Shown: in pieces, positions 1-64,000 of the stretch | Layout: the number at the start of each line of letters is the position of its first letter | Position numbering within the stretch: the stretch's first letter is position 1 | NCBI GenBank assembly: GCA_030156615.1 | Contig: JASGME010000004.1 | Span: forward strand, 2,546 to 66,545 | Source: Candidatus Woesearchaeota archaeon | GTDB taxonomy: Archaea > Nanobdellota > Nanobdellia > Woesearchaeales > UBA119 | DNA length: 64,000 nucleotides | Direction: 5' to 3' | Notes under the pieces: generated by a model | Seen by the model: the letters and a program-made list of their open reading frames with translations, nothing else | The model's database searches: none | What the model was told of the DNA's origin: nothing | Made by a program: the position numbers and the translations under genes

Positions 1-260
1 TAGATTCTGCTCATGCAGCTTTAATGAGCTTAGGTTATCTACCTCCTGTCCCTTCTAAAGTTGTTGATTATATGAGAAAAGCTAAAGAGTTCTCTGAAGA
101 AGACATATTGCTGGTTGAGAGAGTTATGTCTTTATATAAGAAGTTAAAGGTAAATGAATTGAAAAAATTTACAGGAGCAGAACTTGATTCTCTTATGGAA
201 GACACAGAAGCCTTTATTCAAAGAATGTCTGTAATTATAGATAAAAATCTCAAATCATAA
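1..260 (+). CDS. hypothetical protein, 5'-truncated at window edge (reading frame is open back to position 3)
   Basis: ORF-track 78-aa ORF; frame stays open upstream of Met24 (DSAHAALMSLGY...). No family motif recognised. Confidence 0.3.
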   Translation, partial: DSAHAALMSLGYLPPVPSKVVDYMRKAKEFSEEDILLVERVMSLYKKLKVNELKKFTGAELDSLMEDTEAFIQRMSVIIDKNLKS

Positions 261-263
261 AAA

Positions 264-1436
264 TTATCTTTTCTTCGCTAAAAGTTTCTTTAAATCAGAA
301 TCCTCAGATATTATGTATTTATCAATCTCTTTCCTTGCTTCTTCCCGCTTCCTTTGATGCTCTTTTAAAAAATTGTTTATCTTGTTAATCAGAATTTCTT
401 TGCATTCTCCGCACATTATTTCTCCCTTGAGGCATTTTCCTCTTATGTTATTAAGCTCAGAATCATCTAACATGAAGAGCATATAATAATATTGATAAAC
501 TGAGCAGATATCAGGATTACCCCCATATTTTCTTTGCTCTTCAACAGAAATTCTTCCTCCAGTGAATGCCTTCATCACTTTAGCTCTAACCTCTTCTTCA
601 GAGTCAGTTGTAAATATTGCACTTGATTCATTAGATGCTGACATCTTTTCTACTTTTTGAAGCCCAGGCAAAAATCCAGATTGTATTGAAGCCGGTTTAT
701 AATATCCAAGCTTAGGAAGTACATCCCTTGCTAATCTAAAATGAGGATCCTGATCAATTGCATGAGGAATTAGACAAGGAACATTCCTACCCTCTATCTC
801 GCTCTTAAGGATTGCAGGAACTGCTTGCATTGATGTAAAGAATATCTGGCCAATGTTGGAACTTTCTTTAAGACCGAAGCTAGCCCTTATCATCGAAAAG
901 GTAATTTTTTTGGCTATCTTTGCTGCATATTTATATAAAGCCCCTGCTAAATCAGTATCTGTAAATATTATCGTTTTTTTTGGATTGAAGCCCAATGCAA
1001 TAACATCAAGAGCATTCTCATAAGCTAATCTATTTGTTTCTTCAAGCGATAGCTTCTCGTTAAAATAAAATTTCTCATCATCAGTCATCTGGAACCATAG
1101 CTCAACATCAAATTTATCTTGAAGCCATTTAGTGAATATCCATGGCACAAGATGTCCTAAATGAATCTTTCCGGAAGGCCCTCTCCCTGTGTATAAAAAG
1201 AATTCATTTCCTTTTTCATACTCTGATAAAAGCCAGTCTAAATCACGATGAGCGAAGAAGATTCCTCTTTTTAAAAACGGATGAAGCTCCCCACTAACCT
1301 TTTCAAACCTTTTTAGAAGATTTTCATCTATCCTGCTTACTCCAAATTCCCTGATAACCCTATCGTAATCAATATCCCCACTAACCTTCCAAGGTGTTAT
1401 TTCAAAGCTCTTTTCTTTCATCTTCAAAATAAGCAT
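264..1436 (-). CDS. trpS: tryptophanyl-tRNA synthetase (archaeal/eukaryotic type)
   Basis: FFLYTGRGPSGKIHLGHLVPWIFTKWLQDKF...QMTDDEKF is near-identical to the eukaryotic/archaeal TrpRS HIGH region; KMSAS (KMSKS) motif present; 390 aa. Confidence 0.9.
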   Translation of the reverse strand: MLILKMKEKSFEITPWKVSGDIDYDRVIREFGVSRIDENLLKRFEKVSGELHPFLKRGIFFAHRDLDWLLSEYEKGNEFFLYTGRGPSGKIHLGHLVPWIFTKWLQDKFDVELWFQMTDDEKFYFNEKLSLEETNRLAYENALDVIALGFNPKKTIIFTDTDLAGALYKYAAKIAKKITFSMIRASFGLKESSNIGQIFFTSMQAVPAILKSEIEGRNVPCLIPHAIDQDPHFRLARDVLPKLGYYKPASIQSGFLPGLQKVEKMSASNESSAIFTTDSEEEVRAKVMKAFTGGRISVEEQRKYGGNPDICSVYQYYYMLFMLDDSELNNIRGKCLKGEIMCGECKEILINKINNFLKEHQRKREEARKEIDKYIISEDSDLKKLLAKKR

Positions 1437-1539
1437 ATAAATATTATATAAAGATTATGCTCATCCTTCAAATACGATTATACTCAAGATGTATTAGAAC
1501 ATATAAAAAGTTATAAATTAATGATTTCTACTAAAAATA

Positions 1540-2025
1540 ATGGGATTCAAAAAAAAATTAGCAACAATTGTTATTACTGCTGCCGTTGGCATAGGATCTA
1601 TTGGATGTTCAAAACCGAATGCAGTTATTTTAGAACAAAATAGTCAAGCTCAAAACATTGAGTATGTTTCTCAAAAAGATGCTTCCAAAGAAGGTATTAG
1701 TTATCTCTCTGGAACTGTAGTTGGTGTTGATGAGGAAAAATTCTCAATAACTGGTGGAGGCAGTTTTGCCAAAACAAACGGAGATTTCTATTACGAGATA
1801 ATAAGAGTCAAAGATGAAGATGGAGATATCAAAAAAATCTTGTATCCTTATTCAACTCCATACGAAAACGGCGATTATATAACGCTTCATTACGAAGAAA
1901 AAGATTCAATCAATTACAATGAACTGGTTAAGGATTATAGGTATAATGCCTTAAGAACCATGGAACCTCTCCAAAAGGGAAAAATTGAAGGGATAGATGG
2001 AATTGTTTCAGATAATCAAGATTAA
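1540..2025 (+). CDS. secreted/lipoprotein-like hypothetical protein
   Basis: N-terminal signal peptide ending in IGSIGCSKP (lipobox-like Cys); no known domain. Confidence 0.4.
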   Translation: MGFKKKLATIVITAAVGIGSIGCSKPNAVILEQNSQAQNIEYVSQKDASKEGISYLSGTVVGVDEEKFSITGGGSFAKTNGDFYYEIIRVKDEDGDIKKILYPYSTPYENGDYITLHYEEKDSINYNELVKDYRYNALRTMEPLQKGKIEGIDGIVSDNQD

Positions 2026-2034
2026 ATATGCATT

Positions 2035-3021
2035 ATGGCAAAAGAAACAGTTTATGGAATAATCTCTGACATTCATAACGGCATAGAAAAGGTCGGGCCA
2101 GCTATAGAAATCCTAAGAAAACTTGGAGCTGAAAAACTAATTATCAATGGTGATATTAGTAATCAGAAAGAGACTCTCGAAGAAAGTCAGTATGGAATCG
2201 CAAGAGTTCTTAATTACATTGGAATGAGTGAATTAGAAGCATATGTTCAACCGGGCGGACACGAATCCTTTCTTTCATTCAATCCAGTTCTTGATTATTT
2301 AACAAGCATCTATCAAAATATTATTGATGCTACAAAGATAAGAAAAGTTGACCAAAAGGATCATTCATTAGTGTTCCTCCCAGGCTCAGATTATCTTGCT
2401 ACTGGTGAATATCTTATAGGAAATAGTGAAAAGACAGGAAAATACATAAAAACAAACAATGGATTAAAAGAATTTAACGATATTGCAGAATATTTTGAAG
2501 AATTAAAAAAAGGGAATGCTGATGGGGTTATAGAATATTTTAATATGAAGGATTTAGAAAGCCTCGTTAATGATCCAGAGAGAACAATAGTAATTTGCCA
2601 TGTGCCAAGGAAATTCTATAATCTAGATAACTGCGTAGATATGGCAGATTTTGGAGAAGCAAAAGAGGATTTTATTTATGATGGAAAACCGATTAGAAAA
2701 GGGAGCATCTTCTCTAAGAAAATAGCTAAAAGGCTTGAGAAATCAGGTTTTCCAATTGAGCTAAAGAAAGAAAACAGAGGAAATGAAGACTTAAAAGAAA
2801 TTTATGAAAGGATTGGAATTAATAAGGCAATAAGCGGTCATTTTCACGAGAGTGCTCATAGAGCAAACGACGCAAAAGGCAATCATGTCAAGCAAGAAGA
2901 AAAGGTTAATGAATTATTTTGGAATGCATCCTATCTAGAAGGAAATTTAGTAGGAATTCTTATCGCAAATGATTCTTTTGTTAGTTATCTCAATATAAAC
3001 CTTAAAGACTATTTAAGATAG
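2035..3021 (+). CDS. calcineurin-like metallophosphoesterase
   Basis: GIISDIHNG (DxH), INGDIS (GD), ICHVP, GHFHES motifs of the metallophosphoesterase fold. Confidence 0.6.
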   Translation: MAKETVYGIISDIHNGIEKVGPAIEILRKLGAEKLIINGDISNQKETLEESQYGIARVLNYIGMSELEAYVQPGGHESFLSFNPVLDYLTSIYQNIIDATKIRKVDQKDHSLVFLPGSDYLATGEYLIGNSEKTGKYIKTNNGLKEFNDIAEYFEELKKGNADGVIEYFNMKDLESLVNDPERTIVICHVPRKFYNLDNCVDMADFGEAKEDFIYDGKPIRKGSIFSKKIAKRLEKSGFPIELKKENRGNEDLKEIYERIGINKAISGHFHESAHRANDAKGNHVKQEEKVNELFWNASYLEGNLVGILIANDSFVSYLNINLKDYLR

Positions 3022-3113
3022 GTTTTATTTTTGTGTTATTATAACAAATCTTAATCTATAGGAAAAAAACTTAAAACCAAAGATTTATAATCAAATTTAT
3101 CACTGCTATTAAA

Positions 3114-4799
3114 ATGGAAGAACAAGAAATTAAAAACAAGGCATACATCTTTGCACTGGAAAATGCAATCAAACATAATGGAAAAGCAAGCAAAGGTGCC
3201 ATCATTGGCAAGCTAATTGCAATGAACCCTTCTATTAAACAAAACATAAAAGATATTGAATCTATTCTTGATGATATTATAGATAAAGTTAACTCTCTCA
3301 ACGAAGAAAAACAGCTTGAAGAATTGAAAAAACTCGATGAAGCTCGTTACAACTCTCTATTTGAAAAGAAAGAGAAAAAGATGCCAGAACTACCAAATGC
3401 CATAGAAGGAAAGGTTGTTACCAGAATTCCACCAGAACCATCTAAATATCCACATATTGGACATGCATTATCATTTCTTATCAATTATGTATATGCAAAG
3501 AAATACAATGGAAGAACAATACTCCGTTTTGAAGATACAAATCCTCTAAAAGCATCTCAAGAGTATGTGGATGCAATCTATGATGGCCTAGATTACATAG
3601 GAATAAAACCAGATGAAATCAGATTTGCTTCAGATGATATGGAATTATTATATAGCTACGCAGAAAGATTGATTGATGAAAACAAAGCCTATGTTTGCTT
3701 CTGCGATAGAGACAAAATAGCTAAGTTAAGAGCTGAAGGAAAGGAATGTGGATGCAGAGAAAAAAATAGCGGGAATAACAAAGAAGAATGGAGAAAGATG
3801 CTTGAAGGCAAATATCAAGAAGGAGAATGTGTGTTAAGACTAAAAGGAGATATGAAATCAAAGAATTTTGTTATGCGAGATCCAGTAATATTTAGGATAA
3901 TAAAACAAAATCATTTTAGACAAAAAAACAAATATGTTGTTTGGCCAATGTACGACTTTGAGAACTCTATTGAAGATTCAATAATGGGCATAACACATAT
4001 CTTAAGGAGCAACGAGTTTGGCAATATGAGAATTGAATTACAGAACTACATAAAAGATTTATTAAAACTCTCAAAACAAACAATTGTTCAGTATGGTAGA
4101 TTTAATATTATCGGAGGCATCTCTCAAGGAAGAGAAATTAGGGATTTAATAACATCGGGAAAGGTTAAAGGATGGGATGACCCTCGTCTTGTTACCTTAA
4201 AAGCCCTAAAAAGAAGAGGCATTGTAAAAGAAACCTTTTTGGAACTTGTAAAACAAGTTGGTCTATCAAATACCCCTACAAATATCGATTGGAGTCTTAT
4301 AAGTTCATTAAACAGGAAAATACTTGATGATAAAACTCCAAGATACTTCTTTATTAAAGAATCAGTTGAGATTGAAATTGAATCAGTTGATGAAAGAATT
4401 ATTCAGGTTAAGAATCATCCAACTAAAGACCTAGGAACAAGAAGCTTCAAAATTAATGGAAAATTTATTATTGAGAAAGAGGATTATGAAAATTTTGAAT
4501 CAGGTAAAATATATAGATTAATGGATTGCCTTAATTTCAAAAAAGAAAAAGACAAGTTTTTGTTCCACTCTTTTGATTACAAAGAACTTCCTAAAAATTC
4601 AGCTATTGTTCAGTGGCTTCCTTCATCTGAAGAGAATATTGAAGTTAGAATACTAATGCCTGATGGAAATGAAATCAAAGGCATTGGTGAAAAATATCTT
4701 AAAGAACTTAAAGAAGGCAGCATTATCCAATTCCAGAGATTTGGTTTCTGTAGACTAGATTCAAAGGAGAAAATGTTGTTTGTGTTTTCACACAAATAA
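3114..4799 (+). CDS. gltX: glutamyl-tRNA synthetase (archaeal-type GluRS)
   Basis: Class I HIGH motif PSKYPHIGHALSF; archaeal GluRS length (561 aa); conserved catalytic core TRFPPEPSGY-like region. Confidence 0.88.
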   Translation: MEEQEIKNKAYIFALENAIKHNGKASKGAIIGKLIAMNPSIKQNIKDIESILDDIIDKVNSLNEEKQLEELKKLDEARYNSLFEKKEKKMPELPNAIEGKVVTRIPPEPSKYPHIGHALSFLINYVYAKKYNGRTILRFEDTNPLKASQEYVDAIYDGLDYIGIKPDEIRFASDDMELLYSYAERLIDENKAYVCFCDRDKIAKLRAEGKECGCREKNSGNNKEEWRKMLEGKYQEGECVLRLKGDMKSKNFVMRDPVIFRIIKQNHFRQKNKYVVWPMYDFENSIEDSIMGITHILRSNEFGNMRIELQNYIKDLLKLSKQTIVQYGRFNIIGGISQGREIRDLITSGKVKGWDDPRLVTLKALKRRGIVKETFLELVKQVGLSNTPTNIDWSLISSLNRKILDDKTPRYFFIKESVEIEIESVDERIIQVKNHPTKDLGTRSFKINGKFIIEKEDYENFESGKIYRLMDCLNFKKEKDKFLFHSFDYKELPKNSAIVQWLPSSEENIEVRILMPDGNEIKGIGEKYLKELKEGSIIQFQRFGFCRLDSKEKMLFVFSHK

Positions 4800-4962
4800 A
4801 ACATAAATAAAATAAAAGATTCACTTTACAATATTGAGCACTGATAGGATGCCATGAAATATAAAAACCATTGCAACAAGGAATACTAATAACCTTTGAA
4901 ATCTTAATATTAAAATCCCTCCTATAATGTAACTCACTCCTAAAAACATTCTGGCTGCTTTT

Positions 4963-5676
4963 TCAGGTCTCTTCATTTTTTGCCTCCTTCGTATATATTG
5001 TTTTTGCTATTATTATCATCCCTTCAATAATAAAACCTCCACCTAAAATATATTTAACAGATGCAGGTTCAATTAGAACAAAAAGTGCCATTCCTATGTA
5101 TATTGCTGAAGAGAATATTGCGCTTATATTCTTTGGCAAGAATGTTGTTTCTGTAAGCCTGTCGAGAGTTTTAAAGAAAGCTTTATCTCTTCCAAACAAA
5201 GATTTAATAGGATTCGGTTTGTTTTTTATCTGATTTCTAACGCTCTTCCAGAAGTCTGCGAAGAAAATCAGATTAAAGAAGATCGCTAATATAAACAAAG
5301 AGATGATATGCGTTAGGCCACTAAAATAATCACCCCATGTTAAGAGAAGCCCAATCTCATCTAAGAAGAGACCAAGTCCAATCCCATACATAATCGCAGT
5401 TGTTGATTTCTTAACCTTAGGCTTTTCAGTTATAGAAAGCCAACCTGCAATAGCAATGAGTAAAACTCCAAAGTAAAAGTGATGAATATGATATCCAAAT
5501 AAGATAATATTGCTGCCAATATAAAAATTAGTCCCTGGCAGACTTCCAGCCTTTGCAGCTTGTGCAAACTCAGAATCCGCTGATCCTGCAATTAAAACAA
5601 GCAATCTTATCGATATTAAACTAATTAAAAATGAAGCTGCTATGATAAATGGAAGACCTTTTTCTTTTATATTCAT
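4963..5676 (-). CDS. polytopic membrane protein, unknown function
   Basis: Six or more hydrophobic helices; no motif recognised. Confidence 0.4.
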   Translation of the reverse strand: MNIKEKGLPFIIAASFLISLISIRLLVLIAGSADSEFAQAAKAGSLPGTNFYIGSNIILFGYHIHHFYFGVLLIAIAGWLSITEKPKVKKSTTAIMYGIGLGLFLDEIGLLLTWGDYFSGLTHIISLFILAIFFNLIFFADFWKSVRNQIKNKPNPIKSLFGRDKAFFKTLDRLTETTFLPKNISAIFSSAIYIGMALFVLIEPASVKYILGGGFIIEGMIIIAKTIYTKEAKNEET

Positions 5677-5831
5677 AAAAATGTAAAGTAAAATAAGATA
5701 TAAAAAGATATCTTTTTCAATTAGAATTTATGGATGAATCAGTCAAAACCGAAAAGAATAAAAACAGAATTGAATAAGACTCTTTGAGAATAACCAAATC
5801 AAAAAAGATTTAGGTTAAAAGAGGTGAGACT

Positions 5832-6932
5832 ATGAAGTATTTAAAGATTTTAAATCTCCTATTTGTGCTCTTAATCTTTGGGGGAATAGGATTAGCTCAG
5901 GAAACAGAGCAAGCAGAGATTAATGAAACAATGGAAGCATTTGATGAACCTATTATTACATCAAATGAAGAAAACACAACTTCTGATGAAAATGAGCTTG
6001 AAGAAGAGTTAAATGAAACTGAATTATTAACTGAAACGGAATTAGAAGCTACAGAAGAGTATGAAGAAGACTATGATGAAGAATATGCAGTGGAAATTCC
6101 AAATGTTCCTGAAGAAGATTTAGAAGAAGCCAAGACATTTGCATATCCTTTAGGCGCAGAGTTGAGGATGTTACAGCTTGAGAAGGCAATTGAGAGAAAC
6201 ATTGCTTCAGGAGAATTGATTATAGAAGAAATTAAAGATGAAAATCTAACAACAGAAACAGATGCTCTAGAATCAATTTTAGATGAATTAAGGAGTTTGC
6301 TTGAGGAAGTTAAATCTTACGATTTTAATCAAGGAAAGTCCTCAGAAGAAATGGCATTAGATTTCGTTGAGTTAAAGGCCGAGGCAAGGGAATTGACAAC
6401 TCTTTTCAGAGAAACTGCAACAAATATAACAGGCAATATGCATCTTGAGATAAGAGAAAGAGTTAATGAAAGAATTAGGGAATTTAAAGAATCTCAGCAA
6501 AGAGAAATAAATGAACTAAAAAACAGATACAATAAAAGAGTTATGGAAGAGATTGCAGTCCAAGCTGGATTAGATGATGAAGTGACTGAGAAAATAAGGC
6601 AGGGAAACATTAATGTAGATGAATATAAGGAAACTCTGAAAGAGAAGATTGCTGAAAAAGGCAACAATATTGAGAAGCATGCTGCTTTGAACAATATGGT
6701 TAATATGAATGTTCGAGCAACCCAGACAAAGGAGATGACAAGGGAGCAGGGCTCAGATGTATTACGCAATGTTGAAGCAAATACAGAAAGAATAAGAAAA
6801 AATGTTGAAGAGAGAGCACATAAAGAAGAAATTTCAGGCTCTGACGAAGAAGTAGATGAAGTTTTAAAACAAGATAACATGAACTCTAACGACAAAAGAA
6901 ACAATTCAAACAATTCAGGTGATGAAGAATGA
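5832..6932 (+). CDS. secreted, extremely acidic coiled-coil protein
   Basis: Signal peptide (LLIFGGIGLAQE), then Glu/Asp-rich low-complexity and heptad-like segments. Confidence 0.45.
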   Translation: MKYLKILNLLFVLLIFGGIGLAQETEQAEINETMEAFDEPIITSNEENTTSDENELEEELNETELLTETELEATEEYEEDYDEEYAVEIPNVPEEDLEEAKTFAYPLGAELRMLQLEKAIERNIASGELIIEEIKDENLTTETDALESILDELRSLLEEVKSYDFNQGKSSEEMALDFVELKAEARELTTLFRETATNITGNMHLEIRERVNERIREFKESQQREINELKNRYNKRVMEEIAVQAGLDDEVTEKIRQGNINVDEYKETLKEKIAEKGNNIEKHAALNNMVNMNVRATQTKEMTREQGSDVLRNVEANTERIRKNVEERAHKEEISGSDEEVDEVLKQDNMNSNDKRNNSNNSGDEE

Positions 6933-7210
6933 AACAGAAATATTTTATGCTGGTTTTTTTAATGATAGGATTAGTCTTCCTCTCAGGGTGTGCAGAAACA
7001 AATCAGGAAGTAGATGAGGAATATATTGATGAAACAAATGGAAATGAAGAAAACGATTACGAAACTGACGAATCTATTGATGAGTCAACTCCTGATCAAG
7101 GAGATATGATTGATGTTCCTCAAGAAGACATAGATATGATTGTTGAAGAAACTATTAATCAGGCATTAGTAGATGATTCGGATGATGTAGAGATAGGAGA
7201 GATGATTTAA
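6929..7210 (+). CDS. small acidic lipoprotein-like protein
   Basis: Signal peptide with LSGCAE lipobox-like site; mature part about 40% D/E; start overlaps the upstream stop (ATGA). Confidence 0.4.
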   Translation: MKQKYFMLVFLMIGLVFLSGCAETNQEVDEEYIDETNGNEENDYETDESIDESTPDQGDMIDVPQEDIDMIVEETINQALVDDSDDVEIGEMI

Positions 7211-7233
7211 TTTTATCCAGATAAATCTTCTAA

Positions 7234-8949
7234 CTACATCTCCTCAAGAACAGGGATGCCAAGCAGCCACAAACCTTTTTTTATTATTTCAGATGAGGCA
7301 AGGAGAAGAGCTAGCCTTGCCTTCATCACCTCTTTATCTTCTCCGATTACCCTCTTATCATGATAATAGGAATTGATTAGCTGAGCAAAGTCAAGGAGAT
7401 AACGACAAAGCAGACTCGGTTTTAAGCTCTCTGCTGCCTTTTCTATTATTGAAGGAAATTCAAGAGCTAGCAATGCAATAGCCTTTTCCTCAATGCATTC
7501 ATCATTCTCAAAACATTTTAAGTCTATATTTTTTATAATATCTTTTGAATTCATTCCTGATTTTCTGACTATGCTTTTTATTCTTGCATAAGTGTATTGA
7601 AGATATGGACCAGTTTCACCTTGAAATGAAATTGATTCCTTTGGTTTGAAAAGAATATCCCTTGTTGGATCAACTTTAAGGATATAAAATTTCAATGCAG
7701 AGATTGCAATCTTCTCAGTTCTTTCTTTTTTTTCTTCTTCAGAAAGATTAGGATATCTCTGTTCAACCTCTGATAATGCAAGCCTCTCTAATTCTTCTAT
7801 TATTGAATCTGCATCAACAATATTTCCCTCTCTTGACTTCATCTTACCTCCTTCAAGGAGGATCATTCCATAAGCAAGATGATATAATTTATCTGAACTA
7901 GCGATATTTAAAAGCTCAATTATCTTGAATAGTTGCTTAAAGTAGAGCTCCTGTTCAGAAGCAACAACATAAATAGAGTAATCAATCTCAAAATCTTCAA
8001 ACTTCTTCTTTGCTAATGCAATATCCTGAGTAATGTACAATGCTGTGCCGTTGCTCTTTATCAATACCTTTTCAGGAAGACCATATTTTTCTAGAGGAGC
8101 GATTACCGCACCATCTTTTTCTTTAAAGATGTCTTTCTTTAACCCTTCCATAACTATTTCCTTCCCTTCTTTGTATATCTCAGATTCAAAGTATTCTTTA
8201 TCAAAAAGACATCCAAGCTTTTTGTATGTCTCTTTATATCCTTCAATTACAAAATCTCTTATTTTTTTCCATGAAGAAATTACTTCCTCGTCGTTTTCTT
8301 CCCATCTTTTTAAGATTCTCTGAGCTTCCTGCTCAAGCTCTGGCCTCTTTTTAACCTCCTTGTTAAAGAGAAGATACAAATCTCCAACGAAATGATCCGG
8401 TTTTTTGTTTGGTTCTTTTTCCTTTGCTAGATATAAATAAGCATATATCACCTTTGAAACACCTAAGCCTCTATCATTAAGAAGATTGACTTTTATCGTT
8501 TTATTCCCTTGATGCTCAAGGATTTGTGAAATAGACATTCCTAAAAGATTGTTTCTAACATGACCTAAATGCTGAGGTTTGTTTGTATTAGGTGATGAAT
8601 ACTCAATCATAATCTTTTTTGGCTCTTTTGATTGCTCGTATGTTATTCCTGAAATGAATGCTTCTATAACTTCATTAGCATTTAAAAAAAAGTTTAGATA
8701 AGGGCCGACTGCCTTAACCTTCTCAACATAATCTATCTTATTTGATGACAAATAATTTTCAATCTTTTTAGCAATCTCTTGTGGATTCTTTTGCATTTGT
8801 TTTGCTATTGGAAAACACTGGAATGCAAGGTCACCCAAATCAGGAGAAGGAGTCTTCTGAAACCAATCTGAAGAGAGCTCTAATTTAGAAAAATCATGAA
8901 TCCCTTTTATTTGTTCAATTATAATTCCCTTTATTCTTTCTATGTTCAT
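7234..8949 (-). CDS. argS: arginyl-tRNA synthetase
   Basis: HLGHVRN (HIGH) motif, 571 aa, C-terminal DALR-type anticodon-binding region ending in Met, as is typical for ArgRS. Confidence 0.88.
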   Translation of the reverse strand: MNIERIKGIIIEQIKGIHDFSKLELSSDWFQKTPSPDLGDLAFQCFPIAKQMQKNPQEIAKKIENYLSSNKIDYVEKVKAVGPYLNFFLNANEVIEAFISGITYEQSKEPKKIMIEYSSPNTNKPQHLGHVRNNLLGMSISQILEHQGNKTIKVNLLNDRGLGVSKVIYAYLYLAKEKEPNKKPDHFVGDLYLLFNKEVKKRPELEQEAQRILKRWEENDEEVISSWKKIRDFVIEGYKETYKKLGCLFDKEYFESEIYKEGKEIVMEGLKKDIFKEKDGAVIAPLEKYGLPEKVLIKSNGTALYITQDIALAKKKFEDFEIDYSIYVVASEQELYFKQLFKIIELLNIASSDKLYHLAYGMILLEGGKMKSREGNIVDADSIIEELERLALSEVEQRYPNLSEEEKKERTEKIAISALKFYILKVDPTRDILFKPKESISFQGETGPYLQYTYARIKSIVRKSGMNSKDIIKNIDLKCFENDECIEEKAIALLALEFPSIIEKAAESLKPSLLCRYLLDFAQLINSYYHDKRVIGEDKEVMKARLALLLASSEIIKKGLWLLGIPVLEEM

Positions 8950-9758
8950 TTTAGACTCAAGCCTCCAGATGGCAATAATCTTATTATTTCATCAAGATTA
9001 TTGTAGTTAAATTTCTTTTGTATCTGCTTCGCGATTTTTGATGTTTTTTCTTTTCCAGGAAAAATTCTGATGATTTCAGATGAACAATTTTTTGAGACTG
9101 CTTCATAAGGACTTATCATTAGCTTTTTGTCGGGCAACATCCCAATAGCAAGATTGAGCTTTCCATTTAAATAATTCACCTTTCCCTTAATCATGAAAGC
9201 TCCTTTTGGTAGATATTCACCAGCTCTTGGTTCTTTAGTAACTTGCTCAGGATTAACATAAAAAACCTCTAAAGAAGTTATGCCTTGTTTCCAAGCCTTT
9301 GAAAACGAAACCGTGAAATCTGCAGCCTCTTGTAATGTTTTTATTGTTGGCTCTTTCCCATCAATATCAGTTTTAATTACGCAAAACGGAGAACCTTTCA
9401 TATCAGTATGAAGCACAATATCATTCTGCGATGTATGCTTCTTAATGATAATTTCATTCGTTGTAGCATCTCTGCCTGCAATTACTAAGAAACCCTCTGA
9501 CGATATAAACCAACGATATTTGTCGTACCATCTCTCCTTTGCATTTATCTTGCTTTCTATCATCTCTTTTTTCTCAGCTTTTTCCTTCTCAATAGATTCT
9601 TCAAATGTTTTGAGCCTCTTTTTGAAATTTTCAACAGCCAATTTAGCACCATCTGTCTTTTTTTTGAGCCTTTTTGCTCTCTCAAAATAATCAGAAGCAT
9701 TCTCTTCTATACTTTTGTTTAAATCTATTTCAATCTCGTTCATAATTATAATGCTCAA
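8946..9758 (-). CDS. NFACT-R (DUF814) domain protein, RqcH/Rqc2 C-terminal-like, with N-terminal coiled coil
   Basis: FLVIAGRDATTNEII...HTDMKGSPFCVIK...EAADFTVSFSKAWK...EVFYV matches the DUF814 / NFACT-R pattern. Confidence 0.55.
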   Translation of the reverse strand: MSIIIMNEIEIDLNKSIEENASDYFERAKRLKKKTDGAKLAVENFKKRLKTFEESIEKEKAEKKEMIESKINAKERWYDKYRWFISSEGFLVIAGRDATTNEIIIKKHTSQNDIVLHTDMKGSPFCVIKTDIDGKEPTIKTLQEAADFTVSFSKAWKQGITSLEVFYVNPEQVTKEPRAGEYLPKGAFMIKGKVNYLNGKLNLAIGMLPDKKLMISPYEAVSKNCSSEIIRIFPGKEKTSKIAKQIQKKFNYNNLDEIIRLLPSGGLSLK

Positions 9759-9809
9759 AAAGGAAATATTTAAATATTTAGTTAAAGTATCAAACTAGAA
9801 GGTGATATT

Positions 9810-10361
9810 ATGTTTTGGACAATAATAATCATTGCTGTTGTCATCGTATTTATTGGGGCTTTCGTTGGAATATATAATAACCTCATTAGGAAAAAGAATG
9901 AGGTTGAGAATGCATGGGCTCAGATTGATGTTCAGCTAAAGAGAAGGACAGATTTAATCCCAAATCTTATTGAGACTGTTAAAGGATATATGAAACATGA
10001 GAAAGAAGTTCTAGAGAATATAACAAAGGCAAGAGCCAGTCTGATGAAAGCAGAAAGCGTGAAAGAGAAAGCAAATGCAGAAAACATGTTGGAATCTACA
10101 TTAAAATCTCTATTTGCTGTAAGCGAGAATTATCCTGATTTGAAAGCTAATCAGAACTTCTTGAAACTCCAAGAAGAGTTAACAAGTACTGAAAATAAGA
10201 TATCTTATGCTAGGCAGCATTATAATGATATGGTTATGTTCTTCAATAATAAAATAGAGCAATTCCCCTCAAACATGATTGCCTCTTTGTTTCATTTCAA
10301 GAAGAAGGAGCTATTTGAAGTTGAGGAAGCTGAGAAAGAACCTGTTAAGGTTCAATTTTAA
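9810..10361 (+). CDS. lemA: LemA family membrane protein
   Basis: N-terminal TM segment followed by the conserved LemA core [24 protein letters not shown]; a zinc protease gene lies downstream, as is usual for LemA. Confidence 0.8.
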
Positions 10362-10398
10362 GTTTTTAAGACTTCAGGTTTTTTAAGAAAAAAAGAAA

Positions 10399-11298
10399 AT
10401 GAAAGTAAGAAGTATGTTCGAGGAGAAGAGAAGGAATATTATCATGTCTTATATAGTCATGGTCCTTTTCTTCTTGTTGATACTTGGTCTAGGCACATTG
10501 CTTGGGTTTGTATTAAATAATGCATGGGCAGGAGCAATTATTACAGGAATAATCTCCTTTGTGTATTTCCTCGTAATTACTATGGTTGGAAATTCAGCCA
10601 TGATGAATCTTGGAAGGGCGAAGCCAGCAGATCCACAAAAGCATCAAGAGTTGATAAACATTGTAGAAGAATTATCCATTGCTGCTGGATTTAAGAAAGC
10701 TCCTAAAGTCTATATCATTGAGGATGAAAGTCTGAATGCATTTGCAACAGGAACAAAACCTGAAAAATCAGCAGTTGCCGTTACATCAGGATTATTGAAA
10801 AAATTAAATAGGACTGAATTGGAAGGTGTTCTATCTCATGAAATTTCTCACATAAAAAACAGGGATAGCATGTTAATGCTTTATGCGATAATGTTTTCTG
10901 GTATAGTTGTAATCTTGAGTAGGATGCTCATAAGAGGTTTTATTTTTGGATCTGGATCAAGAGATAATAAAGGAGTTGCTGGTGTTATTTTAATTATAGT
11001 CGGATTGGTTCTTGCCTTGCTCGCTCCTTTGTTTGCATTACTAATCAGACTTGCTGTGAGCAGGCAAAGAGAATATGTTGCTGATGCTAACGGAGCAATC
11101 CTTACAAGATATCCAGATGGATTAGCTGATGCATTAGAAAAAATAAAAAATGAAGACCATACTGTGAAGAATATTGAACCATCAATATCGCCACTTTTTA
11201 TAGAGAACCCATTAGGAAATAAGAAACAATTCTTATCAAATCTCTTTTCTACACATCCTCCTATTGATGAAAGGATTAGAAGACTTAGAGAGATGTAA
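10399..11298 (+). CDS. htpX: HtpX-like M48 zinc metalloprotease
   Basis: HEISHIKNRD (HExxH) zinc-binding motif, four TM segments, LemA partner upstream. True start may be Met16 (position 10444). Confidence 0.8.
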   Translation: MKVRSMFEEKRRNIIMSYIVMVLFFLLILGLGTLLGFVLNNAWAGAIITGIISFVYFLVITMVGNSAMMNLGRAKPADPQKHQELINIVEELSIAAGFKKAPKVYIIEDESLNAFATGTKPEKSAVAVTSGLLKKLNRTELEGVLSHEISHIKNRDSMLMLYAIMFSGIVVILSRMLIRGFIFGSGSRDNKGVAGVILIIVGLVLALLAPLFALLIRLAVSRQREYVADANGAILTRYPDGLADALEKIKNEDHTVKNIEPSISPLFIENPLGNKKQFLSNLFSTHPPIDERIRRLREM

Positions 11299-11610
11299 TA
11301 AAGCAAAAGGAAAGCTAATGAAAAAACTCATGAGCTTGAATATAAAAACAAAATTTTAAAGAGTCTTGAAATTAATATTTAATTTTAAAAAAATCTCATC
11401 TTAAGAAAAATATTCTAAAAAAAGTTGTTAAATTGTGAATAGTTTATTATATACATTAGAAATTCTCCCTAAAATGGTTAAAACTCTCTTTTGAAAAAAT
11501 TTATTTCAAATAAAAATTCATCATGAACTCGAATATAAAAAAAGATTGAGGATAAAAAAATAAATATGTTTATAAAGAATAAAAACAAAGAGTATCGAAG
11601 AGGCGACAAT

Positions 11611-11820
11611 ATGCCAACTAAAAAAACTACTAAAGGAACAAAAAAAGGAGCAGCCAAGAAAACTGCAAAGAAGGCTACAACATCTAAAAAAGCAAAACCA
11701 AAAGCAACAAAACCCAAATCAACAACAGGGAAAAAGGTAGCTTCAAAGACTAAGGCTGTTGCTAAAAAAGGCACTACTAAGAAAGCAAAAGCCACTAAAA
11801 AAACAGTTAAGAAGAAATAG
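11611..11820 (+). CDS. lysine/alanine/threonine-rich basic protein (histone H1-tail-like / KAP repeats)
   Basis: About 70 aa, roughly 40% Lys, with repeated KK(A/T)xKK units. I chose start MPTKK preceded by a purine-rich stretch. The antisense ORF 11478-11795 in the track is judged spurious. Confidence 0.45.
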   Translation: MPTKKTTKGTKKGAAKKTAKKATTSKKAKPKATKPKSTTGKKVASKTKAVAKKGTTKKAKATKKTVKKK

Positions 11821-11893
11821 AAATTAAGAGATGATCATTGTGGCTTTGTTCTTTATTTTTTTATTTTTTTATTTCTTTGCTTTTTAGGAATTC

Positions 11894-12520
11894 TTAATAT
11901 TTTATCAAAACTAATGCTGTTGAAGCAATCTGAATTCCGTCCATTGTAATATTCTTCTCTATTTCATCTTTTTCTACTAAAGTGATAAGCTCATTTTTTT
12001 GATATTGCTCTAAGATTTTGTTTTTTATCCCTTCAGAAAAATTCACATCAAATAATTCAAGAAATCTTATTGTCTCTTTACCAATTTGCCCAAGCCTGTC
12101 AGTAATTCCCTTGTCGATATAGCAACCAACATACTTTATTCTTATCTCTTCTTCTGAAAAAGAATCCAGAAGTTTTGATTCATCAACTAATTCTTCTTTT
12201 ATTTCTCTATAAGGAGTAATCTCCCTTTCAATTCTTTTATAGAACCAATCTTGGAACTTTAACAAATGTTTCTTTGGCATTGAAAGACGAAGCTCATTCT
12301 CTTCTTGATTCTCAAATTCAGCATCAAACTTATTCTTTAGGTATTCAATAGCAGAAGGTTCAATCTTTATTGCTCCACCTACAGGAGTATAAATCCTCTT
12401 ATTTTCCTTCAATCTGCTTTTGTTTAAAATCAAAAGATATCTTCCAGAAATAATTATCCTGTCTATTGATGCTGCACTTATTCTGATTCTACTGTCCATC
12501 TTTGTATCTTCATTTGACAT
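11894..12520 (-). CDS. hypothetical protein (orphan)
   Basis: 208-aa ORF with coding-like composition; no recognisable motif. Confidence 0.35.
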   Translation of the reverse strand: MSNEDTKMDSRIRISAASIDRIIISGRYLLILNKSRLKENKRIYTPVGGAIKIEPSAIEYLKNKFDAEFENQEENELRLSMPKKHLLKFQDWFYKRIEREITPYREIKEELVDESKLLDSFSEEEIRIKYVGCYIDKGITDRLGQIGKETIRFLELFDVNFSEGIKNKILEQYQKNELITLVEKDEIEKNITMDGIQIASTALVLIKY

Positions 12521-12645
12521 ATTAAATTTAAATACTTCATTATATTAAAATTAATCTATATGAATCTCGGAAAAATCATTGAAAAAGATTAAATCAGATG
12601 AATTCTCAAATCATAATTATCAAATCATATAAAATTCTTTTGCTA

Positions 12646-14304
12646 TCAATCTCTTGATATTATCTCAAGCATCTTAGCGAATGCAGGTCTCGTTATTAAT
12701 ACGCCAACACTAATTCCTACAAGGGTTGTAAATGCAAATCCCCTTAGAAGACCAGCACCAGCGAAGAATAAAGGTATCATTGCCACTGCTGTAGTGAAGA
12801 AAGCTCCAAGCACGATAAAGAATGCATTTGAGAATCTCTTCTTCCAATTAACATATTTCTCTTTTCTAGAACCCTTAAGGATTTCATCAGATATTACTAT
12901 CTGATCATCAATGCCACTGCCAATAGCAATAATTAAACCACCTATTGCGGCTAAATCCAAATTCCAATTAAATGCAGCTGCAATTCCTAATGTTATTACT
13001 AATTCAGAAATCATTACAATTATTATTGGCAGAATAATATGAGGTGTTTTATAGCGGAGGAACAGCATTAAAACTACTACAATAACTGCTACTAATCCAA
13101 TTTGTATCGAATTAACAAGAAATTCTCTGCCAAGCATAGGTGAAAGAGAATCCATCTTGATAATTTCTATCTTTAATGGAAGACTTCCTGTGGAAATTAT
13201 TGTCCTCAAGCTCTCCATATTTTTCCTGCTTGCTTCAACAGCCTCCTCTCTTGTTTTTCCATAACCCGGTCCCGATATTGAGACCGTTGTTGCTGGAACT
13301 CCTCTTAAATCCCCTGCAATATTCAAGCTGTCAACTAACTCATCATCTAAGTAGAAGTCTATTGTTTCATTCAAATAGGATTGAGCCCCTCCTTGACTTT
13401 GAATTATCTGAAGATCTTTTGTAGCTTCTGCAAACCTTTGGGCTGCTTCTTCTGAAAGTGTAATCTGAAAAGAGAAAGTGCACATATATTCATCAGCAGA
13501 AATCTTTGAGCATCCCTTCTGTGGATCAACTGCATAACTGCATTGTGAAGTTCTACAAACAGAAGTTATATCTTCATTTCCGCCTCTAAAAACTGTTGTA
13601 TTGCCTATCTTCGCCTCAAATTTTCCCTGCTGGGATATAAGTTGCCTAACATCTTCATCATTGGCACCTGCAACCTCAACAATTATGAAATTCTCGCCTT
13701 CCAAATCTCTTGCAGACCTAACAACAATATCTGAAAGACCAAAAGCATTCAACCTTTGTCTCAAATTTTCAATTACTAAATCAAGGTCTTCCTGAGAGAC
13801 CAAAGATGAATTATCAGATGATTGATTCCCTTCTATGTTTGGTATTGGTCTGATTATTGCTCTTGTACCTCCTTCTAAATCCAGTCCAAACTTAAGATTT
13901 GTTTTTGGGGCATCATATACCGATAATCCTAAATAAGGTTCTCCATTCCTGTACTCTATTTTTGGAATGAAATATTCAGCTTTGTTTGTTTTTATCAGAA
14001 TAGATTGATTCTCTTTTAATGTTGAGACGATTGAATAATAATCATCTATGTTTTTAACCTGCATAGAATTTATTTCAGTTATTACTTCCCTATCAATAGG
14101 CATTGTATTTGGTAAAGGAGGCGTTATGTTTGCAAGGTGTGCAGGGCTATCCTTGGCTACCGCTCTTATTGAAACCCCTTCTCTAAAAGGATGAGGATTT
14201 ATTGCTACAATAGCCAATACTAATGCAAATATCAAAAGCCATATTCTCCATTCCTTAAGAAGCATTTTGATTTTTCCCATTCTATTTGTCCCCTTTCTTT
14301 TCAA
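12646..14304 (-). CDS. secD: protein-export membrane protein SecD
   Basis: N-terminal TM, large extracytoplasmic domain, C-terminal six-TM bundle with SecD/F signature GSGIDDQIVISDEI; overlaps secF by 23 nt. Confidence 0.8.
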   Translation of the reverse strand: MKRKGTNRMGKIKMLLKEWRIWLLIFALVLAIVAINPHPFREGVSIRAVAKDSPAHLANITPPLPNTMPIDREVITEINSMQVKNIDDYYSIVSTLKENQSILIKTNKAEYFIPKIEYRNGEPYLGLSVYDAPKTNLKFGLDLEGGTRAIIRPIPNIEGNQSSDNSSLVSQEDLDLVIENLRQRLNAFGLSDIVVRSARDLEGENFIIVEVAGANDEDVRQLISQQGKFEAKIGNTTVFRGGNEDITSVCRTSQCSYAVDPQKGCSKISADEYMCTFSFQITLSEEAAQRFAEATKDLQIIQSQGGAQSYLNETIDFYLDDELVDSLNIAGDLRGVPATTVSISGPGYGKTREEAVEASRKNMESLRTIISTGSLPLKIEIIKMDSLSPMLGREFLVNSIQIGLVAVIVVVLMLFLRYKTPHIILPIIIVMISELVITLGIAAAFNWNLDLAAIGGLIIAIGSGIDDQIVISDEILKGSRKEKYVNWKKRFSNAFFIVLGAFFTTAVAMIPLFFAGAGLLRGFAFTTLVGISVGVLITRPAFAKMLEIISRD

Positions 14305-15298
14305 GATGCATTCTCAAGATTCCAACATTCATTAGCCAAGTGTTCATCAAATCTATTATTAATCCTATAAAGACAATTGCCATAATCTGGATTATTACAT
14401 CTGAAGAAGATAATATTAATGCAATTGTGATTGCAATTAAAGTAGTTAAAGACATCATTATCCCGGTACTGAAAGCATCCTTTGTTCTTTCAAATATGGT
14501 TCCTATCTTGTTTTTTGTTAGTCTCGTTGTTAATAATATATCTGAATCAACAGAATAACCAATTAGCATCAGAAACCCAGCTATGCCTGCAGTAGATATC
14601 CTCATTCCAAGGAGATTTGTAATAGCGATTGTACCAATAATATCAAATACTGCAGAAAGGATTACGGCTACAGATGGCACAATTTTTTTGAAATAAAGAA
14701 TTACAACAACTCCCATCATAATAAAAGCCAATAATAAAGCTATCAAGACTTGCCTAAAAAAGTTTTCACTCAAAGAAGAGCTAATTGTCTCAAGTGAATA
14801 TTCGTCTTCTTTTAATTCTCCTATAGTTTGCTTAACTAAATCAAGAAAATAATCCGCCTCTGATTCATCTATTCCTGCTTCTATTATATATGATTGCGAG
14901 GATGTCGACCTGATAATCCTGGCTATGACATCTGCATCAGGTAAAAGAGTCTCTAATTGGCTTTGAAGTTCTTCAGGTGAAATATCAAGATTCTTGTTCA
15001 GAGTTATAGAAATCCCGCCTTTCAAAGTGATTCCCTTATGAATGATTTCACCAGTTGTTGCATAACTTATTATTAGAACTATAATTGAAAATATTATGAA
15101 TGCGAAAGGAATAATCATTAGTTTTTTATAATTCTTATCAAAGAAATTCCCAATATTCCTATTCTTGAAATTCTTAAATAAGCCATTTAATCCATTGAAA
15201 GATGATTTTCCTTCTTTTAAATGCTTCTTAGTCTTATTATTCGTCTCATCTCTTGATTTTGAAGTCTCTTCATTGCGATTTTCTTTGTTTGAACTCAT
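14282..15298 (-). CDS. secF: protein-export membrane protein SecF
   Basis: SecD/F family C-terminal TM bundle (GYSVDSDILL), smaller periplasmic domain, translationally coupled to secD. Confidence 0.75.
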   Translation of the reverse strand: MSSNKENRNEETSKSRDETNNKTKKHLKEGKSSFNGLNGLFKNFKNRNIGNFFDKNYKKLMIIPFAFIIFSIIVLIISYATTGEIIHKGITLKGGISITLNKNLDISPEELQSQLETLLPDADVIARIIRSTSSQSYIIEAGIDESEADYFLDLVKQTIGELKEDEYSLETISSSLSENFFRQVLIALLLAFIMMGVVVILYFKKIVPSVAVILSAVFDIIGTIAITNLLGMRISTAGIAGFLMLIGYSVDSDILLTTRLTKNKIGTIFERTKDAFSTGIMMSLTTLIAITIALILSSSDVIIQIMAIVFIGLIIDLMNTWLMNVGILRMHLEKKGDK

Positions 15299-15369
15299 CC
15301 TTTTCCCTCAGAGTTAATTTATTTGTGACAAAATGAAGCAATTAATAAATCTTTCGCATGATTAGAATA

Positions 15370-16398
15370 TTACCTTTTATGAACTTTTATTGGGGAAGGA
15401 AAAAGAATTCGTTGATATAGAATCAGAACATCTATATTTGAAAGCTTGTCATTATAATATTTTCTTAATTTACTTATAAATTGTTGAAGTATTTTTAAAT
15501 CATTTGTAGCCAAAACTGCAATGTAATTCCATTTGCCTATTGCATGAAAGGCTTCTATAATGTATGGCTTTTCAGCGAGGAAAGCTTTGAAGTTACTTTT
15601 TGATTCCTGACTAACTAAATTAAGACTCATCAACACATAATATCCATGAATCCCAAAGATTGAAAGCTTAACCTTTGTTGAGAATGAACTAATTAATCCA
15701 GAATTCTCTATATGCTTCTTTCTGTATATAAGATTACCAATGCTCATATCAGTCTTTAGATTTTGCTTCATCTCTGTAATCTTTATTCTAGAATTGGAAA
15801 TGAGCTCATTCAATATTCCTTCATCAATTTTCTCTAAGCTTATTAGTTTCTCGTCTCTCTTTTTTTCAACAATCTTTTTAAAATGTTCTCCTTCCGAATA
15901 TGCCCATGGAACACTCCTGTTAACAACAATTTCCTTGATGTCAAAAAGTTCAAGCTCAGTAATATCATCATAAAGAATATCCGAGATATTGTCAATGAAA
16001 TAAGAAGCCTCTTTTATATCATAAAGAAGCAGTTTTATGCAGAAATCTATTTTATCAGTAAACTCTGCGACCTCTAAAACCCTGTAATCTGATGTTAAAA
16101 ATGCATAAAGTTTATCCCTTTTCTCTTGTCCTATCTCTTTTATCTGAAGAAATAATCCATAGACAGAATAACCCAAATCCAAATAGTTTATCTGTGCAGT
16201 TGGCCATATAATCCCTTTTTCCTCTAATTGTGATATCTTTTTTCTTACCCCCTCGCTAGAGAGACGAATAAGGCGTCCAAGCTCATTATTGGAAAGGCGA
16301 GAATTATCTGAAAGGAAATAAAGGAGCTTCTTAGTTTTCTCATCTAATTTATCTTGCTTAAGCTCCGCCTCATTTATTTGAAAGAATCCTCTTTCCAT
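15370..16398 (-). CDS. transcriptional regulator with two Lrp/AsnC-type HTH modules
   Basis: N-terminal LSDNSRLSNNELGRLIRLSSEGVRKKISQLEEKGII, and a second LISNSRIKITEMKQNL...HIENSGLI HTH at about residue 200. Confidence 0.5.
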   Translation of the reverse strand: MERGFFQINEAELKQDKLDEKTKKLLYFLSDNSRLSNNELGRLIRLSSEGVRKKISQLEEKGIIWPTAQINYLDLGYSVYGLFLQIKEIGQEKRDKLYAFLTSDYRVLEVAEFTDKIDFCIKLLLYDIKEASYFIDNISDILYDDITELELFDIKEIVVNRSVPWAYSEGEHFKKIVEKKRDEKLISLEKIDEGILNELISNSRIKITEMKQNLKTDMSIGNLIYRKKHIENSGLISSFSTKVKLSIFGIHGYYVLMSLNLVSQESKSNFKAFLAEKPYIIEAFHAIGKWNYIAVLATNDLKILQQFISKLRKYYNDKLSNIDVLILYQRILFPSPIKVHKR

Positions 16399-16631
16399 TT
16401 TTATGTTTTTGTAAATAGTTATTTATATACTTTTCGCATTTTAACAATAAAAACAAGATAAAAGATGATTTAGTTAAGTAGTAATAACTAATCTTAATTA
16501 TGAAACTTAGGAAAAATTATATTGATAAATTTAATAAATAAACACAAACAGGATAAAAATAACATATAAAATTACATTATATATAAAAAACACTAAAAAT
16601 AATAACTAAAAACACTAAAAACAACTAAAAA

Positions 16632-17099
16632 ATGAAAATCATCAGCAATAAGAATCTAAGAGGACTTGCTTTAATTGACATTATTGCAGGTTTTATTCTT
16701 GTAATTGCTTTATTAAGTTTGATTATTCTAAATGAAAATGAAATCGCTCAAAGAGCAATGCAGTTCCTTTGCTTATTTTCTCTTTGTATCTTCATTAGCG
16801 GTTCAACTGCCTATTTTATTCTTTCAAATATTGCATACAAACTAAGGAAAATCAGAAAGACTGTCAAATCATTTCTTCAACTGCTTAATGATGACGAGAG
16901 AAAGATTGTCTTATTCTTATTAAAGAATGGCGAAAGCAGTCAGAATGAGATTGCAAATTCTACTCATATAAATAAGATGAAGGTCTCGAGGAGAGTTAAA
17001 TCTCTTCAGCAGAAAGGAATCCTTCAGAGCGAATCTGTTGGCCTTAAAAATAAAATTAAGCTTAATAAAAACATTAAGGAATTATTTGATTTAATTTAA
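16632..17099 (+). CDS. membrane-anchored winged-helix (MarR/ArsR-like) regulator
   Basis: Two N-terminal TM helices, then ERKIVLFLLKNGESSQNEIANSTHINKMKVSRRVKSLQQKGIL wHTH. Confidence 0.45.
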   Translation: MKIISNKNLRGLALIDIIAGFILVIALLSLIILNENEIAQRAMQFLCLFSLCIFISGSTAYFILSNIAYKLRKIRKTVKSFLQLLNDDERKIVLFLLKNGESSQNEIANSTHINKMKVSRRVKSLQQKGILQSESVGLKNKIKLNKNIKELFDLI

Positions 17100-17976
17100 G
17101 TCCTGAAGTTCTTTCTACCTCGTATCCTCTTTTGAGAAGCTCTTTTGATATCTCTCTTATTTTGTCTTTATATGGCCCTAATCCTTTCCAGTCAATCAGA
17201 AGAATTGAGGCTTCAATTGAGCTTGACTTCATTGCTGAAATAGCAATCTCCAAATTAAAATCATTAAGATTATATCTTGGGCATATGTGTGAAATTGCAT
17301 ATTCTTTGCTTTTATAGACCTTTTGAAAATTATGACAATAATGTGGCCCTCCAACACCTACTGCCACCTTATATTGAAACGAAGATGAAAATATCTGTTG
17401 AAGAGTTTGAAATATCGTATCAGAGATAACCTTAGCCATAGCTTTATTAATCCAGTTTTCATAAGAAGAGCCTATCTCAATATAACAACAAGGAATTCTT
17501 GTATAGGGCCCATGATGAGTGCATTCCGGGGTAACAATCGTTCCTTGAGAATTCCTTAGAAGATTCAAAAATGCAAGCTTTTGAAATTCAACCCATGAGC
17601 AAGAAACAGATGAAGCCTTACCTCCTAAAATAGGCGAAGAACTAAAATTGCCCGGCGTATGAACTGAAAAAGAAGTAATGCCACTGGAGCTCTTGTGTTT
17701 TGATGGAAAAATTAAATAGTTACAATTAGCCAATTCCTCAAAATCCTCAATATAAATTGAATCAATAGGAAATGTTTTTGCAATTATCTCATAATCTATA
17801 AATTGATTGTTAACTAACAGCCCTTCTTCAGATTCTGTTAAACGATGCTGTTCAATCATCACCTCTCTTATATTTATAGATGCCTCGTCTTTTTCAGAAA
17901 AGACAAACCCAATCCTTTTTTTAATTCCCATGAATAAGCAGCCACAAAAAATATTTAAAAAACTTTTCTTTCCCAA
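17074..17976 (-). CDS. dtdA: D-aminoacyl-tRNA deacylase, archaeal type (DtdA)
   Basis: Motif-for-motif match to archaeal DtdA: ...HTPGNF..., ECTHHGP, YIEIGSS..W, VGVGGPHY, LIDWKG. Likely real start is Met16 (17931). Confidence 0.8.
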   Translation of the reverse strand: MGKKSFLNIFCGCLFMGIKKRIGFVFSEKDEASINIREVMIEQHRLTESEEGLLVNNQFIDYEIIAKTFPIDSIYIEDFEELANCNYLIFPSKHKSSSGITSFSVHTPGNFSSSPILGGKASSVSCSWVEFQKLAFLNLLRNSQGTIVTPECTHHGPYTRIPCCYIEIGSSYENWINKAMAKVISDTIFQTLQQIFSSSFQYKVAVGVGGPHYCHNFQKVYKSKEYAISHICPRYNLNDFNLEIAISAMKSSSIEASILLIDWKGLGPYKDKIREISKELLKRGYEVERTSGLKLNQIIP

Positions 17977-17981
17977 TTCAT

Positions 17982-18587
17982 ATGAAACTATTAGCTTTTG
18001 GCGATGTTCATGGAAATGAGGAATCTTTAAAAAATATAGAAAAAAAGAGTAAAAATTGCGATATTCTCGCAGGGTGTGGCGATTTCTCTATCTTTGAAGA
18101 TGGCTTAGAAAGAACGTTAATACATTTAAATAACCTCAAAAGGCCAGTTGTTTTGATTCACGGCAATCATGAATATGAAGAAGATATGAGACTATTAAGT
18201 GAAGGAAAAGAAAATCTTTTCTTCATACATAAAGGATATGCAATAATTATGGATTTTGTTTTCTTCGGATTTGGAGGTGGGGGATTCTCAGAAAGATTCC
18301 CGGATCTCGACAAAATGATGAAAAAGATGTTGAATGATGTTAAGAGGTTTAAAAAAGAAAATAAGAAGATTATTTTTCTTAGCCACGCGTCTCCATACGA
18401 TACATTACTGGATTCAATAGGAGACAATTCAAAGCTTGGAAACAAATCAATAAGAAAATTTATTGAAGAAGCAGAACCATTGTTGGCCTTGTCTGGTCAT
18501 CTTCACGAGAATTTTGGCAAGCAGGATATCTTGAAAAAGACTCTTTTGGTAAATCCAGGTCCTAACGGCATGATTTTTAATCTATAA
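17982..18587 (+). CDS. small metallophosphoesterase
   Basis: AFGDVHGN, GDFS, IHGNHE, SGHLHE motifs. Confidence 0.6.
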   Translation: MKLLAFGDVHGNEESLKNIEKKSKNCDILAGCGDFSIFEDGLERTLIHLNNLKRPVVLIHGNHEYEEDMRLLSEGKENLFFIHKGYAIIMDFVFFGFGGGGFSERFPDLDKMMKKMLNDVKRFKKENKKIIFLSHASPYDTLLDSIGDNSKLGNKSIRKFIEEAEPLLALSGHLHENFGKQDILKKTLLVNPGPNGMIFNL

Positions 18588-18713
18588 ACATCTTTTAATT
18601 CATTAGAATCTGTTTCTCAAATGATTCTCAGAAGTTTAAATATTGAAATTGATAAGCATATTCTCATTCAGTCTCATCGTAGAATTATAATAGTCTCAAT
18701 GAAGTCTCAAAAT

Positions 18714-18736
18714 TTCCACTGGAAACAAAGGGGTGT
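18714..18736. promoter_or_regulatory. ORB-like element copy 1 (TTCCACTGGAAACAAAGGGGTGT)
   Basis: Perfect 5-1-5 inverted repeat TTCCA-C-TGGAA, then GAAAC and a GGGG string. This matches the archaeal Origin Recognition Box consensus (TCCAgTGGAAAC...GGGG). Confidence 0.5.
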
Positions 18737-18780
18737 TTAAAACAATCCCTTTCAGCTCTTATCAAAATTAAAGATAAAAG

Positions 18781-18803
18781 TTCCACTGGAAACAAAGGGG
18801 TGT
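18781..18803. promoter_or_regulatory. ORB-like element copy 2 (identical 23-mer, direct orientation, 67 bp downstream)
   Basis: Exact repeat of the 23-mer; flanked by AGTCTCA heptamers. Confidence 0.5.
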
Positions 18804-18904
18804 CTCAAATAAGTCTCAATCAAGTCTCAAAATAGTCTTAGTTAAGTCTTCCTTTATAAACTAAAAAAACAAAATTTAAATAGTATGAGACTAAAATAAT
18901 CGAT

Positions 18905-19372
18905 ATGGGGGAAAATCAAAAAGATGCTTATTCTATAGAAAATGTTCTAATTAAGATAGTAGATTCTTTAGATTCCCTTAAAAAAGAGATAAAACAGATA
19001 AAAGAAGATATTAAAGCCAATGAAACTCTTAACAAGGCTCTAATTGAAAGAGTAGAGAAAGTTGAATCCTTATACGAGGATTTAACTAAAGGTGCAACTA
19101 AGAAAGAGTTAGCAGAAAGAAATCAAAGAAAATTAAAAACAGAAAACCAACAAATCGATGCATTAGAAGAAGAGATGCTTGATTCTCTTGAGAAGAAAAG
19201 AAAGGAAGTAATCAAGATGAAAATATTCGGATTGATGAAATCAAATACAATGAGTTTAACAGAAATAAGAAAATTGATAGTAGATAAACTTGGTTATTGC
19301 TCTAAAGCCACTTTTTATAGGTATATCCGTGAGTTATCTCCTCTTCTTAAAGAAAAAGAAGTTTATAAATAG
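18905..19372 (+). CDS. coiled-coil protein with C-terminal HTH/winged-helix-like module
   Basis: N-terminal heptad-rich region; C-terminal SLTEIRKLIVDKLGYCSKATFYRYIRELSP. Architecture resembles the paralog at 46540-47112. Confidence 0.4.
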   Translation: MGENQKDAYSIENVLIKIVDSLDSLKKEIKQIKEDIKANETLNKALIERVEKVESLYEDLTKGATKKELAERNQRKLKTENQQIDALEEEMLDSLEKKRKEVIKMKIFGLMKSNTMSLTEIRKLIVDKLGYCSKATFYRYIRELSPLLKEKEVYK

Positions 19373-19419
19373 ATTAGCTTAATTTTTACTGTAAATTCCT
19401 CAGTATAACTATTTTAACA

Positions 19420-19773
19420 ATGGTAAAAATAAAAATTGTTCATAATGGAACTATAATTGCAGATGATGTAAAAGAGCTTAAAGGCAATTTAGAAAAGGCA
19501 AGAGGCCTTCTTTTTAGAAAAAGGATAGCAAAAAACGAGGCTTTTATATTTATCTTTGATAAAGAAGATTATTGGAGTTTTCATATGTTTTTTATGTTTT
19601 ATCCTATTGATATCCTCTGGTTAGATAAAAATAAAGTAGTTGTTGATTTAGTCAAAAATTTTAAACCATGGCGATTTAATAGGCCAAAAAGAAAAGCCAA
19701 GTTTGTTATTGAACTTCCAAGCGGAACCATAGAAAAATTAAACATAGTTGATGGAACAAAAATAGATTTTTAA
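19420..19773 (+). CDS. DUF192 (COG1430) domain protein
   Basis: Size and pattern (ARGLLFRK...FIF....FHM.FM..PIDILWLD) match DUF192. Confidence 0.5.
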   Translation: MVKIKIVHNGTIIADDVKELKGNLEKARGLLFRKRIAKNEAFIFIFDKEDYWSFHMFFMFYPIDILWLDKNKVVVDLVKNFKPWRFNRPKRKAKFVIELPSGTIEKLNIVDGTKIDF

Positions 19774-19796
19774 TAAAAAAAATAAAAATAATTCAT

Positions 19797-20351
19797 TTAT
19801 TCGAGTTCTATTATCTCGTTTCCTTCAAAGTCAATGTAAAATACTTCATTCGGCTCATTAACACTTTCCTTATAGAAAGAAACCTGCCAAATCCAGGCAT
19901 CATCTAAATCGTTGTATGTCGGAGAGATTTTTAGCATATTATATTCATCGTCATAATTAGATTCTGCAAGTTTTATTATCTTTCTAGATGAATCAAAGAC
20001 TTCTTTTGTAATTTCAGGTCCATATTCTTTTAGTTTTTCCTCAAAAAGATCCGAAGAACTAATCTTCTCAAAGCTCTTATTCTCTGTCATCTCTAAGACA
20101 GTGCTTAACTTAACATAACCAATTGTCCAGCCATCTGATGTTTGTGCTTGGGCAGCACATAAAACATTCTCTTGAACGAGACAATTAATCTCAAATTCTA
20201 TCTCTGATTCAGGCATGAAGTAAGCATCTTCCGAAATATTTGTAACGTTAATATTTTCAGGATTCTCTTCTGTCTGAGTACATGAGCTCAAAATCAACAT
20301 TGAGCTGAATACAAAGAATGCCAAAATGTATAAAGATCTCATTTTTTTCAC
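19797..20351 (-). CDS. lipoprotein-like secreted protein
   Basis: Signal peptide with ILSSCTQT site; co-directional with, and immediately downstream of, the large secreted protein. Confidence 0.4.
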   Translation of the reverse strand: MKKMRSLYILAFFVFSSMLILSSCTQTEENPENINVTNISEDAYFMPESEIEFEINCLVQENVLCAAQAQTSDGWTIGYVKLSTVLEMTENKSFEKISSSDLFEEKLKEYGPEITKEVFDSSRKIIKLAESNYDDEYNMLKISPTYNDLDDAWIWQVSFYKESVNEPNEVFYIDFEGNEIIELE

Positions 20352-22559
20352 CTATTCAATTGTTAATTTTAAACTATCTTTCTTTCTGCTATTTTTCTCA
20401 GTGACGCTCAATTCAACATGACCACTTTCGCCTTCAAGAGGTTTTGATATCGCAATATGGAAAGGCTCTGAATCTCCCGGCTTCAATTCCATTCTTGATG
20501 GTGCTATATCAACATATTTCCTAAGATCTCCAGAAACCTCCACAGAGTATTCCTCTCTGGACCTTCCACAATTTGTGACCATCAGCTCTACTATTTGGTT
20601 TGTTTTATTAGTGTTTTTAAAGCTAACCTCTTCTTTATCCAAATCAATATTGAAGCAATAGCATTCCTCCAAAGGAAGTACCTTCAAAATAACAGAGGAA
20701 ATTTTAATATCGCCTGTTTCTGTTGATTCAACCTTAAAAGAACAGAATGCCTCTTTATCAACAGCATTAGGTGCCTTTGCTTTATATCTCAATGTTTTTG
20801 TTTCATCTGGCTCAATAATAATCTCTTCTGCTTCTGCATCAACCCAAGGAGGACACAACGGAGTTATCTTCAAACTATCCTCCCTTGTGCCAGTATTTTT
20901 AATACTGAGCTCGATATCTCTTTCCTCTTCTGCACAGAAATCCAACTCTTTTGGAACACTGACTTCTATTCCATAGCAAGGTTCAATCTTTATTGTTTTA
21001 TTAATAACAACGCTTAGAGATGGATTTGATTGAGATGTAACCTTTATCAGAATATTTTCCTCTGATTTATCACAAGATATATTCAAAGGTATTGGAATAG
21101 TAATTTTCTGACCTGCTTCTAATGGGAATGCACCAATTATCGCAAAATCTGGCTTGATCAAACTAACTATATAACTATCTCCTACTTCGCCTTCATTTTC
21201 TAAATCTAGCTCTAATTTCTCTTCAGAACAACCACAGGCAGTTCTTGGTGCATCTAGTTCAGTATCAAATTCATAACATTCTTCTACTTTCAAAGAGACA
21301 TGAGCTTTATCCTCGCATTTATCAGCTGAAGCAGTTATTATAGTTCTATAACTGCCGGGCTCATCCGGAATTCTTAATCTTGCAAAGAATTCTTTTTCCT
21401 CGTTGTGTTCAAGATAAAGATTGCTCTCTTGCGGATAAAGCCAGGAATCTTGCGATTTGATTGTATAATTAGCTGGAGCCCCTCCATTAAATATTGAAAA
21501 TCTTAAATCTATTTGGCTAAGCTCCCCCTTGCATACTTTAATCTCTTCAGGAGGACTAATCAAAGAGGTGTTGCAACAACTCTCAGCATTAATCAAGAAA
21601 CTTTTTTCTTCAGAAACACCATTCTCTGATTCTATTTTTATAATAACTTTTTGAGAAGAGAGTTCTGGAATAATAATCGCACGGATTTCATCTTCTTCAT
21701 TAGGAGACAACTCTATTTTATCTTCTGAGAAAGATAGGAAATCAGAGGAAATGGTAAAGACATCTTCAATTGTTCCAGTATTCTTGATTTTAAACAATAA
21801 TTCATACTCCTTTCCAATGCAGAGAGATTCTGGCATCTCATCTAAAGCCATTTCTACGCCAGGGCAGGCCTTTGAAACAAGATTTGTCTCGGCTTCTTCT
21901 TTATATTGCTCTAATCCTTCAACAGTTAATGAATACTTAATAGTATAGTTCTTAATTTCAGAAGGAGTAAACCTTATCTTAATCTCCTTCTTTTCCTCAG
22001 GTTTCATCTCAAAATTATAGCTCTCAGACTTTTCAGTTCCATCAATTGAAATCTCCAGTTTAACATTATCTAAATATTTGCCATCGTTTTTAACATAAAT
22101 TGAAGATTCAATTTCCTCGTTAACGCATCCGGAAATCTCTTCTTCTACGGATAACGAAAATTTATGACAATTTTTAACATTGATTTCTATCTCTTGTATA
22201 GCTTCTTCTTCTGCATCATTTGCATCCTGAGCAATCAGCTCAAAAGAATAATCACCTTCTGCAGCATATATCTCTGGCGTAATAAACACAAATACCTCAT
22301 TAGATTCCCCAGGAAGCAATTTGAGGCTATTTGGTGCGACAGATATCCATTCTAAGTTATCCCCTTCTACTCTGATTAAATATTCCCTCTGGGAATTCCC
22401 ATCGTTTTTAAGGAAATATGAAGCAGTCAGCATTTCTCCCTGACAAACAGATAAAGCATCTTCGTTTGCCTCGTAAAAAACAGGTTTTGCATATGCCGCT
22501 GGCAAGAATATCAACAATAAAATCAAAATGAAAATTCCTTTATTCATTATTTTTTCCAT
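20352..22559 (-). CDS. large secreted Cys-rich protein with about 8-10 tandem Ig-like/CARDB-like modules
   Basis: Signal peptide MEKIMNKGIFILILLLIFLPAAYA, then repeated modules of about 70-90 aa with recurring C..GE / Y.IKN.G / LKV patterns; no TM anchor. Confidence 0.5.
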   Translation of the reverse strand: MEKIMNKGIFILILLLIFLPAAYAKPVFYEANEDALSVCQGEMLTASYFLKNDGNSQREYLIRVEGDNLEWISVAPNSLKLLPGESNEVFVFITPEIYAAEGDYSFELIAQDANDAEEEAIQEIEINVKNCHKFSLSVEEEISGCVNEEIESSIYVKNDGKYLDNVKLEISIDGTEKSESYNFEMKPEEKKEIKIRFTPSEIKNYTIKYSLTVEGLEQYKEEAETNLVSKACPGVEMALDEMPESLCIGKEYELLFKIKNTGTIEDVFTISSDFLSFSEDKIELSPNEEDEIRAIIIPELSSQKVIIKIESENGVSEEKSFLINAESCCNTSLISPPEEIKVCKGELSQIDLRFSIFNGGAPANYTIKSQDSWLYPQESNLYLEHNEEKEFFARLRIPDEPGSYRTIITASADKCEDKAHVSLKVEECYEFDTELDAPRTACGCSEEKLELDLENEGEVGDSYIVSLIKPDFAIIGAFPLEAGQKITIPIPLNISCDKSEENILIKVTSQSNPSLSVVINKTIKIEPCYGIEVSVPKELDFCAEEERDIELSIKNTGTREDSLKITPLCPPWVDAEAEEIIIEPDETKTLRYKAKAPNAVDKEAFCSFKVESTETGDIKISSVILKVLPLEECYCFNIDLDKEEVSFKNTNKTNQIVELMVTNCGRSREEYSVEVSGDLRKYVDIAPSRMELKPGDSEPFHIAISKPLEGESGHVELSVTEKNSRKKDSLKLTIE

Positions 22560-22701
22560 TTTCGCACCATCTTCATGATTTTTTATTCTTATTATTTTTA
22601 TATCTAAACCCCTCTCCAGATATTTTTCACTATGTAGTAACTACTATTTAAATTTTGTTGTAAAAGAATAAAAGTGAATCTAATAATAGAAATGAGATAT
22701 A

Positions 22702-22824
22702 TGCCGACTCGGGGCTTTGAACCCCGGACCTCCAGATACCCCAGAGAGCGCATAAGTCATAGCATTTAAGCTCATCACTCATACTTATGAGTCTGACGCT
22801 CTGACCAGGCTGAGCTAAGTCGGC
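22702..22824 (-). tRNA. tRNA-Met (elongator) or tRNA-Ile2, anticodon CAU, with 48-nt intron at 37/38 (intron 22738-22785)
   Basis: Manual fold: acceptor GCCGACT/AGTCGGC, anticodon stem TCAGA/TCTGG, loop CTCATA|A, T-arm CGGGG-TTCAAAG-CCCCG. Intron 5' end TATGAG pairs with anticodon loop CTCATA (BHB-like). Confidence 0.7.
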
Positions 22825-22948
22825 ATAAAATAGTATATGTGAAAAAGAGCGAAAAGTGATTTTTATAAAGCTTTCGTTAAGAACAAATTAAAAGTTATAT
22901 TGAAAAAACTTAAAAAGAACAAGCTGATTATATCTAAAAGGTGATTTT

Positions 22949-23350
22949 ATGGATGAATTTAAAGAACCTGAGTCTGTTGAAGGATTGTTTTATTATACAT
23001 CAAGAATTATTGGAAATGGCAATGTTCTGTGCTGGGTTGAGAATCTTAAATGCCCAAATTGTGGCACAATAATGGGTAAACCAAGAAAAAATGGAAAACC
23101 TGATAGAAGAGCAAAAGAGTACATCTGCCCAAAATGTGGCTACAAAGAACCAAAAAAAGAATACGAATCAAAGCTTGAAGCAAAGATAATCTATAAATGT
23201 CCTGAATGTGGTTTTGAGGGAAAGATAAAGATTCCATTCAAAAGAAAAAGAATTCAAGGAGTTGAAAGCTTAAGATTCTTTTGTGAGAATTGTAAAGCCC
23301 CAATAGATATAACCAAAAAATTTAAGGATAAAAAGAGTAGAAAAGAATAA
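22949..23350 (+). CDS. zinc-ribbon protein (four CxxC pairs)
   Basis: CPNCG...CPKCG...CPECG...CENCK. Confidence 0.5.
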   Translation: MDEFKEPESVEGLFYYTSRIIGNGNVLCWVENLKCPNCGTIMGKPRKNGKPDRRAKEYICPKCGYKEPKKEYESKLEAKIIYKCPECGFEGKIKIPFKRKRIQGVESLRFFCENCKAPIDITKKFKDKKSRKE

Positions 23351-23373
23351 GATATCAAATAATTTATGAGATC

Positions 23374-24975
23374 TTAAGCAGTTTCTTCCTTTTCTTTTGG
23401 TTCAGATAAATTAGCATAAATTACATCATCAATCCTAAGAATCATTATTGCAAGTTCGGTAGCAGATGTTATTGCTTCAGATTTCAGTTGAAAAGGTTCA
23501 ATTATCCCTTCTTTAAAGGCATCTATAATTCGTCCATCAGATTCATCTATTCCCATACGAAAGTTTCCGTTTTTATGCTCAACCTTCAGGTTAGATAAAA
23601 CAGTTAAAGGATCAAGTCCAGCATTTTCTGTTAATGTCCTTGGAATTATTTCTAATGCTTGAGAAAAAGCCTCAACAGCCAATCTTTCCTTTCCAACAAG
23701 CCCCTCTGAATAATTTGAAAGTTTAGTAAGAAGAGCCATCTCGCATGCACCAGCCCCACAAACAACTTTCTTTGTTTTAACAAAAGTAATGAGATCCCCA
23801 ATTGCGTCATCAATTGATCTCTTAACTTCATCAATCCCTTCAATCGTTGAACCTCTTGCAATAATTGTGATAACTTTAGATTCTTTTTTCTCTATAAAAA
23901 CATAATTTTCATCATCAATCTTTTCTTCTCTCACAATATCTGCATTACCTAAATCAGAATCAGATATAGAATCAACAGAAGAAACTATCTTTGCATCAGT
24001 CATTTTGGCTAACTTAAGCATATCTGAATGAGTTACCCTGCGCAGAGCCAAAATTCCCTTTCTTGCTAAGTAATGAGACGCAAGATTGTCTATCCCTTTT
24101 TGACAAAATACAACATTGATGCCATGCGAAGCTATTGCTTCAACCATCTGTTCTATCATTTCGTCTTCCATATCTATGAATTGATGCATCTGCTCAGGAG
24201 TTGTTATTTGTACATTAGCCTGTATCTCAGTTTCTCTAACTTGAATAGGTTCGTCTAAAAGAAGTATCTTTGGATTCTTAATCATCTTAGGCATAGAAGG
24301 ATTAATTTTTTCTTTTTCCAACAAAATCCCATCAAGAATTCTGCTATCCTCAATGCTTCCTCCACTTATTGATCTGATTAATATATCTGAAGGATCAATC
24401 AAAGACTCATCAAAAGAACTATCGCTTATTGCTTTAATAGCTCTAACACAAATATCAGCAAGAATCGCCTTTGCTTGTTCTGTTCCTTTACCAGTCATGG
24501 CTGTTTCAGTTATCTTAATAAGTATTTCATCGTTGATTTTTGGCTTTATTGAGATCTCATCTAAGAATTCCTTCGTTTTATTTAAAGCATTTTTATAGCC
24601 TTTTATTATTGTAGAAGGATGTATATTCATATCCAAAAGCCTTTCTGCATTTGAAAGCAATTCTCCAGTGAGTACTGCTGCAGTTGTTGTTCCATCACCA
24701 ACGCTTCTTTCCTGATTCTTTGATAAATCAGCAATCATCCTTGCAACAGGATGCTCAAGTCTTAGATGAGAAAGAATTTCTGCACCATCGTTTGTTACAA
24801 TAACATTATTATTTTGATCAACAATCATCTTATCCATTCCTTTAGGACCTAGTGTTGTTCTAACAGCTTCTGCAACAAGCTTAGCAGCCATTATATTGTT
24901 TCGTTGGGCTTTCCTGCCAATAACCCTGTAATAATCATCAGACAATAAATTTGATTCCTCATTTTCCTTTGTCAT
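23374..24975 (-). CDS. ths: thermosome subunit (group II chaperonin)
   Basis: [24 protein letters not shown] (GGGA-type) motifs; 533 aa. Confidence 0.92.
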
Positions 24976-25040
24976 TTTATTTAGTGTAATTAAACATAAT
25001 ATTTTAATCTTTCCAAAGTATATGAAAAAAAGTTATAATT

Positions 25041-26177
25041 TTATATAGCAGAGAATAATGAAGAGAATATATTAGATATAAAAAAGAATATTAATCTATA
25101 AGCTATTATTGAGAGAGGGCAATAAATAACTACATATCTTAATGTTCCTCTAAAATTACCTCCTCTAATTACAGAGACAAGCATAGAAGCAGTGAAACTT
25201 GAAACAAGTATTGCTCCAATTATAAAAAATTGTACAAGTTGTGGATCAAAAGAGATGTTAAGTTCTCCAAGATTAAGAGGCATATTAACATTCGGGACAC
25301 TACCTACAGCAGAAAAACTTTCAGTCATGCTTCCAAGAACTCCCAACAAGTTGTATGCTATTGAGAACAGCAATGGAATTATAGCAATGACAATAAGTGA
25401 AATAAAGATTGTATATGCTGTAGATGTTGCACGAATTTCATCCTCTAAAACTTTGTTTTTCTCTAAACTGTCAACTATATTATCAACAATGTGAGCCATC
25501 TCGCTACCACTTTTGTTACTTTCTGCCAGCAATGAGAATGTCCTTAGAAGCTCAGCAGAGTTATATTTCTTTGCGAATTCAAACAAAGCAGAAACCAAAT
25601 CCTCACCAACCATTACTCTCTTAGCCATTAGTCTTATTTCAAAACTCAATTCCTTGTATGAAGGATCAATAGAATTCCACAATGCCCTGTCAAGTGTTAA
25701 TCCTGCTTTTAAATTCTGAGACACTTGCCGCAAGAAATCAGGCAATACCTTCTCCATTGATACTGTTCTTTCATATATTCTATATTCAAAAAAAGAATAG
25801 AATGCTATAAAGACGAGTAATAGAGAAACACCTAAAGCAAGAAATAGATAACCAAAAACATTAAGGAAATTAATATAGACTACTTTGTTTGTAATTATAA
25901 GTCCGACTGTTTCAAATAATGTAAGTTCTCTCCCAATATCTGGCAAAACAATCTCTTCAAGATTTGGAACAACTGAAAAGACAACAAAAAGACTTGAGAA
26001 AAGAAGGGCAAGAACTACGATAATTCCAATAAGACTATAAGGAACCTCTTCAATGCCAGCTTTTAATAAGTAATCGCGAAATCTTGGTCTAATCTTGTTT
26101 GGAATAACAACCCTGCCAAGCTCATGAAAGAATGAAAATCCTTTCTCAGGTTCTTCAATCTGTTGTTTTTTCGTCAT
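25041..26177 (-). CDS. type IV pilus/archaellum platform protein, TadC/FlaJ-like (T2SS-F domain)
   Basis: Polytopic membrane protein with cytoplasmic T2SSF-like helical domain; overlaps upstream platform gene by 4 nt. Confidence 0.55.
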   Translation of the reverse strand: MTKKQQIEEPEKGFSFFHELGRVVIPNKIRPRFRDYLLKAGIEEVPYSLIGIIVVLALLFSSLFVVFSVVPNLEEIVLPDIGRELTLFETVGLIITNKVVYINFLNVFGYLFLALGVSLLLVFIAFYSFFEYRIYERTVSMEKVLPDFLRQVSQNLKAGLTLDRALWNSIDPSYKELSFEIRLMAKRVMVGEDLVSALFEFAKKYNSAELLRTFSLLAESNKSGSEMAHIVDNIVDSLEKNKVLEDEIRATSTAYTIFISLIVIAIIPLLFSIAYNLLGVLGSMTESFSAVGSVPNVNMPLNLGELNISFDPQLVQFFIIGAILVSSFTASMLVSVIRGGNFRGTLRYVVIYCPLSIIAYRLIFFFISNIFSSLFSAI

Positions 26178-26989
26178 AGTGACACCGCTGGTTTGGACGA
26201 TTTTGCGTTAAATACAAAGAGGAATTGAAACAGGAACAAAGCTGAAAGGAGAACTAAGAAAAAAACAATGTTTGTTTCAAGTCCCATTATTGACATGATT
26301 ATTATGCCAAGTACCATAGCAAGTGCAGGAAAGACCCCGCCTAAGACTAAGTAAAACATTGTTATTGCATTTAATTTCTTTTCATAACCCTTCAACTCAT
26401 TGAATTGTTCATCTCTAATAGAATCTAAAACCTGTCTTAATGGCTCTGCAACATCTGCTCCTGTTTTTATTGCAGTAAGAATTTGTGTAAGTATCCTTTT
26501 AAACTTATCTGAAGGAGAGGTATCTCTCGCTTCTTCTAATGCCTTTTCTATTGGTACCCCAGACATTATCGTATTAACAATCTCTTTGAATACTCCAGAA
26601 GAAATTCCATAACTATTTGATGCATCAATAAGAGCTTTAAATAAAGGTTCTCCGGATTCAATTTTAATTAAAAGATACCTTCCAGCGTATAAAATCTCTT
26701 GATCATACTTTTTCTTCATTCTAAGAATCATCGCTTTAGGGTAATTCAGGAATACAAAAAAGAAGAATATATATACAATCGGAAACAAAAACAAAAGATA
26801 AATTGGAGTTTCAATCAAACCAAAAGCCAATCCGATTGCTATTGTAATCATAAAAGAAAAGAAAAAAGTCATAGAATATGTTCTCTTTAAGAATTCATCA
26901 AAGCTACCCTTATACTTAGCTGTTTCAAGATCTCTTTTCAGATTAGACTGATCTACAAATGGTGGGACTTTTGTTTTCTTTTTTCTCAT
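26174..26989 (-). CDS. type IV pilus/archaellum platform protein, TadB/FlaJ-like (T2SS-F domain)
   Basis: Second half of a split PilC/FlaJ-type platform protein; TM helices flank a soluble helical domain. Confidence 0.55.
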   Translation of the reverse strand: MRKKKTKVPPFVDQSNLKRDLETAKYKGSFDEFLKRTYSMTFFFSFMITIAIGLAFGLIETPIYLLFLFPIVYIFFFFVFLNYPKAMILRMKKKYDQEILYAGRYLLIKIESGEPLFKALIDASNSYGISSGVFKEIVNTIMSGVPIEKALEEARDTSPSDKFKRILTQILTAIKTGADVAEPLRQVLDSIRDEQFNELKGYEKKLNAITMFYLVLGGVFPALAMVLGIIIMSIMGLETNIVFFLVLLSALFLFQFLFVFNAKSSKPAVSL

Positions 26990-27102
26990 TGTTAAAATTT
27001 TCCCCTTCTTAAAATAATGTTTTTATTTTTTATCGCTTTTTATGATAATACCTTTATGACTTAATATATACTTTTATGGCTTAATATTTTAGATGGCATT
27101 GT

Positions 27103-28710
27103 TTATTCTTGATTATATTTTCTCATATAATAACGGGCAATAATTGAGCCAATCCTGTCAACATCATTTATGTTTTTTGATACCAGCCAGCGAAGAATCT
27201 CTTTCTTAGCTTCTAAATCATCTTCAATCTCAGAATCTGTTAAACCAGTATAAAGAGCGATAGTGTCATATAATCTTCTTGGCTTCTTAATTATGTTCAT
27301 CTCATGCCTTGCTATATTATACTGCATGATAAGATCAGCATTTCCTTCAGAATCAACCTCAGCAAGCTGCAAAGTCATTCTCTCACCAGTTCTCCTGTTT
27401 CTATACTGAACGCATATAAGAGATATTGCTGAAAGCATATGACGAGGCACCTCTATCGGAGGATTGACAAGCCTTCTTACAGTTTCATCAGCATTGTTTG
27501 CATGTAAAGTTGCATAAACTGAATGGCCTGTATGCATAGCCTCAAACAACACTTCTGCCTCTCTTTTTCTTCTTATCTCTCCAACGACGACCCTATCAGG
27601 TCTCATTCTTAAAGAATTAACAACAAGATCAAGCATAGTAACCTCTCCCTTACCTTCTGGATTTGGCAGTCTTGTTTCCAAAGGAATCCAATGAAGATTC
27701 TTTGGAAGAGTAATTTCTCTGGTATCTTCAATAGAGATTATTCTTTGGTTTGCAGGGAAGAAATTTGAGATTACATTAAGCATAGATGTCTTTCCTGAAC
27801 CTGTTCCGCCAGTGATAAGAATTGATAATTCGTTTTCAACAGCCAACCAGAGGAGAGCTGCTGCATCGTATCCAATTGTATTGCTCTTAAGAAAATCTGT
27901 TATTGTCCATGGCTTAGTCGCAAATTTTCTTATTGTTATTGTATTACCAAAAGAAGAAATTGGCTGAAGGGTAGCATTTACTCTGTCTCCGGTTGAGAGA
28001 TGAGCATCCATCAGAGGGCTAAGAACAGTGATCTCTTTTCCAATCTCTCTGCCAATCATTGTTGCGTAATGTCTTATCTTTTCCTCTGATTCAACAAGTA
28101 TATTTGTTTTGAGCCATTTGTGTTTCCTGTGATAAACCCAGACAGGTTCTTTTGAGCTGTTAATTGCAATCTCTTCCAAATTTGGATCTTTAAGAATAAT
28201 ATCAATCTTGCCTAAGCCTACATTTTCAAGAATTAGATGATTCACCAAAACAGCCATTGTTTTATCATCTATATGTGGAAAATGATTCCTGATTAAATTT
28301 TCAATCTCTTCTGAGAATTGATTTTTTATTTCATCAAAGTCAACAGATTTTGATAGATCAATATCACCGATTCTAATCTTTCTTATGAATTCTTCTTTAA
28401 TCTTATCAAGAACTACCTGAGTAATCTGACTGATATTTGCTATTGAGACATTATATTCTGGAACAAAATCTCCTTTCTTAAATATAATTTTTATATTTAC
28501 TAAAAGCCCATTTACATTCAACTGATATGATGAAAGAACTTTGAAAGTTTTTTCTGTAGATTCAGCTTTCTTTGACTCTTTTACAATCTTCTCGTGAGAT
28601 GGCTGAACTTCGGGGACCTTTTCAGCTTCAGGCACACTTTTTAATTTATTCGTTGAGGGAAAATCAATTTTATCTTGAGTATTATTCTTTTTTTTAAAAG
28701 GATTATTCAT
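27103..28710 (-). CDS. type II/IV secretion-family ATPase (archaeal FlaI/ArlI/PilB-like)
   Basis: Walker A ITGGTGSGKTS, Walker B VVVGEIR, His-box; GspE/VirB11 superfamily length. Confidence 0.8.
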   Translation of the reverse strand: MNNPFKKKNNTQDKIDFPSTNKLKSVPEAEKVPEVQPSHEKIVKESKKAESTEKTFKVLSSYQLNVNGLLVNIKIIFKKGDFVPEYNVSIANISQITQVVLDKIKEEFIRKIRIGDIDLSKSVDFDEIKNQFSEEIENLIRNHFPHIDDKTMAVLVNHLILENVGLGKIDIILKDPNLEEIAINSSKEPVWVYHRKHKWLKTNILVESEEKIRHYATMIGREIGKEITVLSPLMDAHLSTGDRVNATLQPISSFGNTITIRKFATKPWTITDFLKSNTIGYDAAALLWLAVENELSILITGGTGSGKTSMLNVISNFFPANQRIISIEDTREITLPKNLHWIPLETRLPNPEGKGEVTMLDLVVNSLRMRPDRVVVGEIRRKREAEVLFEAMHTGHSVYATLHANNADETVRRLVNPPIEVPRHMLSAISLICVQYRNRRTGERMTLQLAEVDSEGNADLIMQYNIARHEMNIIKKPRRLYDTIALYTGLTDSEIEDDLEAKKEILRWLVSKNINDVDRIGSIIARYYMRKYNQE

Positions 28711-28738
28711 CTCTTTTCCCTCCTTTTTTCTTAGTTTT

Positions 28739-30679
28739 TTATTCTTTTTTATTCACTTGATTGTTTTCTACATTCTTTAAACTCTCATTTGGAAATAAAT
28801 TAAGCGACGATAGTATGCTTTTGTTAACCTCTTCATATTCTTCTCTAAGTTTATCATAAAGATTCAATATTTGAAGTCTTAACATAGTCTTCTTCTCTAA
28901 AAAGCCACCCGGCAATTGATCATATAACCTTAAAATCTCTTCATAAATCTCCTGAGCTTTTTTCAATTCTTTTTTATTTATATTTTCATTAGCTTGTTCA
29001 ATTAGATCCTTTATCTTATTAAACGATGAAGAGAAGTTCTTTATCTTATCCTGAAGAATTAATTCATTTATCTTTGAATAATCTTCTAGTAATCTTTCTT
29101 GCACAGGAATCTTATCCTTTAAAAATCCCTCTGGAAGCTTCTTAAACAATGAGACCGCTTCTAAATAGCTCTTGATTGCTAATGCAGTATTCTTAGAATT
29201 TATGGCTTTTTCAATAATATTTATCTGAGAATTGAGATTTGACATCCCTTCAGCAAAGGTTTCTCTATGAATCTGCTCTGAGATTGTGTCAATCTTATGC
29301 GAGATTTGAATAAATTCACCACGAATCCTTTTCTTTTCTATGTAGAAATCATTAGATATTGTATCAATTAATTTATTTGCAAGATCTAATAGGTTCTTGG
29401 CCTCTTTAATCTCCTTTTTGGCTAATAGAGAATCTATCTTCTTCTTTATGGCATTTAATTTATCTTCAGTCATAGAAAATTTTTTAGTTTCAATATCCCT
29501 CTTTGTTTGTAGCAACCTTGCCTTTGTCCGAAGCATCTTTGATTGTAACTCGCTCTTCCTCTTTAAGAAGCCTGAAGGAAGTTCATTGAATAACTTAGTT
29601 GCTTTTCTTAAAGAATCCTCTGCAAAGCTTATTTTCCCTCTCCCGGCATAGCTTTTTGCTTCTGAAATAAGAATCATAATCTGTTTTTCTTTTGAATTGA
29701 ACTCTTCCTCAGACTTTTTCATAAGATTCTGGGCAAGCTGCCTATCAAAATCAACGATATCATCAACTACTTCAACATTCTTTTTATAGTATATCGCAGG
29801 GATCTGAGCTCTCAATTCTGAAATTCTCTTATACATCTGCCTTGCCTTATCAAGATCTCCTTTCCTTGCAAGTTCTTTAGATTGCTCAATTAGATATTTT
29901 ATTTCCGAAAAAATCTCGGAGCCAGTACCTTCAGAAGGAAGATTCTTTTCCACATCTGTCAATCTTTTTTGCTCTTCGATATCAATTAAACTTAAAATTT
30001 GAGTTTGCATCTCTTTAAGGTTTTTCAATGTAGTATTTTTTGCAACCTTTGCTTTCATTGCAGAGATCTTTCCTGTAGCAAAATTCTCTAATACCTTTCT
30101 AATAATCTGATAGGCAGAAAGAATTTTTTTCTTTGCATCAGAATCTGCATAAACTGAATCTATGTATGATGAAATCTCTTCCAATTGCGACAGAATCTCT
30201 GAAGCAGTTGCCGAATCCAATGACTTGCTGTTTTTTATTATCCCTTCAATATCCTTTAACATTGCTATAATGTCAATTCCCCTTTCGCTTGTGCTTTTTT
30301 CTTTCTCCGAGCTAATCAATCCTTTGTTGATTCTTTTGCTTGATTCTTCAGTTTTAGATTGAACAGGCTGACTTTCAGATGAAGATTTGCCAACATATCT
30401 GAGAAGAGGAGAAGAGAGGCCATAATTGATAGTAATAAGATTATCTTCTTCTAAAAAAAGAGCCCACTGCTCTACTACTTTTGGATTTGTTTTGAGAATT
30501 TTAGCTGCTTCGTCAATGGAAATTTCCCCTCTTTCTTTGACTAAATCAAATAGTTCATCTACTAAAGTAGTCACTTCTCCCTGATTTGCCATGTTAATTA
30601 ACACCAGCTTTTTATTAATTTTGAATGAATTGCTTAAGTTTATCTTACCAAATGATTGTTTAAAAAATGTTTTAATCAC
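28739..30679 (-). CDS. 646-aa coiled-coil protein with N-terminal winged-helix and three LPxGFLxxK repeats
   Basis: N-terminal GEVTTLVDELFDLVKERGEISIDEAAKIL wHTH; long heptad regions; motif F(N/K)(E/K)LP(S/E/G)GFL(K/E)(R/D/K)K three times. Real start may be Met30 (MANQG, 30592). Confidence 0.4.
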   Translation of the reverse strand: MIKTFFKQSFGKINLSNSFKINKKLVLINMANQGEVTTLVDELFDLVKERGEISIDEAAKILKTNPKVVEQWALFLEEDNLITINYGLSSPLLRYVGKSSSESQPVQSKTEESSKRINKGLISSEKEKSTSERGIDIIAMLKDIEGIIKNSKSLDSATASEILSQLEEISSYIDSVYADSDAKKKILSAYQIIRKVLENFATGKISAMKAKVAKNTTLKNLKEMQTQILSLIDIEEQKRLTDVEKNLPSEGTGSEIFSEIKYLIEQSKELARKGDLDKARQMYKRISELRAQIPAIYYKKNVEVVDDIVDFDRQLAQNLMKKSEEEFNSKEKQIMILISEAKSYAGRGKISFAEDSLRKATKLFNELPSGFLKRKSELQSKMLRTKARLLQTKRDIETKKFSMTEDKLNAIKKKIDSLLAKKEIKEAKNLLDLANKLIDTISNDFYIEKKRIRGEFIQISHKIDTISEQIHRETFAEGMSNLNSQINIIEKAINSKNTALAIKSYLEAVSLFKKLPEGFLKDKIPVQERLLEDYSKINELILQDKIKNFSSSFNKIKDLIEQANENINKKELKKAQEIYEEILRLYDQLPGGFLEKKTMLRLQILNLYDKLREEYEEVNKSILSSLNLFPNESLKNVENNQVNKKE

Positions 30680-30812
30680 GCTTCAATAACAACAACTATA
30701 AAATAGAAGGAAATTTTATGAGCAAGGCATTATAAAAAACGGATTTTATTTTAAACCAATGTAAAAAAGTTAACTTTATAAAACATCGGATAAGTAATTT
30801 AATGGAATCATA

Positions 30813-31391
30813 ATGGATAAATTTAACAAGATAAAAGAAGATAACTTAGCTAAAATTAAGTATGATAAGTCCTCTAAAGGAAGCATAGATGAACCAATTC
30901 TGACTTTAGTTAACCAAATCAATTCATTGCCAGATTTTTTCACTACAAGCTCATGCTCCGGAAGAATTTCTGTAATTAAAGATGGTAAAGGAATTACGAA
31001 GCAAAGGAATGCATGGATCTTCAAGAAACATCAAGCAATAACTGTTGAAGAACTTAAAAGCATTGTACTTCCAAAAGAAAGATGCAGTTTAAAGTTTGAA
31101 ACAGTAATCCTTCATATAGCTACAAACAGCATTGATAACGCATTTAAGATGCTGAAAATTGCCAGAGATTCAGGCTGGAAAAAAAGCGGCATAATCTCTT
31201 ACAAAAAGAACAAGATAATGCTAGAATGCTCTTCTACAGAAGTATTGGCAATGCCATTCTCAAAAGAAGGCAGGATAATAGCAAACGATGAAATCCTTGA
31301 AGAATTCTGCAATCAGGCAAATGAGAAGCTAGAAAAAGCTCATATGAAAATAAAAAAATTTACAAAAAATTTACAACTCCTAACTGATTAA
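30813..31391 (+). CDS. taw3: tRNA wybutosine-synthesis protein Taw3/TYW3
   Basis: Conserved TYW3 SSCSGRI motif and length (192 aa). Confidence 0.72.
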   Translation: MDKFNKIKEDNLAKIKYDKSSKGSIDEPILTLVNQINSLPDFFTTSSCSGRISVIKDGKGITKQRNAWIFKKHQAITVEELKSIVLPKERCSLKFETVILHIATNSIDNAFKMLKIARDSGWKKSGIISYKKNKIMLECSSTEVLAMPFSKEGRIIANDEILEEFCNQANEKLEKAHMKIKKFTKNLQLLTD

Positions 31392-31406
31392 TTAAGCAAC
31401 TATTCT

Positions 31407-32240
31407 TTAAATTATAATCTCCCTTTGATTATAAACGTTTGAGTATGGAACCTCTCCAAATTCACAATTCTTGCATGTTGGATCAAGAGCAATCCAATTT
31501 CCCTCTGTCTTTTTAGTGAATGGAAGCTCAGGCATATAAGCATTAACATAAATATGTCCTTTTATTAGAATAAAACGCGTTTCTATTCCTATCTGTTGAA
31601 GAAGATTGGCCAGCAAGATCGATTTTCCATCACAATCCGCAGCTCCTGAAATCAAAACTTCCAAAGGATTTTCAAAGTATTCCTCTTTTGGATCTGGAAT
31701 ATAAGAAATACTATCTCTCACAAATAAGTAAATTGCCTGAGCTGCACACCCCTCATAATCTCTACATGATTTTGTTGAAATATAATCTGCAAGAGCCTTT
31801 AATCTATAATCTTGGTAATTCTTATAATAATTAAGTAACAGAACAATATCCATCTCTTTTTCTTCTTTCAATTTGGTTTCATCAAGTTGAATCTGTTCAA
31901 TAAGATAAGAAATATGGGGATCATTTAACATGGGAACATCTTTTGGCTTATCAAAAGAATCTATGAAAAATGTTGAGTAAAAGCCTATTACAATAAAGAA
32001 TAAACAGATAGACACAAATATCTTAAATAAGATATTTCCCTTATTTGATGTTTCAGATGATTGAGAATCTCCGACTTCAATATACTTATCTAGATTTTCT
32101 TCAGAAAATTGTTCTTTTATAGGTTGAGAATTCATTTTAAAAAGAGAAAAGATTAAAAGTGATTTAAATCTTTCTAAATATATGAATGGATCTTTTATTG
32201 GAGCTGAGGCTGTAATAACCTTTGACGGCGATATTGTCAT
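31407..32240 (-). CDS. membrane-anchored transglutaminase-like cysteine protease
   Basis: Cys-His-Asp core: DCDGKSILLANLL..GIETRFI..GHIYV...NWIALDPT; N-terminal TM. True start probably Met36 (32135), which would remove the overlap with bud32. Confidence 0.55.
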   Translation of the reverse strand: MTISPSKVITASAPIKDPFIYLERFKSLLIFSLFKMNSQPIKEQFSEENLDKYIEVGDSQSSETSNKGNILFKIFVSICLFFIVIGFYSTFFIDSFDKPKDVPMLNDPHISYLIEQIQLDETKLKEEKEMDIVLLLNYYKNYQDYRLKALADYISTKSCRDYEGCAAQAIYLFVRDSISYIPDPKEEYFENPLEVLISGAADCDGKSILLANLLQQIGIETRFILIKGHIYVNAYMPELPFTKKTEGNWIALDPTCKNCEFGEVPYSNVYNQREIII

Positions 32241-32790
32241 AAAAGAAAGGATAGAGAAGGGTTATAGAAACAAGGCATTGGATAAAAAGCTTAGAAAAGA
32301 AAGAACAAGAACAGAGTATAGGATTCTTCAAAAATTAAATAATGCAGGATTACATTGCCCAAAACCTTTAGAGGTTGATGAGGAAAAGGCAATCATAAAA
32401 ATGAGCAGAATAAGAGGAAGTCCATTGCGTGACATTATCAATGAAAAAAATGTTGAATCTGTTTCAACAGAATTAGCTAATATTGTTGCAACTATGCATG
32501 CTATGGGAATTGTTCACCATGATTTAACAACATCAAACTTCATTGCAGACAGAGATAAAATATATGTAATTGATTTTGGACTTTCATTTTTCTCAGACAA
32601 AATAGAAGATAAAGCGGTAGACATTCATTTACTCGAAAGAGCCATAGAATCAAAACATCCTGAAATAAAAGAAGCTTTTATGAATAATTTTTTTGAAACC
32701 TATTTATATGCATATGATGAAGGAAAAGATGTATTGAAAAGGCTAGAAAAGGTAGAAAGAAGAGGAAGATACAAAGGAAAGAAAAACTAA
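32182..32790 (+). CDS. bud32: KEOPS complex kinase Bud32 (RIO-type)
   Basis: Minimal kinase: GAEAVI..., K in VIKER, IVHHDLTTSNFI, IDFGLS; 202 aa, typical of archaeal Bud32. Confidence 0.75.
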   Translation: MNGSFIGAEAVITFDGDIVIKERIEKGYRNKALDKKLRKERTRTEYRILQKLNNAGLHCPKPLEVDEEKAIIKMSRIRGSPLRDIINEKNVESVSTELANIVATMHAMGIVHHDLTTSNFIADRDKIYVIDFGLSFFSDKIEDKAVDIHLLERAIESKHPEIKEAFMNNFFETYLYAYDEGKDVLKRLEKVERRGRYKGKKN

Positions 32791-32791
32791 T

Positions 32792-32953
32792 TTATGCTGC
32801 AGTAGCGCAAGCCAAGAAATCAGACAAAATTGGAATTGTTAAGATGCCACTCTTTGCCAGAAATACTATTAACAACATAAAAAGAATTCCAAAAACGAAT
32901 CCTTTAAACCAAGTCATTGGATGTGGACCCGTTCTGTCTCCAAAAAAAACCAT
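32792..32953 (-). CDS. 53-aa single-TM small protein (below the ORF-track cutoff)
   Basis: ATG preceded by GAGGTGA (Shine-Dalgarno-like); MVFFGDRTGPHPMTWFKGFVFGILFMLLIVFLAKSG... has one TM helix. Confidence 0.25.
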   Translation of the reverse strand: MVFFGDRTGPHPMTWFKGFVFGILFMLLIVFLAKSGILTIPILSDFLACATAA

Positions 32954-33113
32954 TTTTTCACCTCATCTTTATTTCATGATCATTTAGTACAGAAAGAAAA
33001 ATGTAAGAAGGAATATATAAAACTTACGAAAATGGATAACACAAGAGCAAATAAATCAAAATCAAATCAAAATCTTTATAAATGAGAGAGATTTCCGCAA
33101 GATGTGATTTTAT

Positions 33114-33437
33114 ATGGTGCAGAGGATTGGTTCATTAAATAGGAAGACTAGGGCACTCTTCAAGAAGAACTATAAAGAAAAAGGGAAGAGAAGTACAAGT
33201 GAATATTTTAAAGAATTAAATCAAGGAGAAAAGGTCTTGATTAGAAGAGAACCTTCTTCAACAGAATCTCAATTTCATTCAAGGTTCAATGGAAAGACAG
33301 GAACAATAATCGGGAAGCGAGGCAAATGTTATTTAGTTAAGGTTTCAGATGTTAAAAAAGAAAAAGAATTAATAATCCATCCAATCCATCTTAAAAGAAT
33401 TGAGAGCAATGTTATTAAAAATAAGGCAAAGGCATAA
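33114..33437 (+). CDS. rpl21e: ribosomal protein L21e
   Basis: FHSRFNGKTGTIIG core, basic N-terminus; conserved neighbourhood with rpoF and DUF655. Confidence 0.72.
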   Translation: MVQRIGSLNRKTRALFKKNYKEKGKRSTSEYFKELNQGEKVLIRREPSSTESQFHSRFNGKTGTIIGKRGKCYLVKVSDVKKEKELIIHPIHLKRIESNVIKNKAKA

Positions 33438-33482
33438 TAATAAGAATAACAAGAAGATATTGAACAAAAACAGGAAACAAAA

Positions 33483-33827
33483 ATGGCAAAAACAATAATA
33501 GAATCTGATGAGCCAATAAGCGAATTTGAATTGAAGAATGAATTAGAAAAGATTAAGGAGCAGGATAAAGAGCTTAATTTTAGAGCTAATAGAACACTTG
33601 AGTATCTACATGAGGTTTCAAAGATTTCTTTTGAAGATGGGAATAAATTAAAAAAGGCTTTAATAGATTTGGACATTCCAAGAATGAAAGATGTCGTAAT
33701 ATGCAAAATTGTAGATTTATTACCAAAAACAGAAGACGAATTAAAGAGCATCATTCAGGTCTATTCTATAACTATTTCTAAAAATAACATGAAAGAAATA
33801 CTAAAAACTGTTTCTGAATATATTTGA
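33483..33827 (+). CDS. rpoF: RNA polymerase subunit Rpo4/F (probable)
   Basis: Position in the conserved archaeal L21e-RpoF-DUF655 cluster; size 114 aa; C-terminal HRDC-like IVDLLPKTEDELKSII. Confidence 0.5.
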   Translation: MAKTIIESDEPISEFELKNELEKIKEQDKELNFRANRTLEYLHEVSKISFEDGNKLKKALIDLDIPRMKDVVICKIVDLLPKTEDELKSIIQVYSITISKNNMKEILKTVSEYI

Positions 33828-33909
33828 GTCTGAATTGACTCAAACTCAATGTTTCATCATCTACAAAACAAAAGTTATTTAAATCAAACAATGCAATTAT
33901 CAATGAAAA

Positions 33910-34488
33910 ATGGAAAAGGCTGAAAGAGGAATAAAACAGGAAAGGGAAGAATTTGCCATTGTCCTAGACTTCCTGCCAAATGGCTACCCATTCTCTGATT
34001 CCGGATCATACAGGAAAAGACCTGTTGTGCAGGCAATAGGCACAAAAGGACTTACATTGCTCGAGCTAGCCCCAAAAGTAGGGATTTTCCTTCAACCACA
34101 ACAAAAGATTTACATAGGAGAACTCAAGAGAGATGAAATCCATCACATCATTGCCAGATTATCATACTCAAAATTGACTAATGTCGCAAAAGGGGAACTT
34201 AGTTATGCTTTAGACAGGATAATTGATGAAAATGAAAAGAAGTTTGTAGATTTCTTCAATAATGCTGCTCCATTAACAACAAGAATGCATTCATTGGAAT
34301 TGCTTCCGGGAATGGGAAAGAAAAGAATGTGGGAACTTCTTGAAGAGAAAGAGAAAAAACCATTTGAAAGCCTTAACGAAATAAATGAAAGAGTAAGATT
34401 AATACCTAATGCTAAGGAAATGGTCAAGAGGAGGATTCTTAAAGAACTTGAAGGTAACGAAAAACACTACATATTTGTAAGACCTTAA
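33910..34488 (+). CDS. DUF655 family protein (archaeal, predicted nucleic-acid-binding)
   Basis: LELLPGMGKKRMWELLEEKEKKPFESLNEI HhH-like motif; conserved position downstream of rpoF. Confidence 0.6.
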   Translation: MEKAERGIKQEREEFAIVLDFLPNGYPFSDSGSYRKRPVVQAIGTKGLTLLELAPKVGIFLQPQQKIYIGELKRDEIHHIIARLSYSKLTNVAKGELSYALDRIIDENEKKFVDFFNNAAPLTTRMHSLELLPGMGKKRMWELLEEKEKKPFESLNEINERVRLIPNAKEMVKRRILKELEGNEKHYIFVRP

Positions 34489-34536
34489 ATCAAAATCTTT
34501 TTTTATTTCTTATAAACGCAATAAGATACAAAGAAA

Positions 34537-34607
34537 TGCGCCAGCCGGGAATTGAACCCGGACCAGACCCGTGGCAGGGGCCTATTGTACCATTCAACCA
34601 CTGGCGC
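34537..34607 (-). tRNA. tRNA-Gly (GCC)
   Basis: Manual fold: acceptor GCGCCAG/CTGGCGC, anticodon stem GGCCC/GGGTC, loop CTGCCAC, T-loop TTCAATT; 71 nt. Confidence 0.85.
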
Positions 34608-34646
34608 CTATCTATAAGTTTTTTGTGGCTCTTTAAATAATTTTTG

Positions 34647-35270
34647 CTAATGATGTTCTTCACGAGATTCAAAGAAGAAACAACTTACTCCAATTTTAAC
34701 TAATCTTTTTTTATGAAACCTCATAGTATTTTTTAAAGGAATTAAAAATTTAATCTCATCTATAGATTCAAATCCAAACCTTCTTCCAAAAGCTATTATG
34801 TAGTCTCTAGTAGAACTTTTGTGAAAACTTATTACTCTATTTGAAACGCTAAAAGCCTTTTCTAAAAAAGAAACATCAGCACCTTTCTTGCGCGTGCCAA
34901 AAGGAGGATTTTCAATAACTAACTCAACCCGTCCATTGAAATCTTTAATATCGCTTTCAATTAAGTTGCTTCTATCATTTAACCTCATAATTTCAATATT
35001 TCTTTTCAATATTTTAACGACATCTTTATCTTTTTCAACAAAGAAACATTTCTTGGCTTCAAGGATTAAAGCTCCTATCCCCAAGATGCCTGTGCCCGCT
35101 CCAAAATCAGCTATTATCTTATCCTTAATCAATCCTTTCATGAAAGCATGCCAAATAGCCTCAGCAGCAACCTCGCTATCAGTAGGATACTGTTCTTCAA
35201 TAGTATTAGGATTATCAAAGACATCTAATCTTGAAAGTTCTATAGCCAAAGAAGATTTTGAAATCATCAA
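34647..35270 (-). CDS. COG2263-type N6-adenine RNA methyltransferase (METTL5-like)
   Basis: SAM motif ADFGAGTGILG and motif IV ENPPFG; 207 aa. Confidence 0.65.
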   Translation of the reverse strand: MMISKSSLAIELSRLDVFDNPNTIEEQYPTDSEVAAEAIWHAFMKGLIKDKIIADFGAGTGILGIGALILEAKKCFFVEKDKDVVKILKRNIEIMRLNDRSNLIESDIKDFNGRVELVIENPPFGTRKKGADVSFLEKAFSVSNRVISFHKSSTRDYIIAFGRRFGFESIDEIKFLIPLKNTMRFHKKRLVKIGVSCFFFESREEHH

Positions 35271-35314
35271 AATAAGAATAAAAAATCAAAGATAAAAAAC
35301 TTTTTATTTGATTC

Positions 35315-36385
35315 CTAAACAAGGTCTATTCCTAACTCTGAAGAAACCCTTTTCTTATTCTCCTCACGATATTCTTGTGATGATTCCTTCCCTAATATCC
35401 AAGGGGATTTAACCCCAGTCATAATAGTCATAACTAAAATCTTTCCAGTCATATCATCGCTAACTCTTGCTCCCCAAATTACATTTGCATCTGGATCCAT
35501 CTCCTTAGTAACTGCTTCACCAATCATCTTTGTTTCCTCAAGGGTCATGTCTGGCCCACCGTGTATATGAATCAAGGCACCAGTTGCTCCAGCATAGTCT
35601 ATTTCTAACAAAGGATTTGATAATGCTCCACTAACTGCCTCCTGAACCCTGTTTTTAGTATCAGACGCACCAACGCCAATTGCTGCAACTCCTCCTCCGT
35701 TCATTATTGCTTTAACATCTGCAAAGTCAAGATTAACTAATGAAGGCACAGCTATTGTTTCAACGATCCCTCGGATCATTGTTGCTATTAATTCGTTTGC
35801 AACTGCAAAGGCCTGTTGTATAGGTAGGTTCCCGGCAATCTTTACCAATCTATTATTGTCAATAACAATAACAGTGTTGCATACCTTTCTAAGTTCAGCC
35901 AGTCCATATTCGGCTTTATCAACCCTTGCTCTTTCAATGTTGAATGGCATTGTAACAGTTCCGACAACGATAGCTCCCATCTCTTTCGCCAACTTTGCTA
36001 CGATTGGAGCGCTCCCTGTTCCTGTTCCGCCACCCATTCCTGCACATACAAAAACCATATCTGAGCCTCTCAAAGCCTCTTTTATCTCATTGCTCGATTC
36101 AACAGCAGATTCCGCCCCCACCTTGGGATAACCACCACAACCAAGTCCTTTTGTTATATTTTTACCAATGAGAAGCTTACGATCAGCAGAACTGATGTCC
36201 AAATGTTGTAAATCAGTATTTATAGCAATTACCTCTGCACCCTGAATTCCTTTTTTATACAACCAAGAGGTCATGTTGTTTCCAGCACCGCCACAGCCAA
36301 TAACTTTTATATTGGCCTGACCACAACTTCCATTTAACTCATTTTCTTCCATAGAGTCCAGAGCGTTCTTTACGATAAATTCCAT
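35315..36385 (-). CDS. ftsZ: cell division GTPase FtsZ
   Basis: [13 protein letters not shown] tubulin signature, [13 protein letters not shown]7 loop. Confidence 0.92.
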
Positions 36386-36593
36386 CTTCTTACCTCCAAT
36401 ATCCCAAAATGTATACTGAAATATCTAAATCACTACTGATATATATATTTTTCTAAACACTAGTATGCCTATATCTTTTAATCAACTTCTTAATCTTTTA
36501 CATCTTTCAAGAACAAATAAAACTTTTTTAGTTAATACAAAGGATATATTCTTCTTGCCAAAAACTTATAAATTTCTTACTTTCCGCATAATC

Positions 36594-38348
36594 ATGAAAC
36601 ATACATCAAAGAATCAGGGTTCTCATCACAATAATGAAGAACCTTCTTCTGAATCTTCACTTGAAAAAATCATAAAAGAAACAATTCAAAAACTTAAGGA
36701 TAAAGAATTCTCCAAAAAAATAGTCATATTAGATACAAATGTTTTGATTTCAGATCCAACAGCTCTCTATAACTTTAAGAATTCACTGAAAGTTATACCA
36801 TATGGAACTGTTGGAAGAGAACTCAACAATGTTTCAAATAACAGCAGAAACGCAATTTCAAGATTTAATGCAAATGAGGCAAAGAAAACAATAGAGAATA
36901 TTATAGATTTTGCAAAACAAAGAGGTATCGATCCAGCTAATAATCCAATCCCTATGAATGACGGCCGTGATTTAATTTATATAATTGATGATACTAAACT
37001 TAATACAGATCCTTTGAAAATAACTACTGATTTAGGAAATGGAGATCTGAGTATTCTTAACACAGCAAAAGTCTTTGATAGAATTTCAAAAGAGGAAGGC
37101 TGTAATGCAGTTTTGATAACAAATGACTTAGCTTTAAGAACACTTACAAAGATTAATAATATCAATGCAGAAGAATTAAAGAAAGGAAGCATAGATTTAA
37201 CTCAGATTTCAAAAGGATATTACCTTTGTTCTGATCCAGACGCATTAGCAAAGATTTTTGACAATAGCAAATCATCTACAACTAAGATGAAATCATTTGT
37301 GTCTAAACTAATGCCTTTAGAATCTTTTAATCAACTGATTGTAGAAGGAATTCCAATAGAAGAACTCCCACACAATTCATACATTATCTTCACAGGTTCA
37401 GAAGAAAAATCAAAAGAGATAATTAATAGTTCTAACTCTGATTTTCATAAACATTTCAAGGAATTACCTTCTTTGGTTTTCAGAATAGACCGTGTAAATG
37501 AAGTAATAAAGCCCATTAAATACGATGAGCCTTACAAAAGCATATTTGGGATTTACCCAAAAAATTTAGAGCAATATCTTTTTATGAATGATTGCATTGA
37601 TGAAGATATTAAGATTGCAGTTGGCCATGGTGTTGAAGGAACTGGAAAAACACTAATTTCTCTGGCATCATCAATTTATCTTGCACAAAGGTATTTAAAA
37701 GATAATTATCTTGAAAGCAATCCAAAACTAGATTTAACAGATTTCGTAAAGATATCAAAACCAATAGTGCATTCCGAAGAGATTGGATATCTCCCAGGAG
37801 GAGTTGACTCAAAGTTAGAATTGGACTATTTCTCTTTTACAAGTGCAATTAAGAGACTTTGGGATCGTCGTGTATTAGCCAACAAAGATAACAAGATAAG
37901 AAACATCGATTTAGGTTCAAATTCTAATTACGACATTACTTCTATTTATGATTCATACGATGATTTAATGAATGACTCTGGAGCGCTATTTCTTAAGGCA
38001 CCATTAGGATTTATGCGTGGTGTTGATTGGGGAAACGGTGTTTGGATTATTGATGAGTTTCAAAACGCTGAGATAGGGCAGGCAAGGTCTTTAATAACCA
38101 GAGCAGGAGACGATGTTAAAATAATAATTACTGGCTGCCCATATCAAATAGATAGCAAATACCTAAGAGATAATTATAATGCTCTAGCCTTCCTTTTATA
38201 CAACATCCAGAAGACTAACACAACTGAAGAGAGATATAAAAATGCTCCTTTTGTCAACTCAATTAATCTTTCTAAAACAGAAAGAGGGAAATTAGCAAAA
38301 TGGGGAGCAACCCTTGATGTAAACGATTATGATTACAACAAAAAGTAA
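36594..38348 (+). CDS. PhoH2-type protein (N-terminal PIN domain fused to PhoH-like ATPase)
   Basis: PIN motif VILDTNVLISDP; Walker A GHGVEGTGKTLISLA; Walker B VWIIDEFQN. I chose start MKHTSK (ORF-track start 36465). Confidence 0.72.
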   Translation: MKHTSKNQGSHHNNEEPSSESSLEKIIKETIQKLKDKEFSKKIVILDTNVLISDPTALYNFKNSLKVIPYGTVGRELNNVSNNSRNAISRFNANEAKKTIENIIDFAKQRGIDPANNPIPMNDGRDLIYIIDDTKLNTDPLKITTDLGNGDLSILNTAKVFDRISKEEGCNAVLITNDLALRTLTKINNINAEELKKGSIDLTQISKGYYLCSDPDALAKIFDNSKSSTTKMKSFVSKLMPLESFNQLIVEGIPIEELPHNSYIIFTGSEEKSKEIINSSNSDFHKHFKELPSLVFRIDRVNEVIKPIKYDEPYKSIFGIYPKNLEQYLFMNDCIDEDIKIAVGHGVEGTGKTLISLASSIYLAQRYLKDNYLESNPKLDLTDFVKISKPIVHSEEIGYLPGGVDSKLELDYFSFTSAIKRLWDRRVLANKDNKIRNIDLGSNSNYDITSIYDSYDDLMNDSGALFLKAPLGFMRGVDWGNGVWIIDEFQNAEIGQARSLITRAGDDVKIIITGCPYQIDSKYLRDNYNALAFLLYNIQKTNTTEERYKNAPFVNSINLSKTERGKLAKWGATLDVNDYDYNKK

Positions 38349-38396
38349 ATTTCATAGAAAAGTCAATAAAAAATTAACAAAGAAAAAATAAAAGAT

Positions 38397-38894
38397 TTAA
38401 TTAACCTTAATCTTCTTCGTCTTTTTCTTCTTGCTCTCTTTTTTAGGTATGTGTAGCTCTAAGATGCCATCTTTGTAGCTTGCATTAATATTGTCAATGT
38501 CTACACCATCAGGTAAACTGATGAATCTCTGGAATCCAGAATATCTCCTTTCAATCCTTCTCCATCCCTTCTTCTTGTCCCCACTTTCAATCTTCTCTGA
38601 ACTTTCTCCTCTAATTTCAATTCCATCTTCGCTAGCGTTAATCTCAATGTCCTCTTTCTTTATGCCAGGCATTTCAATCTTTGCAACTATTTCATTATCA
38701 TATTCAACAATATCTGTTAACGGGGTTCTGAAATAAGGCTCTTCCAATGCTGTCAATGCTGGCTGTGAATATTCCGGAAGCATCTCTCTCTCTGCTATTG
38801 GTATTTGAGAGAAAAATCTCGACATCAACTTGTCAAAATCCTCCTGAATCCTGTTTATTTCGTCAAACCAATTTGGCTCTCTCATCTTTATCAC
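38397..38894 (-). CDS. hsp20: Hsp20/alpha-crystallin small heat-shock protein
   Basis: ACD: NASYKDGILELHIPK and A/GxLxV-like C-terminal region. Confidence 0.8.
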   Translation of the reverse strand: MIKMREPNWFDEINRIQEDFDKLMSRFFSQIPIAEREMLPEYSQPALTALEEPYFRTPLTDIVEYDNEIVAKIEMPGIKKEDIEINASEDGIEIRGESSEKIESGDKKKGWRRIERRYSGFQRFISLPDGVDIDNINASYKDGILELHIPKKESKKKKTKKIKVN

Positions 38895-39034
38895 CTCCGT
38901 ATTAGTTATTTACGGGTTATTTTTTTGAGAGTATTATTATATATGCCGCAAAAATATAAAAATCTTTTGTTTTTTATAACCTTCTTATAAATAAAATAAA
39001 TATCTTTTTTACTTTAATCAAAAAATTAATATAT

Positions 39035-39463
39035 ATGTTATCATTAATATGTAGTATGAACAGAATAATGATAAAGAGAATAAATAGTGAACCATCAAAG
39101 AATCTTGATGATGAAATCTATTGGTTCTCCGATCAATTATGCTTAAGTAGTGGAAGAGATATTAATAATATTGCTACTAAGGTATTAAAACTCGTTTTAG
39201 AAAATTCTTCAAAATCGGTTCCCTTGACTTCTTTGGATGTTAGTAATAAGTTAGGCATATCTCTTCCAACAGTGAATCATCACATAAGGAATTTGATAGA
39301 TTCTGGGATCTTAGTTCGAGAAAAAAATAGAATTTACTTGAGGCGAAAGACGCTTGTTAGCATAATAAATGAACTTAGAAAAGACATTGATAGAGTATTA
39401 AGCGATATTGAAGAGATAGCTAATGATATAGATGATAAGCTTGGCTTAAATAGAGTTGAGTAA
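39035..39463 (+). CDS. winged-helix transcriptional regulator (ArsR/TrmB-like)
   Basis: LTSLDVSNKLGISLPTVNHHIRNLIDSGILVREKNRIYL. Confidence 0.5.
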   Translation: MLSLICSMNRIMIKRINSEPSKNLDDEIYWFSDQLCLSSGRDINNIATKVLKLVLENSSKSVPLTSLDVSNKLGISLPTVNHHIRNLIDSGILVREKNRIYLRRKTLVSIINELRKDIDRVLSDIEEIANDIDDKLGLNRVE

Positions 39464-39468
39464 TGAAG

Positions 39469-39540
39469 GGTGGTAGGCGGGAGTTGAACCCGCGCCTGAA
39501 GCTCCACAGGCTTCCATGCTACCGTTACACTACTACCACC
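39469..39540 (-). tRNA. tRNA-His (GUG) with encoded G-1
   Basis: Manual fold: G-1 + GTGGTAG/CTACCAC, discriminator C73, anticodon stem GAAGC/GCTTC, loop CTGTGGA; lies 69 bp downstream of hisS on the same strand. Confidence 0.85.
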
Positions 39541-39608
39541 ATCAGAATCCTGAGTCCTAAAGTTTTTTATAAAGTTTTCTATGAGCTTTTTTCATGCCTT
39601 TCATTCTT

Positions 39609-40904
39609 TTATTCCTTAAGCTTCTTTTTCAACTCTTCAACACTCATCTCTTTCTGAACTCTTCTTTTCAGGTCCTTTACAGAAATCAAACCTTTTTTAA
39701 TCTCATCGTCTCCTAAGATTCCAACATAAGGAATACCGAGAGCTTCTGCATAACTCAATGATTTCTTCAAGCTTCTCTTTTTTAAATCAACATCAACATT
39801 TATTCCAGCATCTCTTAAATTCTTTGCTATTCTAAAACTCTCTTTTAAACTAGCTAAAGGAACAATGAAGATCTGCGCAGGACTTATATTCTCCGGCTCT
39901 TTGTCTTTTTTCAATAAACTAGTAATCCTTTCAAGACCAAAAGAAAAGCCGACAGCATAGATCTTCTCATTTGTACCGATGAAATCTCCAATCATATTGT
40001 CATATCTTCCACCTCCAAGGATAGAAGACTTTATTTCTCCTTTTGTTGAAAAACCTTCCATTACCGGTCCTGTATAATAATCAAGACCTCTTGCTAAATA
40101 AGGAGCAATCTTTACAAAATTATCAGAATCTAAATAACTTAAAATTTCCCTAAGTTCTTGAATCCCCTCTTTTGCAAGATCATTTTTGGCTAATTTTTCC
40201 AATTCTTTTAACATCTCTTCATTAGTTCCATCTAACTTCATAATATTGCGTATCTTTTTGATTTCTTCATCTTGCAACCAATTAATTCCATTAAGCTCCT
40301 TTATCACTCCTTCAAATCCTATCTTGTCAAATTTATCCAAAGCGACTAATACACTTGTTAACAACTCATTCTTAACCCCAAATCCCATCATCAATCCGTT
40401 CAATAATTTTCTATTATTTAATCTGATTTCTACATTGGTTAATCCAATTTTATTAAACACATCAAAAGCAAGGGTAATTAATTCTGCTTCTGCACACATC
40501 TCTTTTAGCCCTACTATATCAACATCACACTGAGTAATACATCTATATCTGCCCTGTTCAGGTTGTGATGCCCCGTCTCTGAAAACCTCTCCTATTGAAT
40601 ACCTCTTATATGGCAACTTTAATGTTTTCTTAGTTGCTACGAACCTTGCAAGCGGCACAGTGAGATCAAAACGAAGTCCAAATTTTCTTCCTGCCTGATC
40701 ATAGCCATAATATATCTCCTTTTGAATCTCCTGACCTCCCTTCTTTGTAAGAACATCAACATATTCTATATGTGGCGTCTCCAAAGGAGAAAATCCATAT
40801 GCCTTGAAAGTTTCTCTTAATATAGATACAATTCTCTCTCTTTCAAGAGCTTCAGCCCCATACCAGTCCTTCATACCTTTAACGCATGAAAACGCCTCTC
40901 CCAT
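39609..40904 (-). CDS. hisS: histidyl-tRNA synthetase
   Basis: Class II motifs; GGGRYDNMIGDF (motif 3 region); HisRS-type C-terminal anticodon-binding domain. Confidence 0.88.
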   Translation of the reverse strand: MGEAFSCVKGMKDWYGAEALERERIVSILRETFKAYGFSPLETPHIEYVDVLTKKGGQEIQKEIYYGYDQAGRKFGLRFDLTVPLARFVATKKTLKLPYKRYSIGEVFRDGASQPEQGRYRCITQCDVDIVGLKEMCAEAELITLAFDVFNKIGLTNVEIRLNNRKLLNGLMMGFGVKNELLTSVLVALDKFDKIGFEGVIKELNGINWLQDEEIKKIRNIMKLDGTNEEMLKELEKLAKNDLAKEGIQELREILSYLDSDNFVKIAPYLARGLDYYTGPVMEGFSTKGEIKSSILGGGRYDNMIGDFIGTNEKIYAVGFSFGLERITSLLKKDKEPENISPAQIFIVPLASLKESFRIAKNLRDAGINVDVDLKKRSLKKSLSYAEALGIPYVGILGDDEIKKGLISVKDLKRRVQKEMSVEELKKKLKE

Positions 40905-40946
40905 TTCAAATCACCTGAATCATCATATCAAATAAATATTTGCAAT

Positions 40947-41019
40947 AGCCTCTGGGGGGAATTGAACCCCCGACCTGCTGCTTACGAGGCAGCCGCTCCA
41001 GCCACTGAGCCACAGAGGC
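40947..41019 (-). tRNA. tRNA-Thr (CGU)
   Basis: Manual fold: acceptor GCCTCTG/CAGAGGC, anticodon stem GCTGC/GCAGC, loop CTCGTAA, T-arm GGGGG-TTCAATT-CCCCC; 73 nt. Confidence 0.85.
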
Positions 41020-41071
41020 AATTAATAAATTAATTATAACAATTTAAATAACTTCTAAATCTTTGCCTTTC

Positions 41072-42421
41072 TCAAGATTTATCTAGATGATTTATAAGCT
41101 TCACTATCTCATTTTTCTTTTCTTCAAGGATATCTTCGCTATCCACTTCAATATTTATCCTAACATAAGGTTCTGTATTGCTCTTCCTGATGTTGAACCA
41201 AAAACCTTTACAATATACGCTCATTCCATCTATGTATTCAAAATCACATCTCTCAAATTCCTTTTTGATTCCATCAAAGACTTCATCAGGATTCTTAACC
41301 TTGATGTTAATTTCCTCGCTCTTGAAAAAATGATCGAATTCGTCTAAAATCTCTGATAATGGCTTCTTTTCAGATTTTATTATTTGAAGTAAAATAAGCA
41401 TTGAAAAAACAGGATCATCTATACAATAATTTCTTGAGAACATAATATGACCTGATAACTCACCGCCAAGCAATCCACCTTCTTTCATTAATTTTTCCTT
41501 GTAGAAAACATTACCAACCCTCATCTTGACAGGAACTCCTCTATATTTGAGAATAGTCTCTTCTACAACCTTTGAAAATCTAAGATCAAAATATATCTTC
41601 TCCCCAGGATTATTGAGAAGTTCGTGCTTTATGAACAATGAAAACAAAGCATCTAATGGAACAATTCTTCCTTTTTCATCTACTGCTATAATTCTGTCTC
41701 CATCGCCATCGAAAGCAACACCAAAATTTAGCTCATTCTTCTGGACAAATTCAGAAACAATCTTCAATGATGAACTTTCCATTGGATTAGGTCCATGACC
41801 CGGAAAATTTCCATCTATATCGCCGTTTAATATGACTGGTTTTATTCCAAGTTCTCTTGCTAATCTGTAAATCACCTTTGCCTGAGGTCCATTAGAAACA
41901 TCAACTGCAAAAGGCAGCGTTATTGCTTTAAACCCATTCAATATATGTTCACAATAGAACTCTATTCCGTCAGCTTTAACACTCTTCCCTCTTTTGTTTA
42001 ATGATTTGAAACTTTTTTCATTATATATCCTTTCAATCTCATCAATGCCTGTTTCATAACGAACAGGCAAGGCCTTTTTAAAACACATCTTGATTCCGTT
42101 GTATTCTTTAGGATTATGAGATGCAGTTATCATAATTCCAAAATCAGCATTCAATCTTATTGTTGAATAATAAAAAACAGGAGTAGGAATCACATCTAAT
42201 TCATATATATTAAGCCCTTGATTAATCAGAACCTCCTTAACAATTTTATAGATTTTTGGGGATGATAATCTAGCGTCCCGTGCAAGTGCAATAGTTAAAA
42301 AGTTTCTCTGAATGCAGAAGCTAGCTATGGCTTTTGCAAGGTCTTCTGCAATATCTTCATTGATATCTTCCTCCCAAATCCCCCTAATATCGTAAGTCTT
42401 GAAAATCTCCATATTAATCAA
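41072..42421 (-). CDS. phosphoglucomutase/phosphomannomutase (alpha-D-phosphohexomutase)
   Basis: Active-site TASHNP, metal-binding DGDGDR, sugar-binding GGELSGH. Confidence 0.8.
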   Translation of the reverse strand: MINMEIFKTYDIRGIWEEDINEDIAEDLAKAIASFCIQRNFLTIALARDARLSSPKIYKIVKEVLINQGLNIYELDVIPTPVFYYSTIRLNADFGIMITASHNPKEYNGIKMCFKKALPVRYETGIDEIERIYNEKSFKSLNKRGKSVKADGIEFYCEHILNGFKAITLPFAVDVSNGPQAKVIYRLARELGIKPVILNGDIDGNFPGHGPNPMESSSLKIVSEFVQKNELNFGVAFDGDGDRIIAVDEKGRIVPLDALFSLFIKHELLNNPGEKIYFDLRFSKVVEETILKYRGVPVKMRVGNVFYKEKLMKEGGLLGGELSGHIMFSRNYCIDDPVFSMLILLQIIKSEKKPLSEILDEFDHFFKSEEINIKVKNPDEVFDGIKKEFERCDFEYIDGMSVYCKGFWFNIRKSNTEPYVRINIEVDSEDILEEKKNEIVKLINHLDKS

Positions 42422-42579
42422 CTATTCGAATTAAACACATTTTAAGTATTGGATTTTATATTTTAAAGTTTGCTTTTTGAAGAGAGAATATTCCTAGAAA
42501 ACCGTATCTTATTTTAAAGTATTAATAAATAAAATAAAAATTAAAAAATAATGTAAAATATTAGAGTTAGTTTATAAAT

Positions 42580-44976
42580 TCAATTTTTTTCTCTTTTGAC
42601 TTCCCTTATAGCTTTTCTCATGTAGCTGTTTATTCTCTTGTATTCCCCTTTATTTAACATATCATCTATTTCTGACTCCAGCTTAGTTAGATATTTATCT
42701 GATGGTATATATTCATTTATTTTTTCCAATTTCGTTAAATAACTAAGATAATATTTGGAAGGCATTTTTTCAGCTTTACTCAGCAAAAGTTTTAAATGCA
42801 TCCTCTTACTAGGACCCAAATAAAAAAAAGGGAATTTTTGAGTTTCTTTTAAGTAAGTTCCAATTAGATTTTCAATTCCACCAGCATTCCAAATTTCTTT
42901 TTGATTTCTAAAATACTTCTTAAATGATTCCATTGCAGGAACGATCAAATCGTCTATTCCAATATGGTAAGAAAACTTTCCCCTTTTTATGTTTTTGCTA
43001 TTTTTTTTGTTTACATAGTTTACATATTCTGAGATAATATTATCATAAAAGGTGCGTGCTGCCTCAACTATTTGTTTCTCACTAGCCCCTTCCTTTTTAA
43101 ATGATCTGAAAATGTTATTTAAGTCGGAAATGTGAAAGTCGGAAATGTGAAAATAAAATGGAGGATAAATTTCAGGTTCTTTTGAAAGTAAATCTGAAAT
43201 GAAATTTGCTCTCTTTTCAAAAATACCATCCATCATATCTATATAGGAGTCTCTCATCCTTGGATTCTCAAATTCTTTTGCAAATTCTACAACTTCTTCA
43301 AAATCTAAAGCGATATTTTTTTCTAGACCTTGGAATAATTTTGGAATAGAAGGATATTCAATCTTTTCAAACTCATTCTTTTTTACTTTCTTATAAACTT
43401 CTTTTTCGAACTTTTTTCCTAAATATCCTTTCAGTGGTGCTCTCGCAACTTCTTTAACTATTCCTTGATCCTCTTGTGCTGCTTTCTTTACAGCATTCAA
43501 ATATGTTTTTTTCTCTCGTTTATTTTTAAAACCTCTAAGGATATCATCAATTTCTTTTTCTGATAAAATAGGGTTATCAACTGAACCTTTTAATTGTTCT
43601 AAAACATTGATTACATCATCTAAGTAGACATCAAAATCCTTTCCCTTTTTAGTCATTGCAGTGTTTGAAAAAACTCCAACACCATATCCAAAATCTGAAA
43701 CTTTGTCCATAGTTTTCAAAAACTTTTCTAATTTTTCTCCTCTGTATTTTAAAGCTGATTCTGTTAAGGAATCAACTTCAGAATCAAGATCACTTGGTTT
43801 TGATATAGAGCTCCTGTTAATCAGGATATCTGTTAGATAACTCAAATATAACTTTCTATCAGAATCCTTCTGAATTGCTTCATTGGTTGGCTTTAATCTT
43901 TTTACACTTTCCGTTTCTTTTGATCCTTCCATTTCTTTCAAGACCCCTTTGAAACGGGATATATATCTTTTAAGTATATTAGTTTTTCTATGATCATCAA
44001 ATTTCTGATACTTGTCAATATTGTTAAATAAATTATCTAATGAATGCGCTACATCATAACTAGCCAAATCATTTTTTTCTGCTTCTTCAAATCTTTGTTT
44101 TAATTTATTTCTCCATTCCAAGCCTCCAAAAGAATCCCTTGCTTTTAATACAGATTCCTTATTTAAGGCATTTAACAATACTTCCAATGTTTTTTTGTTT
44201 TCATCTTTGTCCTTTCCTTTTTTCAGTGCTCTTGAAACAGCAGTTGCTATAATAAGTTCATCGTCCCCGGAATATTTCTTTAAAGTTTCAAAAAACTTCT
44301 TTGTGATTTCGTTTGAGTTCTCATATTCTTTTATTTGTGTTATGTCTTCATTGAGTGTTCTTAAAAATGAAGGATAATAATCTTCGAATCCTTTGTATTC
44401 CGGCACAAGATATTCATCAATGCTTTTTAAGAATCCTTTGTCAAGTTCTTTGTAATCCTTTTGTTTGTTCAATTCATCCAAAGTTGAATTTAGAAGTCCA
44501 ATCTCTTTAGCAGCTTTCATTGGTTTTATATTCTCTCTATAATTCCCAGTAGAATACTTTAAAACCTTATTGTAAAGATTAAGCATATCATATAATTCGT
44601 CTTTATACAATTCATTTTTTTTGATCTCTAATGAGTTTTCATCTGTTTCTTCAGTTTCATTTAAAGTATGAAATTCCTTTGAATATATTTCTCTAATTTT
44701 ATGATTCTTTTCAATAATTTCTTTCTTTAATAAATCATATTCGTCAGGGAAAAAAGAAGTATTCTTTAGAATTGAATAAATCATATTCTCATCAGTTATT
44801 GCCAGTATATCCACAAGAGATTTTAAGCTAGAATCTTCATGTGGGAATCTAGGTATTCCTTTGGTTAATATATTATACTCTGGATGTTTTCTTAGAATCT
44901 TGTCTATTCTATGAGCATTTCTTGACATGCTCTCTATAGGCTTTTCCTTTGACTTTTCTTTTTTCTTCGATAACAT
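42580..44976 (-). CDS. 798-aa lysine-rich orphan protein
   Basis: Long uninterrupted ORF; no recognisable catalytic motif; contains a perfect 15-nt tandem duplication (43123-43152) encoding FHISDFHISD. Confidence 0.4.
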   Translation of the reverse strand: MLSKKKEKSKEKPIESMSRNAHRIDKILRKHPEYNILTKGIPRFPHEDSSLKSLVDILAITDENMIYSILKNTSFFPDEYDLLKKEIIEKNHKIREIYSKEFHTLNETEETDENSLEIKKNELYKDELYDMLNLYNKVLKYSTGNYRENIKPMKAAKEIGLLNSTLDELNKQKDYKELDKGFLKSIDEYLVPEYKGFEDYYPSFLRTLNEDITQIKEYENSNEITKKFFETLKKYSGDDELIIATAVSRALKKGKDKDENKKTLEVLLNALNKESVLKARDSFGGLEWRNKLKQRFEEAEKNDLASYDVAHSLDNLFNNIDKYQKFDDHRKTNILKRYISRFKGVLKEMEGSKETESVKRLKPTNEAIQKDSDRKLYLSYLTDILINRSSISKPSDLDSEVDSLTESALKYRGEKLEKFLKTMDKVSDFGYGVGVFSNTAMTKKGKDFDVYLDDVINVLEQLKGSVDNPILSEKEIDDILRGFKNKREKKTYLNAVKKAAQEDQGIVKEVARAPLKGYLGKKFEKEVYKKVKKNEFEKIEYPSIPKLFQGLEKNIALDFEEVVEFAKEFENPRMRDSYIDMMDGIFEKRANFISDLLSKEPEIYPPFYFHISDFHISDLNNIFRSFKKEGASEKQIVEAARTFYDNIISEYVNYVNKKNSKNIKRGKFSYHIGIDDLIVPAMESFKKYFRNQKEIWNAGGIENLIGTYLKETQKFPFFYLGPSKRMHLKLLLSKAEKMPSKYYLSYLTKLEKINEYIPSDKYLTKLESEIDDMLNKGEYKRINSYMRKAIREVKREKN

Positions 44977-45101
44977 TCAGGATCCCCCCTATTTGATTTG
45001 TTCCTAAACTATCTACACCCATAATATAAATATAAACTCTTTCCAAAATCTTTCTGTTTTATTTATACTTTCTAGGAGCAACTTTGCAAAATAACAACTA
45101 C

Positions 45102-45686
45102 TTATCCTTTTTTCTCGTAGCTAAATTTTTCTCTCGCAGAAAGAACAGAATCTCTTACAAACAATTTAAGGCAATTGCAAAACCATTCAGCTCCTGAATC
45201 TTTAGCTGTTTTATAAGGATTCTTCATAATCATTCTTTTTGCTGCCGAACTAATTATCTCTAAGTCTTCAATCATGTCTTCTTCTTGTCCATATTTATTT
45301 AACACTTCCATCAATGTTCCTATACTTTTTGTTGTTATCTTTTTAAGATTTTCTTCTGCTCCTTTTTTGGATAAGTTATCAAATTCAGAGAATAAAGAAG
45401 AAATATTACTCAAAAATTCAAAATAACTTTTTTTGCTTCCAGTTCTTTTATTTCTTTGATATTTCTCGTTAATTTCAAGGAAATCTTCTACTAATTTTAA
45501 ATCCTCAACATTATTAACCAAAAAATATACTGAATCGAATAGCTTCTTTTCCATTTCGTAGCTATCTTTATCTTCAATGAAGTAATCCGTTAATTTATCA
45601 TACTTTTCGATAATCTCGTCAATCCTCCCCTGTGAATCAATTTCTTTAATTTTTCTTTCAAGTTCTCCTGATTCTTCATTTCCCAT
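45102..45686 (-). CDS. hypothetical protein
   Basis: 194-aa ORF, coding-like; no motif. Confidence 0.35.
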   Translation of the reverse strand: MGNEESGELERKIKEIDSQGRIDEIIEKYDKLTDYFIEDKDSYEMEKKLFDSVYFLVNNVEDLKLVEDFLEINEKYQRNKRTGSKKSYFEFLSNISSLFSEFDNLSKKGAEENLKKITTKSIGTLMEVLNKYGQEEDMIEDLEIISSAAKRMIMKNPYKTAKDSGAEWFCNCLKLFVRDSVLSAREKFSYEKKG

Positions 45687-45750
45687 TTTAAACCAAGCCT
45701 ATCTTAAGCCTATCTTTTTAAGTAACTTTAATAAAATTTATGTAGTTTAA

Positions 45751-46386
45751 TTAAGTTTTCCTTACAAATTCTCTCTCACTTCCATCTTTAAATTCAAATT
45801 CTTCTGCTTCTGTTTCCCTCTCTCTATTTCTCTCGTCTCTTCTTTTCTCAAGCCATGAATAAACGCTTCCATGCCTGCTCCCGTTAAGCAAGCTTACTAT
45901 GCTTTTCTTTGCATCCATCACATTAAATATTTCACCAATTATTCCAACAGTTTTCCCAAATATGCATATGTTCGTGTCAGTTAATTCTTCTATCGTCTTT
46001 CTGGCCTTCCCTTTTTCGCCAATAACCCTTGCCCTAACCCTAATCATTCCTTTTTTTGTATTGACAAAATCCTTTATGTTGATTATTTCTAACACATAAT
46101 CTTTTTTAAACAAAAGCTTTGCCACCTCTGGATTAAATCCTCTTCCTATAGCGCTAATTACCTCTCTTAACTCAAAAAGCATTATTGGATCCTTTCCAGA
46201 GATTACAATATCCCCCTCCTCAGAATTAATATCGATTTTTGATTTTGAAATCAAGCTTAATTCTTTCTTAGTTTCTCCTTTTGTGCCAATTAAAGGAGCT
46301 ATCCTTGTTTTAGGAACCCTTAATCGATATTCATATATCTTTCCTTCTTTGCTATCTTCTTTTCCGTTTGACCTTTCCAAATCCAT
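45751..46386 (-). CDS. KH-domain RNA-binding protein (COG1094 / Dim2-Pno1-like)
   Basis: Two KH GxxG loops: IGTKGETKK and IGEKGKARK. Confidence 0.6.
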   Translation of the reverse strand: MDLERSNGKEDSKEGKIYEYRLRVPKTRIAPLIGTKGETKKELSLISKSKIDINSEEGDIVISGKDPIMLFELREVISAIGRGFNPEVAKLLFKKDYVLEIINIKDFVNTKKGMIRVRARVIGEKGKARKTIEELTDTNICIFGKTVGIIGEIFNVMDAKKSIVSLLNGSRHGSVYSWLEKRRDERNRERETEAEEFEFKDGSEREFVRKT

Positions 46387-46539
46387 AAATTTTAGACTGC
46401 CAAGCTTCTTTTTAAATCTTTTTCTTATGCTTTTTTATTCAAGATATTTTATTAAGTAAAAACAATCGCAAAAAATTTCATCGCTTTGATAAATATATAA
46501 ACCAAAATAAAAAAGATTATAAACTAAAGCTAACTTTTC

Positions 46540-47112
46540 TTGCTAGACACAAAGATGGTTTTCATAGATGCTCTAAAATTTAAAAGAATGCAAAAACAAT
46601 TGGAAGCATCTTTCTCAAAGATTAAGAGCGAATTTGATGAGCAAAGGGAAGCCATCAATGAGAACACCAATGAAATCCAGTCAAATTTTGAGTATCTTGA
46701 TGAATTATCTAAAAAGGTAGATAAACTTTCAGAGAGGATAGATGAATTGAGTCTTTATATAAGCAAGATTACAAATACACTTGATTTAGATACAACAGAG
46801 ATTAAAGAACAGCGTTACGAACAACAAAGCTTCTCACTTACTAGACGTGAAAAAGAGGTCTTTTCTGCCCTCTATATAATGTGTGAACAGAATATAAATC
46901 CTAGTTTAAAAAGACTCTCAACGAGGCTTGGCTATACAACAGAGATGACAAAAAATTATCTTCTTCAGCTAATGGATAAAGGAATTCCTATTTCTATGAG
47001 CCAAGAAGACGATGAAATCATTATAGACTTAGACCCCTCTTTCAGAAGAGTTCAAACTAAAAAGAATATACTAGGCTTAGATAGCTCTATTATGAGCCAG
47101 TTCATTGATTAA
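46540..47112 (+). CDS. coiled-coil protein with C-terminal winged-helix-like module (paralog-like of 18905-19372)
   Basis: Heptad-rich N-terminal part; C-terminal LKRLSTRLGYTTEMTKNYLLQLMDKGIP. Confidence 0.4.
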   Translation: MLDTKMVFIDALKFKRMQKQLEASFSKIKSEFDEQREAINENTNEIQSNFEYLDELSKKVDKLSERIDELSLYISKITNTLDLDTTEIKEQRYEQQSFSLTRREKEVFSALYIMCEQNINPSLKRLSTRLGYTTEMTKNYLLQLMDKGIPISMSQEDDEIIIDLDPSFRRVQTKKNILGLDSSIMSQFID

Positions 47113-47187
47113 AAGAGTTTTTCTTTCTGATTTTTTTTCAGAAGAATTTTAGAAAATTATAAAAAGAAATATTAAATATTTATTCAA

Positions 47188-48378
47188 ATGCCTCTTTATT
47201 CACATTCACGCATATTAACATTTGAAACCTGTCCACTTAAGTATAAATTCTCATATATTGATAAGCTTGAAGCGATGCTTGGCAACACTATTGAAGCATT
47301 CCTTGGCTCAATAGTTCATATAATTCTTGAAAAGCTCTATACTGATTTGAGTTTTCAGAAACTTCCTACAAAAAACGAACTTATAGATGCATACAACAAA
47401 GAATGGGAAAAAAGATACGATGATTCTATTGTAATCGTAAGGAAAGAGTATGACCCTGAGAATTATAAAAAGATGGGAAAAGAATTTCTTGCAAATTATT
47501 ATGAACATTATTTTCCATTTAACGAATCAAAGACAATCGGTTGTGAGATGAAAGTAAAAATTGAGCTAAACTCAAAATATATCCTTCGGGGTTACATAGA
47601 TAGATTAGCATATAAAGGAGATGGCGTATATGAAATACACGATTACAAGACATCAGGTCATCTGCCTTCCCAAGAAGAGATAGATAATGACAGACAATTA
47701 GCTCTTTATTCAATTGCTGTCAAAAAAATGTTTCCAGATGCAAAGAAAATCCCTCTTGTTTGGCATTATCTTGCTTTTGATAAGGAATTAAGAACTGAGA
47801 AAAGTGATCAAGATTTGGAAGATTTGAAGAGAAATGTAATTGAGAAGATAAAAGAAATAGAAGCATGTCAGAATTTTGAACCAAAAGAGTCTGCATTGTG
47901 CAATTGGTGCGAATTTCAGCCAATCTGCCCAAGAAGAAAGCATCTCTTCCAAAATGAAAAAGTTTCTCCTGAAGAATTCTTAGAAGAAGACGGCGTTCAT
48001 TTGGCCAATCATTATCAAAGATTATCTGAAAAGAAAAAAGAATTAGATATAGAATTGGATGAATTAAGGACGAAGATATATGAATATTGCAAACGCAATA
48101 ATATAGATACAATCTATGGGTCATCAATAAAGATAAAGATATGGGAAGGAGAATCTATTAAAATAACTAATGATGAAGAAAAAAAGCGTCAATTAGTTGA
48201 AATTTTAAAGGATATAAATCTCTACGATGAATTAGTTTCAATTGATTCATATAAATTATCAAAAATGATTAAGTCTGGTAAAATAAACCAGATTAACGAA
48301 TCATTGTTAATGCCATTCATAGAAAAGAAACAAATCTTTAGATTATACCATAGTTTATTTGAATGGCCTAAAGATTAA
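47188..48378 (+). CDS. Cas4-like PD-(D/E)XK nuclease with Fe-S cluster cysteines (PDDEXK_1 / RecB-family)
   Basis: N-terminal ETCPLKYKFSYID; IDRLAY...YEIHDYKTS (motifs II/III, iDYKTg hallmark); QLALYSIA (QxxxY); C-terminal CNWCEFQPIC; plus about 140-aa coiled-coil tail. Confidence 0.65.
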   Translation: MPLYSHSRILTFETCPLKYKFSYIDKLEAMLGNTIEAFLGSIVHIILEKLYTDLSFQKLPTKNELIDAYNKEWEKRYDDSIVIVRKEYDPENYKKMGKEFLANYYEHYFPFNESKTIGCEMKVKIELNSKYILRGYIDRLAYKGDGVYEIHDYKTSGHLPSQEEIDNDRQLALYSIAVKKMFPDAKKIPLVWHYLAFDKELRTEKSDQDLEDLKRNVIEKIKEIEACQNFEPKESALCNWCEFQPICPRRKHLFQNEKVSPEEFLEEDGVHLANHYQRLSEKKKELDIELDELRTKIYEYCKRNNIDTIYGSSIKIKIWEGESIKITNDEEKKRQLVEILKDINLYDELVSIDSYKLSKMIKSGKINQINESLLMPFIEKKQIFRLYHSLFEWPKD

Positions 48379-48383
48379 ATAAA

Positions 48384-49589
48384 TCATCTAACTATATATT
48401 TTATCTCGGAATACTTATTATGTTCTTCCTTTCCTCTGACAATATGATGTTCAGAACATCTCGTAGTATAAGCCTCTTGAGCTCCTTGTTGTATCTGAGG
48501 TTCATCGTACGATGAGGCTAACCTTTCCCCATCAATGTTAATGAACCTCTGCGTCTCTGTAGCAATATTACTACATCCCGGATATGAGCAGAATCCTGTT
48601 CTGTTTATAATATCATCAGCAAGGCATAAAATTCTCCCTATGTCTTTATTGAAAGGCTCTCCCTTATAATCCCTTTTTAAAGCACTTATTATAAAACTGT
48701 ACCCTTTTGAATAGTATTTCTTTATGACATCGCTTATTCCGGGAATGAATTGGGCTTCATCTATAACAATGTTCTTTTTAAATGGTTCATCCTTAAGGAT
48801 ATCTTCAAGTTCCTCTCCGTTTCTTATTACTCTGCAAGGCTCACTTCTCTGATTATGTGATGTTATCTCATCCTTTTTGTATCGTGTGTCAATATGTGAT
48901 TTAAAAATATCAAAATCATAAGAATCATCTTTTGGATGCTTGAATTTTAGCCATTTCAATTTATCAATTTCCTCAAGCAAACTCTCTGTTTTAGACGAAT
49001 ACATTGGCCCTACAATTGCTTTAACCCTCGGCCTTTTCCCATCTTTAAATCCAAAATATTCCTGCCTTGATACTGGCATGTATTCTCCATTCTTATTTAA
49101 ACTAAGGTCTGCCTCTTCACCAGACAATTGGCTACTCGCACTTTTCTTCACATAATTTTGAGCCAAAGTCATCAACTGATCCATAGGTCCAAATGGTTCA
49201 GCATCCGAATCTAAATTAAGTCCTCCTAAAGTAACAAAGCGCTTAGAATCCCTCAAAGCTTCAACCAGTTTAACAATATTATTATCATAAAAATTAGCTC
49301 CGTCAATGAAAATATACTTTGCTTCAGGATTTTTCTTTAATTCATCAAATATTTCATCTGCAGTTGTTGCTTCCTTCGCTGGGAAACTGTTGCCGCCAGC
49401 TGCATGAATCTCATTTTTATACATTTTGTCAGAAAGAGGGTGTTTAAAAACCTCAATCATATTATCATCAATATGACCTCCCCTGATTAAACTAAGAATT
49501 ATATTGACCAGTTCTGAGCTTTTTCCAGCCTTAACTGGTCCATAAACAAGATTAACATACAGGGGCCTTTGAAGAATTGCACTATTCAT
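48384..49589 (-). CDS. tdk: tandem thymidine-kinase (TK1-family) fusion: degenerate N-terminal TK-like domain plus complete C-terminal TK with zinc ribbon
   Basis: Domain 1 P-loop VYGPVKAGKSSEL and IFIDGANF; domain 2 P-loop IVGPMYSSKTESL, VIDEAQFI, zinc ribbon CSYPGC...C..H; no stop codon between the halves. Confidence 0.6.
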   Translation of the reverse strand: MNSAILQRPLYVNLVYGPVKAGKSSELVNIILSLIRGGHIDDNMIEVFKHPLSDKMYKNEIHAAGGNSFPAKEATTADEIFDELKKNPEAKYIFIDGANFYDNNIVKLVEALRDSKRFVTLGGLNLDSDAEPFGPMDQLMTLAQNYVKKSASSQLSGEEADLSLNKNGEYMPVSRQEYFGFKDGKRPRVKAIVGPMYSSKTESLLEEIDKLKWLKFKHPKDDSYDFDIFKSHIDTRYKKDEITSHNQRSEPCRVIRNGEELEDILKDEPFKKNIVIDEAQFIPGISDVIKKYYSKGYSFIISALKRDYKGEPFNKDIGRILCLADDIINRTGFCSYPGCSNIATETQRFINIDGERLASSYDEPQIQQGAQEAYTTRCSEHHIVRGKEEHNKYSEIKYIVR

Positions 49590-49640
49590 TTAAACCATTT
49601 ACTTTTTCTATTTTTTAAATTTAATCAAACTCAAATATAT

Positions 49641-50735
49641 TTAATCCTTAGGTAGTTTTTTAATCTCTAAATAACCTTTATCAGTGAATATCTCAAATTC
49701 ATCATCTGAATTAAAGTTACATTCTTTAAAAATCTCTTTAGGAATCAAGAGATTATTACCTTTAAAATTTAAAGATGAGACAAAACTAGTTTTCTGATTG
49801 GCTTTAACAGGAGTTATCCCCAATTCTTTAAATAACTTCGATGTTGCAGTTCCATTTTTATTTTCCATAAAATTCTTACTTTCCTCAAACAAGAATCGAG
49901 CAATCTCATCAGCAACATCAATCTTTGTTGCCCTAGTTATTCCTTGAAGGCCTGGGCTAAGATTACCTTCAATAGCAACAGGTCCCTTTGCTCCATAAAG
50001 AATATCTATGGCGCATATCGAGGCACCCATAGATTTTGCAGCCTTTACTGCTACTTCCTTGGTCTTATCATCAATCAAGACAGGCTCACCTTCTCCTCCA
50101 GCATGAATATTTGCCCTTTTTTCTCCTATCTTCGCTCTTCTCATCATTGCTGCGACCACCTTCTTGCCTGCAACAATTACCCTCAAATCAGAATTTCCAC
50201 TCTCAACATATTCTTGGACTAAAAAAGGTTGTCTCAAAGCAGACAGGGTATCAAGAACAGAAGATGCAGATGCATAAGAATCAGCATAAAGCACTCCTTT
50301 CCCCTGCGTCCCATTAGGGATTTTAATTATTATAGGATAATTAGCATTTTTCTCTAAAAATTCTTTTGCCTTTTTTACATTTGAAAACAAATAACTTCTA
50401 GGTATGGGAACTTTTCCCAAAGCAAAAGCAATCATGTTCAGTATTTTATCATGACCAATCGTGAATCCTCTGCTTGTTATAGGTGTATAACATTCATCTT
50501 CAATTGCAGCAGCAATAGATTCTAATAGATTTGCATACCTAAAAGAACCTCTGATATAAACACAATCGTACCTCTCTAAAGCTTTTCCCTTATGCATAAT
50601 CGTCATCTTTCCCTGTTCAAGGCATTCCTCTATGTCTTTAAGATTAAAACTATCTACAGAATCAAAATAGTTTTTCATTGCAGCTTCAATCCATCTTGAG
50701 CTCAAACTCTGTTGACTTATTATACATCCTTTCAT
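49641..50735 (-). CDS. RimK-family ATP-grasp ligase (alpha-L-glutamate ligase-like) with about 70-aa C-terminal extension
   Basis: IIIKIPNGTQGKGV, LVQEYVESGNSDLRVIVAGKKVVAAMMRRAKIGEKRANIHAGGEGE, ICAIDIL all match the RimK pattern. Confidence 0.72.
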   Translation of the reverse strand: MKGCIISQQSLSSRWIEAAMKNYFDSVDSFNLKDIEECLEQGKMTIMHKGKALERYDCVYIRGSFRYANLLESIAAAIEDECYTPITSRGFTIGHDKILNMIAFALGKVPIPRSYLFSNVKKAKEFLEKNANYPIIIKIPNGTQGKGVLYADSYASASSVLDTLSALRQPFLVQEYVESGNSDLRVIVAGKKVVAAMMRRAKIGEKRANIHAGGEGEPVLIDDKTKEVAVKAAKSMGASICAIDILYGAKGPVAIEGNLSPGLQGITRATKIDVADEIARFLFEESKNFMENKNGTATSKLFKELGITPVKANQKTSFVSSLNFKGNNLLIPKEIFKECNFNSDDEFEIFTDKGYLEIKKLPKD

Positions 50736-50812
50736 TTAAAAACCCCCTTATTTACTAATTAGTTTTTTAATTATTATTTTCAATTTATTTTATCTTTTAA
50801 TCTTCATTTATT

Positions 50813-51160
50813 TTACTTCTTATTCGGATTTATTAAGAATCCTAGCTTTTTAAGAGCATTTCTTCCTAAGAGTACAGGATAACTTAATTCAGACCTGTCT
50901 GCAAGGGAAGCGTTAACCAAAATCGTCTTATCTTTTACAGTTAATTTAACCTTTACATAAGGCCTTCTTTGCTTTCCATTTGCAGACTTAATAAGCTTAA
51001 CCTTATGGATTGGCCCCAATTCAAGCTCTCTAGCCAATTCATACGATACTGAACAGCTGGAAGCACCTGTATCAACCCTTGCTTTAACCTTCTTTGATTT
51101 ATTCTTGCCAGCTATCTTAGCAATACAAACAAATCCTATTTCGTTATCCTCTGTCATCAT
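50813..51160 (-). CDS. retropepsin-like aspartic peptidase (DUF785 / COG4067, RimK-associated)
   Basis: VDTGASS catalytic D-T/S-G-A motif; 115 aa; immediately upstream of the RimK-like gene, a known pairing. Confidence 0.55.
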   Translation of the reverse strand: MMTEDNEIGFVCIAKIAGKNKSKKVKARVDTGASSCSVSYELARELELGPIHKVKLIKSANGKQRRPYVKVKLTVKDKTILVNASLADRSELSYPVLLGRNALKKLGFLINPNKK

Positions 51161-51384
51161 CTATCCTTGATAATTTTTAATGCAGTCTTGATGTCTCCTT
51201 CTCTTAAAGTCTTATTCCCAGAAACCTTACTAATCTCAATAGCTTTTCTTGATATCTTTTTTGCATATTCCTCAATCCAATCTCTAAGCTCCTCAACAGC
51301 CTCTTTTGAGACTTCACTAATTTCATCGCTATAAAATTCCCTTTTCAAAGGACTAAGAGGGATTCTATCTCTATTCTTTGGCAT
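51157..51384 (-). CDS. archaeal histone-fold protein (HMf-like)
   Basis: IPLSPLKREF..ISEVSKEAVEELRDWIEEYAKKISRKAIEISKVSGNKTLREGDIKTALKII aligns with the HMfB pattern (LPIAP..R.......RVS.DA...L...LEE....I...A...A.HAGRKT.K.EDI.LA). Confidence 0.55.
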   Translation of the reverse strand: MPKNRDRIPLSPLKREFYSDEISEVSKEAVEELRDWIEEYAKKISRKAIEISKVSGNKTLREGDIKTALKIIKDR

Positions 51385-51418
51385 ATAGAACTAAAAAACA
51401 GATTAATTTATATAACTT

Positions 51419-52150
51419 TTGCTCCTCTTTTTATTTATGTCCAATGAGAATCAAAAGAAGCAACCAGTAGATAACGATGTTATTGATGAAATAATAAAAA
51501 TCTTGGAAAAATCAATATTGAAATACCAGCTTCCGATAGTCACCCAAATACGAATAAAGACAAACAAACCATTTGTTGTATTAATCTCAACAATGCTGAG
51601 CTTAAGAACAAAAGACAAGATAACAAAAGAATCTACAATGAGACTTTTAGAGTTGGGAGATTCCCCAGAAAAGCTTTTAAAATTCTCTCAAGAAGATATT
51701 GAAAAAGCAATATACCCAGTTGGATTTTATAAAACTAAAGCAAAGAATATCCTTAAAACATCTCAAATCCTTAAAGAAAAGTACAACGGAGAAGTTCCAA
51801 AAGATATGAATGGACTTCTTGAACTCCCTGGAGTAGGAAGAAAAACAGCAAACCTTGTATTAGGAGAAGCTTTTAACATTCCATCAATCTGTGTAGACAC
51901 ACATGTACATAGAATAAGCAACAGACTCGGTTATGTTTCAACATCTAACCCAAAGGAAACTGAGTTTGCTCTCCGTGAAAAACTTCCTCAGAAATATTGG
52001 ATAAGGTACAATACACTTCTAGTAACCCTTGGTCAAAATATATGTCTCCCAAGAAGTCCTCTTTGTTCTAAATGTCCAATAGAAAAATATTGCCCAAAAA
52101 TTGGTGTTAAAAAAGCAGATAACAAAAATTCCTCTCTATCTATCATCTAA
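51419..52150 (+). CDS. nth: endonuclease III (HhH-GPD DNA glycosylase, 4Fe-4S)
   Basis: LPGVGRKTANLVL HhH-GPD, catalytic K/D region, C-terminal CLPRSPLCSKCPIEKYC Fe-S cluster loop. Confidence 0.85.
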   Translation: MLLFLFMSNENQKKQPVDNDVIDEIIKILEKSILKYQLPIVTQIRIKTNKPFVVLISTMLSLRTKDKITKESTMRLLELGDSPEKLLKFSQEDIEKAIYPVGFYKTKAKNILKTSQILKEKYNGEVPKDMNGLLELPGVGRKTANLVLGEAFNIPSICVDTHVHRISNRLGYVSTSNPKETEFALREKLPQKYWIRYNTLLVTLGQNICLPRSPLCSKCPIEKYCPKIGVKKADNKNSSLSII

Positions 52151-52227
52151 AGGTGCTGTTTTTCACCAGAGGAATTTTTGGGATTAAAAAGACAAGTCTT
52201 TATCTATCACCTAAAAGTGCTGTTTTT
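52135..52227 (+). repeat. direct repeat of about 29 nt (TCTaTCTATCAyCTAAArGTGCTGTTTTT), two copies 62 bp apart; copy 1 spans the nth stop codon
   Basis: Copies at 52135-52163 and 52197-52227 with about 27/29 identity; each ends in an oligo-T tract (archaeal terminator-like). Confidence 0.45.
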
Positions 52228-52291
52228 AGCTTCGTCTTTTAAATAACAAATACATTTAAATACCTTTTCAACATATTTCTTAAGAAGGAAG

Positions 52292-52888
52292 ATGGGCACG
52301 CGAGTTAAATCAGGGACAATTATTGGAGAAACTAAGTTAAGCATAAAACACAAAAATACCCCTTTTGATATGAATGCACTTGCTGCCTTTATGCATGATT
52401 GGCTCCTTGAAGAAGGATTTCATGATGATACCGGCTCAGACGATTTCATTGAAACATATTACTGGCAGGAATCAACACAAAAGGGCAAAAATGTGTGGTT
52501 TTGGTGGCGAACATTTGCAGGCCCCGAGAAAACCCAATCAACTTATTTTGAATATCATCTTGATTTAGAATGCCAAATCTTAGGATTAATTGATGTTGAA
52601 ACCGTAGTCAATGATAAGAAACTTAAGCTCAATAATGGAGAAGTAAACATAAACATAAAAGGATATATGGTTTTTGATCCAAACGATCTCCTGAAGACGC
52701 ATCCTTTTATAAAAACAATTTATAACTTCTTTCCAAAATCATGGCTCCATAAAGAGATAAATTTGCACAAAAAAACATCAAAAAAGCTAACATCAGATTT
52801 TTATAATGCAATAAAGGCTCATTTAGAACACCGCACCTTATCAGAGCAATTCCCGAATTTTGCTCCAAATAGAGGAATTGAGCATTGA
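52292..52888 (+). CDS. hypothetical protein
   Basis: 198-aa ORF; Trp-rich segment; no motif. Confidence 0.35.
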   Translation: MGTRVKSGTIIGETKLSIKHKNTPFDMNALAAFMHDWLLEEGFHDDTGSDDFIETYYWQESTQKGKNVWFWWRTFAGPEKTQSTYFEYHLDLECQILGLIDVETVVNDKKLKLNNGEVNINIKGYMVFDPNDLLKTHPFIKTIYNFFPKSWLHKEINLHKKTSKKLTSDFYNAIKAHLEHRTLSEQFPNFAPNRGIEH

Positions 52889-52922
52889 AATAACTAGTTT
52901 TTATAATTCTTTTTAAATAGAA

Positions 52923-54254
52923 TCATATAATTCTTGCAATAAGAGAATAACCACTTACACCAACAATCTCAACATTTATCCAATGCCCTATAGATTCATC
53001 TGAAACGATTCTTAACTTCTTTTCTATATCTTCATTTGGAATAATTAATTGCTTATACCAAAGATTCCTTGCCTTCATTGTTTTAAGTTTTCCTTTTTCG
53101 TCAATAAGTGCCTTGCCTTTCCATCCTACCCAATCTTTGTTTCTATCTTTAACGATTTCATTGAAAACATCTTTCAAAATCTTAGCCCTTTCTATTCCAA
53201 CCTCTGGCTTTAATTGTTCCATTGTCGCAGCCCTTGTTCCGGGCCTTGCCCAAAATCTAGAAATATTAATAACATCAGGCTTAATCTCCTTAATAAGCTC
53301 AACACTCTTTTTGAAATCTTCTTCAGTTTCATGTGGAAAACCAACAATAACATCTGTTGCTAAACTAACAGCCGGAATTTTATTCTTAATCCTTTTAAAA
53401 AGCGTTAGAAAATCATTAGCACTATACCCCCTATTCATCATCTTTAAAACCATATCACTGCCTGATTGAACAGGAATATGAAGAAATCTGAAAAAATGTT
53501 TAGAGTCTGCAATAACTTCATTAAAATCATCGACAATTCTAAGAAGATGATTTGGATTACTCATTCCAAGTCTTACCCAGAATTCTCCATTTAGCTCATC
53601 AATATCTTTCATTAGCTCAATAAAGCTTTCCCTTATATCAAAGCCGTAATTAGCCAAATCCTGAGAAGTTAGCCAGATTTCTTTAGCTCCTTCTCTTAGA
53701 AAGGTCTCAATCTGACATATGATATCTTTTTTTGGATAAGATTGTAAAACTCCCCTTGCCTGTTTTGTTTTACAATAGCTACAATTGCCCAAACAACCCT
53801 CTGCGATTGGCACTATTGAAATTGTCTTATTGAACATATTGTAATTTAATTTATGAAAATCTTTCTTAGTTCCATTCCAGAATACAGTTCTTTTTCCAGC
53901 AATGATTTCATCAACAGATCTAACAATATCGTCAAGATTCCTTGTTCCGATAATACTAACATCTTTTAATCTATTATCATTTACTAGCCCCTTTTCTGCA
54001 TCAACAACACACCCTGCAGCAATAACCTTTTTTTTGCTCTCTTTTGCATTCCTCAAAGCCCTAAAGAGTTTCGTTTCAGCATTGTTTTTAACAGTGCAGG
54101 AGTTAATTATAACAACATCTGAATTTTCATAATTAGAGATTTCATATCCTGCTTCCTCGAGTCTTCTTTTCATATACAAAGAATCAGCCTGATTTGCAGA
54201 GCATCCATAAGTCTTTATGAATACATTCGCCTTCTTCTTGATAATATTCTTCAT
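52923..54254 (-). CDS. MiaB-family radical-SAM methylthiotransferase (archaeal e-MtaB/CDKAL1-like, ms2t6A)
   Basis: UPF0004 N-terminal YGCSANQADS, radical-SAM CLGNCSYC, C-terminal TRAM region; 443 aa. Confidence 0.8.
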   Translation of the reverse strand: MKNIIKKKANVFIKTYGCSANQADSLYMKRRLEEAGYEISNYENSDVVIINSCTVKNNAETKLFRALRNAKESKKKVIAAGCVVDAEKGLVNDNRLKDVSIIGTRNLDDIVRSVDEIIAGKRTVFWNGTKKDFHKLNYNMFNKTISIVPIAEGCLGNCSYCKTKQARGVLQSYPKKDIICQIETFLREGAKEIWLTSQDLANYGFDIRESFIELMKDIDELNGEFWVRLGMSNPNHLLRIVDDFNEVIADSKHFFRFLHIPVQSGSDMVLKMMNRGYSANDFLTLFKRIKNKIPAVSLATDVIVGFPHETEEDFKKSVELIKEIKPDVINISRFWARPGTRAATMEQLKPEVGIERAKILKDVFNEIVKDRNKDWVGWKGKALIDEKGKLKTMKARNLWYKQLIIPNEDIEKKLRIVSDESIGHWINVEIVGVSGYSLIARII

Positions 54255-54412
54255 AATTTTTAGGAGTGAGGCTTAATTTTAAAAGCCTTTTGCGACTCAT
54301 ATTTAAATTCTATTGAAGTTTGTTGTTTTTATTCAATCTTTAACCATCTTATTGAAATAATTCAAAGATTTTCTTAACAATTTTTTATATCTTCTATATT
54401 TTTCTAAAATTA

Positions 54413-54940
54413 TTGATGCAAATGAATCTCAAAAACATTATTCAGGATATAATGGGGATTATTATTGCCCTTTCAATCTCAGCCCTTACACTTGCAAGTA
54501 TAGTTGCAGGCGTATATTCTACTGGAATAATAAATGATAGCGATAGCTTAACCAACTTTTTCTCATTGCAAACCCCGATAGAAGAAGCTCCTCAAGACAT
54601 TATTAAAGAAAAAGATATTAAGATAAGGCACAATTCTGTCATCATAAATGTTAAGAATGCATCAATTGTTGAGATTGAACAGCCATACTTAAATCTATTA
54701 CTTCTCCCTAAAGGCAGTCATGCTCTCCTGATAGATCCATCATCACTAGATCAACTATCCTTTGATAGCTTAAAAGAAGGAGACATAGTATACTATGAAT
54801 CAGGGAATAATTCAACAGGATTTTCAAGAATCTTTGAAATACACACTGAAAATAATATCACTTATTTTATAGATGCATTTACAAAAAAAAGCATTAAGGA
54901 AGATGAAATAATTGGTGTAGTTGCGGCCTTCACTTATTGA
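54413..54940 (+). CDS. membrane-anchored hypothetical protein
   Basis: N-terminal signal-anchor, then beta-rich soluble part; no firm family motif. Confidence 0.35.
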   Translation: MMQMNLKNIIQDIMGIIIALSISALTLASIVAGVYSTGIINDSDSLTNFFSLQTPIEEAPQDIIKEKDIKIRHNSVIINVKNASIVEIEQPYLNLLLLPKGSHALLIDPSSLDQLSFDSLKEGDIVYYESGNNSTGFSRIFEIHTENNITYFIDAFTKKSIKEDEIIGVVAAFTY

Positions 54941-54989
54941 TTATCTCTTTCAATATCATTCAATCAGTTCGATCCTTTTTCCTATTAGC

Positions 54990-55742
54990 TTATATTACAT
55001 TTAGCAATGAGTAAACCATCCTGTCTCCTGCATGCTCTAGAACAGAAACATTCTCACCGCTAATGATAATACAATCATCTCTAAAGAAAATTCTATTACC
55101 AGAAGTTTCGTTTATTTCATACCTGATTACAGAAACAAAAGTCTCTGTTCTATTTTCAACATTAATCATATCGCCTTCCGAAGCATTGTAGCAATCAATG
55201 ACCATTGCAGCTTTATCATCGTAACCAGCTGGAATATAAGTTACCCCAACAACACTTGGAATTCCTAATATGCCCGTATTGTTCTTTCTAGGATTTAGAA
55301 TCTTTGAAATTTCCATGGCAGATAATCCAACACTGCTTGGCATAAAAGGATCTGTAGTTATAAAAACAACATCTGAGCTTAGCAACCTATCTTTGATTTT
55401 GCTTTCATTTATAATCTCAATATATTCAACCTCTTCAGGATTATACCTGACCATCAATTCATAAGACTGATTTCCAACCTTGACTAGAGTAGACCAACCA
55501 ACAAGCTCTTTCTTAAAAATGAAATCATTATATTTTATTATCCCTGGACTAGAATGATTGTCTTTTTCTCCTTTTAAATGAAAATCAATTACCCCAAGCT
55601 GTTGTAAAAGCAACCATAAAAAAGCAACAGCAATCATTACAATGATAATATTGACAGCAAAAATCTTTATCCTGCCTTTTTCTTTTCTTTTATGTATCGC
55701 CATATTAATCACTAAAAAAGTTTTCTTCGTTAATAACTCCAA
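54990..55742 (-). CDS. membrane-anchored hypothetical protein
   Basis: Basic N-terminus (KRKEKGR) then a single TM; overlaps the upstream gene by 38 nt. Confidence 0.35.
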   Translation of the reverse strand: MELLTKKTFLVINMAIHKRKEKGRIKIFAVNIIIVMIAVAFLWLLLQQLGVIDFHLKGEKDNHSSPGIIKYNDFIFKKELVGWSTLVKVGNQSYELMVRYNPEEVEYIEIINESKIKDRLLSSDVVFITTDPFMPSSVGLSAMEISKILNPRKNNTGILGIPSVVGVTYIPAGYDDKAAMVIDCYNASEGDMINVENRTETFVSVIRYEINETSGNRIFFRDDCIIISGENVSVLEHAGDRMVYSLLNVI

Positions 55743-56352
55743 GCCTTACATATTCAACCAATTCAAAGAATTGAATAACATCATAAGGAGTATTTGAATC
55801 TATTTCAATTTCATAGCATTGCTCTCCAATCTTATTTAAAACACTTTCGTTTCCCTCATTAAAGATTACTACAGGCGACATGGTTGAGTTGATGCAGTTA
55901 ACCTGAGCTAAACTTCCACCATCCACGAATCCCTGAATTATTTTAATGGGTTTTATCCCACCGAGATTTTTTTCAATCTCAAGCCTGCCATAGGAAACAT
56001 AACCAGTGAGATCAGAATTTTCATGAGTAGAAACAAGCAATATAGGTGTTTTTTGAATAATATTAAAAAGTTCCTTTGAAAGATTAAAAGTCTTTATCTC
56101 TGATGGGAGAAAATTAAATCCGATATCTTTTCTGTTGTATTTAAGAATCCATCCATTGTTTGTCATTGAAAAACTATAATCCCCAAACACTATTTCATTC
56201 TCAGGATTTCCTTGAGAATTCATTATGGCAAATTGGATTGTACTACCAACAAAAAGAAAAGCCACGAGAAGACTCCAGATAAGCATATTTCTCTTTCTTC
56301 TCTTCTCTTTTTTAATATTTTTCAATTCTTTTTTAGCCATTTGTAGTTCCAC
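55705..56352 (-). CDS. membrane-anchored hypothetical protein
   Basis: Basic N-terminus (KKEKRRKR) then a single TM. Confidence 0.35.
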   Translation of the reverse strand: MELQMAKKELKNIKKEKRRKRNMLIWSLLVAFLFVGSTIQFAIMNSQGNPENEIVFGDYSFSMTNNGWILKYNRKDIGFNFLPSEIKTFNLSKELFNIIQKTPILLVSTHENSDLTGYVSYGRLEIEKNLGGIKPIKIIQGFVDGGSLAQVNCINSTMSPVVIFNEGNESVLNKIGEQCYEIEIDSNTPYDVIQFFELVEYVRLGVINEENFFSD

Positions 56353-56371
56353 TTTCTGCTTGTAAAAGAAA

Positions 56372-56446
56372 TGGGCCCGCGGAGATTTGAACTCCGGACC
56401 TCTCGATTATCAGTCGAGCGCTCCAACCTGGCTAAGCTACGGGCCC
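56372..56446 (-). tRNA. tRNA-Ile (GAU)
   Basis: Manual fold: acceptor GGGCCCG/CGGGCCC, anticodon stem CTCGA/TCGAG, loop CTGATAA, T-loop TTCAAAT; 75 nt. Confidence 0.85.
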
Positions 56447-56613
56447 CTCGCCTTAAGACTCTGCTGAGACTTCTTGTTTAATTAATAAAGTTTTCGATTG
56501 GTCTCTCAAACAAGGAGTTTAACATATCTTTATTGAAAAGATGTAAGAATCAAAAAGAGAATTGCTTATTAAACTCGAAATCTTTAATAATCTTTTCGTA
56601 TTCTTTCATGAGA

Positions 56614-57705
56614 ATGGACAAAATTCCTATTGCCTTTCCATATTGTTCAGACGAGCTAATTGAATCCGTTGGAGAAACCATCAAATCAGGAAGATGGGCA
56701 AGAGGCAGGCATGCAGAAGAATTTGAGAAAGAATTTGCGTCTTACATAGGAAAAAAGTCTGCTTTTGCTGTTAATAGCGGGACAACTGCATTAAGACTTG
56801 CATTAAGATCTTTAAATCTTAAGAAAAAAACAAAAGTAATCGTTCCAGACATGAGTTTTATTGCTACTGCTCAATCTGTTATATTAGAAGGTCTTGACCC
56901 TGTTTTTTTAGATGTAAATTATGATGGAAATCTTGATCCGACTTCTCTTGAAAAATTTCTTTCTAATTCATATCAAGAAGTTGGTGCAGTAATGCTTGTT
57001 CATCTTCATGGTAAAGCAGCTCAAGTTGTTGAAATTTCAGAAATCTGCAGGAAATATAATGTTCCTCTGATTGAAGATTGCTCTCAAGCTACAGGCGTAG
57101 AAATCAAAAGAAAAAAAGCAGGCTCTTTTGGAGATTTATCAGTATTCAGTCTTTATGCTACAAAAACATTAGCAAGCGGAGAAGGCGGCATCATTGCTTT
57201 TGATAATCAAGAATTAAGAGATTTTTTTTCTGCTTCTTCTGACAACGGTTTTTATAAAGGAAAACTAATCAATTCGCTAGGAGATAGCCTTCGATTTAGT
57301 GATATTCATGCAACTATTGCTTTATTCCATCTAAAGAATCTTGATGAATTAAATGCAAAGAGAATTATAATTGCAAAGCAATATCATGATAAGTTTAATT
57401 CGCTTAATAATATAATCCTGCCTTCTTTAGAAAATAATGTCTTCCATCATTATAACATTGTAATTAAAAAAGAATACAAATTTTCTTTTCAAGAGGCATA
57501 TTCTTATTTCAATAACTCAGGCATTGAGATAAGACAATATTATCCATACACTTTATCTTCAATCTTTGAGAGAAAGCCTCAAAAAACAGCATCTTATCTG
57601 TCAAAGAACTCGTTTTGCATCCCAATCTTTCCTTCACTGAACACTGATCAAATTAATAAAGTTAGCGAAAACACATACAATTTTTTGAAAGGTTTGAAAA
57701 AATGA
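56614..57705 (+). CDS. DegT/DnrJ/EryC1-family PLP-dependent sugar aminotransferase
   Basis: SGTTALRLAL, catalytic Lys region SLYATKTLASGEGG, family-typical length. I chose start MDKIPIAF (ORF-track start 56533). Confidence 0.75.
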   Translation: MDKIPIAFPYCSDELIESVGETIKSGRWARGRHAEEFEKEFASYIGKKSAFAVNSGTTALRLALRSLNLKKKTKVIVPDMSFIATAQSVILEGLDPVFLDVNYDGNLDPTSLEKFLSNSYQEVGAVMLVHLHGKAAQVVEISEICRKYNVPLIEDCSQATGVEIKRKKAGSFGDLSVFSLYATKTLASGEGGIIAFDNQELRDFFSASSDNGFYKGKLINSLGDSLRFSDIHATIALFHLKNLDELNAKRIIIAKQYHDKFNSLNNIILPSLENNVFHHYNIVIKKEYKFSFQEAYSYFNNSGIEIRQYYPYTLSSIFERKPQKTASYLSKNSFCIPIFPSLNTDQINKVSENTYNFLKGLKK

Positions 57706-59051
57706 ACATATTAGTATTGAATCTTCCATTTCCTAGAAAGATTATAAGGCGATATAGTTGTTCTTATTACTCTAATGGTTTTTTATATCTGCCTCAGGAA
57801 CTTTTAAGGCTTGCAACAATAATAAAACAAAATAATACAGGCAATACTTTCTTTATAGACGCAATTGCAGAGAATAGATCTGTTAAGGATATAATTAAAT
57901 TTGTAAAAAACAATCATATAGAAATTATTTTTACATTGCTCTCGCTTGATTTCATAGATAATGATTTAAAAATAGTAAATAAAATAAAACAATCAACATC
58001 AGTTCCTATCGTTTCAATAAGCTATTTGGCATCTTTATTTAGAAATCAATTCCAGCATTTAGATGTAGTTCTTGATAAATTCTTTGAGCAAAAGACCTAT
58101 TTTGCATTAAAGAATTCTTCATCTATTGATGATTTGATTAATTCATTAAAAGAAACAGAAGGAAAAACCTTTGATTTCAATCCAAATTTAATTAATCAAG
58201 TTGATAGAAGTTTTATAAATCCCAAGAATTATCAGGAAGTCTTCTGTAGAGGTAAAACTGCTTTTCTTTATTTCGGATTTGGCTGTCCTTATAAATGCAA
58301 CTATTGCATCTCTTCATATGATTATAAAAATTATACCTTGAGAAAAAAGGAATTTATTTTTGATGAATTAGAACAACTTTACAAAGAAGGATATAAAAAC
58401 ATAAGGGTGTTAGATGATAATTCAACAATTAATAAAGAATTCCTAAAAGAATTAGATATTTTTCTAAAAGAGAAAAAGATTTTTCTAAATTTTTATGGCC
58501 TATCAAGAATATCTCTCATTGATAAAGAAATGGTTGAAATTCTTAAAGATGTCGGCTTTAAGAGAATATATTTAGGGTTAGAAACGCTTAACCAAAAAAT
58601 GCAAGAATATTACGAAAAAAACATAGAAGTTAATTTAACTATTCTAAGAGAAAAAATAAGACTTTTAAAATCCAATGGAATTGAAACAGGCCTATGGATG
58701 CTTTTCCATCCATTAAAGCAGACAAAAAATGAATTGTATTCATCGATAAAAGAATTATCTTATTTAAAAGCAGATCTCGTTAATCTTAGCATTCTTGTGC
58801 CTTATCCAGGGACAAAATTATTTGATCTTGAAAAAGAAAACATTAATTACTCTTTAAATCCATTCATATCAGAATTCAAAACGAATTACAATTGTGATAA
58901 AATAGAGAGGATGTTCTATGTTCGTTATTATTTAAGACCTTTAAATGCCTTAAGAATAATGAAATTTGTTTTAAAATATCCTATAAAAAGTATTAATCTC
59001 TTTTTTTCATTATTTAAAAATCCAATAGATCCAAGAAAAGATTTTATATGA
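57702..59051 (+). CDS. B12-binding-domain radical SAM enzyme (class B)
   Basis: CPYKCNYC (Cx3Cx2C) after an N-terminal Rossmann-like B12-binding region; start overlaps the degT stop (ATGA). Confidence 0.7.
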   Translation: MNILVLNLPFPRKIIRRYSCSYYSNGFLYLPQELLRLATIIKQNNTGNTFFIDAIAENRSVKDIIKFVKNNHIEIIFTLLSLDFIDNDLKIVNKIKQSTSVPIVSISYLASLFRNQFQHLDVVLDKFFEQKTYFALKNSSSIDDLINSLKETEGKTFDFNPNLINQVDRSFINPKNYQEVFCRGKTAFLYFGFGCPYKCNYCISSYDYKNYTLRKKEFIFDELEQLYKEGYKNIRVLDDNSTINKEFLKELDIFLKEKKIFLNFYGLSRISLIDKEMVEILKDVGFKRIYLGLETLNQKMQEYYEKNIEVNLTILREKIRLLKSNGIETGLWMLFHPLKQTKNELYSSIKELSYLKADLVNLSILVPYPGTKLFDLEKENINYSLNPFISEFKTNYNCDKIERMFYVRYYLRPLNALRIMKFVLKYPIKSINLFFSLFKNPIDPRKDFI

Positions 59052-59061
59052 GTGAATTAAA

Positions 59062-60714
59062 ATGGAATTTGGACCAATTTATAACTTTCTTTCAACAAAA
59101 ATCTGGCCAATTTTCTTTGAATATGGAAAATTCTTTGCTTATCTTACACTTATTCTTACGATAATCTCAATTATATTGTCTATCTTAGTAATAAAAGAAA
59201 GATTCATTAATTCAAATAAATCAAAGAGAAGAAAAGACAACAAATCCTATTTCATGATTCTTTCCCTACTTTTAATAATCTCCTCTTTTGTTTATTGGTC
59301 AGTCGCATCTGAGAGAGTCTTTTTTTCATATGATGAGACTGATTTGAAGTTTTATATCGCTTCAATTAGACTTGCTCAAGAAGGAGAGTTTCGTCCATCT
59401 GGAACCCCCTTAGGGGGTTTTTCTTACATTTTGATCTTTCTCTTTAGAATTTTTCCATCATTGACAGATCCTTTTAACCTTTTCTACTTTATAATTTGGA
59501 TGAACTATTTTGTTCTACTTTTCATGATTTTTTTGATTTTTGACATGTTTTATTTAAAATCAAAAAACAAGTTAATTCCGATTTTTCTTACTTTGACTAT
59601 TCTATTTTATACACCCCTAATTGAGAGTATTTGGTATTACAAGCTTTATTATACAATTTGTCTCGCTGGACTTTTCTTTACATATTATGTATTCATCAGA
59701 ATGAACGATTTACAAAAGAATAATAAACTAACTAAGTTAGGAAAATTTTACTATCCGCTGCTGATTTTAATCCTTCTTTTCTTAACTAGTCATAGCCGTC
59801 CAGAATTATTAATTCTCTCTTTTCCAATACTTATTTATTCTATCCCTTTTCTCATTAAAGAATTTAAAAGTTGCAGATGGCAAGGAAGATTATATTATAT
59901 TATTTTAATATCTTTTTTTATCTTGATTCATATAGATGTTCTTTCATGGTATATTTTATCAAATAGCCAAAGATTGAATGATGGAACACTTCAATTCAAC
60001 AGGCCTGTAATAAGCAGAGATATTATGAATGTCTTTGAATGGCTTTCATACTCCTTCATATTTGTTTTACTTTTTTCTAAGAAAACAGCAATATTTGGTC
60101 TCTTGTACATCCCTTTTTTCACTTATATTAGATTCTCTCTTATGTGGGATTGGCTTCTTTATCCAACATATTTTGTCTTTGCATTATTTTTAATTCTTTA
60201 TAATTTTCCAATATTTACTAACAAAAAGACAACATCTTTAGCAATATCAATAGTTTTATTCCTTTCAATGTTTGCATTATCCCCCTTTTATCCTTTTGAA
60301 AGAAATTTGTTCTATTATCCTCTTCAATATTCTGAAAAAGATGATGATGGCTCTCAGATTTTGTATTTAAAGGAATATTTAAAGGATAAAGAATATATAA
60401 TTTATGAATCTTGGCCAGATATCTTTTCGACTTACATCTTTTCAGATTCTCCTTCTGAATTCAAGGAATTCCGTAAAGAATTAAGTAGCAATATGAGCAT
60501 TTTTTTTAGAGATGGATATCATCTCAATCTATCTTCTTCATTTTTTTTAGAACAAGAAAAGCCTGTTTTATTCGCTTATAATCGAGATATAACGGATTAT
60601 ACGCTCTATCTCAACGATTCAAATGTAACTTTTAGCAAACTTATAGATAAACCATTTGCTTACAATCTATATGAGCTTCATTTTCACTTTTATGATGAAA
60701 ATATTACAAAATAA
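59062..60714 (+). CDS. polytopic membrane protein, putative GT-C-type glycosyltransferase
   Basis: At least 11 TM helices with an aromatic-rich C-terminal soluble domain; sits in a sugar-modification cluster. Confidence 0.35.
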   Translation: MEFGPIYNFLSTKIWPIFFEYGKFFAYLTLILTIISIILSILVIKERFINSNKSKRRKDNKSYFMILSLLLIISSFVYWSVASERVFFSYDETDLKFYIASIRLAQEGEFRPSGTPLGGFSYILIFLFRIFPSLTDPFNLFYFIIWMNYFVLLFMIFLIFDMFYLKSKNKLIPIFLTLTILFYTPLIESIWYYKLYYTICLAGLFFTYYVFIRMNDLQKNNKLTKLGKFYYPLLILILLFLTSHSRPELLILSFPILIYSIPFLIKEFKSCRWQGRLYYIILISFFILIHIDVLSWYILSNSQRLNDGTLQFNRPVISRDIMNVFEWLSYSFIFVLLFSKKTAIFGLLYIPFFTYIRFSLMWDWLLYPTYFVFALFLILYNFPIFTNKKTTSLAISIVLFLSMFALSPFYPFERNLFYYPLQYSEKDDDGSQILYLKEYLKDKEYIIYESWPDIFSTYIFSDSPSEFKEFRKELSSNMSIFFRDGYHLNLSSSFFLEQEKPVLFAYNRDITDYTLYLNDSNVTFSKLIDKPFAYNLYELHFHFYDENITK

Positions 60715-60753
60715 AATTATGAATTCCTTAAATTATATTCATTATTTAGCAAA

Positions 60754-62490
60754 TTAGACTAAGACTTCCTTCATATAAAATACATCAAATACTTCATTCT
60801 CATAGATTTTTTCTCCATTGTTTCTCTCTATAAGCCAATTCTCTAATGTAGATAGAAATTCTTTCTGCTTTGAAGGGACATCTTCCCCTATTCTTTTTTT
60901 TCTCAACCAGCATATATTATTGTATTGCTCTAAAACCTCCTTTGCTTCTTCTTGATCTGATATTGTGAAGGAAAGTGGTAAAATGCTAACATTAGTTTCA
61001 GCAATAAGAGAATGAATCCCTCCTGTAGAGTAGAAAAGAACAAAAGAATCATCTGGACATTCTTTTGCCGCATCCTCGATTAATTCTCCATTTCCCTCCT
61101 GATGTTGAATCTGAAAAAGAAAGAAAATTGTTGCAATGCAAAGTAATAAAGAAATTACAGTTTTAATTATTTTAATATATCCTTTACTATTTAAGCTAAA
61201 AAAATCGACCCAAACAATCCCAATAGGAATAAAAAAGAAACTTAATGAAGTTATAATAAATCTGAAGTCAATATTCAATGGCTCCAAAAAAGAATATGTT
61301 ATGAAAATCTGGAATGAAACTAAAATAAGAGCTATCGAAATGAAGAAAGAATCTCTATTTTTCATTTTTCTTCTTTTTGCATTGGAAAAATAAAGAAATG
61401 TTTCATATATCAAAAATCCTAATCCTCCAAAAACAACTAGCTTAAATATAATATTTGAATTTAAGAGAGTCTTAAACAATTCAGGAATCCAGAAATTACT
61501 CAATCTATAGCCATATTGAGATATAGAATAATGATTATCGTGATATCCATTCAATAAAAAGAATATTATTCCGCCAAAATAAAGTGCATAAAAAACAAAT
61601 TTTCGTATATAATCTTTATTCTTGAATAAACGATTTACGATGAAATCAGCAACAAATAAACTTAAAAGCATAACAGGAAAGAAATTGATACCTATCATTC
61701 CTTTTGTTCTTATGTTCGAAAAACTGAAAAGGATTAAAAGAAAAAAAGCTGAAATCGCCCCATTCAAAAGATAATCTCTTAATGAAATTTTAATCTTGTT
61801 TTTGCTCAGATAAATGCTTATAAGAAGTGGAACAACGAAAATTAATTCTATCCTCGTGAATATAAGAAGCCATGAAAGAAGGACTAGAAACAAAGGTAAT
61901 TTTTTACTCTTCTCTTTATCATCTTCTTTTGATTCAACTATATAGAGCAACAATCCGAAAGATAGGAAAAAAAGCAAATTTTCCGCAAAATATTCAAGGA
62001 TATAAACATTCTTAAATGGAATTAGGTAATAAAGCAAAGAAAAAGTAAAACAAAGTATTCTATTTTTAGAGAATTGTCTTAAGATCAGATATATAAAAAG
62101 TGTGGTAAATATGTTTAAGATATTTACAAGAATTCTTTCTCCCAATTCATCACCAAATATCTCTCTTGCACCTATGAGAAACAAAGGATAGGTTAATTCA
62201 TGATCTCCCAAAAACATTTCGTTTTCACAAATTCCACCACTTCGTTCAATTCCTTCCTCCCCTTCGATGATGCAGCTAGCTTGAGAAGCATGAGCATAAT
62301 ACTCCGAATCAATATTAACAGTATTATATGTCCAAGGAAACCAAATTGTTTGAATAACAACAAGCAAAGAAATAAAGATAAGATCCATAGAATCTGTTTT
62401 TCTCTTCTTACGAATGATTTCATAAACTAAAGTACATCCTACTGAAACTATCAGCAAAATATAAAACCACACAAAAAAAATAAATGTCAT
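60754..62490 (-). CDS. polytopic membrane protein with C-terminal soluble domain, putative GT-C-type glycosyltransferase
   Basis: At least 11 TM helices plus a roughly 120-aa C-terminal domain. Confidence 0.35.
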   Translation of the reverse strand: MTFIFFVWFYILLIVSVGCTLVYEIIRKKRKTDSMDLIFISLLVVIQTIWFPWTYNTVNIDSEYYAHASQASCIIEGEEGIERSGGICENEMFLGDHELTYPLFLIGAREIFGDELGERILVNILNIFTTLFIYLILRQFSKNRILCFTFSLLYYLIPFKNVYILEYFAENLLFFLSFGLLLYIVESKEDDKEKSKKLPLFLVLLSWLLIFTRIELIFVVPLLISIYLSKNKIKISLRDYLLNGAISAFFLLILFSFSNIRTKGMIGINFFPVMLLSLFVADFIVNRLFKNKDYIRKFVFYALYFGGIIFFLLNGYHDNHYSISQYGYRLSNFWIPELFKTLLNSNIIFKLVVFGGLGFLIYETFLYFSNAKRRKMKNRDSFFISIALILVSFQIFITYSFLEPLNIDFRFIITSLSFFFIPIGIVWVDFFSLNSKGYIKIIKTVISLLLCIATIFFLFQIQHQEGNGELIEDAAKECPDDSFVLFYSTGGIHSLIAETNVSILPLSFTISDQEEAKEVLEQYNNICWLRKKRIGEDVPSKQKEFLSTLENWLIERNNGEKIYENEVFDVFYMKEVLV

Positions 62491-62515
62491 TTTGTCGTTT
62501 TTTTCTTATAACTTC

Positions 62516-63961
62516 TTATTCATATATATAATCATATCCATAAATATGAAAATAGGTTAAGAGATATTTGAAACTCAAACCTTTTTTAATGCCCATAAAA
62601 ACATATTTGAACAGTCTTCCGAAATATTTGAAATTATCTCTCAATATTCTCTTTCTGAGATGTGGCAGGAAGGTTTTCATATATGCTTTTATCTGGTATC
62701 TTTCAACCTCCTTTGCAGAAAGATTTTTATTATTCACTACAGCATCAAAAGTTATGTTATCAGCCTTATTTGCTCTATTGAAATCTATCGTGCCTCCATA
62801 TCTTTTTACCAATTCTTCTGATTCTTTCGTAAAAGGTTTAAATATAAAGAAAGCGCTACGCTCAGCATCAATTTTTCCAGCCATCTCAATTGTCTTATTT
62901 ATAGTTTCCTTTGATTCCGCAGGAGCTCCTAATATATAATAAGCTGTCATTTTTATTCCATATTTCTTCAACAATCCAACAACTTCCCAAATTTTCTCCT
63001 CAGGAAGCCCCTTTCTCATCACCTTATTCCTTATAAATTTATCACCACTTTCAATTCCTATTCTAACCATGTTGCATCCTGATGAAGCGAGCATTCTTAT
63101 TTTTTCCTCATCAAGATTATCTACCCTCGAAAATATTGAATACTTGCTATTTTTCGGATCAACAAGTCTTTTGTATTCTTCGGTAAATTCCTTCAGCCAT
63201 TCTTTGTTAAGTGCAGGGATCTGATCAAAGAGTTGCATTAATCTTAATCCTCTTTTTCTATACTTTTGCCAATCGTATGCAAGCTCTTCTGCATATCTCT
63301 TGGGCGACATTACTCTATAATAATTTCCCAAAACACAATTCCTAAGTTCTTTTGCCTCGCAGAATGAGCAATTATATATACAACCTCTGGTGCCAATCTG
63401 GTAAAGCATTCCCAAAAAATAAAGGTAATCATCTAAGTGTTCCCATAAATCCCAGTCCAGATATGGTAATTCATCAAGTTTAGAATAAAAAGATCCTGGA
63501 TTTGAGATTAAATGGTCTTTATTGTAATACCAAAGACCTTTTATTTTATCTAATTCTAATCCTTTTTCCTGTTTGTTCAAGAAATCTATAAGGCTATCTT
63601 CTGCATCGCCAACAAAAACAAAATCAACATATGGCAATTCTACCAGCTCTTCTGGGTGCGTTGAAGCATGATATCCTCCATAAATAATCTTTATTTTGCT
63701 ATCTATTCTTTTAACTTCCTGAGAAATCATTTTAATATGATTTAAATAAAGGCTATTAACCGAGAAACCGATAAAATCAGGTTTCTCTCGTTTTATATGC
63801 TCATTAAGCTTTTTTCTCCAATCTCTGCGGTGAAATGTGAAGTCTAAAATATCTGCTTTATGATTACTCCATTCATTAACACAACTAGCCAAAACAGTAA
63901 TTGCAATATCAAGGGCACTATAATCCCCACCTAATGTAGGATTGATAAAACTAATTTTCAT
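62516..63961 (-). CDS. B12-binding-domain radical SAM enzyme (class B), second copy
   Basis: CIYNCSFC Cx3Cx2C motif; N-terminal B12-binding-like domain. Confidence 0.7.
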   Translation of the reverse strand: MKISFINPTLGGDYSALDIAITVLASCVNEWSNHKADILDFTFHRRDWRKKLNEHIKREKPDFIGFSVNSLYLNHIKMISQEVKRIDSKIKIIYGGYHASTHPEELVELPYVDFVFVGDAEDSLIDFLNKQEKGLELDKIKGLWYYNKDHLISNPGSFYSKLDELPYLDWDLWEHLDDYLYFLGMLYQIGTRGCIYNCSFCEAKELRNCVLGNYYRVMSPKRYAEELAYDWQKYRKRGLRLMQLFDQIPALNKEWLKEFTEEYKRLVDPKNSKYSIFSRVDNLDEEKIRMLASSGCNMVRIGIESGDKFIRNKVMRKGLPEEKIWEVVGLLKKYGIKMTAYYILGAPAESKETINKTIEMAGKIDAERSAFFIFKPFTKESEELVKRYGGTIDFNRANKADNITFDAVVNNKNLSAKEVERYQIKAYMKTFLPHLRKRILRDNFKYFGRLFKYVFMGIKKGLSFKYLLTYFHIYGYDYIYE

Positions 63962-64000
63962 TATTCTTTAAAAAAACGAAAGTTTTATATTAATGTTTCT

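Follow-up and report, generated by a model that had tools for sequence, protein, structure and literature searches.

Organization of the locus

An earlier sequence-only reading had described four tightly packed, co-directional genes on the minus strand of the window (the whole 64-kb stretch of DNA analysed), and their coordinates were reproduced (Table 1; the full ORF of the first gene, here called X, covers 28739-30679). Between the first and second genes lie 28 nt, between the second and third 113 nt; the third and fourth share 4 nt (26174-26177). That the second gene encodes a FlaI/PilB-like ATPase and the overlapping pair a split TadB-/TadC-like platform was confirmed by Pfam matches to T2SSE (1.7e-38) and T2SSF (5.8e-14 for the TadB/EpdJ-like and 1.9e-11 for the TadC/EpdK-like protein), respectively. 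Walker A (GGTGSGKTS), Walker B and the His box (HTGHSVYATLHA) of the ATPase are intact. In NCBIfam, it matched FlaI (2.8e-73, below cutoff) and TadA (3.8e-58), and in the PDB afGspE 2oap (9.8e-68), FlaI (3.5e-49) and CpaF (6.6e-45). The TadB/EpdJ-like protein aligned to the UpsF model (484 residues) from residue 15 to residue 233, the TadC/EpdK-like one to the ArlJ/FlaJ model (555 positions) from position 281 to position 539. No related locus has an undivided platform, and the TadB/EpdJ-like half is a gene of its own in 48/48 complete related loci. That these genes form the assembly operon of a Tad/Epd-like archaeal type IV pilus, with the platform divided in two, in a DPANN-type archaeon, is well supported. 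The core of the machine would consist of a hexameric assembly ATPase and a platform made of two half-size PilC/TadBC-like proteins.

Table 1. Features of the pilus assembly operon and its upstream region.
Feature	Coordinates	Strand	Basis
Conserved upstream element CTATTTTATAGTTGT, candidate regulatory site or extended promoter part	30692..30706	-	Comparison of related loci
Promoter-like BRE/TATA element GATTAAAACATTTTTTAAAC	30658..30677	-	66-85 nt upstream of ATG 30592, read from sequence
Gene X, first in operon, 617 aa: winged helix, linker, helical region, five 74-aa repeats	28739..30592	-	ORF and homologue starts
N-terminal winged helix of X, residues about 6-66, ...VVEQWALFLEEDNLITINYGLSSP...	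30395..30577	-	Structure prediction, Foldseek, family HMM
Five tandem 74-residue alpha-helical repeats, residues 221-586 of X	28835..29932	-	Repeat HMM, secondary structure
ATPase, pilus assembly (T2SSE/VirB11 superfamily, FlaI/CpaF-like)	27103..28710	-	Pfam, NCBIfam, PDB matches
Platform protein, N-terminal-half equivalent, TadB/EpdJ-like	26174..26989	-	Single T2SSF domain, 4 TM segments
Platform protein, C-terminal-half equivalent, TadC/EpdK-like	25041..26177	-	Single T2SSF domain, 5 predicted TM segments

Co-encoding of a T2SSE ATPase with two separate platform proteins, each with a single T2SSF domain in the window, is also found in the Epd pili of Methanococcus maripaludis (ATPase EpdL with the two PilC paralogues EpdJ/EpdK) and in bacterial Tad/Flp systems (CpaF/TadA with TadB and TadC) (PMC4371748). 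CpaF also ranks high among the solved structures matched by the window ATPase, a further likeness to Tad. In contrast, accessory genes specific to Epd or Tad (TadZ/CpaE, a secretin, EppA) were not found in the window, and the descriptions of neither system include a winged-helix protein as first gene.

The earlier observation that neither a pilin nor a prepilin peptidase gene is adjacent was extended to the whole 64-kb window, in which FlaFind-like scans and Pfam scans of polytopic proteins gave no pilin and no A24 peptidase. Pilin-like ORFs were present in 33/85 related loci, and many relatives encode pilins with a class III signal, K[AG]Q|AAMEFLMTYGWAILVVL, directly after the platform genes, where the window has none. 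These typical pilins (KAQAAMEFLMTYGW..., Q at +1, E at +5) again resemble those of Epd and Tad. The genes for the pilins and the prepilin peptidase of the window system must lie elsewhere in the source genome. The proteins at 54413-56352, proposed earlier as substrates with class III signal peptides, do have N-terminal anchors, but were rejected as they contain no [KRDE][GA] class III motif; they gave no Pfam match.

Start codon and upstream region of X

A length of 646 aa had been assigned to X, corresponding to a start at GTG 30679. However, both 55%-identical homologues begin at the residue aligned with M30, the 29-residue N-terminal extension of the longer form has a pLDDT <50, and GTG 30679 lies at the edge of a promoter-like element which is also present at locus L001. 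Therefore, ATG 30592 is the most likely start of X, which gives a protein of 617 aa, and the GTG start is unlikely; the label 'giant' was not upheld. The string GATTAAAACATTTTTTAAAC recurs upstream of X in L001-L004, and a BRE/TATA-like sequence (AAAnnTTTAAATA) was found upstream of X in most related loci. The element in the window is presumably the promoter of X, from which the operon would be co-transcribed. In many long-form loci, relatives of the second upstream element (TATTTTnTAGTnGT) precede X by 60-106 nt, and a loose core pattern had 35 matches versus about 9.5 expected. This type of element is confined to the long-form clade, and no motif other than BRE/TATA was common to the regions upstream of X in all architecture classes.

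Helical repeats of X

The AF2 model of X has a mean pLDDT of 85.6. The three LPxGFL motifs noted previously are present in perfect form, but they lie in the loops of three out of five 74-residue repeats and do not reflect a threefold structure. Numbered in the 617-aa protein, the repeat anchors are residues 264, 338, 412, 486 and 560, i.e., the period is exactly 74, and each of the repeats matches a family-derived repeat HMM (iE 5e-12 to 6.5e-25). One unit is formed by a helix of about 48 residues and a 16-residue helix, followed by a loop of the LPxGF(L) type. Foldseek yielded no significant fold match of the repeat region in the PDB (best hits TPR proteins, E 2e-3), and the arrangement of the repeats in the model is uncertain (pTM 0.47). 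The former designation of the long helices as coiled coils was not supported: their hydrophobic periodicity has its maximum at 3.6-3.7, not 3.5, and heptad periodicity is lacking. 'Helical repeat array' is the better description.

Distribution of the X family and linkage to the ATPase

A profile search with X retrieved 699 cluster representatives, none of which is named or contained in Pfam, and X had no match in NCBIfam. For 152 X representatives, neither a TM segment nor a signal peptide was found; X is predicted to be cytoplasmic. Usable Woesearchaeota/Nanoarchaeota genome loci, in which X is complete and followed by further DNA, numbered 68. In 61 of them, the ATPase starts ≤400 nt downstream of X on the same strand, and in 5 more it lies within 2.1 kb. 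The two genes are a median of about 18 nt apart; in several pairs, they share 4-8 nt. Where ≥4.5 kb of sequence follow X, the ATPase and both platform genes are all present behind it (48/48 loci). A second count was started from the ATPase and is, thus, unbiased toward X: in 57/70 metagenome loci (ATPase identity 43-66%) an ORF with an X-type winged helix lies immediately upstream, and several of the other loci end at a contig edge. Conservation of X with the ATPase, on which the sequence-only reading had made its interpretation depend, holds far beyond the close relatives. Judged by these comparisons, X is an unnamed, widespread family sitting directly in front of the pilus ATPase.

Several architectures occur beside the ATPase. 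The winged helix is either N-terminal, followed by 74-aa repeats, other helical regions or a short tail (150-190 aa), or C-terminal, preceded by a CBS pair (Pfam CBS 5e-30 to 8e-32) or TM segments; it is also found alone. Among mainstream family members, identity is about 50-65% in the winged helix and about 20% in the remainder of the protein. According to the alignments, the winged helix is the constant, family-wide, ATPase-linked module, whereas the attached domain varies.

It is highly improbable that X is an SMC-like, partition or cytoskeletal coiled-coil protein which is unrelated to the pilus and is only a neighbour of the ATPase in this lineage. X is indeed an all-alpha protein with long helices, but these lack heptad periodicity, and SMC, partition and filament families all remained below threshold; a match to an SMC/chromosome-partition family would have refuted the earlier interpretation. 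In the two closest relatives, the wider neighbourhood (TYW3, operon, thermosome) is syntenic. Linkage in these two proves little, since the entire neighbourhood is retained, but the ATPase was linked to X in 61-66/68 distant genome loci and 57/70 metagenome loci with differing wider neighbourhoods. The synteny tests already largely refute this reading.

Properties of the winged helix

The N-terminal winged helix, already recognized in the earlier reading, was recovered by structure prediction. In Foldseek (probability 1.0), it superposes on MarR, ArsR, TFE-alpha and Z-alpha with an rmsd of 1.1-2.4 A over about 60-67 residues, and the family HMM finds it in the window X at 8.3e-18. Profile matches to Lrp/AsnC (HTH_24) and TFE HTH domains are weak (E 2.6e-3 to 1e-2). 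No Pfam HTH was above threshold in the window X; one relative, L025, exceeds the threshold of HTH_24.

The three-helix plus beta-wing fold is common to X and winged-helix regulators (Lrp/AsnC HTH_24, MarR, ArsR, TFE-alpha), but the recognition helix of X has no basic DNA-contact residues. Over 139 family members, the mean net charge is -3.3 for the domain and -3.9 for the recognition-helix segment, in which basic residues account for at most 7% at nearly every position. Aligned to the Lrp-type HTH profile, X has E, W and F in place of the arginines of TVRARVNRL, and an invariant surface patch, E-x-W-A-x-F-L-E-E-E, is sited where DNA-binding relatives have arginines. Part of the negative charge is supplied by the ...LEEEG motif, which is also present in genuine Lrp/AsnC regulators. 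The X-type winged helix further differs from such regulators in its fusion partners (74-aa repeats, CBS pairs or TM segments) and in its association with a single neighbouring gene.

X could be a transcription factor autoregulating the pilus operon, with the winged helix binding an operator near the X promoter and the attached repeats, CBS pair or membrane anchor sensing a signal or driving oligomerisation, like in HTH-TPR quorum regulators or ArnR; we regard this as rather unlikely. The fold matches to MarR, ArsR, Lrp and TFE domains and the HTH_24 hit of L025 point in this direction, whereas the recognition helix almost devoid of basic residues, the invariant E, W and F at the Lrp-type arginine positions and the negative net charge over the 139 members argue against DNA binding. 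A candidate operator is given by the element CTATTTTATAGTnGT, present upstream of X in the window and many long-form loci, but this element occurs in one clade only while the winged helix is universal, and the domain is conserved to a much higher degree than one would expect of regulators with operators drifting between orders. The repeat region is weakly similar to Rap/NprR-type TPR sensors (Foldseek E 1.4e-2 to 3e-1), and the CBS-plus-winged-helix variants look like ligand-controlled regulators. Membrane-bound HTH regulators are on record for archaeal T4P/archaellum loci, e.g. ArnR and arCOG00381, so that TM-anchored X variants are compatible with a transcription factor (PMC4858521). On the other hand, the tight spacing of X and ATPase, with stop and start codons often overlapping, suggests near-stoichiometric co-production of the two proteins.

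Comparison with known systems and proposed role of X

The statement that X has no counterpart in described systems was too strong, as the ups operon is ordered alike and alpha-helical proteins are encoded in other T4P loci. The Sulfolobus operon has the order upsX-upsE-upsF-upsA-upsB; UpsX promotes DNA exchange, pili form without it, and it moves partially to the membrane upon induction (PMC3892339). Like X, UpsX is a cytoplasmic protein of about 600-700 aa without a database domain, is encoded by the first gene of a T4P operon, immediately before the ATPase gene, and is conserved wherever its operon occurs (PMC3892339). Compared by description, the two differ in that no detectable domains are reported for UpsX, in contrast to the clear winged helix and the 74-aa repeats of X; UpsX is from Crenarchaeota, X from Woesearchaeota/Nanoarchaeota-type MAGs. 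Coiled-coil/alpha-helical cytoplasmic proteins are known from several archaeal T4P loci (Makarova et al. 2016, PMC4858521). They include arCOG07564, a 'regulatory subunit' predicted to be an intracellular coiled-coil protein. In halobacterial loci of subclade 4F, its gene lies upstream of those for pilin and ATPase; according to the authors, ATPases of this subclade also occur in nanoarchaea (PMC4858521). By its description, arCOG07564 is, with about 170 aa, close in size to the short X forms (150-190 aa), but it is aspartate-rich, restricted to Halobacteria, and a winged helix is unmentioned (PMC4858521).

X would be UpsX-like in function if it were co-expressed with the pilus, recruited to the membrane and dispensable for filament assembly, serving a downstream process such as DNA uptake or transfer or host-cell interaction. 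This is improbable in our judgement, albeit it overlaps with a motor-accessory role and is not exclusive of it. The gene order equals upsX-upsE-upsF-pilins, and UpsX is of comparable size (79 kDa), cytoplasmic and has no recognisable domains (PMC3892339). The non-winged-helix part is lost or replaced in many lineages, which suggests that X modulates the pilus and is not part of its structural core. A study on which genes Methanococcus maripaludis needs for natural transformation reportedly mentions epdJ, epdK and epdL. However, X is without an NCBIfam match and no DNA-processing partners are indicated within the window.

In Pfam, NCBIfam and Foldseek searches, X had no similarity in sequence or fold to ArlX, ArlCDE, ArlH, TadZ/CpaE, PilZ/FimX or GspL. 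These are non-catalytic or regulatory cytoplasmic proteins which are encoded beside the ATPase and dock on the motor, ArlX being a coiled-coil ring scaffold. ArlX has a TM anchor and ArlH and TadZ have a P-loop; X has neither.

We consider it somewhat probable that X docks on the motor of the pilus machine as an accessory or regulatory subunit and is not a DNA-binding protein. Gene linkage and surface chemistry suggest that the winged helix may be a docking module for a conserved protein; the most plausible candidates are the ATPase and, on its cytoplasmic side, the platform. The patch E-x-W-A-x-F-L-E-E-E would be the interface. Counting against docking, the winged helix is a classic DNA-binding fold, and UpsX, the sole experimentally studied positional analogue, is dispensable for pilus assembly (PMC3892339). 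The domain joined to the winged helix is exchangeable between lineages: it consists of 5-8 copies of the 74-residue repeat, of a different helical region, of a pair of nucleotide-sensing CBS domains or of membrane anchors. The earlier proposal of a scaffold/ruler or regulator is still compatible with these data, but its emphasis moves from the repeats to the winged helix. At the base of the machine, the five-repeat array in the window might, speculatively, provide an elongated scaffold or a surface for oligomerisation.

Operon structure and assembly machinery

The four co-directional minus-strand ORFs that the sequence-only reading had placed at 25041-30679 are present exactly there, each gene in a single copy within the window. 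They are separated by gaps of 28 nt and 113 nt, and the last two, the platform genes F1 and F2, overlap by 4 nt. The second gene encodes a FlaI/PilB-like ATPase as had been proposed: the 535-aa protein matches Pfam T2SSE (1.7e-38, cutoff 24.9 bits) and its Walker A (GGTGSGKTS), Walker B (RPDRVVVGEIR) and His box (HTGHSVYATLHA) motifs are intact in the translation. The nearest NCBIfam models are FlaI and TadA, and the best solved relatives in the PDB are Archaeoglobus afGspE (9.8e-68), FlaI (3.5e-49) and the Tad ATPase CpaF (6.6e-45). The NCBIfam equivalog score for the archaellum FlaI was not reached (247.5 bits vs. a cutoff of 550), and neither a KaiC-like ArlH nor an archaellin gene adjoins the operon.

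The split platform was likewise recovered, both proteins matching Pfam T2SSF (F1, 52.6 bits; F2, 44.4 bits; gathering score 25.2) with four predicted TM segments in F1 and five in F2. In the NCBIfam alignments, F1 corresponds to the N-terminal half of the UpsF model, and F2 is matched by the C-terminal half of the ArlJ/FlaJ model. The ATPase and both platform genes were found in 48/48 related loci with at least 4.5 kb of downstream DNA; a frameshift artefact can therefore be excluded as the cause of the split. The Methanococcus Epd pilus and the bacterial Tad system likewise combine one ATPase with two PilC paralogues (PMC4371748). In its ATPase and split platform, the operon is unremarkable and belongs to a known type of machine.

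Coordinates of the features in the window and in related loci (L numbers)
Feature	Sequence	Coordinates	Strand	Size
X ORF	window	28739-30679	minus	646 aa if from GTG
ATPase ORF	window	27103-28710	minus	535 aa
F1 ORF	window	26174-26989	minus	271 aa
F2 ORF	window	25041-26177	minus	378 aa
Element upstream of X	window	30692-30706	minus	
Signal-anchored proteins	window	54413-56352		
Putative regulator with wHTH	window	16632-17099	plus	155 aa
Transglutaminase-core protein	window	31407-32240	minus	
SMODS-associated NUDIX domain protein	window	11894-12520	minus	
secD and secF	window	12646-15298		
Large protein, no Pfam match	window	42580-44976	minus	798 aa
Large protein, no Pfam match	window	59062-60714	plus	550 aa
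Large protein, no Pfam match	window	60754-62490	minus	578 aa
ATPase with intein-like insertion	L060	1698-4709		~1000 aa
ATPase with intein-like insertion	L082	1314-4352		~1000 aa
ATPase with intein-like insertion	L083	8535-11558		~1000 aa
ATPase with intein-like insertion	L085	470-3493		~1000 aa
Two small genes between X and ATPase	L076	5105-6275		186 aa, 218 aa
74-aa repeat protein upstream of ATPase	L089	235-1224		
74-aa repeat protein upstream of ATPase	L101	2-1021		

Pilins and prepilin peptidase

Pilin-like ORFs occur in 33/85 related loci, and many loci carry one to four small genes directly after the platform genes. At the N-terminus, their products carry classic prepilin signals, K[AG]Q/AAMEFLMTYGWAILVVL (of the form K[AG]Q/AAMEFLMTYGW...), that have Q in position +1, E in position +5 and a hydrophobic helix. 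Since a Pfam scan of these proteins gave no family, their identity as pilins rests on the prepilin motif. Genes of this kind behind the platform genes settle what the machine is. In the window, as in its two close relatives, F2 is followed by a thermosome gene instead of pilin genes.

FlaFind-like scans of the 64-kb window yielded no pilin with a class III signal. No peptidase of family A24 (PibD, FlaK, EppA) was found among the six polytopic non-operon proteins of the window scanned with Pfam, which are SecD, SecF, an M48 peptidase and three proteins without Pfam match. The proteins at 54413-56352, put forward earlier as candidate substrates, are signal-anchored, but carry neither a class III motif nor a family match and were rejected as pilins for lack of the motif. 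A further candidate, the plus-strand ORF at 16632-17099, was discarded because its class III-like N-terminus (KNLRG/LALIDIIAG...) belongs to a membrane-anchored protein with two hydrophobic segments and a C-terminal wHTH (DUF7343, 6e-10; HTH_24, 2.3e-9), a putative regulator.

Start codon, repeats and predicted fold of X

The length of 646 aa initially assigned to X depends on a GTG start which is probably wrong; the product is likely 617 aa long and begins at ATG 30592. The first residue of both closest homologues (55% identity, 590 aa) aligns with M30, the 29-residue N-terminal extension of X is predicted to be disordered, and the GTG sits at the edge of a promoter-like string, GATTAAAACATTTTTTAAAC, common to the related locus L001.

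The threefold LPxGFL motif was read correctly insofar as three copies exist, but these are the best-preserved among five tandem repeats with motif anchors at residues 264, 338, 412, 486 and 560, a spacing of exactly 74. All five units match the repeat HMM rebuilt from the family (5e-12 to 6.5e-25). In the AlphaFold2 model (40-sequence alignment, mean pLDDT 85.6, pTM 0.47), a winged helix (wH) is followed by a disordered linker, a helical region and the repeats, each of which consists of a ~48-residue helix, a 16-residue helix and the LPxGF loop. The wH, expected at the N-terminus from the sequence, has the modeled topology H-strand-H-H-strand-strand (residues ~6-66) and reaches a Foldseek probability of 1.0 with an rmsd of 1.1-2.4 Å to MarR, ArsR, TFE-alpha and Z-alpha. 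The long coiled coils of the first description were not upheld: hydrophobicity along the long helices has its strongest period at 3.6-3.7, not at 3.5, so that a helix bundle describes them better than a canonical coiled coil.

For the repeat array, Foldseek returned nothing significant. The closest fold is that of the TPR protein P58IPK (E 2.2e-3, TM ~0.1), TPR families were matched below threshold only (e.g., TPR_12 with 22.2 vs. 30.1 bits), and the period is 74 residues vs. 34 in TPR repeats. X belongs to no Pfam or NCBIfam family and has no sequence relative in the PDB. An SMC or chromosome-partition family, membership in which would have spoken against a role in the pilus operon, was not matched in the Pfam, NCBIfam and PDB sequence searches, and SMC head/hinge and ParB/Seg-type domains are absent from their matches.

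Linkage of X and the ATPase

Conservation of X with the ATPase in related genomes, on which the sequence-only reading depended, was borne out by a synteny comparison. A word-indexed protein search with X returned only two homologues, both from close relatives (GCA_002505945.1 and GCA_964580745.1) with the gene order TYW3, X-ATPase-F1-F2, thermosome; because the whole neighbourhood is syntenic, these prove little about the linkage. An exhaustive profile search gave 699 cluster representatives at E ≤ 1e-3, 93 of them at ≤ 1e-30, of 150-1261 aa and either without a name or named 'hypothetical protein' in the source records. Among the 152 representatives listed, 135 contain the wH and none has a TM segment.

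For the retrieval of loci, a 35-sequence alignment of full-length X was too diverse, whereas a 12-sequence alignment of the wH worked. Scanning one genome per species yielded 79 loci, nearly all in records titled Woesearchaeota, Nanoarchaeota or Nanoarchaeia. Counts were based on the 68 loci in which X is complete and followed by 600 bp of DNA or more. In 61 of them, the start of the ATPase is found no more than 400 nt from X on the same strand (median gap ~18 nt, several overlaps); in five more, which have a frameshifted X or an inserted gene, it is found within 0.9-2.1 kb. The remainder comprises one clear exception (L045) and one locus with too little downstream DNA. As a control unbiased toward X, 80 metagenome loci were retrieved with an ATPase alignment (43-66% identity). 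Of these, 70 have 700 bp or more of sequence upstream, and in 57 of the 70 the ATPase is immediately preceded by an X-type wH ORF. The other 13 include several helical ORFs cut by the contig end, two proteins with 74-aa repeats in which no wH was detected, and one diverged C-terminal wH. Counted from X as well as from the ATPase, the linkage thus holds both ways and well beyond close relatives. We are highly confident that the operon serves type IV pilus (T4P) assembly and that X is functionally connected with it.

The two repeat proteins without detected wH are located directly upstream of the ATPase in L089 and L101. The former has the N-terminus MDIDEFLD... and a TPR motif at its end, and the latter is cut at the contig edge; the L089-type N-terminus is also carried by the profile hits P0079, P0141, P0143, P0146 and P0148.

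Four ATPases of ~1000 aa were considered as X-ATPase fusions, which would have provided evidence of the Rosetta-stone type, and rejected, as they contain intein-like insertions. The insertion follows the Walker A lysine (GGTATGK/C...) in L060 and L082 and a second site (...RIISVED/S...) in L083 and L085. In L076, the X-ATPase pair is broken, which is rare, by two small genes, possibly a mobile pair resembling a toxin-antitoxin system, and the product of the first has an HTH-like beginning.

The winged helix as a portable module

The wH has the consensus TxVDxLxxLVKxKKEISxxDAAKxLxVPxxT[VI]EAWAxFLEEEGxLxIKYKFTTPYL. Across mainstream X-family members it is ~50-65% identical, compared to ~20% for the rest of the protein. 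The 74-aa repeats are confined to the long forms of X (five to eight copies), and forms of ~150-190 aa and ~380-390 aa have other helical tails. In the ATPase-anchored loci, the wH also occurs at the C-terminus, either behind a CBS pair (Pfam CBS 5e-30 to 8e-32; L116, L120, L135, L141, L148 and L159) or behind one or more TM segments (L123, L140, L145, L151-L153 and L160), and it was seen alone (~98 aa) directly upstream of the ATPase. The CBS-wH and TM-wH ORFs checked end -58 to +34 nt from the ATPase start, with L135 and L152 not scored as adjacent. Since the same wH stands immediately upstream of the ATPase in such varied architectures, it behaves like a portable module whose partners can be exchanged while its tie to the ATPase gene persists. 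X belongs to a winged-helix family that is large, unnamed, linked to the ATPase and modular in architecture. One family member, P0150 (657 aa), contains five tandem X-type wH copies at residues ~5-54, 108-160, 254-300, 392-436 and 547-593.

Possible binding partner of the winged helix

A winged helix is a classic DNA-binding fold, and X could act as a DNA-binding regulator. Its recognition helix, however, lacks basic contact residues. In 139 X-family members, the mean net charge is -3.3 for the wH and -3.9 for the recognition-helix segment, and basic residues account for ≤ 7% at nearly every position of this helix. In a profile alignment to an Lrp-type HTH, the helix TVRARVNRLVKEG is paired with TIEAWATFLEEEG, and invariant E, W and F stand in place of the Lrp-type arginines. 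From these invariant exposed aromatic and acidic residues at the usual DNA-contact positions, we infer that the surface binds a conserved protein partner. It weighs against this reading that Lrp regulators normally have the LEEEG tail as well.

In Pfam, no curated HTH family was matched by X of the window at E ≤ 0.1. Consensus family members gave only sub-threshold matches to HTH_24, PCI and RPA_C; one relative, L025, passes HTH_24 (24.7 vs. 21.9 bits), which favours a regulator. A literature search on HVO_A0114, a Pfam wHTH family with recurrent sub-threshold matches, found nothing. Membrane-bound HTH regulators do occur in archaeal pilus loci (PMC4858521). Furthermore, an element of the TAGTnGT type, CTATTTTATAGTTGT, is situated ~100 nt upstream of the X start in the window, and similar TATTTTnTAGTnGT elements are found just 5' of BRE/TATA in many long-form loci (35 hits of a loose core pattern vs. 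~9.5 expected). Its role may be that of an operator, a UAS or a promoter part. However, it is confined to the long-form clade and hence not decisive; only BRE/TATA is common to all architecture classes, i.e., no universal operator upstream of X was found. Taken together, we consider DNA binding by X rather unlikely.

On balance, X is somewhat more likely than not an accessory or regulatory subunit that docks to the motor. More tentatively, the wH may be a previously undescribed, dedicated docking domain for the pilus motor of DPANN archaea (Woesearchaeota/Nanoarchaeota-type). It would then plug interchangeable modules into the motor, namely rods of five to eight 74-residue repeats, CBS nucleotide sensors and membrane anchors.

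Comparison with described systems and implications

The statement that X has no counterpart in described systems had to be revised, since the ups operon order and the placement of arCOG07564 provide positional analogues, compared here by description only. In Sulfolobus, the ups operon has the order upsX-upsE-upsF-pilins, and UpsX is a cytoplasmic 79-kDa protein without detectable domains, which is dispensable for pili, promotes DNA transfer and is partly membrane-associated after induction (PMC3892339). X might by analogy be a factor acting downstream of pilus assembly, which we judge improbable. What X shares with UpsX (Sulfolobales, Saci_1493) is limited to gene order, size and cytoplasmic location (PMC3892339). 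The coiled-coil, aspartate-rich arCOG07564 is encoded upstream of pilin and ATPase genes in the halobacterial subclade 4F, whose ATPases also occur in nanoarchaea without identified pilins (PMC4858521). Many uncharacterised cytoplasmic proteins are linked to archaeal T4P loci according to Makarova, Koonin and Albers (2016), who do not mention a winged-helix family of the X type (PMC4858521). Full-text literature searches found no paper describing the X family.

DPANN archaea depend on other cells, and type IV pili are the foremost candidates for the organelles that attach them to hosts and perhaps take up DNA. To our knowledge, almost nothing has been reported on how their pilus motors are built or controlled. 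X is an obvious missing component, being encoded directly before the motor ATPase in most such operons and unnamed in each of the databases searched. If it docks to the motor, X would define a new class of accessory subunits of the T4P motor. Its members would be unrelated to ArlX, ArlH, TadZ and PilZ but similar to them in function, and host-dependent archaea could use them to couple pilus assembly to cellular state. Among type IV filament machines, a docking wH would represent an accessory principle that is new, and the CBS and repeat-number variants would offer a handle for studying motor regulation. If the wH binds DNA, X would be a regulator specific to this operon, widely distributed and unusual in its recognition helix.

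Other genes in the window

The SMODS-associated NUDIX domain protein (PF18167, 4.8e-27) adjoins secD and secF. This domain is usually discussed with nucleotide-signalling defence systems. Two genes upstream of the operon, a membrane-anchored protein with a transglutaminase core (2e-9) is encoded, a neighbour also present in L001-L002 and L005; transglutaminase-family peptidases have been linked to some archaeal T4P loci (Makarova et al. 2016, PMC4858521). At E ≤ 1e-3, Pfam gave no match for three large proteins, and two of these (550 and 578 aa) are polytopic with 8 and 12 predicted TM segments, respectively.

Follow-up and report, generated by a model that had tools for sequence, protein, structure and literature searches.

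We found that the peptidase and ligase genes of this locus belong to a two-gene module that is conserved across the Woesearchaeota and Nanoarchaeota and that the histone gene directly upstream of them is restricted to a single small clade. In the reading that we prefer, to which we assign a probability of roughly 0.7, the locus is a conserved RimB-like/RimK module to which a clade-specific histone gene was joined by one rearrangement. The starting point was a 64,000-nucleotide stretch of DNA from a Woesearchaeota archaeon, hereafter the window.

Genes of the locus

The three minus-strand genes proposed in the initial annotation proved to be open reading frames with exactly the boundaries given there. 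The first (51157 to 51384) encodes a histone-fold protein of 75 amino acids, and the histone call survived HMM validation (PF00808, 39.7 bits, cut-off = 21.4), with a narrow pass for NF043032, archaea_histone (54.4 bits, cut-off = 50). The second (50813 to 51160) encodes a RimB-like (PF05618/DUF785) retropepsin-like aspartic peptidase of 115 amino acids, an identity borne out by its VDTGAS motif and by a score of 43 bits against PF05618 (cut-off = 27), with PF13975 and PF13650 likewise over their cut-offs. Its score against the RimB equivalog NF052261 was 35 bits, far under the cut-off of 200, with a match limited to profile positions 75 to 138. The third (49641 to 50735) encodes a RimK-family protein of 364 amino acids, whose ATP-grasp identity also held (PF08443, E = 5e-42; TIGR00768 rimK_fam, 157.1 bits, cut-off = 143.4); against the E. 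coli-type RimK equivalog NF007764, it scored 140.8 bits, far under the cut-off of 331.

The body of the RimK-family ATP-grasp alpha-L-glutamate ligase spans residues 1 to 294 (49854 to 50735, minus strand). The best Foldseek matches of an AF2 model of the ligase (mean pLDDT = 84.6) were the bacterial RimK structures 7qys, 7qyr, 5zk6, 5zct and 4iwx (28 to 30% identity), and the ATP-grasp body superposed on Pseudomonas and E. coli RimK with a TM score of 0.89. The top 22 matches were all RimK structures, with ArgX and LysX ranking after them, and the Mg/ATP residues of the ATP-grasp fold were invariant in an alignment of the DPANN subfamily (alignment A1). These matches bear on the idea that the enzyme glutamylates a cofactor or an amino acid carrier in the manner of MptN, CofF or LysX/ArgX, which we find scarcely credible. 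The ligase shares the RimK/LysX subfamily of ATP-grasp enzymes with the LysX/ArgX-LysW amino-group carrier systems, where the ligase modifies a small protein at its C-terminal Glu; ArgX and LysX structures are its second-best fold matches, and it scored 117 bits against LysX_arch, 99 against MptN and 76 against CofF. However, these scores are far under the curated cut-offs (275 to 350 bits; 275.6 for LysX_arch), the bacterial RimK structures fit better, the obligatory partner of the ligase is a RimB-family peptidase and no LysW-like carrier gene was seen beside the pair. DPANN archaea are, moreover, generally poor in such cofactor and carrier biosynthetic pathways. The MptN, CofF and LysX identities were ruled out by the HMM cut-offs together with the structural ranking.

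Unlike the Pseudomonas enzyme, the DPANN RimK carries a C-terminal AbrB/SpoVT/MazE-like domain that had not been annotated (residues ~318 to 364; 49644 to 49784, minus strand). It is preceded by a disordered linker (residues 295 to 314), is conserved across the DPANN RimK subfamily in alignment A1 and forms a beta-beta-alpha-beta-beta arrangement at residues 323 to 360 of the model. A search of the PDB with the domain profile placed AbrB, SpoVT, MazE and PemI best (E = 0.1 to 0.6), and hhalign against manually entered AbrB/Abh/SpoVT/MazE template sequences gave a probability of 94.1% (E = 1.2e-7). The window copy scored 14.2 bits against PF04014, under the gathering score of 24.7, and 7 of 38 subfamily members matched PF04014 at E < 1. 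The last 45 residues of the ligase fit the PF04014 clan both in sequence pattern (G-x-R-[IV]-x-[IL]-P...D-x-[LV]-x-[IV]) and in topology. Whereas AbrB, SpoVT and MazE are stand-alone regulators or antitoxins, the domain is here fused to an enzyme, and the Arg equivalent to R15 of AbrB is N or K in the histone-linked clade (GNNLLIP, NGKLIIP).

A peptidase-ligase pair conserved across related archaea

We examined 80 species-level loci, and in 79 of them the peptidase gene was directly upstream of the RimK gene on the same strand; the sole exception was a locus without upstream sequence. Among the 78 junctions that were measured, 34 were overlaps and 23 had a gap of at most 30 nt. The D[TS]GA catalytic motif was present in 81 of 83 DPANN peptidase copies. 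The RimK/DUF785 pairing that the initial annotation had pointed out is thus strongly conserved, and the two genes form a module of the Woesearchaeota and Nanoarchaeota.

The closest characterized system is rimABK of Pseudomonas, in which a poly-alpha-L-glutamate ligase and a retropepsin-like Glu-tail endopeptidase act on RpsF (PMC11957791, PMC7343187). The archaeal pair resembles it in using the same families (PF05618 and PF08443/TIGR00768) in adjacent genes, peptidase then ligase, and in the DTGA catalytic motif of the peptidase. It differs in that the peptidase is shorter and its match to the RimB profile is confined to the C-terminal half, and in that the archaeal locus has no RimA (EAL) gene. 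A literature search for RimK in connection with archaeal histones, DPANN, DUF785 or LysRS turned up no pertinent work other than the papers on bacterial RimABK. To our knowledge, archaea also lack the RimK acceptor bS6 (ribosomal protein S6), which is specific to bacteria, and because of this the mechanism can be drawn by analogy only. By that analogy, the ligase would add alpha-linked Glu to the C terminus of an acceptor protein or would make free poly-alpha-L-glutamate, and a homodimeric peptidase would trim the Glu runs and might stimulate the ligase. The AbrB-like domains probably pair between subunits of a RimK oligomer and may provide target binding.

The slot upstream of the pair is filled differently in different lineages, by LysRS (28 loci), NikR, Lrp-like genes and others. 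The LysRS (lysine-tRNA ligase) genes lie within two genes upstream of the pair, almost always on the same strand, and they belong to two nonhomologous classes (TIGR00467, 370 bits, 16 loci; NF001756, 660 bits, 12 loci). The coupling is occasionally tight, with 4-nt overlaps in loci L045 and L085, and the LysRS-linked loci are dispersed over the RimK tree. This recurrence, together with the fact that S6-modifying RimK enzymes are the nearest structural relatives of the ligase, favors a module that both glutamylates and trims some part of the translation machinery, with the LysRS neighbor reflecting that role and the histone being irrelevant to it. We nevertheless consider such a translation-linked function rather unlikely: the known acceptor bS6 is absent from archaea, the C termini of the LysRS proteins have no consistent acidic tail and the linkage could be inherited synteny. 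Moreover, LysRS was missing from the vicinity of the pair in 52 of the 80 loci, and the 64-kb window does not encode one. More broadly, the LysRS, purA and NikR neighbors contained no run of five or more [ED] residues and no Glu-rich tail that would mark an acceptor.

A histone confined to one clade

A histone gene stood upstream of the pair in only 4 of the 80 loci and in the species of the window itself; the remaining 76 loci had no histone within ~6 kb of the pair. The histone-bearing loci were the window (L001), L002 (identical to L010), L009, L011 and L012, plus the metagenome copies L089 to L092, and they were monophyletic on the RimK tree. Histone neighbors were counted with a clean, noniterated histone profile search. 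Iterating the histone HMM over the locus open reading frames raised the hits from 8 to 96 and was rejected as profile drift that pulled in the peptidase family, because a run of N in L011 had fused the histone and peptidase reading frames. The three-gene order, whose conservation in relatives the initial annotation had named as a test of its idea, is therefore limited to one monophyletic clade. Because the pair occurs in ~80 related species with other neighbors, the adjacency of the histone looks like a single historical rearrangement, a local accident of gene order, and on this reading it is no sign that the histone is a substrate. The histone gene would have come to sit directly upstream of the module in the ancestor of this small clade, the two parts of the locus differing in age.

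Other features of the neighborhood were shared within the clade. The gene for endonuclease III (HhH-GPD; 51437 to 52150, plus strand; PF00730, E = 7e-24), which is divergent from the histone gene, adjoins it throughout the clade (L011, L012, L090 and L091 included), and a 198-amino-acid gene is also kept upstream, while the downstream side is altered. In the window, a tandem thymidine kinase protein of 401 amino acids is encoded 51 nt past RimK (48384 to 49589, minus strand), with PF00265 matching in two stretches and NF003296 scoring 205 bits; its synteny is kept in L002 and L009 and replaced in L011 and L012.

Judged from its sequence, the window gene encodes a divergent, fast-evolving and lineage-specific archaeal histone-fold protein. 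A short, basic stretch (MPKNRDR) extends the N terminus of the protein relative to HMfA and HMfB, with which it shares the histone fold, the Arg equivalent to R10, D59 and the K-T of the RKT motif. H49 is the tetramerization residue required for hypernucleosome-type assembly, and in its place the window histone has V, L002 and L009 have L and L012 has N. In an alignment to HMfB, where R10 and R19 are the DNA-anchoring arginines and R52 forms a salt bridge with D59 (PMC6136690), the window copy retained R10 and D59 and had E for R19 and N for R52, whereas its clade relatives retained R19 and had R or K at position 52. The C termini of the clade histones were basic and variable (KDR, KNK, KKD, KKY).

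The histone diverges faster than its neighbors, with 44% identity at a distance where they keep 55 to 57%. A word-indexed homolog search with the 75-amino-acid protein returned only its 99% twin, and a metagenome pattern scan and an exhaustive phmmer search were used in its place. The phmmer search, over 1.84e9 representatives, recovered only three related clusters (E up to ~1e-10). The closest histones from outside the clade, P0133 (45% identity), P0148 and P0138, stood in unrelated contexts. Every recovered member of this histone subfamily was in the three-gene arrangement, which persisted across five species-level lineages despite histone divergence down to 44% identity.

Junctions, putative promoter and candidate substrates

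The initial annotation described the three genes as one translationally coupled string, which held for the first junction but not for the second. An ATGA joins the end of the histone gene to the beginning of the peptidase gene, a 4-nt overlap that can be seen in ...AGATGATGACA..., but the peptidase and RimK genes are separated by an AT-rich spacer of 77 nt (50736 to 50812, minus strand). In near-identical strains, the gene caller started the peptidase at the second ATG, giving a protein of 114 amino acids and a 1-nt overlap (TGATG), and the layout of the reading frames thus points to tight coupling of histone and peptidase under either start. The 77-nt spacer contains an SD-like GGGGG (50747 to 50743, 7 nt before the RimK ATG) and a T5 run immediately before that ATG.

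The histone and endonuclease III genes divide one 52-nt intergenic region. It contains a BRE/TATA-like element, AAAAGTTATATAAA (51407 to 51420, minus strand), whose TATA core, TTATATAA (51415 to 51408), is centered ~27 nt upstream of the start codon of the histone gene and ~26 nt upstream of that of the divergent endonuclease III gene (ATG at 51437). The corresponding motif, gCAAAA[A/G]TT[T/A]TATAAA, was present upstream of the histone in 7 of 7 clade members, and a search of the 64-kb window matched it once, where 0.06 matches would be expected. The 77-nt spacer had no match to it, although an internal promoter may lie there, and the histone-peptidase spacers of the relatives had no BRE/TATA-like motif. 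A scan for sigma-70 promoters and intrinsic terminators, a method unsuited to archaeal promoters, yielded about as many hits as expected from shuffled sequence. The position and conservation of the element suggest that it is the promoter of a leaderless transcript. With this element ahead of the histone gene and nothing but SD-like motifs (GGATGAT, GTGAAT and GGGGG) in the spacers before the downstream genes, a clade-specific operon read from the histone promoter is plausible. The promoter probably now drives the histone, the peptidase and RimK, with a leaderless first gene, and the thymidine kinase gene is possibly the last of the transcript. Co-transcription, as the initial annotation supposed, is plausible given the 4-nt overlap and the conserved promoter-like motif. 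In the relatives, the overlap is replaced by spacers of 14 to 56 nt, of which that of L009 contains a T6 run and that of L012 a T5 run.

We then considered whether the histone itself could be the substrate, as the initial annotation had proposed. Characterized RimK lengthens a tail that already ends in Glu, whereas the requirement of RimB is a run of at least ~5 contiguous Glu (PMC11957791). The window histone contained no run of five or more [ED] residues and no poly-Glu. Because its C terminus is basic and nonconserved and lacks such a run, the histone is without the features that enzymes of the RimK/RimB type recognize, and this, together with the 76 loci in which the pair has no histone, spoke against a glutamylated or processed histone. 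The Lys-rich open reading frame that had been named as another candidate does exist (11566/11611-11820, plus strand), with AKK repeats, but it ends in a basic VKKK, unlike the Glu-terminated acceptors. No open reading frame in the window had a run of five or more [ED] residues, and while many end in D or E, none had a distinguishing Glu-rich tail.

The proposal of a chromatin-modification module is thus unsupported. In its clade-restricted form, in which the histone-fold protein is a substrate or partner of the pair and is glutamylated, processed or both, we judge it very unlikely. It would gain from the overlap and probable single transcript, from the persistence of the gene order across five lineages and from the rarity of the histone subfamily, which, where its context is known, is always beside the pair; because all recovered members share this arrangement, a functional tie specific to the clade may exist. 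The atypical residues of the histone, above all the absence of H49 and the loss of R19 and R52 in the window copy, would also fit, as would the origin of the RimK C-terminal domain in a superfamily that often binds DNA. Against this, the arrangement arose only once in evolution, the histone is linked equally to endonuclease III, the junction is a spacer in the relatives and the L009 peptidase has an in-frame stop while the L009 histone and RimK are intact. A fuller version, in which the histone was recruited into the RimB/RimK operon as a substrate or a targeting partner and a RimK tetramer is tethered to DNA or chromatin by its AbrB-like domains, with poly-glutamylation and trimming of a chromatin protein as an analogue of histone tail writers and erasers, is in our judgment highly improbable. 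Were the histone indeed glutamylated or processed, this would be the first case in an archaeon of a histone modification system of the writer/eraser type whose genes lie with that of its substrate, but the evidence makes this unlikely.

A conserved module joined once by a histone gene remains our preferred reading, and its interest lies in the module. A large DPANN radiation without bS6 has RimB/RimK modules almost throughout, and this makes the identity of their acceptor a testable question. The AbrB-type domain may be a targeting device of the ligase, and the recurrent LysRS neighbor, of two nonhomologous classes, offers a lead to a translation-related role.

The peptidase-ligase pair and its AbrB-like domain

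We examined three adjacent minus-strand genes encoding proteins of 75 aa (51384-51157), 115 aa (51160-50813) and 364 aa (50735-49641). The coordinates in the initial annotation matched exactly, and HMM searches validated its three gene identities, including the histone. For the 75-aa protein, the PF00808 score was 39.7 bits (cut-off 21.4) and the NCBIfam archaea_histone score 54.4 bits (cut-off 50). The 115-aa protein carries the motif VDTGAS; it matched two retropepsin families and, at 43 bits against a cut-off of 27, PF05618 (RimB-like, formerly DUF785). The 364-aa protein matched PF08443 (E = 5e-42) and TIGR00768 rimK_fam (157.1 bits, cut-off 143.4). The window has a GC content of ~32% and an intron-containing tRNA, and the database proteins nearest to its own bear Candidatus Woesearchaeota names; the host belongs to the Woesearchaeota (DPANN).

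The ligase query returned 998 matches, and the best 120 of these were nearly all ~360 aa long, with ~50% identity over the full length, indicating a large DPANN RimK subfamily. Scanning GTDB species representatives gave 80 loci (L009 to L088). In 79 of them, RimK is immediately preceded on its own strand by an ORF of the window peptidase's family, which supports the RimK/DUF785 pairing noted previously; at the one remaining locus, L051, the sequence available upstream is just 210 nt long. The two genes overlapped at 34 of 78 measured junctions and were separated by 30 nt or less at 23. The catalytic motif D[TS]GA was present in 81 of 83 peptidase copies, and the pair was also kept in remoter relatives, including an Aenigmarchaeota contig. 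At L007:3146-4991 (Aenigmarchaeota), the peptidase gene precedes two genes for RimK-like proteins of 288 and 332 aa, both without the AbrB-like extension. In a UBA119 relative, the peptidase (L009:5615-5986) has an in-frame TGA (KEIK*ANG) where relatives have TCA (Ser), either a sequencing error or the mark of a pseudogene; the flanking histone and RimK genes are intact.

For the ligase, AF2 gave a model with a mean pLDDT of 84.6. The solved structures nearest to it were those of bacterial RimK (TM 0.89, 28-30% identity), from Pseudomonas (7qys, 7qyr) and E. coli (4iwx, 5zct and, complexed with RpsF, 5zk6), with ArgX/LysX structures ranking behind. The ligase scored 141 bits against the NCBIfam E. 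coli-type RimK equivalog (cut-off 331), the peptidase scored 35 bits against the RimB equivalog (cut-off 200), and the ligase fell far under the cut-offs of the LysX, MptN and CofF HMMs. Because of these scores, we assign the two proteins, on sequence grounds, to the RimK and RimB-like families without treating them as orthologous to the S6-modifying system. The LysX, MptN and CofF scores also make it hardly probable that the ligase acts on a small molecule.

Evidence from profiles and the model points to an AbrB/SpoVT/MazE-like domain at ligase residues ~318-364 (49644-49784, minus strand), beyond the ATP-grasp body. This segment is kept throughout the ~360-aa subfamily (consensus LDFRGxRILLPxxITKxxKFxEKDExxIxxxKGKLxIKK), and in the model a disordered linker (residues 295-314) precedes a beta-beta-alpha-beta-beta unit. 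The top PDB matches of its profile were AbrB, SpoVT, MazE and PemI (E 0.1-0.6), PF04014 was touched by 7 of 38 subfamily members, and hhalign against manually entered AbrB/Abh/SpoVT/MazE template sequences gave 94.1% probability (E = 1.2e-7). The domain lies under the Pfam gathering score and does not appear in precomputed annotations. The position of AbrB R15 is N or K in the histone-linked clade.

Putative promoter and gene junctions

The initial annotation described the three genes as one translationally coupled string. This held for the histone and peptidase, which overlap by ATGA in the window (in near-identical strains, the gene caller chose the next ATG, giving a TGATG overlap), but not for the peptidase and RimK, between which lie 77 nt of AT-rich sequence that include a Shine-Dalgarno-like GGGGG placed 7 nt 5' of the RimK ATG.

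Each of the seven clade members examined has a BRE/TATA-like element, gCAAAA[A/G]TT[T/A]TATAAA, upstream of the histone, ~24-31 nt 5' of the start codon (MPRNK/MPKNR); judged from sequence, this spacing is that of a leaderless transcript in archaea. The 64-kb window contains a single match to the motif, on the minus strand at 51407-51420, versus 0.06 matches expected. The palindromic TATA core, TTATATAA, lies ~27 nt from the histone start and ~26 nt from the ATG of EndoIII, a divergent endonuclease III gene (51437, plus strand), which suggests a compact bidirectional promoter shared by two leaderless genes. The corresponding intergenic region in L012 is 108 nt long, and such sharing would therefore be particular to the window's lineage.

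Histone-peptidase spacers range from -4 nt in the window to 56 nt in L009; between these extremes are L012 and L091 (14 nt each), L090 (23 nt), L002 (47 nt) and L089 (50 nt). A T6 run in L009 or a T5 run in L012 could attenuate transcription. Because these spacers carry Shine-Dalgarno-like GGATGAT or GTGAAT motifs, with no TATA-like element found in them across the clade, and the BRE/TATA-like element precedes the histone, a clade-specific histone-peptidase-RimK operon, perhaps extending to a downstream thymidine-kinase-like gene (TK), is plausible. The TK protein (48384-49589, minus strand, 401 aa) comprises two thymidine-kinase-like halves, the N-terminal one more divergent, and is kept in L002 and L009 at 403-404 aa. 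In other lineages, the pair is coupled as tightly to its own upstream gene, whatever that is.

Neighbors of the pair across lineages

We searched locus ORFs with a non-iterated profile of HMfA, HMfB and the clade histones, with all filters off. The only places where a histone lay 5' of the peptidase were the window with its strain-level twins (L001, L094-L097), L002 (= L003 = L010), L009, L011 (where a run of N fuses the histone and peptidase ORFs), L012 and four contigs from metagenomes that belong to the same two sub-lineages (L089-L092); the remaining 76 of the 80 loci gave no match better than E = 0.05. The histone-linked loci formed one basal monophyletic group on the RimK tree, so that the histone would have joined the pair in one evolutionary event. 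Conservation of the gene order elsewhere, raised in the initial annotation, thus stops at this clade.

Upstream of the histone, clade members keep EndoIII and, adjoining it in every case, a 198-aa protein (52292-52888, plus strand; no Pfam match; 50-60% identity), while in L011 and L012 pilin-like genes take the place of the genes on the downstream side (tandem TK, PD-(D/E)XK nuclease). The histone is therefore tied to the peptidase no more tightly than to EndoIII. Searched exhaustively with phmmer, 1.84 billion representatives yielded histone relatives with E up to ~1e-10 in three clusters only, two of them the sub-lineages already found at the pair. The third, P0133 (45% identity), has eIF-1A on one side and a GTPase on the other; histone P0148 follows a TFS/RPB9-like gene and P0138 stands alone, with no peptidase or RimK near any of the three.

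The commonest upstream neighbor was lysine-tRNA ligase (LysRS): 28 of the 80 loci have it within two genes upstream of the pair, almost always in the same orientation. The enzyme was class I in 16 loci (TIGR00467, 370 bits; among them L013, L028, L034, L037, L040, L044, L057, L063, L068, L073) and class II in 12 (NF001756, 660 bits; among them L018, L024, L025, L029, L039, L045, L050, L069, L075, L085), with further LysRS loci at the second upstream position. LysRS and peptidase overlap by 4 nt in L045 and L085, and LysRS-linked loci are interleaved over the RimK tree. This slot, filled by two non-homologous enzymes of identical function, is on gene neighborhood a stronger signal than the histone and weakly favors translation over chromatin; the pattern could have arisen by non-orthologous replacement in situ, or because the pair is functionally linked to translation. 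A translation-linked target, to which the two LysRS classes point, is the most attractive specific alternative, albeit an unlikely one. Seven loci form a NikR sub-lineage (L049, L065, L070, L078, L080, L081, L086); NikR is the immediate neighbor in five, ~24-40 nt 5' of the pair on the same strand, and a divergent nickel/cobalt-transporter-like membrane protein lies upstream in five of the seven and in L084.

Candidate acceptors and proposed activity

Characterized RimK lengthens a Glu-terminated tail, and the sole requirement of RimB is an uninterrupted run of at least ~5 Glu (PMC11957791). Clade histones end in basic, variable sequences (...IIKDR, ...IIKNK, ...IIKKD, ...LRKKY), with no acidic run found. 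The same was true of a Lys/Ala/Thr-rich low-complexity ORF (11566/11611-11820, plus strand; 84 or 69 aa), which has AKK repeats, a basic end (...VKKK) and no acidic run and resembles basic DNA-binding proteins of the H1/Hc1 type; the longer ORF antisense to it (11478-11795, minus strand) is probably spurious. The proposal that either protein is a glutamylation or processing substrate was not borne out: with such C-termini and the failure of the main comparative test, the order being limited to one clade, we regard the histone as a very improbable substrate.

In HMfB numbering, with residue roles taken from PMC6136690, the histones keep R10 and D59, and H49 is replaced by V, L or N; the window's histone has R19 to E and R52 to N, while clade relatives retain R19 and have R or K at 52. 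The histone is the fastest evolving of five syntenic genes (44% identity at L012 distance versus 50-57% for the other four). This atypicality leaves a small door open to a specialized role but does not itself argue for one.

We favor, with a probability of about 0.7, a RimB/RimK-type pair with AbrB-like target binding that came to share the histone promoter. The pair would write and trim poly-alpha-glutamate on an archaeal acceptor, bound by AbrB-like domains paired across ligase subunits, and one ancestral rearrangement would have put it behind a lineage-specific histone gene. The locus anatomy is real and tidy; the chromatin interpretation was not upheld by the comparative test. Both gene families, and their occurrence as a pair, are familiar from bacteria, and archaea are not known to have bS6. 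New here, compared with the bacterial system, are the archaeal setting without bS6, the AbrB-type fusion on the ligase and the clade-specific putative operon with a histone.

Follow-up and report, generated by a model that had tools for sequence, protein, structure and literature searches.

The window, a 64,000-nt stretch of DNA from a tiny, uncultured archaeon of the Woesearchaeota, encodes five linked genes close to its right end. They encode a DegT-family aminotransferase, a radical-SAM enzyme (rSAM-A), two mutually convergent polytopic membrane proteins (TM-A and TM-B), and a B12-binding radical-SAM enzyme (rSAM-B). All five open reading frames (ORFs) were confirmed at the coordinates of the initial annotation. 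At 29% G+C, ORFs as long as these (365-578 codons) lie far beyond what chance would give, and each has homologues. The tRNA-Ile(GAT) gene at the left boundary is also found upstream of DegT in L020, the most closely related lineage, and the genes to the left of it encode unrelated, small single-pass proteins. TM-A and TM-B are separated by 39 nt, and the co-directional TM-B and rSAM-B by 25 nt. The initial annotation had delimited the cluster at positions 56533-63961. These coordinates hold, but the end at 63961 reflects only the window edge. The cluster continues for approximately 10 kb on contig L001, which is 99.3% identical to the window across 11.5 kb (L001 position x corresponds to window position 73962-x).

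Table 1. Features at the right end of the window.
Feature	Position	Strand	Basis or remark
tRNA-Ile(GAT)	56372..56446	-	ARAGORN and Rfam; left boundary of module
DegT/DnrJ/EryC1-family PLP sugar aminotransferase	56608..57705	+	Pfam PF01041
rSAM-A, radical-SAM with class-B-like N-terminal Rossmann domain	57702..59051	+	Pfam Radical_SAM
TM-A, GT-C-like polytopic membrane protein	59062..60714	+	Fold comparison
TM-B, GT-C-like polytopic membrane protein	60754..62490	-	Fold comparison and weak profile matches
rSAM-B, B12-binding-domain radical-SAM (class-B architecture)	62516..63961	-	Pfam B12-binding and Radical_SAM
Divergent intergenic region, first 39 of 52 nt	63962..64000		HxsD-like gene beyond window end

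The DegT protein exceeds the Pfam cut-off for DegT_DnrJ_EryC1 with 272.5 bits (E 7.6e-81). Its best solved relative is 7b0d (E 8e-45), and the catalytic PLP lysine is aligned between the two (YATK186TL versus YPTKNL), in agreement with the sugar aminotransferase proposed initially. ArnB is also among its solved relatives. No NCBIfam equivalog is reached, the scores being 200 bits versus 423.5 for PseC and 142 versus 631 for ArnB. The ORF (56533-57705, plus strand) opens at TTG 56533. Given the 360-365 aa of the public annotations and of the orthologues, the true start is probably ATG 56608, which would give a product of 365 aa. In the orthologues (44-59% identity), rSAM-A is always the next gene.

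The start of rSAM-A overlaps the end of DegT by ATGA. The protein matches Pfam Radical_SAM with 66.9 bits and carries the cluster motif C195-x3-C199-x2-C202 (CPYKCNYC from residue 195). A B12-binding domain is not matched in Pfam at E<=0.1. In hhalign, residues 31-369 of rSAM-A align with residues 18-378 of the rSAM-B family at a probability of 97.9%, the N-terminal domain included. By this profile-profile comparison, and only by it, the N-terminal domains of the two enzymes are homologous. The ATGA coupling to DegT described initially is confirmed. For the B12 class assigned at the same time, there is this domain homology but no Pfam B12 domain. The best PDB match is AprD4 (6fd2, 2.8e-8, 36.5 bits), which is a cobalamin-free dehydratase. 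Orthologues with 43-62% identity are found in L007, L020, L021, and L022, always directly after DegT.

In rSAM-B, both the B12-binding domain (65.2 bits) and the Radical_SAM domain (67.2 bits) are over their Pfam cut-offs, as expected from its initial assignment as a B12 enzyme. The CxxxCxxC motif is CIYNCSFC from residue 194. Its best NCBIfam match is HpnJ (2e-29, 102.8 versus a cut-off of 577.6), followed by BchE (3e-28). Methylases are close behind, and further matches are a ladderane-lipid B12-rSAM and HpnR. Every NCBIfam match of rSAM-A and rSAM-B is far under its cut-off. Among solved structures, rSAM-B is closest to QCMT (9ccb, 1.5e-10), a protein methyltransferase. The family is tight, with approximately 481 aa and 140 matches at E<1e-30 (45-61% identity), and its hosts are Woesearchaeota, Nanoarchaeota, Omnitrophota, Elusimicrobiota, Planctomycetes, and Bacteroidota. 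Neither rSAM is HemN-like. C-methylation, the activity first put forward for the pair, was not borne out: the best NCBIfam matches of rSAM-B are the non-methylating HpnJ and BchE, and rSAM-A is closest to AprD4.

TM-A has 13 TM-like helices, where at least 11 had been counted before, and a C-terminal soluble, beta-rich domain. It has no match in Pfam, NCBIfam, or the PDB sequence search, and its family has only nine members among 1.84e9 representative proteins. In a Foldseek search of the PDB with its AF2 model (pLDDT 71.5, pTM 0.78), the top 16 entries are all GT-C, with PglB as the best (7e-4). The GT-C matches are PglB, STT3, ALG12, DPY19, ArnT, AftD, Pmt1/2, ALG6, and AftB. The conserved motifs are Y-[DEN]-[ED]-T-[DH] past the second helix, in which E92 is invariant, and R246-P-E248.

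The convergent partner, TM-B, combines 14 TM-like helices with a soluble domain at its C-terminus. Its sole curated match is NCBIfam NF047440 (LA_3751/2 putative GT), which is weak and under the cut-off (1.4e-5), and the PDB sequence search was empty. The family comprises six members among the same representative proteins and is distinct from that of TM-A. The AF2 model is weak (pLDDT 57.7). Its top eight Foldseek matches in the PDB are all GT-C, with ArnT as the best (3.7e-5) and STT3, DPY19, Pmt4, and PimE also present. E63, H97-E-L-T-Y-P, and T-R213-I-E215 are conserved. When aligned by hhalign with PMT_2-type proteins from the equivalent position of other loci, the TM-B family gives a probability of 86.7% (E 4e-6).

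Most of the top GT-C fold matches of both proteins have probabilities of 0.99-1.0, and the lower matches have probabilities of 0.05-0.2, except for a few lower-ranked GT-C entries. The TM-scores to GT-C structures are only 0.34-0.43. Both proteins have an extra N-terminal helix ahead of the canonical first helix. Neither reaches a curated GT family threshold in Pfam or NCBIfam, so that GT-C-like here denotes fold comparison and weak profile matches below any family threshold. No non-glycosyltransferase family was matched. From the predicted models, TM-A and TM-B, which belong to two undescribed families, resemble GT-C glycosyltransferases alone, in line with their initial description.

The five genes remain linked in further lineages of uncultured archaea, although their order differs. 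L007 has contiguous orthologues of all five with a changed order (25-57% identity). The order is DegT, rSAM-A, and TM-A in L020, and TM-A, a 254-aa gene, DegT, and rSAM-A in L022. TM-B faces DegT and rSAM-A in L021. Members of the TM-A and TM-B families are neighbouring and convergent in L016/L017, as in the window, and a TM-B homologue follows an rSAM-B fragment in L004. Orthologues of rSAM-B are found in glycan loci of three other phyla. The Omnitrophota locus contains Wzx, four GT2, two GT4, a sugar oxidoreductase, and an acetyltransferase. The Elusimicrobiota locus contains an FAD-oxidoreductase, a B12-rSAM, a GT2, and rSAM-B; tblastn of the bacterial GT2 and FAD-oxidoreductase gave no match in the window. 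In the Nanoarchaeota locus, rSAM-B abuts a PMT_2 gene with a gap of 2 nt, and two DUF2079 genes, a further PMT_2, and a carbamoyltransferase are also present. In L013, the gene next downstream of the rSAM-B orthologue encodes a protein that exceeds the Pfam PMT_2 cut-off (34.4 bits versus 26.1), and PMT_2 proteins hold the same position beside rSAM-B in L013 and L015.

The five genes lie at one edge of a conserved supercluster, which is dense in rSAM genes and spans approximately 25 kb. Beyond the window are six further rSAM genes, an HxsD-like gene, and a prepilin-peptidase-like gene. On L001, HxsB, which passes its NCBIfam equivalog cut-off (392.9 versus 370), four HxsC-like rSAMs, the HxsD-like gene, and a Peptidase_A24/Arc_PepC protein adjoin rSAM-B. 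The bacterial HXS is an anti-phage system of HxsA/B/C/D, whose enzymes mature a protein effector, and 99.7% of known systems are in Pseudomonadota (PMC13128918). The order of HxsD-like, small protein, HxsB, and HxsC-like genes in the supercluster matches the bacterial HxsD-HxsB-HxsC (PMC13128918). However, the host is an archaeon, HxsC and HxsD are under their cut-offs, there are four HxsC-like paralogues, and the Hxs-like genes form part of a larger island that also contains B12-rSAMs, DegT, and GT-C genes. L001 1-11000 showed no HxsA, no ORF with HxS repeats, and no other evident precursor. Since the supercluster includes these protein-maturation genes, it may contain a protein-modification component.

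It is possible, though unlikely, that the entire island serves to mature a surface or secreted protein of ribosomal origin. rSAM-A, rSAM-B, and the other rSAMs would then modify amino-acid side chains in the manner of QCMT, PoyC, or HxsB/HxsC, the signal peptide of the protein would be cut by the prepilin-peptidase-like protein, and the GT-C proteins would glycosylate that same protein. The Hxs-like neighbours, the protein effector of the bacterial enzymes, and the relationship of rSAM-B to QCMT fit such a role. The larger gene set also recurs on the distant L007/L018 contig, and L010 pairs the rSAM-B orthologue with HxsD, HxsB, and HxsC only, with no GT-C or DegT in view. However, no obvious precursor is seen in L001 1-11000, the rSAM-B orthologues of bacteria and Nanoarchaeota are in glycan loci without Hxs genes, and in every case rSAM-A comes coupled to a sugar aminotransferase. 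L012, L013, and L015 lack HxsB and HxsD, and neither has a match in L020-L022.

The similarity of rSAM-B to HpnJ, HpnR, and the ladderane-lipid enzyme raises the improbable option that an isoprenoid lipid or a lipid-bound head group is the substrate of the B12-type rSAMs, and that the polytopic proteins handle head groups of membrane lipids instead of a protein or polysaccharide glycan. The models would be methylation by HpnP/HpnR, cyclitol formation by HpnJ, and the archaeal ring and tetraether synthases. In bacteria, rSAM-B and a partner B12-rSAM adjoin a CrtI/amine-oxidase-type FAD enzyme and a small GT2, recalling HpnI/HpnJ. These scores are 5-10 times under the family cut-offs, however, and no better than those of unrelated class-B enzymes. 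In Omnitrophota, the locus has the typical make-up of a Wzx-type polysaccharide cluster, and the combination of DegT and GT-C indicates a transferred sugar. Even less probable is that TM-A and TM-B are transporters, Wzy-type polymerases, or structural proteins, whose proximity would say nothing of glycan transfer. The unmet family thresholds, the empty PDB sequence searches, the poor TM-B model, and TM-scores below 0.45 would allow this. Against it, all high-probability fold matches are GT-C, and transporters appear only at a probability of 0.1 or less. The weak sequence matches agree with one another (PMT_2, Glyco_transf_22, and LA_3751/2 GT), the proteins at the equivalent position in L013 and L015 are genuine PMT_2 members, and the conserved acidic motif lies past an in-to-out helix, like GT-C loop 1.

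On balance, we lean towards the five genes being one conserved module of an extracytoplasmic glycosylation pathway. The glycan reading given initially is supported by the DegT identity and the GT-C-like folds, and because the five-gene linkage is kept and rSAM-B orthologues lie beside GT2, Wzx, and PMT_2 genes. The Hxs-like neighbours, the L010 context, the unmet GT family thresholds, the low TM-scores, and the low-confidence TM-B model count against it, as do the sugar-activation, lipid-loading, and flippase genes missing from the window and its visible extension. The locus is a conserved, uncharacterised glycoconjugate module. In the proposed pathway, an unusual amino sugar would be placed on a lipid carrier and transferred by GT-C proteins, as in ArnB/ArnC/ArnT. 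DegT would form the amino sugar by transamination of a keto-sugar, for which a nucleotide-activated hexose with a 4-keto or 3-keto group is the most likely candidate. Radical tailoring would follow, by rSAM-A, whose translation is coupled to that of DegT, and by the cobalamin-type rSAM-B; it may consist of C-methylation, deoxygenation/deamination, or rearrangement, on a nucleotide-linked or polyprenyl-phosphate-linked sugar. Loading onto dolichyl or polyprenyl phosphate and flipping would depend on enzymes encoded elsewhere; a nucleotidyltransferase, a 4,6-dehydratase, a polyprenyl-phosphate GT2, and a flippase are found neither in the window nor in its visible extension. TM-A and TM-B would finally transfer the sugar(s) on the external side of the membrane to acceptors, probably a surface protein such as a pilin or S-layer protein, or else an elongating glycan. 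The S-layer or pilin acceptor suggested initially was not identified.

The Arn (PmrHFIJKLM) pathway of lipid A aminoarabinose, with ArnB (DegT family), ArnC (GT2), and ArnT (GT-C, GT83), also combines a DegT-family aminotransferase with a GT-C, which moves an amino sugar from a polyprenyl-phosphate carrier on the external side of the membrane. ArnB is a solved relative of DegT, and ArnT is the top fold match of TM-B. However, the module has no ArnA, ArnC, or ArnD equivalents in view, its host is an archaeon without lipid A, and DegT is far from the NCBIfam ArnB cut-off. Furthermore, it has two GT-C proteins of new families and two radical-SAM enzymes, which Arn lacks.

Aminoglycoside and deoxysugar pathways likewise couple an aminotransferase directly to an rSAM with a Rossmann-type N-terminal domain, and AprD4 is the best solved relative of rSAM-A. 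GenK, GenD1, and Fms7 are class-B C-methyltransferases, AprD4 is a diol dehydratase, and DesI/DesII form an aminotransferase-rSAM pair (in part PMC12931638). The similarity is at the superfamily level only, with no family membership found, and the module would transfer by membrane GT-C instead of soluble GT-B, with no antibiotic-type cluster. The hopanoid side-chain pathway has HpnI (GT2), HpnK, and HpnJ (B12-type rSAM). It resembles the module in the HpnJ match and in the small GT2 adjoining bacterial rSAM-B orthologues, but the HpnJ score is far under the cut-off, hopanoid genes are lacking, and the host is archaeal.

The PMT_2/GT39/GT83-type GT-C group, which includes pilin-modifying enzymes like TfpW, shares the polytopic architecture of 13-14 helices, the acidic loop-1 motif, and the C-terminal outside domain with TM-A and TM-B. 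The TM-B family aligns with PMT_2 proteins, which stand beside rSAM-B in L013 and L015. TM-A and TM-B differ in being under the PMT_2 threshold, in having fewer than 10 known members per family, and in the extra N-terminal helix. Because HxsB/C/D-like maturases and a prepilin-peptidase-like gene are in the same cluster, the end product may be a multiply modified surface glycoprotein.

ORF calling in the window recovered all five genes that the initial annotation had described at its right edge, namely an aminotransferase gene (DegT), two radical-SAM genes (rSAM-A and rSAM-B) and two genes for polytopic membrane proteins (TM-A and TM-B). Their positions are listed in the table with those of other features. 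The ATG at 56608 is the likely start of DegT, since its orthologues and the public gene calls are 360-365 aa long. Housekeeping genes, among them those for a thermosome and a tRNA with an intron, mark the window as archaeal, and a Candidatus Woesearchaeota MAG encodes a protein with 98% identity to TM-B. The G+C content is 0.26-0.29 at 58001-62000 (rSAM-A, TM-A and TM-B) versus 0.32 for the whole window, which is probably explained by coding rich in Ile, Phe, Lys and Asn. A mobile island anchored at tRNA-Ile was considered and rejected. In L020, a relative at ~60% identity, the same tRNA precedes DegT; this order is ordinary synteny, and its retention argues against a recent insertion of the block.

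Coordinates of the five-gene block, its extension and other features (window positions unless a contig is named; position x of L001, a contig 99.3% identical to the window, is window position 73962-x)
Feature	Position	Strand	Remark
tRNA-Ile	56372-56446		Left boundary of the block
DegT	56533/56608-57705	+	First start, ORF opening; second, likely ATG
rSAM-A	57702-59051	+	ATGA stop/start overlap with DegT
TM-A	59062-60714	+	Starts 10 nt after rSAM-A
TM-B	60754-62490	-	Convergent with TM-A, 39 nt between
rSAM-B	62516-63961	-	25 nt upstream of TM-B
Extension	L001:1-9948 = window 64014-73961		Archaeal HXS-like set without HxsA: HxsD-like 207 aa, paralogue 115 aa, HxsB 469 aa, HxsC-like 286 aa, rSAM fusion 556 aa, Peptidase_A24/Arc_PepC 382 aa, 128-aa protein, HxsC4-like 328 aa, 326-aa protein, HxsC-like 290 aa, rSAM 454 aa
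HxsB	L001:7551-8960
CARDB/Ig-like/fn3 repeat protein	20352-22559	-	735 aa
tRNA (Rfam)	22702-22824	-	123 nt
T2SSE-type ATPase and 646-aa protein	27103-30679	-	Adjoining
Phosphoglucomutase/phosphomannomutase	41072-42421	-	All four PGM_PMM domains
ATP-grasp-like ORF, then 115-aa ORF	49641-51160	-	Seen by eye only
TM-B homologue and paralogue	L004:645-3360
Four-gene block, Omnitrophota	L008:7321-11446
Four-gene block, Elusimicrobiota	L014:6470-11443
Corrinoid genes	L013:3290-8185		Beside rSAM-B orthologue
Pilus-like locus	L012:1-9859		GCA_016935095.1

The linkage of the five genes is conserved. In a distant contig (L007/L018), all five orthologues are contiguous in a changed order, with identities of 57% for rSAM-B, 48% for rSAM-A, 47% for DegT, 27% for TM-B and 25% for TM-A. 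Related lineages carry parts of the block: L020 has tRNA-Ile, DegT, rSAM-A and TM-A in the order of the window, L021 has DegT and rSAM-A facing TM-B, and L022 has TM-A, one additional gene, DegT and rSAM-A. A 3.4-kb contig carries adjoining, convergent genes of the TM-A and TM-B families, as in the window. Because the linkage outlasts rearrangement at 25-60% protein identity, the genes appear to form one functional unit, and this conserved synteny excludes their chance juxtaposition. The most complete distant copy of the block with its extension, L007/L018 (CAYUJZ010000001.1, 38% G+C), is labelled as an uncultured Methanosarcinales archaeon; if its binning is right, the supercluster is common to DPANN archaea and Methanosarcinales.

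DegT is a DegT-family sugar aminotransferase, as annotated. PF01041 covers it at full length (272.5 bits against a gathering score of 19.8, profile positions 5-357 of 360), and K186 in the 365-aa numbering, within SLYATKTL, is the PLP-binding lysine, aligned with the TK of 7b0d. This lysine separates the aminotransferases of the family from its His-containing dehydratase members. None of the NCBIfam sugar-aminotransferase equivalog cut-offs tested was reached (PseC 200/423.5, LegC 170/420, ArnB 142/631 and DesI 131/650, as score/cut-off; also WecE).

Both radical-SAM proteins contain the CxxxCxxC motif (C195/C199/C202 in rSAM-A and C194/C198/C201 in rSAM-B) and exceed the Pfam Radical_SAM cut-off of 29.5 bits, at 66.9 and 67.2 bits, respectively. 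rSAM-B also matches the B12-binding domain PF02310 (65.2 bits, cut-off 32.1). No Pfam B12-binding domain is found in rSAM-A at E<=0.1; in hhalign, its first 170 residues show homology to the rSAM-B family's N-domain (probability 97.9%). The top NCBIfam matches of rSAM-B include HpnJ, BchE and ApyD, at 70-103 bits against cut-offs of 250-750, and those of rSAM-A are BchE, HpnR, PhpK, HpnJ and AprD4, all far under their cut-offs. The closest solved relatives are QCMT (9ccb), AprD4 and TsrM for rSAM-B and AprD4 for rSAM-A. According to a 2026 review, 9CCB is the MCR glutamine C-methyltransferase, and AprD4-type enzymes have a Rossmann-like domain yet bind no cobalamin (PMC12931638). The proposal of two class-B enzymes thus appears to hold as a description of architecture; two cobalamin-dependent methylases are not established, given the AprD4 relative and sub-cut-off matches that mix non-methylating (HpnJ, BchE, AprD4) with methylating (HpnR, PhpK, QCMT) enzymes. 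NCBIfam and the solved relatives do not link either protein to a known reaction. PADLOC matches to PDC-M51A and pVip reflect mere generic radical-SAM similarity.

TM-A and TM-B have 13 and 14 TM-like helices, respectively, and each ends in a beta-containing domain of ~110-140 aa. This agrees with the build of GT-C enzymes, in which ~11-13 or more membrane helices are combined with an extracytoplasmic soluble domain. Neither matches Pfam, and searches of Pfam, NCBIfam, PADLOC and PDB with single sequences or family profiles gave nothing above threshold. The thresholds of the curated GT-C families, including PMT_2/GT39/GT83, STT3/GT66, ALG/GT22 and DUF2079, were not reached. Sub-threshold Pfam matches of family members are to PMT_2 (0.0017 and 0.2) and Glyco_transf_22 (0.0083), and TM-B has one sub-threshold NCBIfam match, to a putative Leptospira glycosyltransferase family. 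A word-index homologue search returned only near-identical copies and one 45% relative. An exhaustive phmmer search, in which TM-A and TM-B were concatenated as one 1128-aa query against 1.84 billion representative proteins, returned 15 relatives that split cleanly by query half into nine of the TM-A family and six of the TM-B family. All 15 are hypothetical proteins without a name. Alignment scans with TM-B of genome-contig and metagenome-contig collections gave no matches. Mutual homology of TM-A and TM-B was undetectable (BLASTP E 0.12; hhalign 18%, limited to a shared T-R-x-E motif). On the contig L004, an rSAM-B fragment is followed by a TM-B homologue (45% identity) and then by a second TM-B paralogue (41%, visible N-terminal part); the TM-B family therefore duplicates in tandem.

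The polytopic, GT-C-like character of the two proteins agrees with the initial annotation, including its count of at least 11 helices for TM-A and the convergent orientation of TM-B. AlphaFold2 models from small alignments reached a pLDDT of 71.5 and a pTM of 0.78 for TM-A, and 57.7 and 0.56 for TM-B. The top Foldseek PDB matches are GT-C glycosyltransferases only (PglB, STT3, ALG12, DPY19, ArnT, AftD, Pmt1/2, ALG6 and AftB for TM-A; ArnT, STT3, DPY19, Pmt4 and PimE for TM-B), with non-GT-C proteins below them at probability 0.05-0.2. Since the TM-scores are modest (0.34-0.43), these matches speak for GT-C at the level of the fold class. The TM-B family aligns by hhalign with PMT_2-type proteins of related loci (probability 86.7%, E 4e-6), a profile similarity that lends independent support to the predicted GT-C assignment; the TM-A family aligns weakly with them (26.7%), and the register of this alignment near the R-x-E motif is the same. 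Conserved motifs are VFF-x-Y-[DEN]-[ED]-T-[DH]-x-K-[YF], with E92 invariant, and T/S-R-P-E in the TM-A family, and S-E (E63), G-x-H-E-L-T-Y-P, A-E-N-L and T-R-I-E in the TM-B family. In both proteins, a Lys/Arg-rich loop, presumably cytoplasmic, leads into the second helix, and the acidic motif comes after that helix. This would place the acidic motifs outside, like loop 1 of GT-C enzymes, and we infer that they sit in the active site.

The rSAM-B family is tight, with ~481 aa and 140 matches at E<1e-30 and 45-61% identity, and is found in Woesearchaeota, Nanoarchaeota, Omnitrophota, Elusimicrobiota, Planctomycetes and Bacteroidota. In one Omnitrophota genome, the orthologue lies within a polysaccharide locus of the Wzx type, whose other genes include four GT2, two GT4, a GFO/IDH/MocA oxidoreductase, an acetyltransferase and more radical-SAM genes, and in one Elusimicrobiota genome it belongs to a block with an FAD-oxidoreductase, a B12-rSAM and a GT2. 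In a Nanoarchaeota contig, 2 nt separate it from a bona fide PMT_2 gene upstream, in a locus with two DUF2079 genes, another PMT_2 gene and a carbamoyltransferase. In the Woesearchaeota contig L013, the gene directly downstream of the orthologue exceeds the Pfam PMT_2 threshold, and in L012, likewise from Woesearchaeota, the orthologue is near DegT, additional B12-rSAMs and a type IV pilus-like locus. Bacterial and archaeal rSAM-B genes are accompanied by a second B12-rSAM of ~455 aa. The contexts link rSAM-B with the metabolism of glycans or lipid-linked sugars, and not with peptides.

Some of these loci hold further features. Omnitrophota and Elusimicrobiota share a four-gene block at 46-50% identity, consisting of a small GT2 (~240 aa), a CrtI/amine-oxidase-type FAD enzyme, a 460-aa B12-rSAM and the rSAM-B orthologue; this 460-aa family also goes with rSAM-B in archaea. 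The corrinoid genes of L013 encode a corrinoid protein (B12-binding_2 and B12-binding), a URO-D/MtaA-like methyltransferase and a RACo-type corrinoid activator, which suggests that the B12-rSAMs have a methyl-cobalamin supply of their own. In L012, the orthologue is directly beside a 1418-aa domainless protein, five small proteins, T2SSE and T2SSF; this context fits, but does not prove, modification of a pilin or surface filament.

The cluster continues past base 64000, as seen in L001, across a 52-nt divergent spacer. Beyond it lie an HxsD-like gene, a small paralogue, HxsB, an HxsC-like radical-SAM gene, a 556-aa radical-SAM fusion, a Peptidase_A24/Arc_PepC membrane protein, two further HxsC-like radical-SAM genes and, at the contig end, a 454-aa member of the '455' radical-SAM family, so that block and extension hold nine radical-SAM genes in ~20 kb. 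HxsB exceeds the TIGR03978 equivalog cut-off (392.9 vs 370), while the cut-offs are not reached for HxsC (112.8 vs 267.9 for the best of four paralogues) or HxsD (30.8 vs 50). In bacteria, HxsA-D form the anti-phage system HXS, 99.7% confined to Pseudomonadota, whose HxsB and HxsC are responsible for the maturation of a secreted protein with HxS repeats (PMC13128918). The archaeal set shares HxsB with it and differs in its sub-cut-off HxsC and HxsD; no HxsA-like ORF with at least three HxS within 30 residues was found in six frames of L001 1-11000 or window 50001-64000. In L007/L018, counterparts of these additional genes flank the five-gene module (peptidase-like, HxsD-like, HxsB at 46%, HxsC4-like at 57%, the 556-aa fusion at 37% and the 455-aa rSAM), and in the contig L010, rSAM-B adjoins HxsD, HxsB and HxsC alone. 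L012, L013, the Nanoarchaeota locus L015 and the bacterial rSAM-B loci lack both HxsB and HxsD, and no match to either was found in L020-L022. The Hxs-like set is therefore a frequent, not an obligatory, partner.

The evidence best supports a module for glycosylation outside the cytoplasm that follows the logic of Arn, a reading which we consider narrowly probable. DegT would form an amino sugar, rSAM-A and rSAM-B would tailor it by radical chemistry, and the two GT-C proteins would take it off a polyprenyl-phosphate carrier and pass it to an acceptor outside. In the window and L001 there is no gene in view that would activate the sugar, load it onto the lipid or flip it, a polyprenyl-phosphate GT2 and a flippase included, and the modest confidence of the GT-C models limits the glycosylation reading. 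A non-glycosyltransferase role for TM-A and TM-B, whose sequences stay below the curated GT-C thresholds and whose top fold matches are all GT-C enzymes, is barely plausible. A pure lipid modification role is very unlikely.

The main rival is that the radical-SAM enzymes act on a protein, as part of an HXS-like maturation system, and that this protein carries glycans as well. HxsB and the HxsC-like genes next to the block point this way, and the glycan-linked contexts of rSAM-B and the loci lacking HxsB and HxsD point away from it; we regard it as fairly unlikely, and it may hold in part at the level of the entire island. Distinctly unlikely, in our judgement, is a unified reading in which the five genes are the glycan arm of one conserved archaeal relative of HXS (~25 kb, ~16-20 genes), comprising HxsB, HxsC-like and HxsD-like proteins, a prepilin-peptidase-like protease, three B12-type rSAMs, DegT and the two private GT-C enzymes. 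Such a system would build a heavily radical-modified, glycosylated envelope component that blocks virus entry or anchors this host-dependent DPANN cell on its partner.

The component types and the combination of DegT with GT-C logic are already known. Novelty lies in the two GT-C families, in the fixed DegT-rSAM-A pair, and in the block's combination with a cross-domain B12-rSAM family in an rSAM-dense, HXS-like archaeal island; the searchable literature describes neither the cluster nor its families. Because DPANN archaea, with their very small genomes, live attached to other cells, surface chemistry is central to their biology, and to our knowledge this chemistry is almost unknown. The leads are two GT-C families for testing and a widespread, consistently glycan-linked B12-rSAM family of ~481 aa in DPANN, Omnitrophota, Elusimicrobiota and other bacteria. 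The fixed DegT-rSAM pair could reveal new radical sugar chemistry, and the HxsB/C/D-like neighbours would extend to Archaea, and to a very different genetic context, an anti-phage system that was described from bacteria in 2026.

Elsewhere in the window, the phosphoglucomutase/phosphomannomutase is the sole sugar-phosphate enzyme among the scanned ORFs. The 735-aa CARDB/Ig-like/fn3 repeat protein is likely a surface protein, and the 646-aa protein adjoining the T2SSE-type ATPase has a weak, sub-threshold TPR match; the products of both regions are candidate surface structures and possible glycosylation targets. The 123-nt tRNA was matched by Rfam and missed by ARAGORN, and is presumably an intron-containing archaeal tRNA. 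Finally, a 364-aa ATP-grasp-like, possibly RimK-like, ORF is followed by the 115-aa ORF with a retropepsin-like DTGAS motif.
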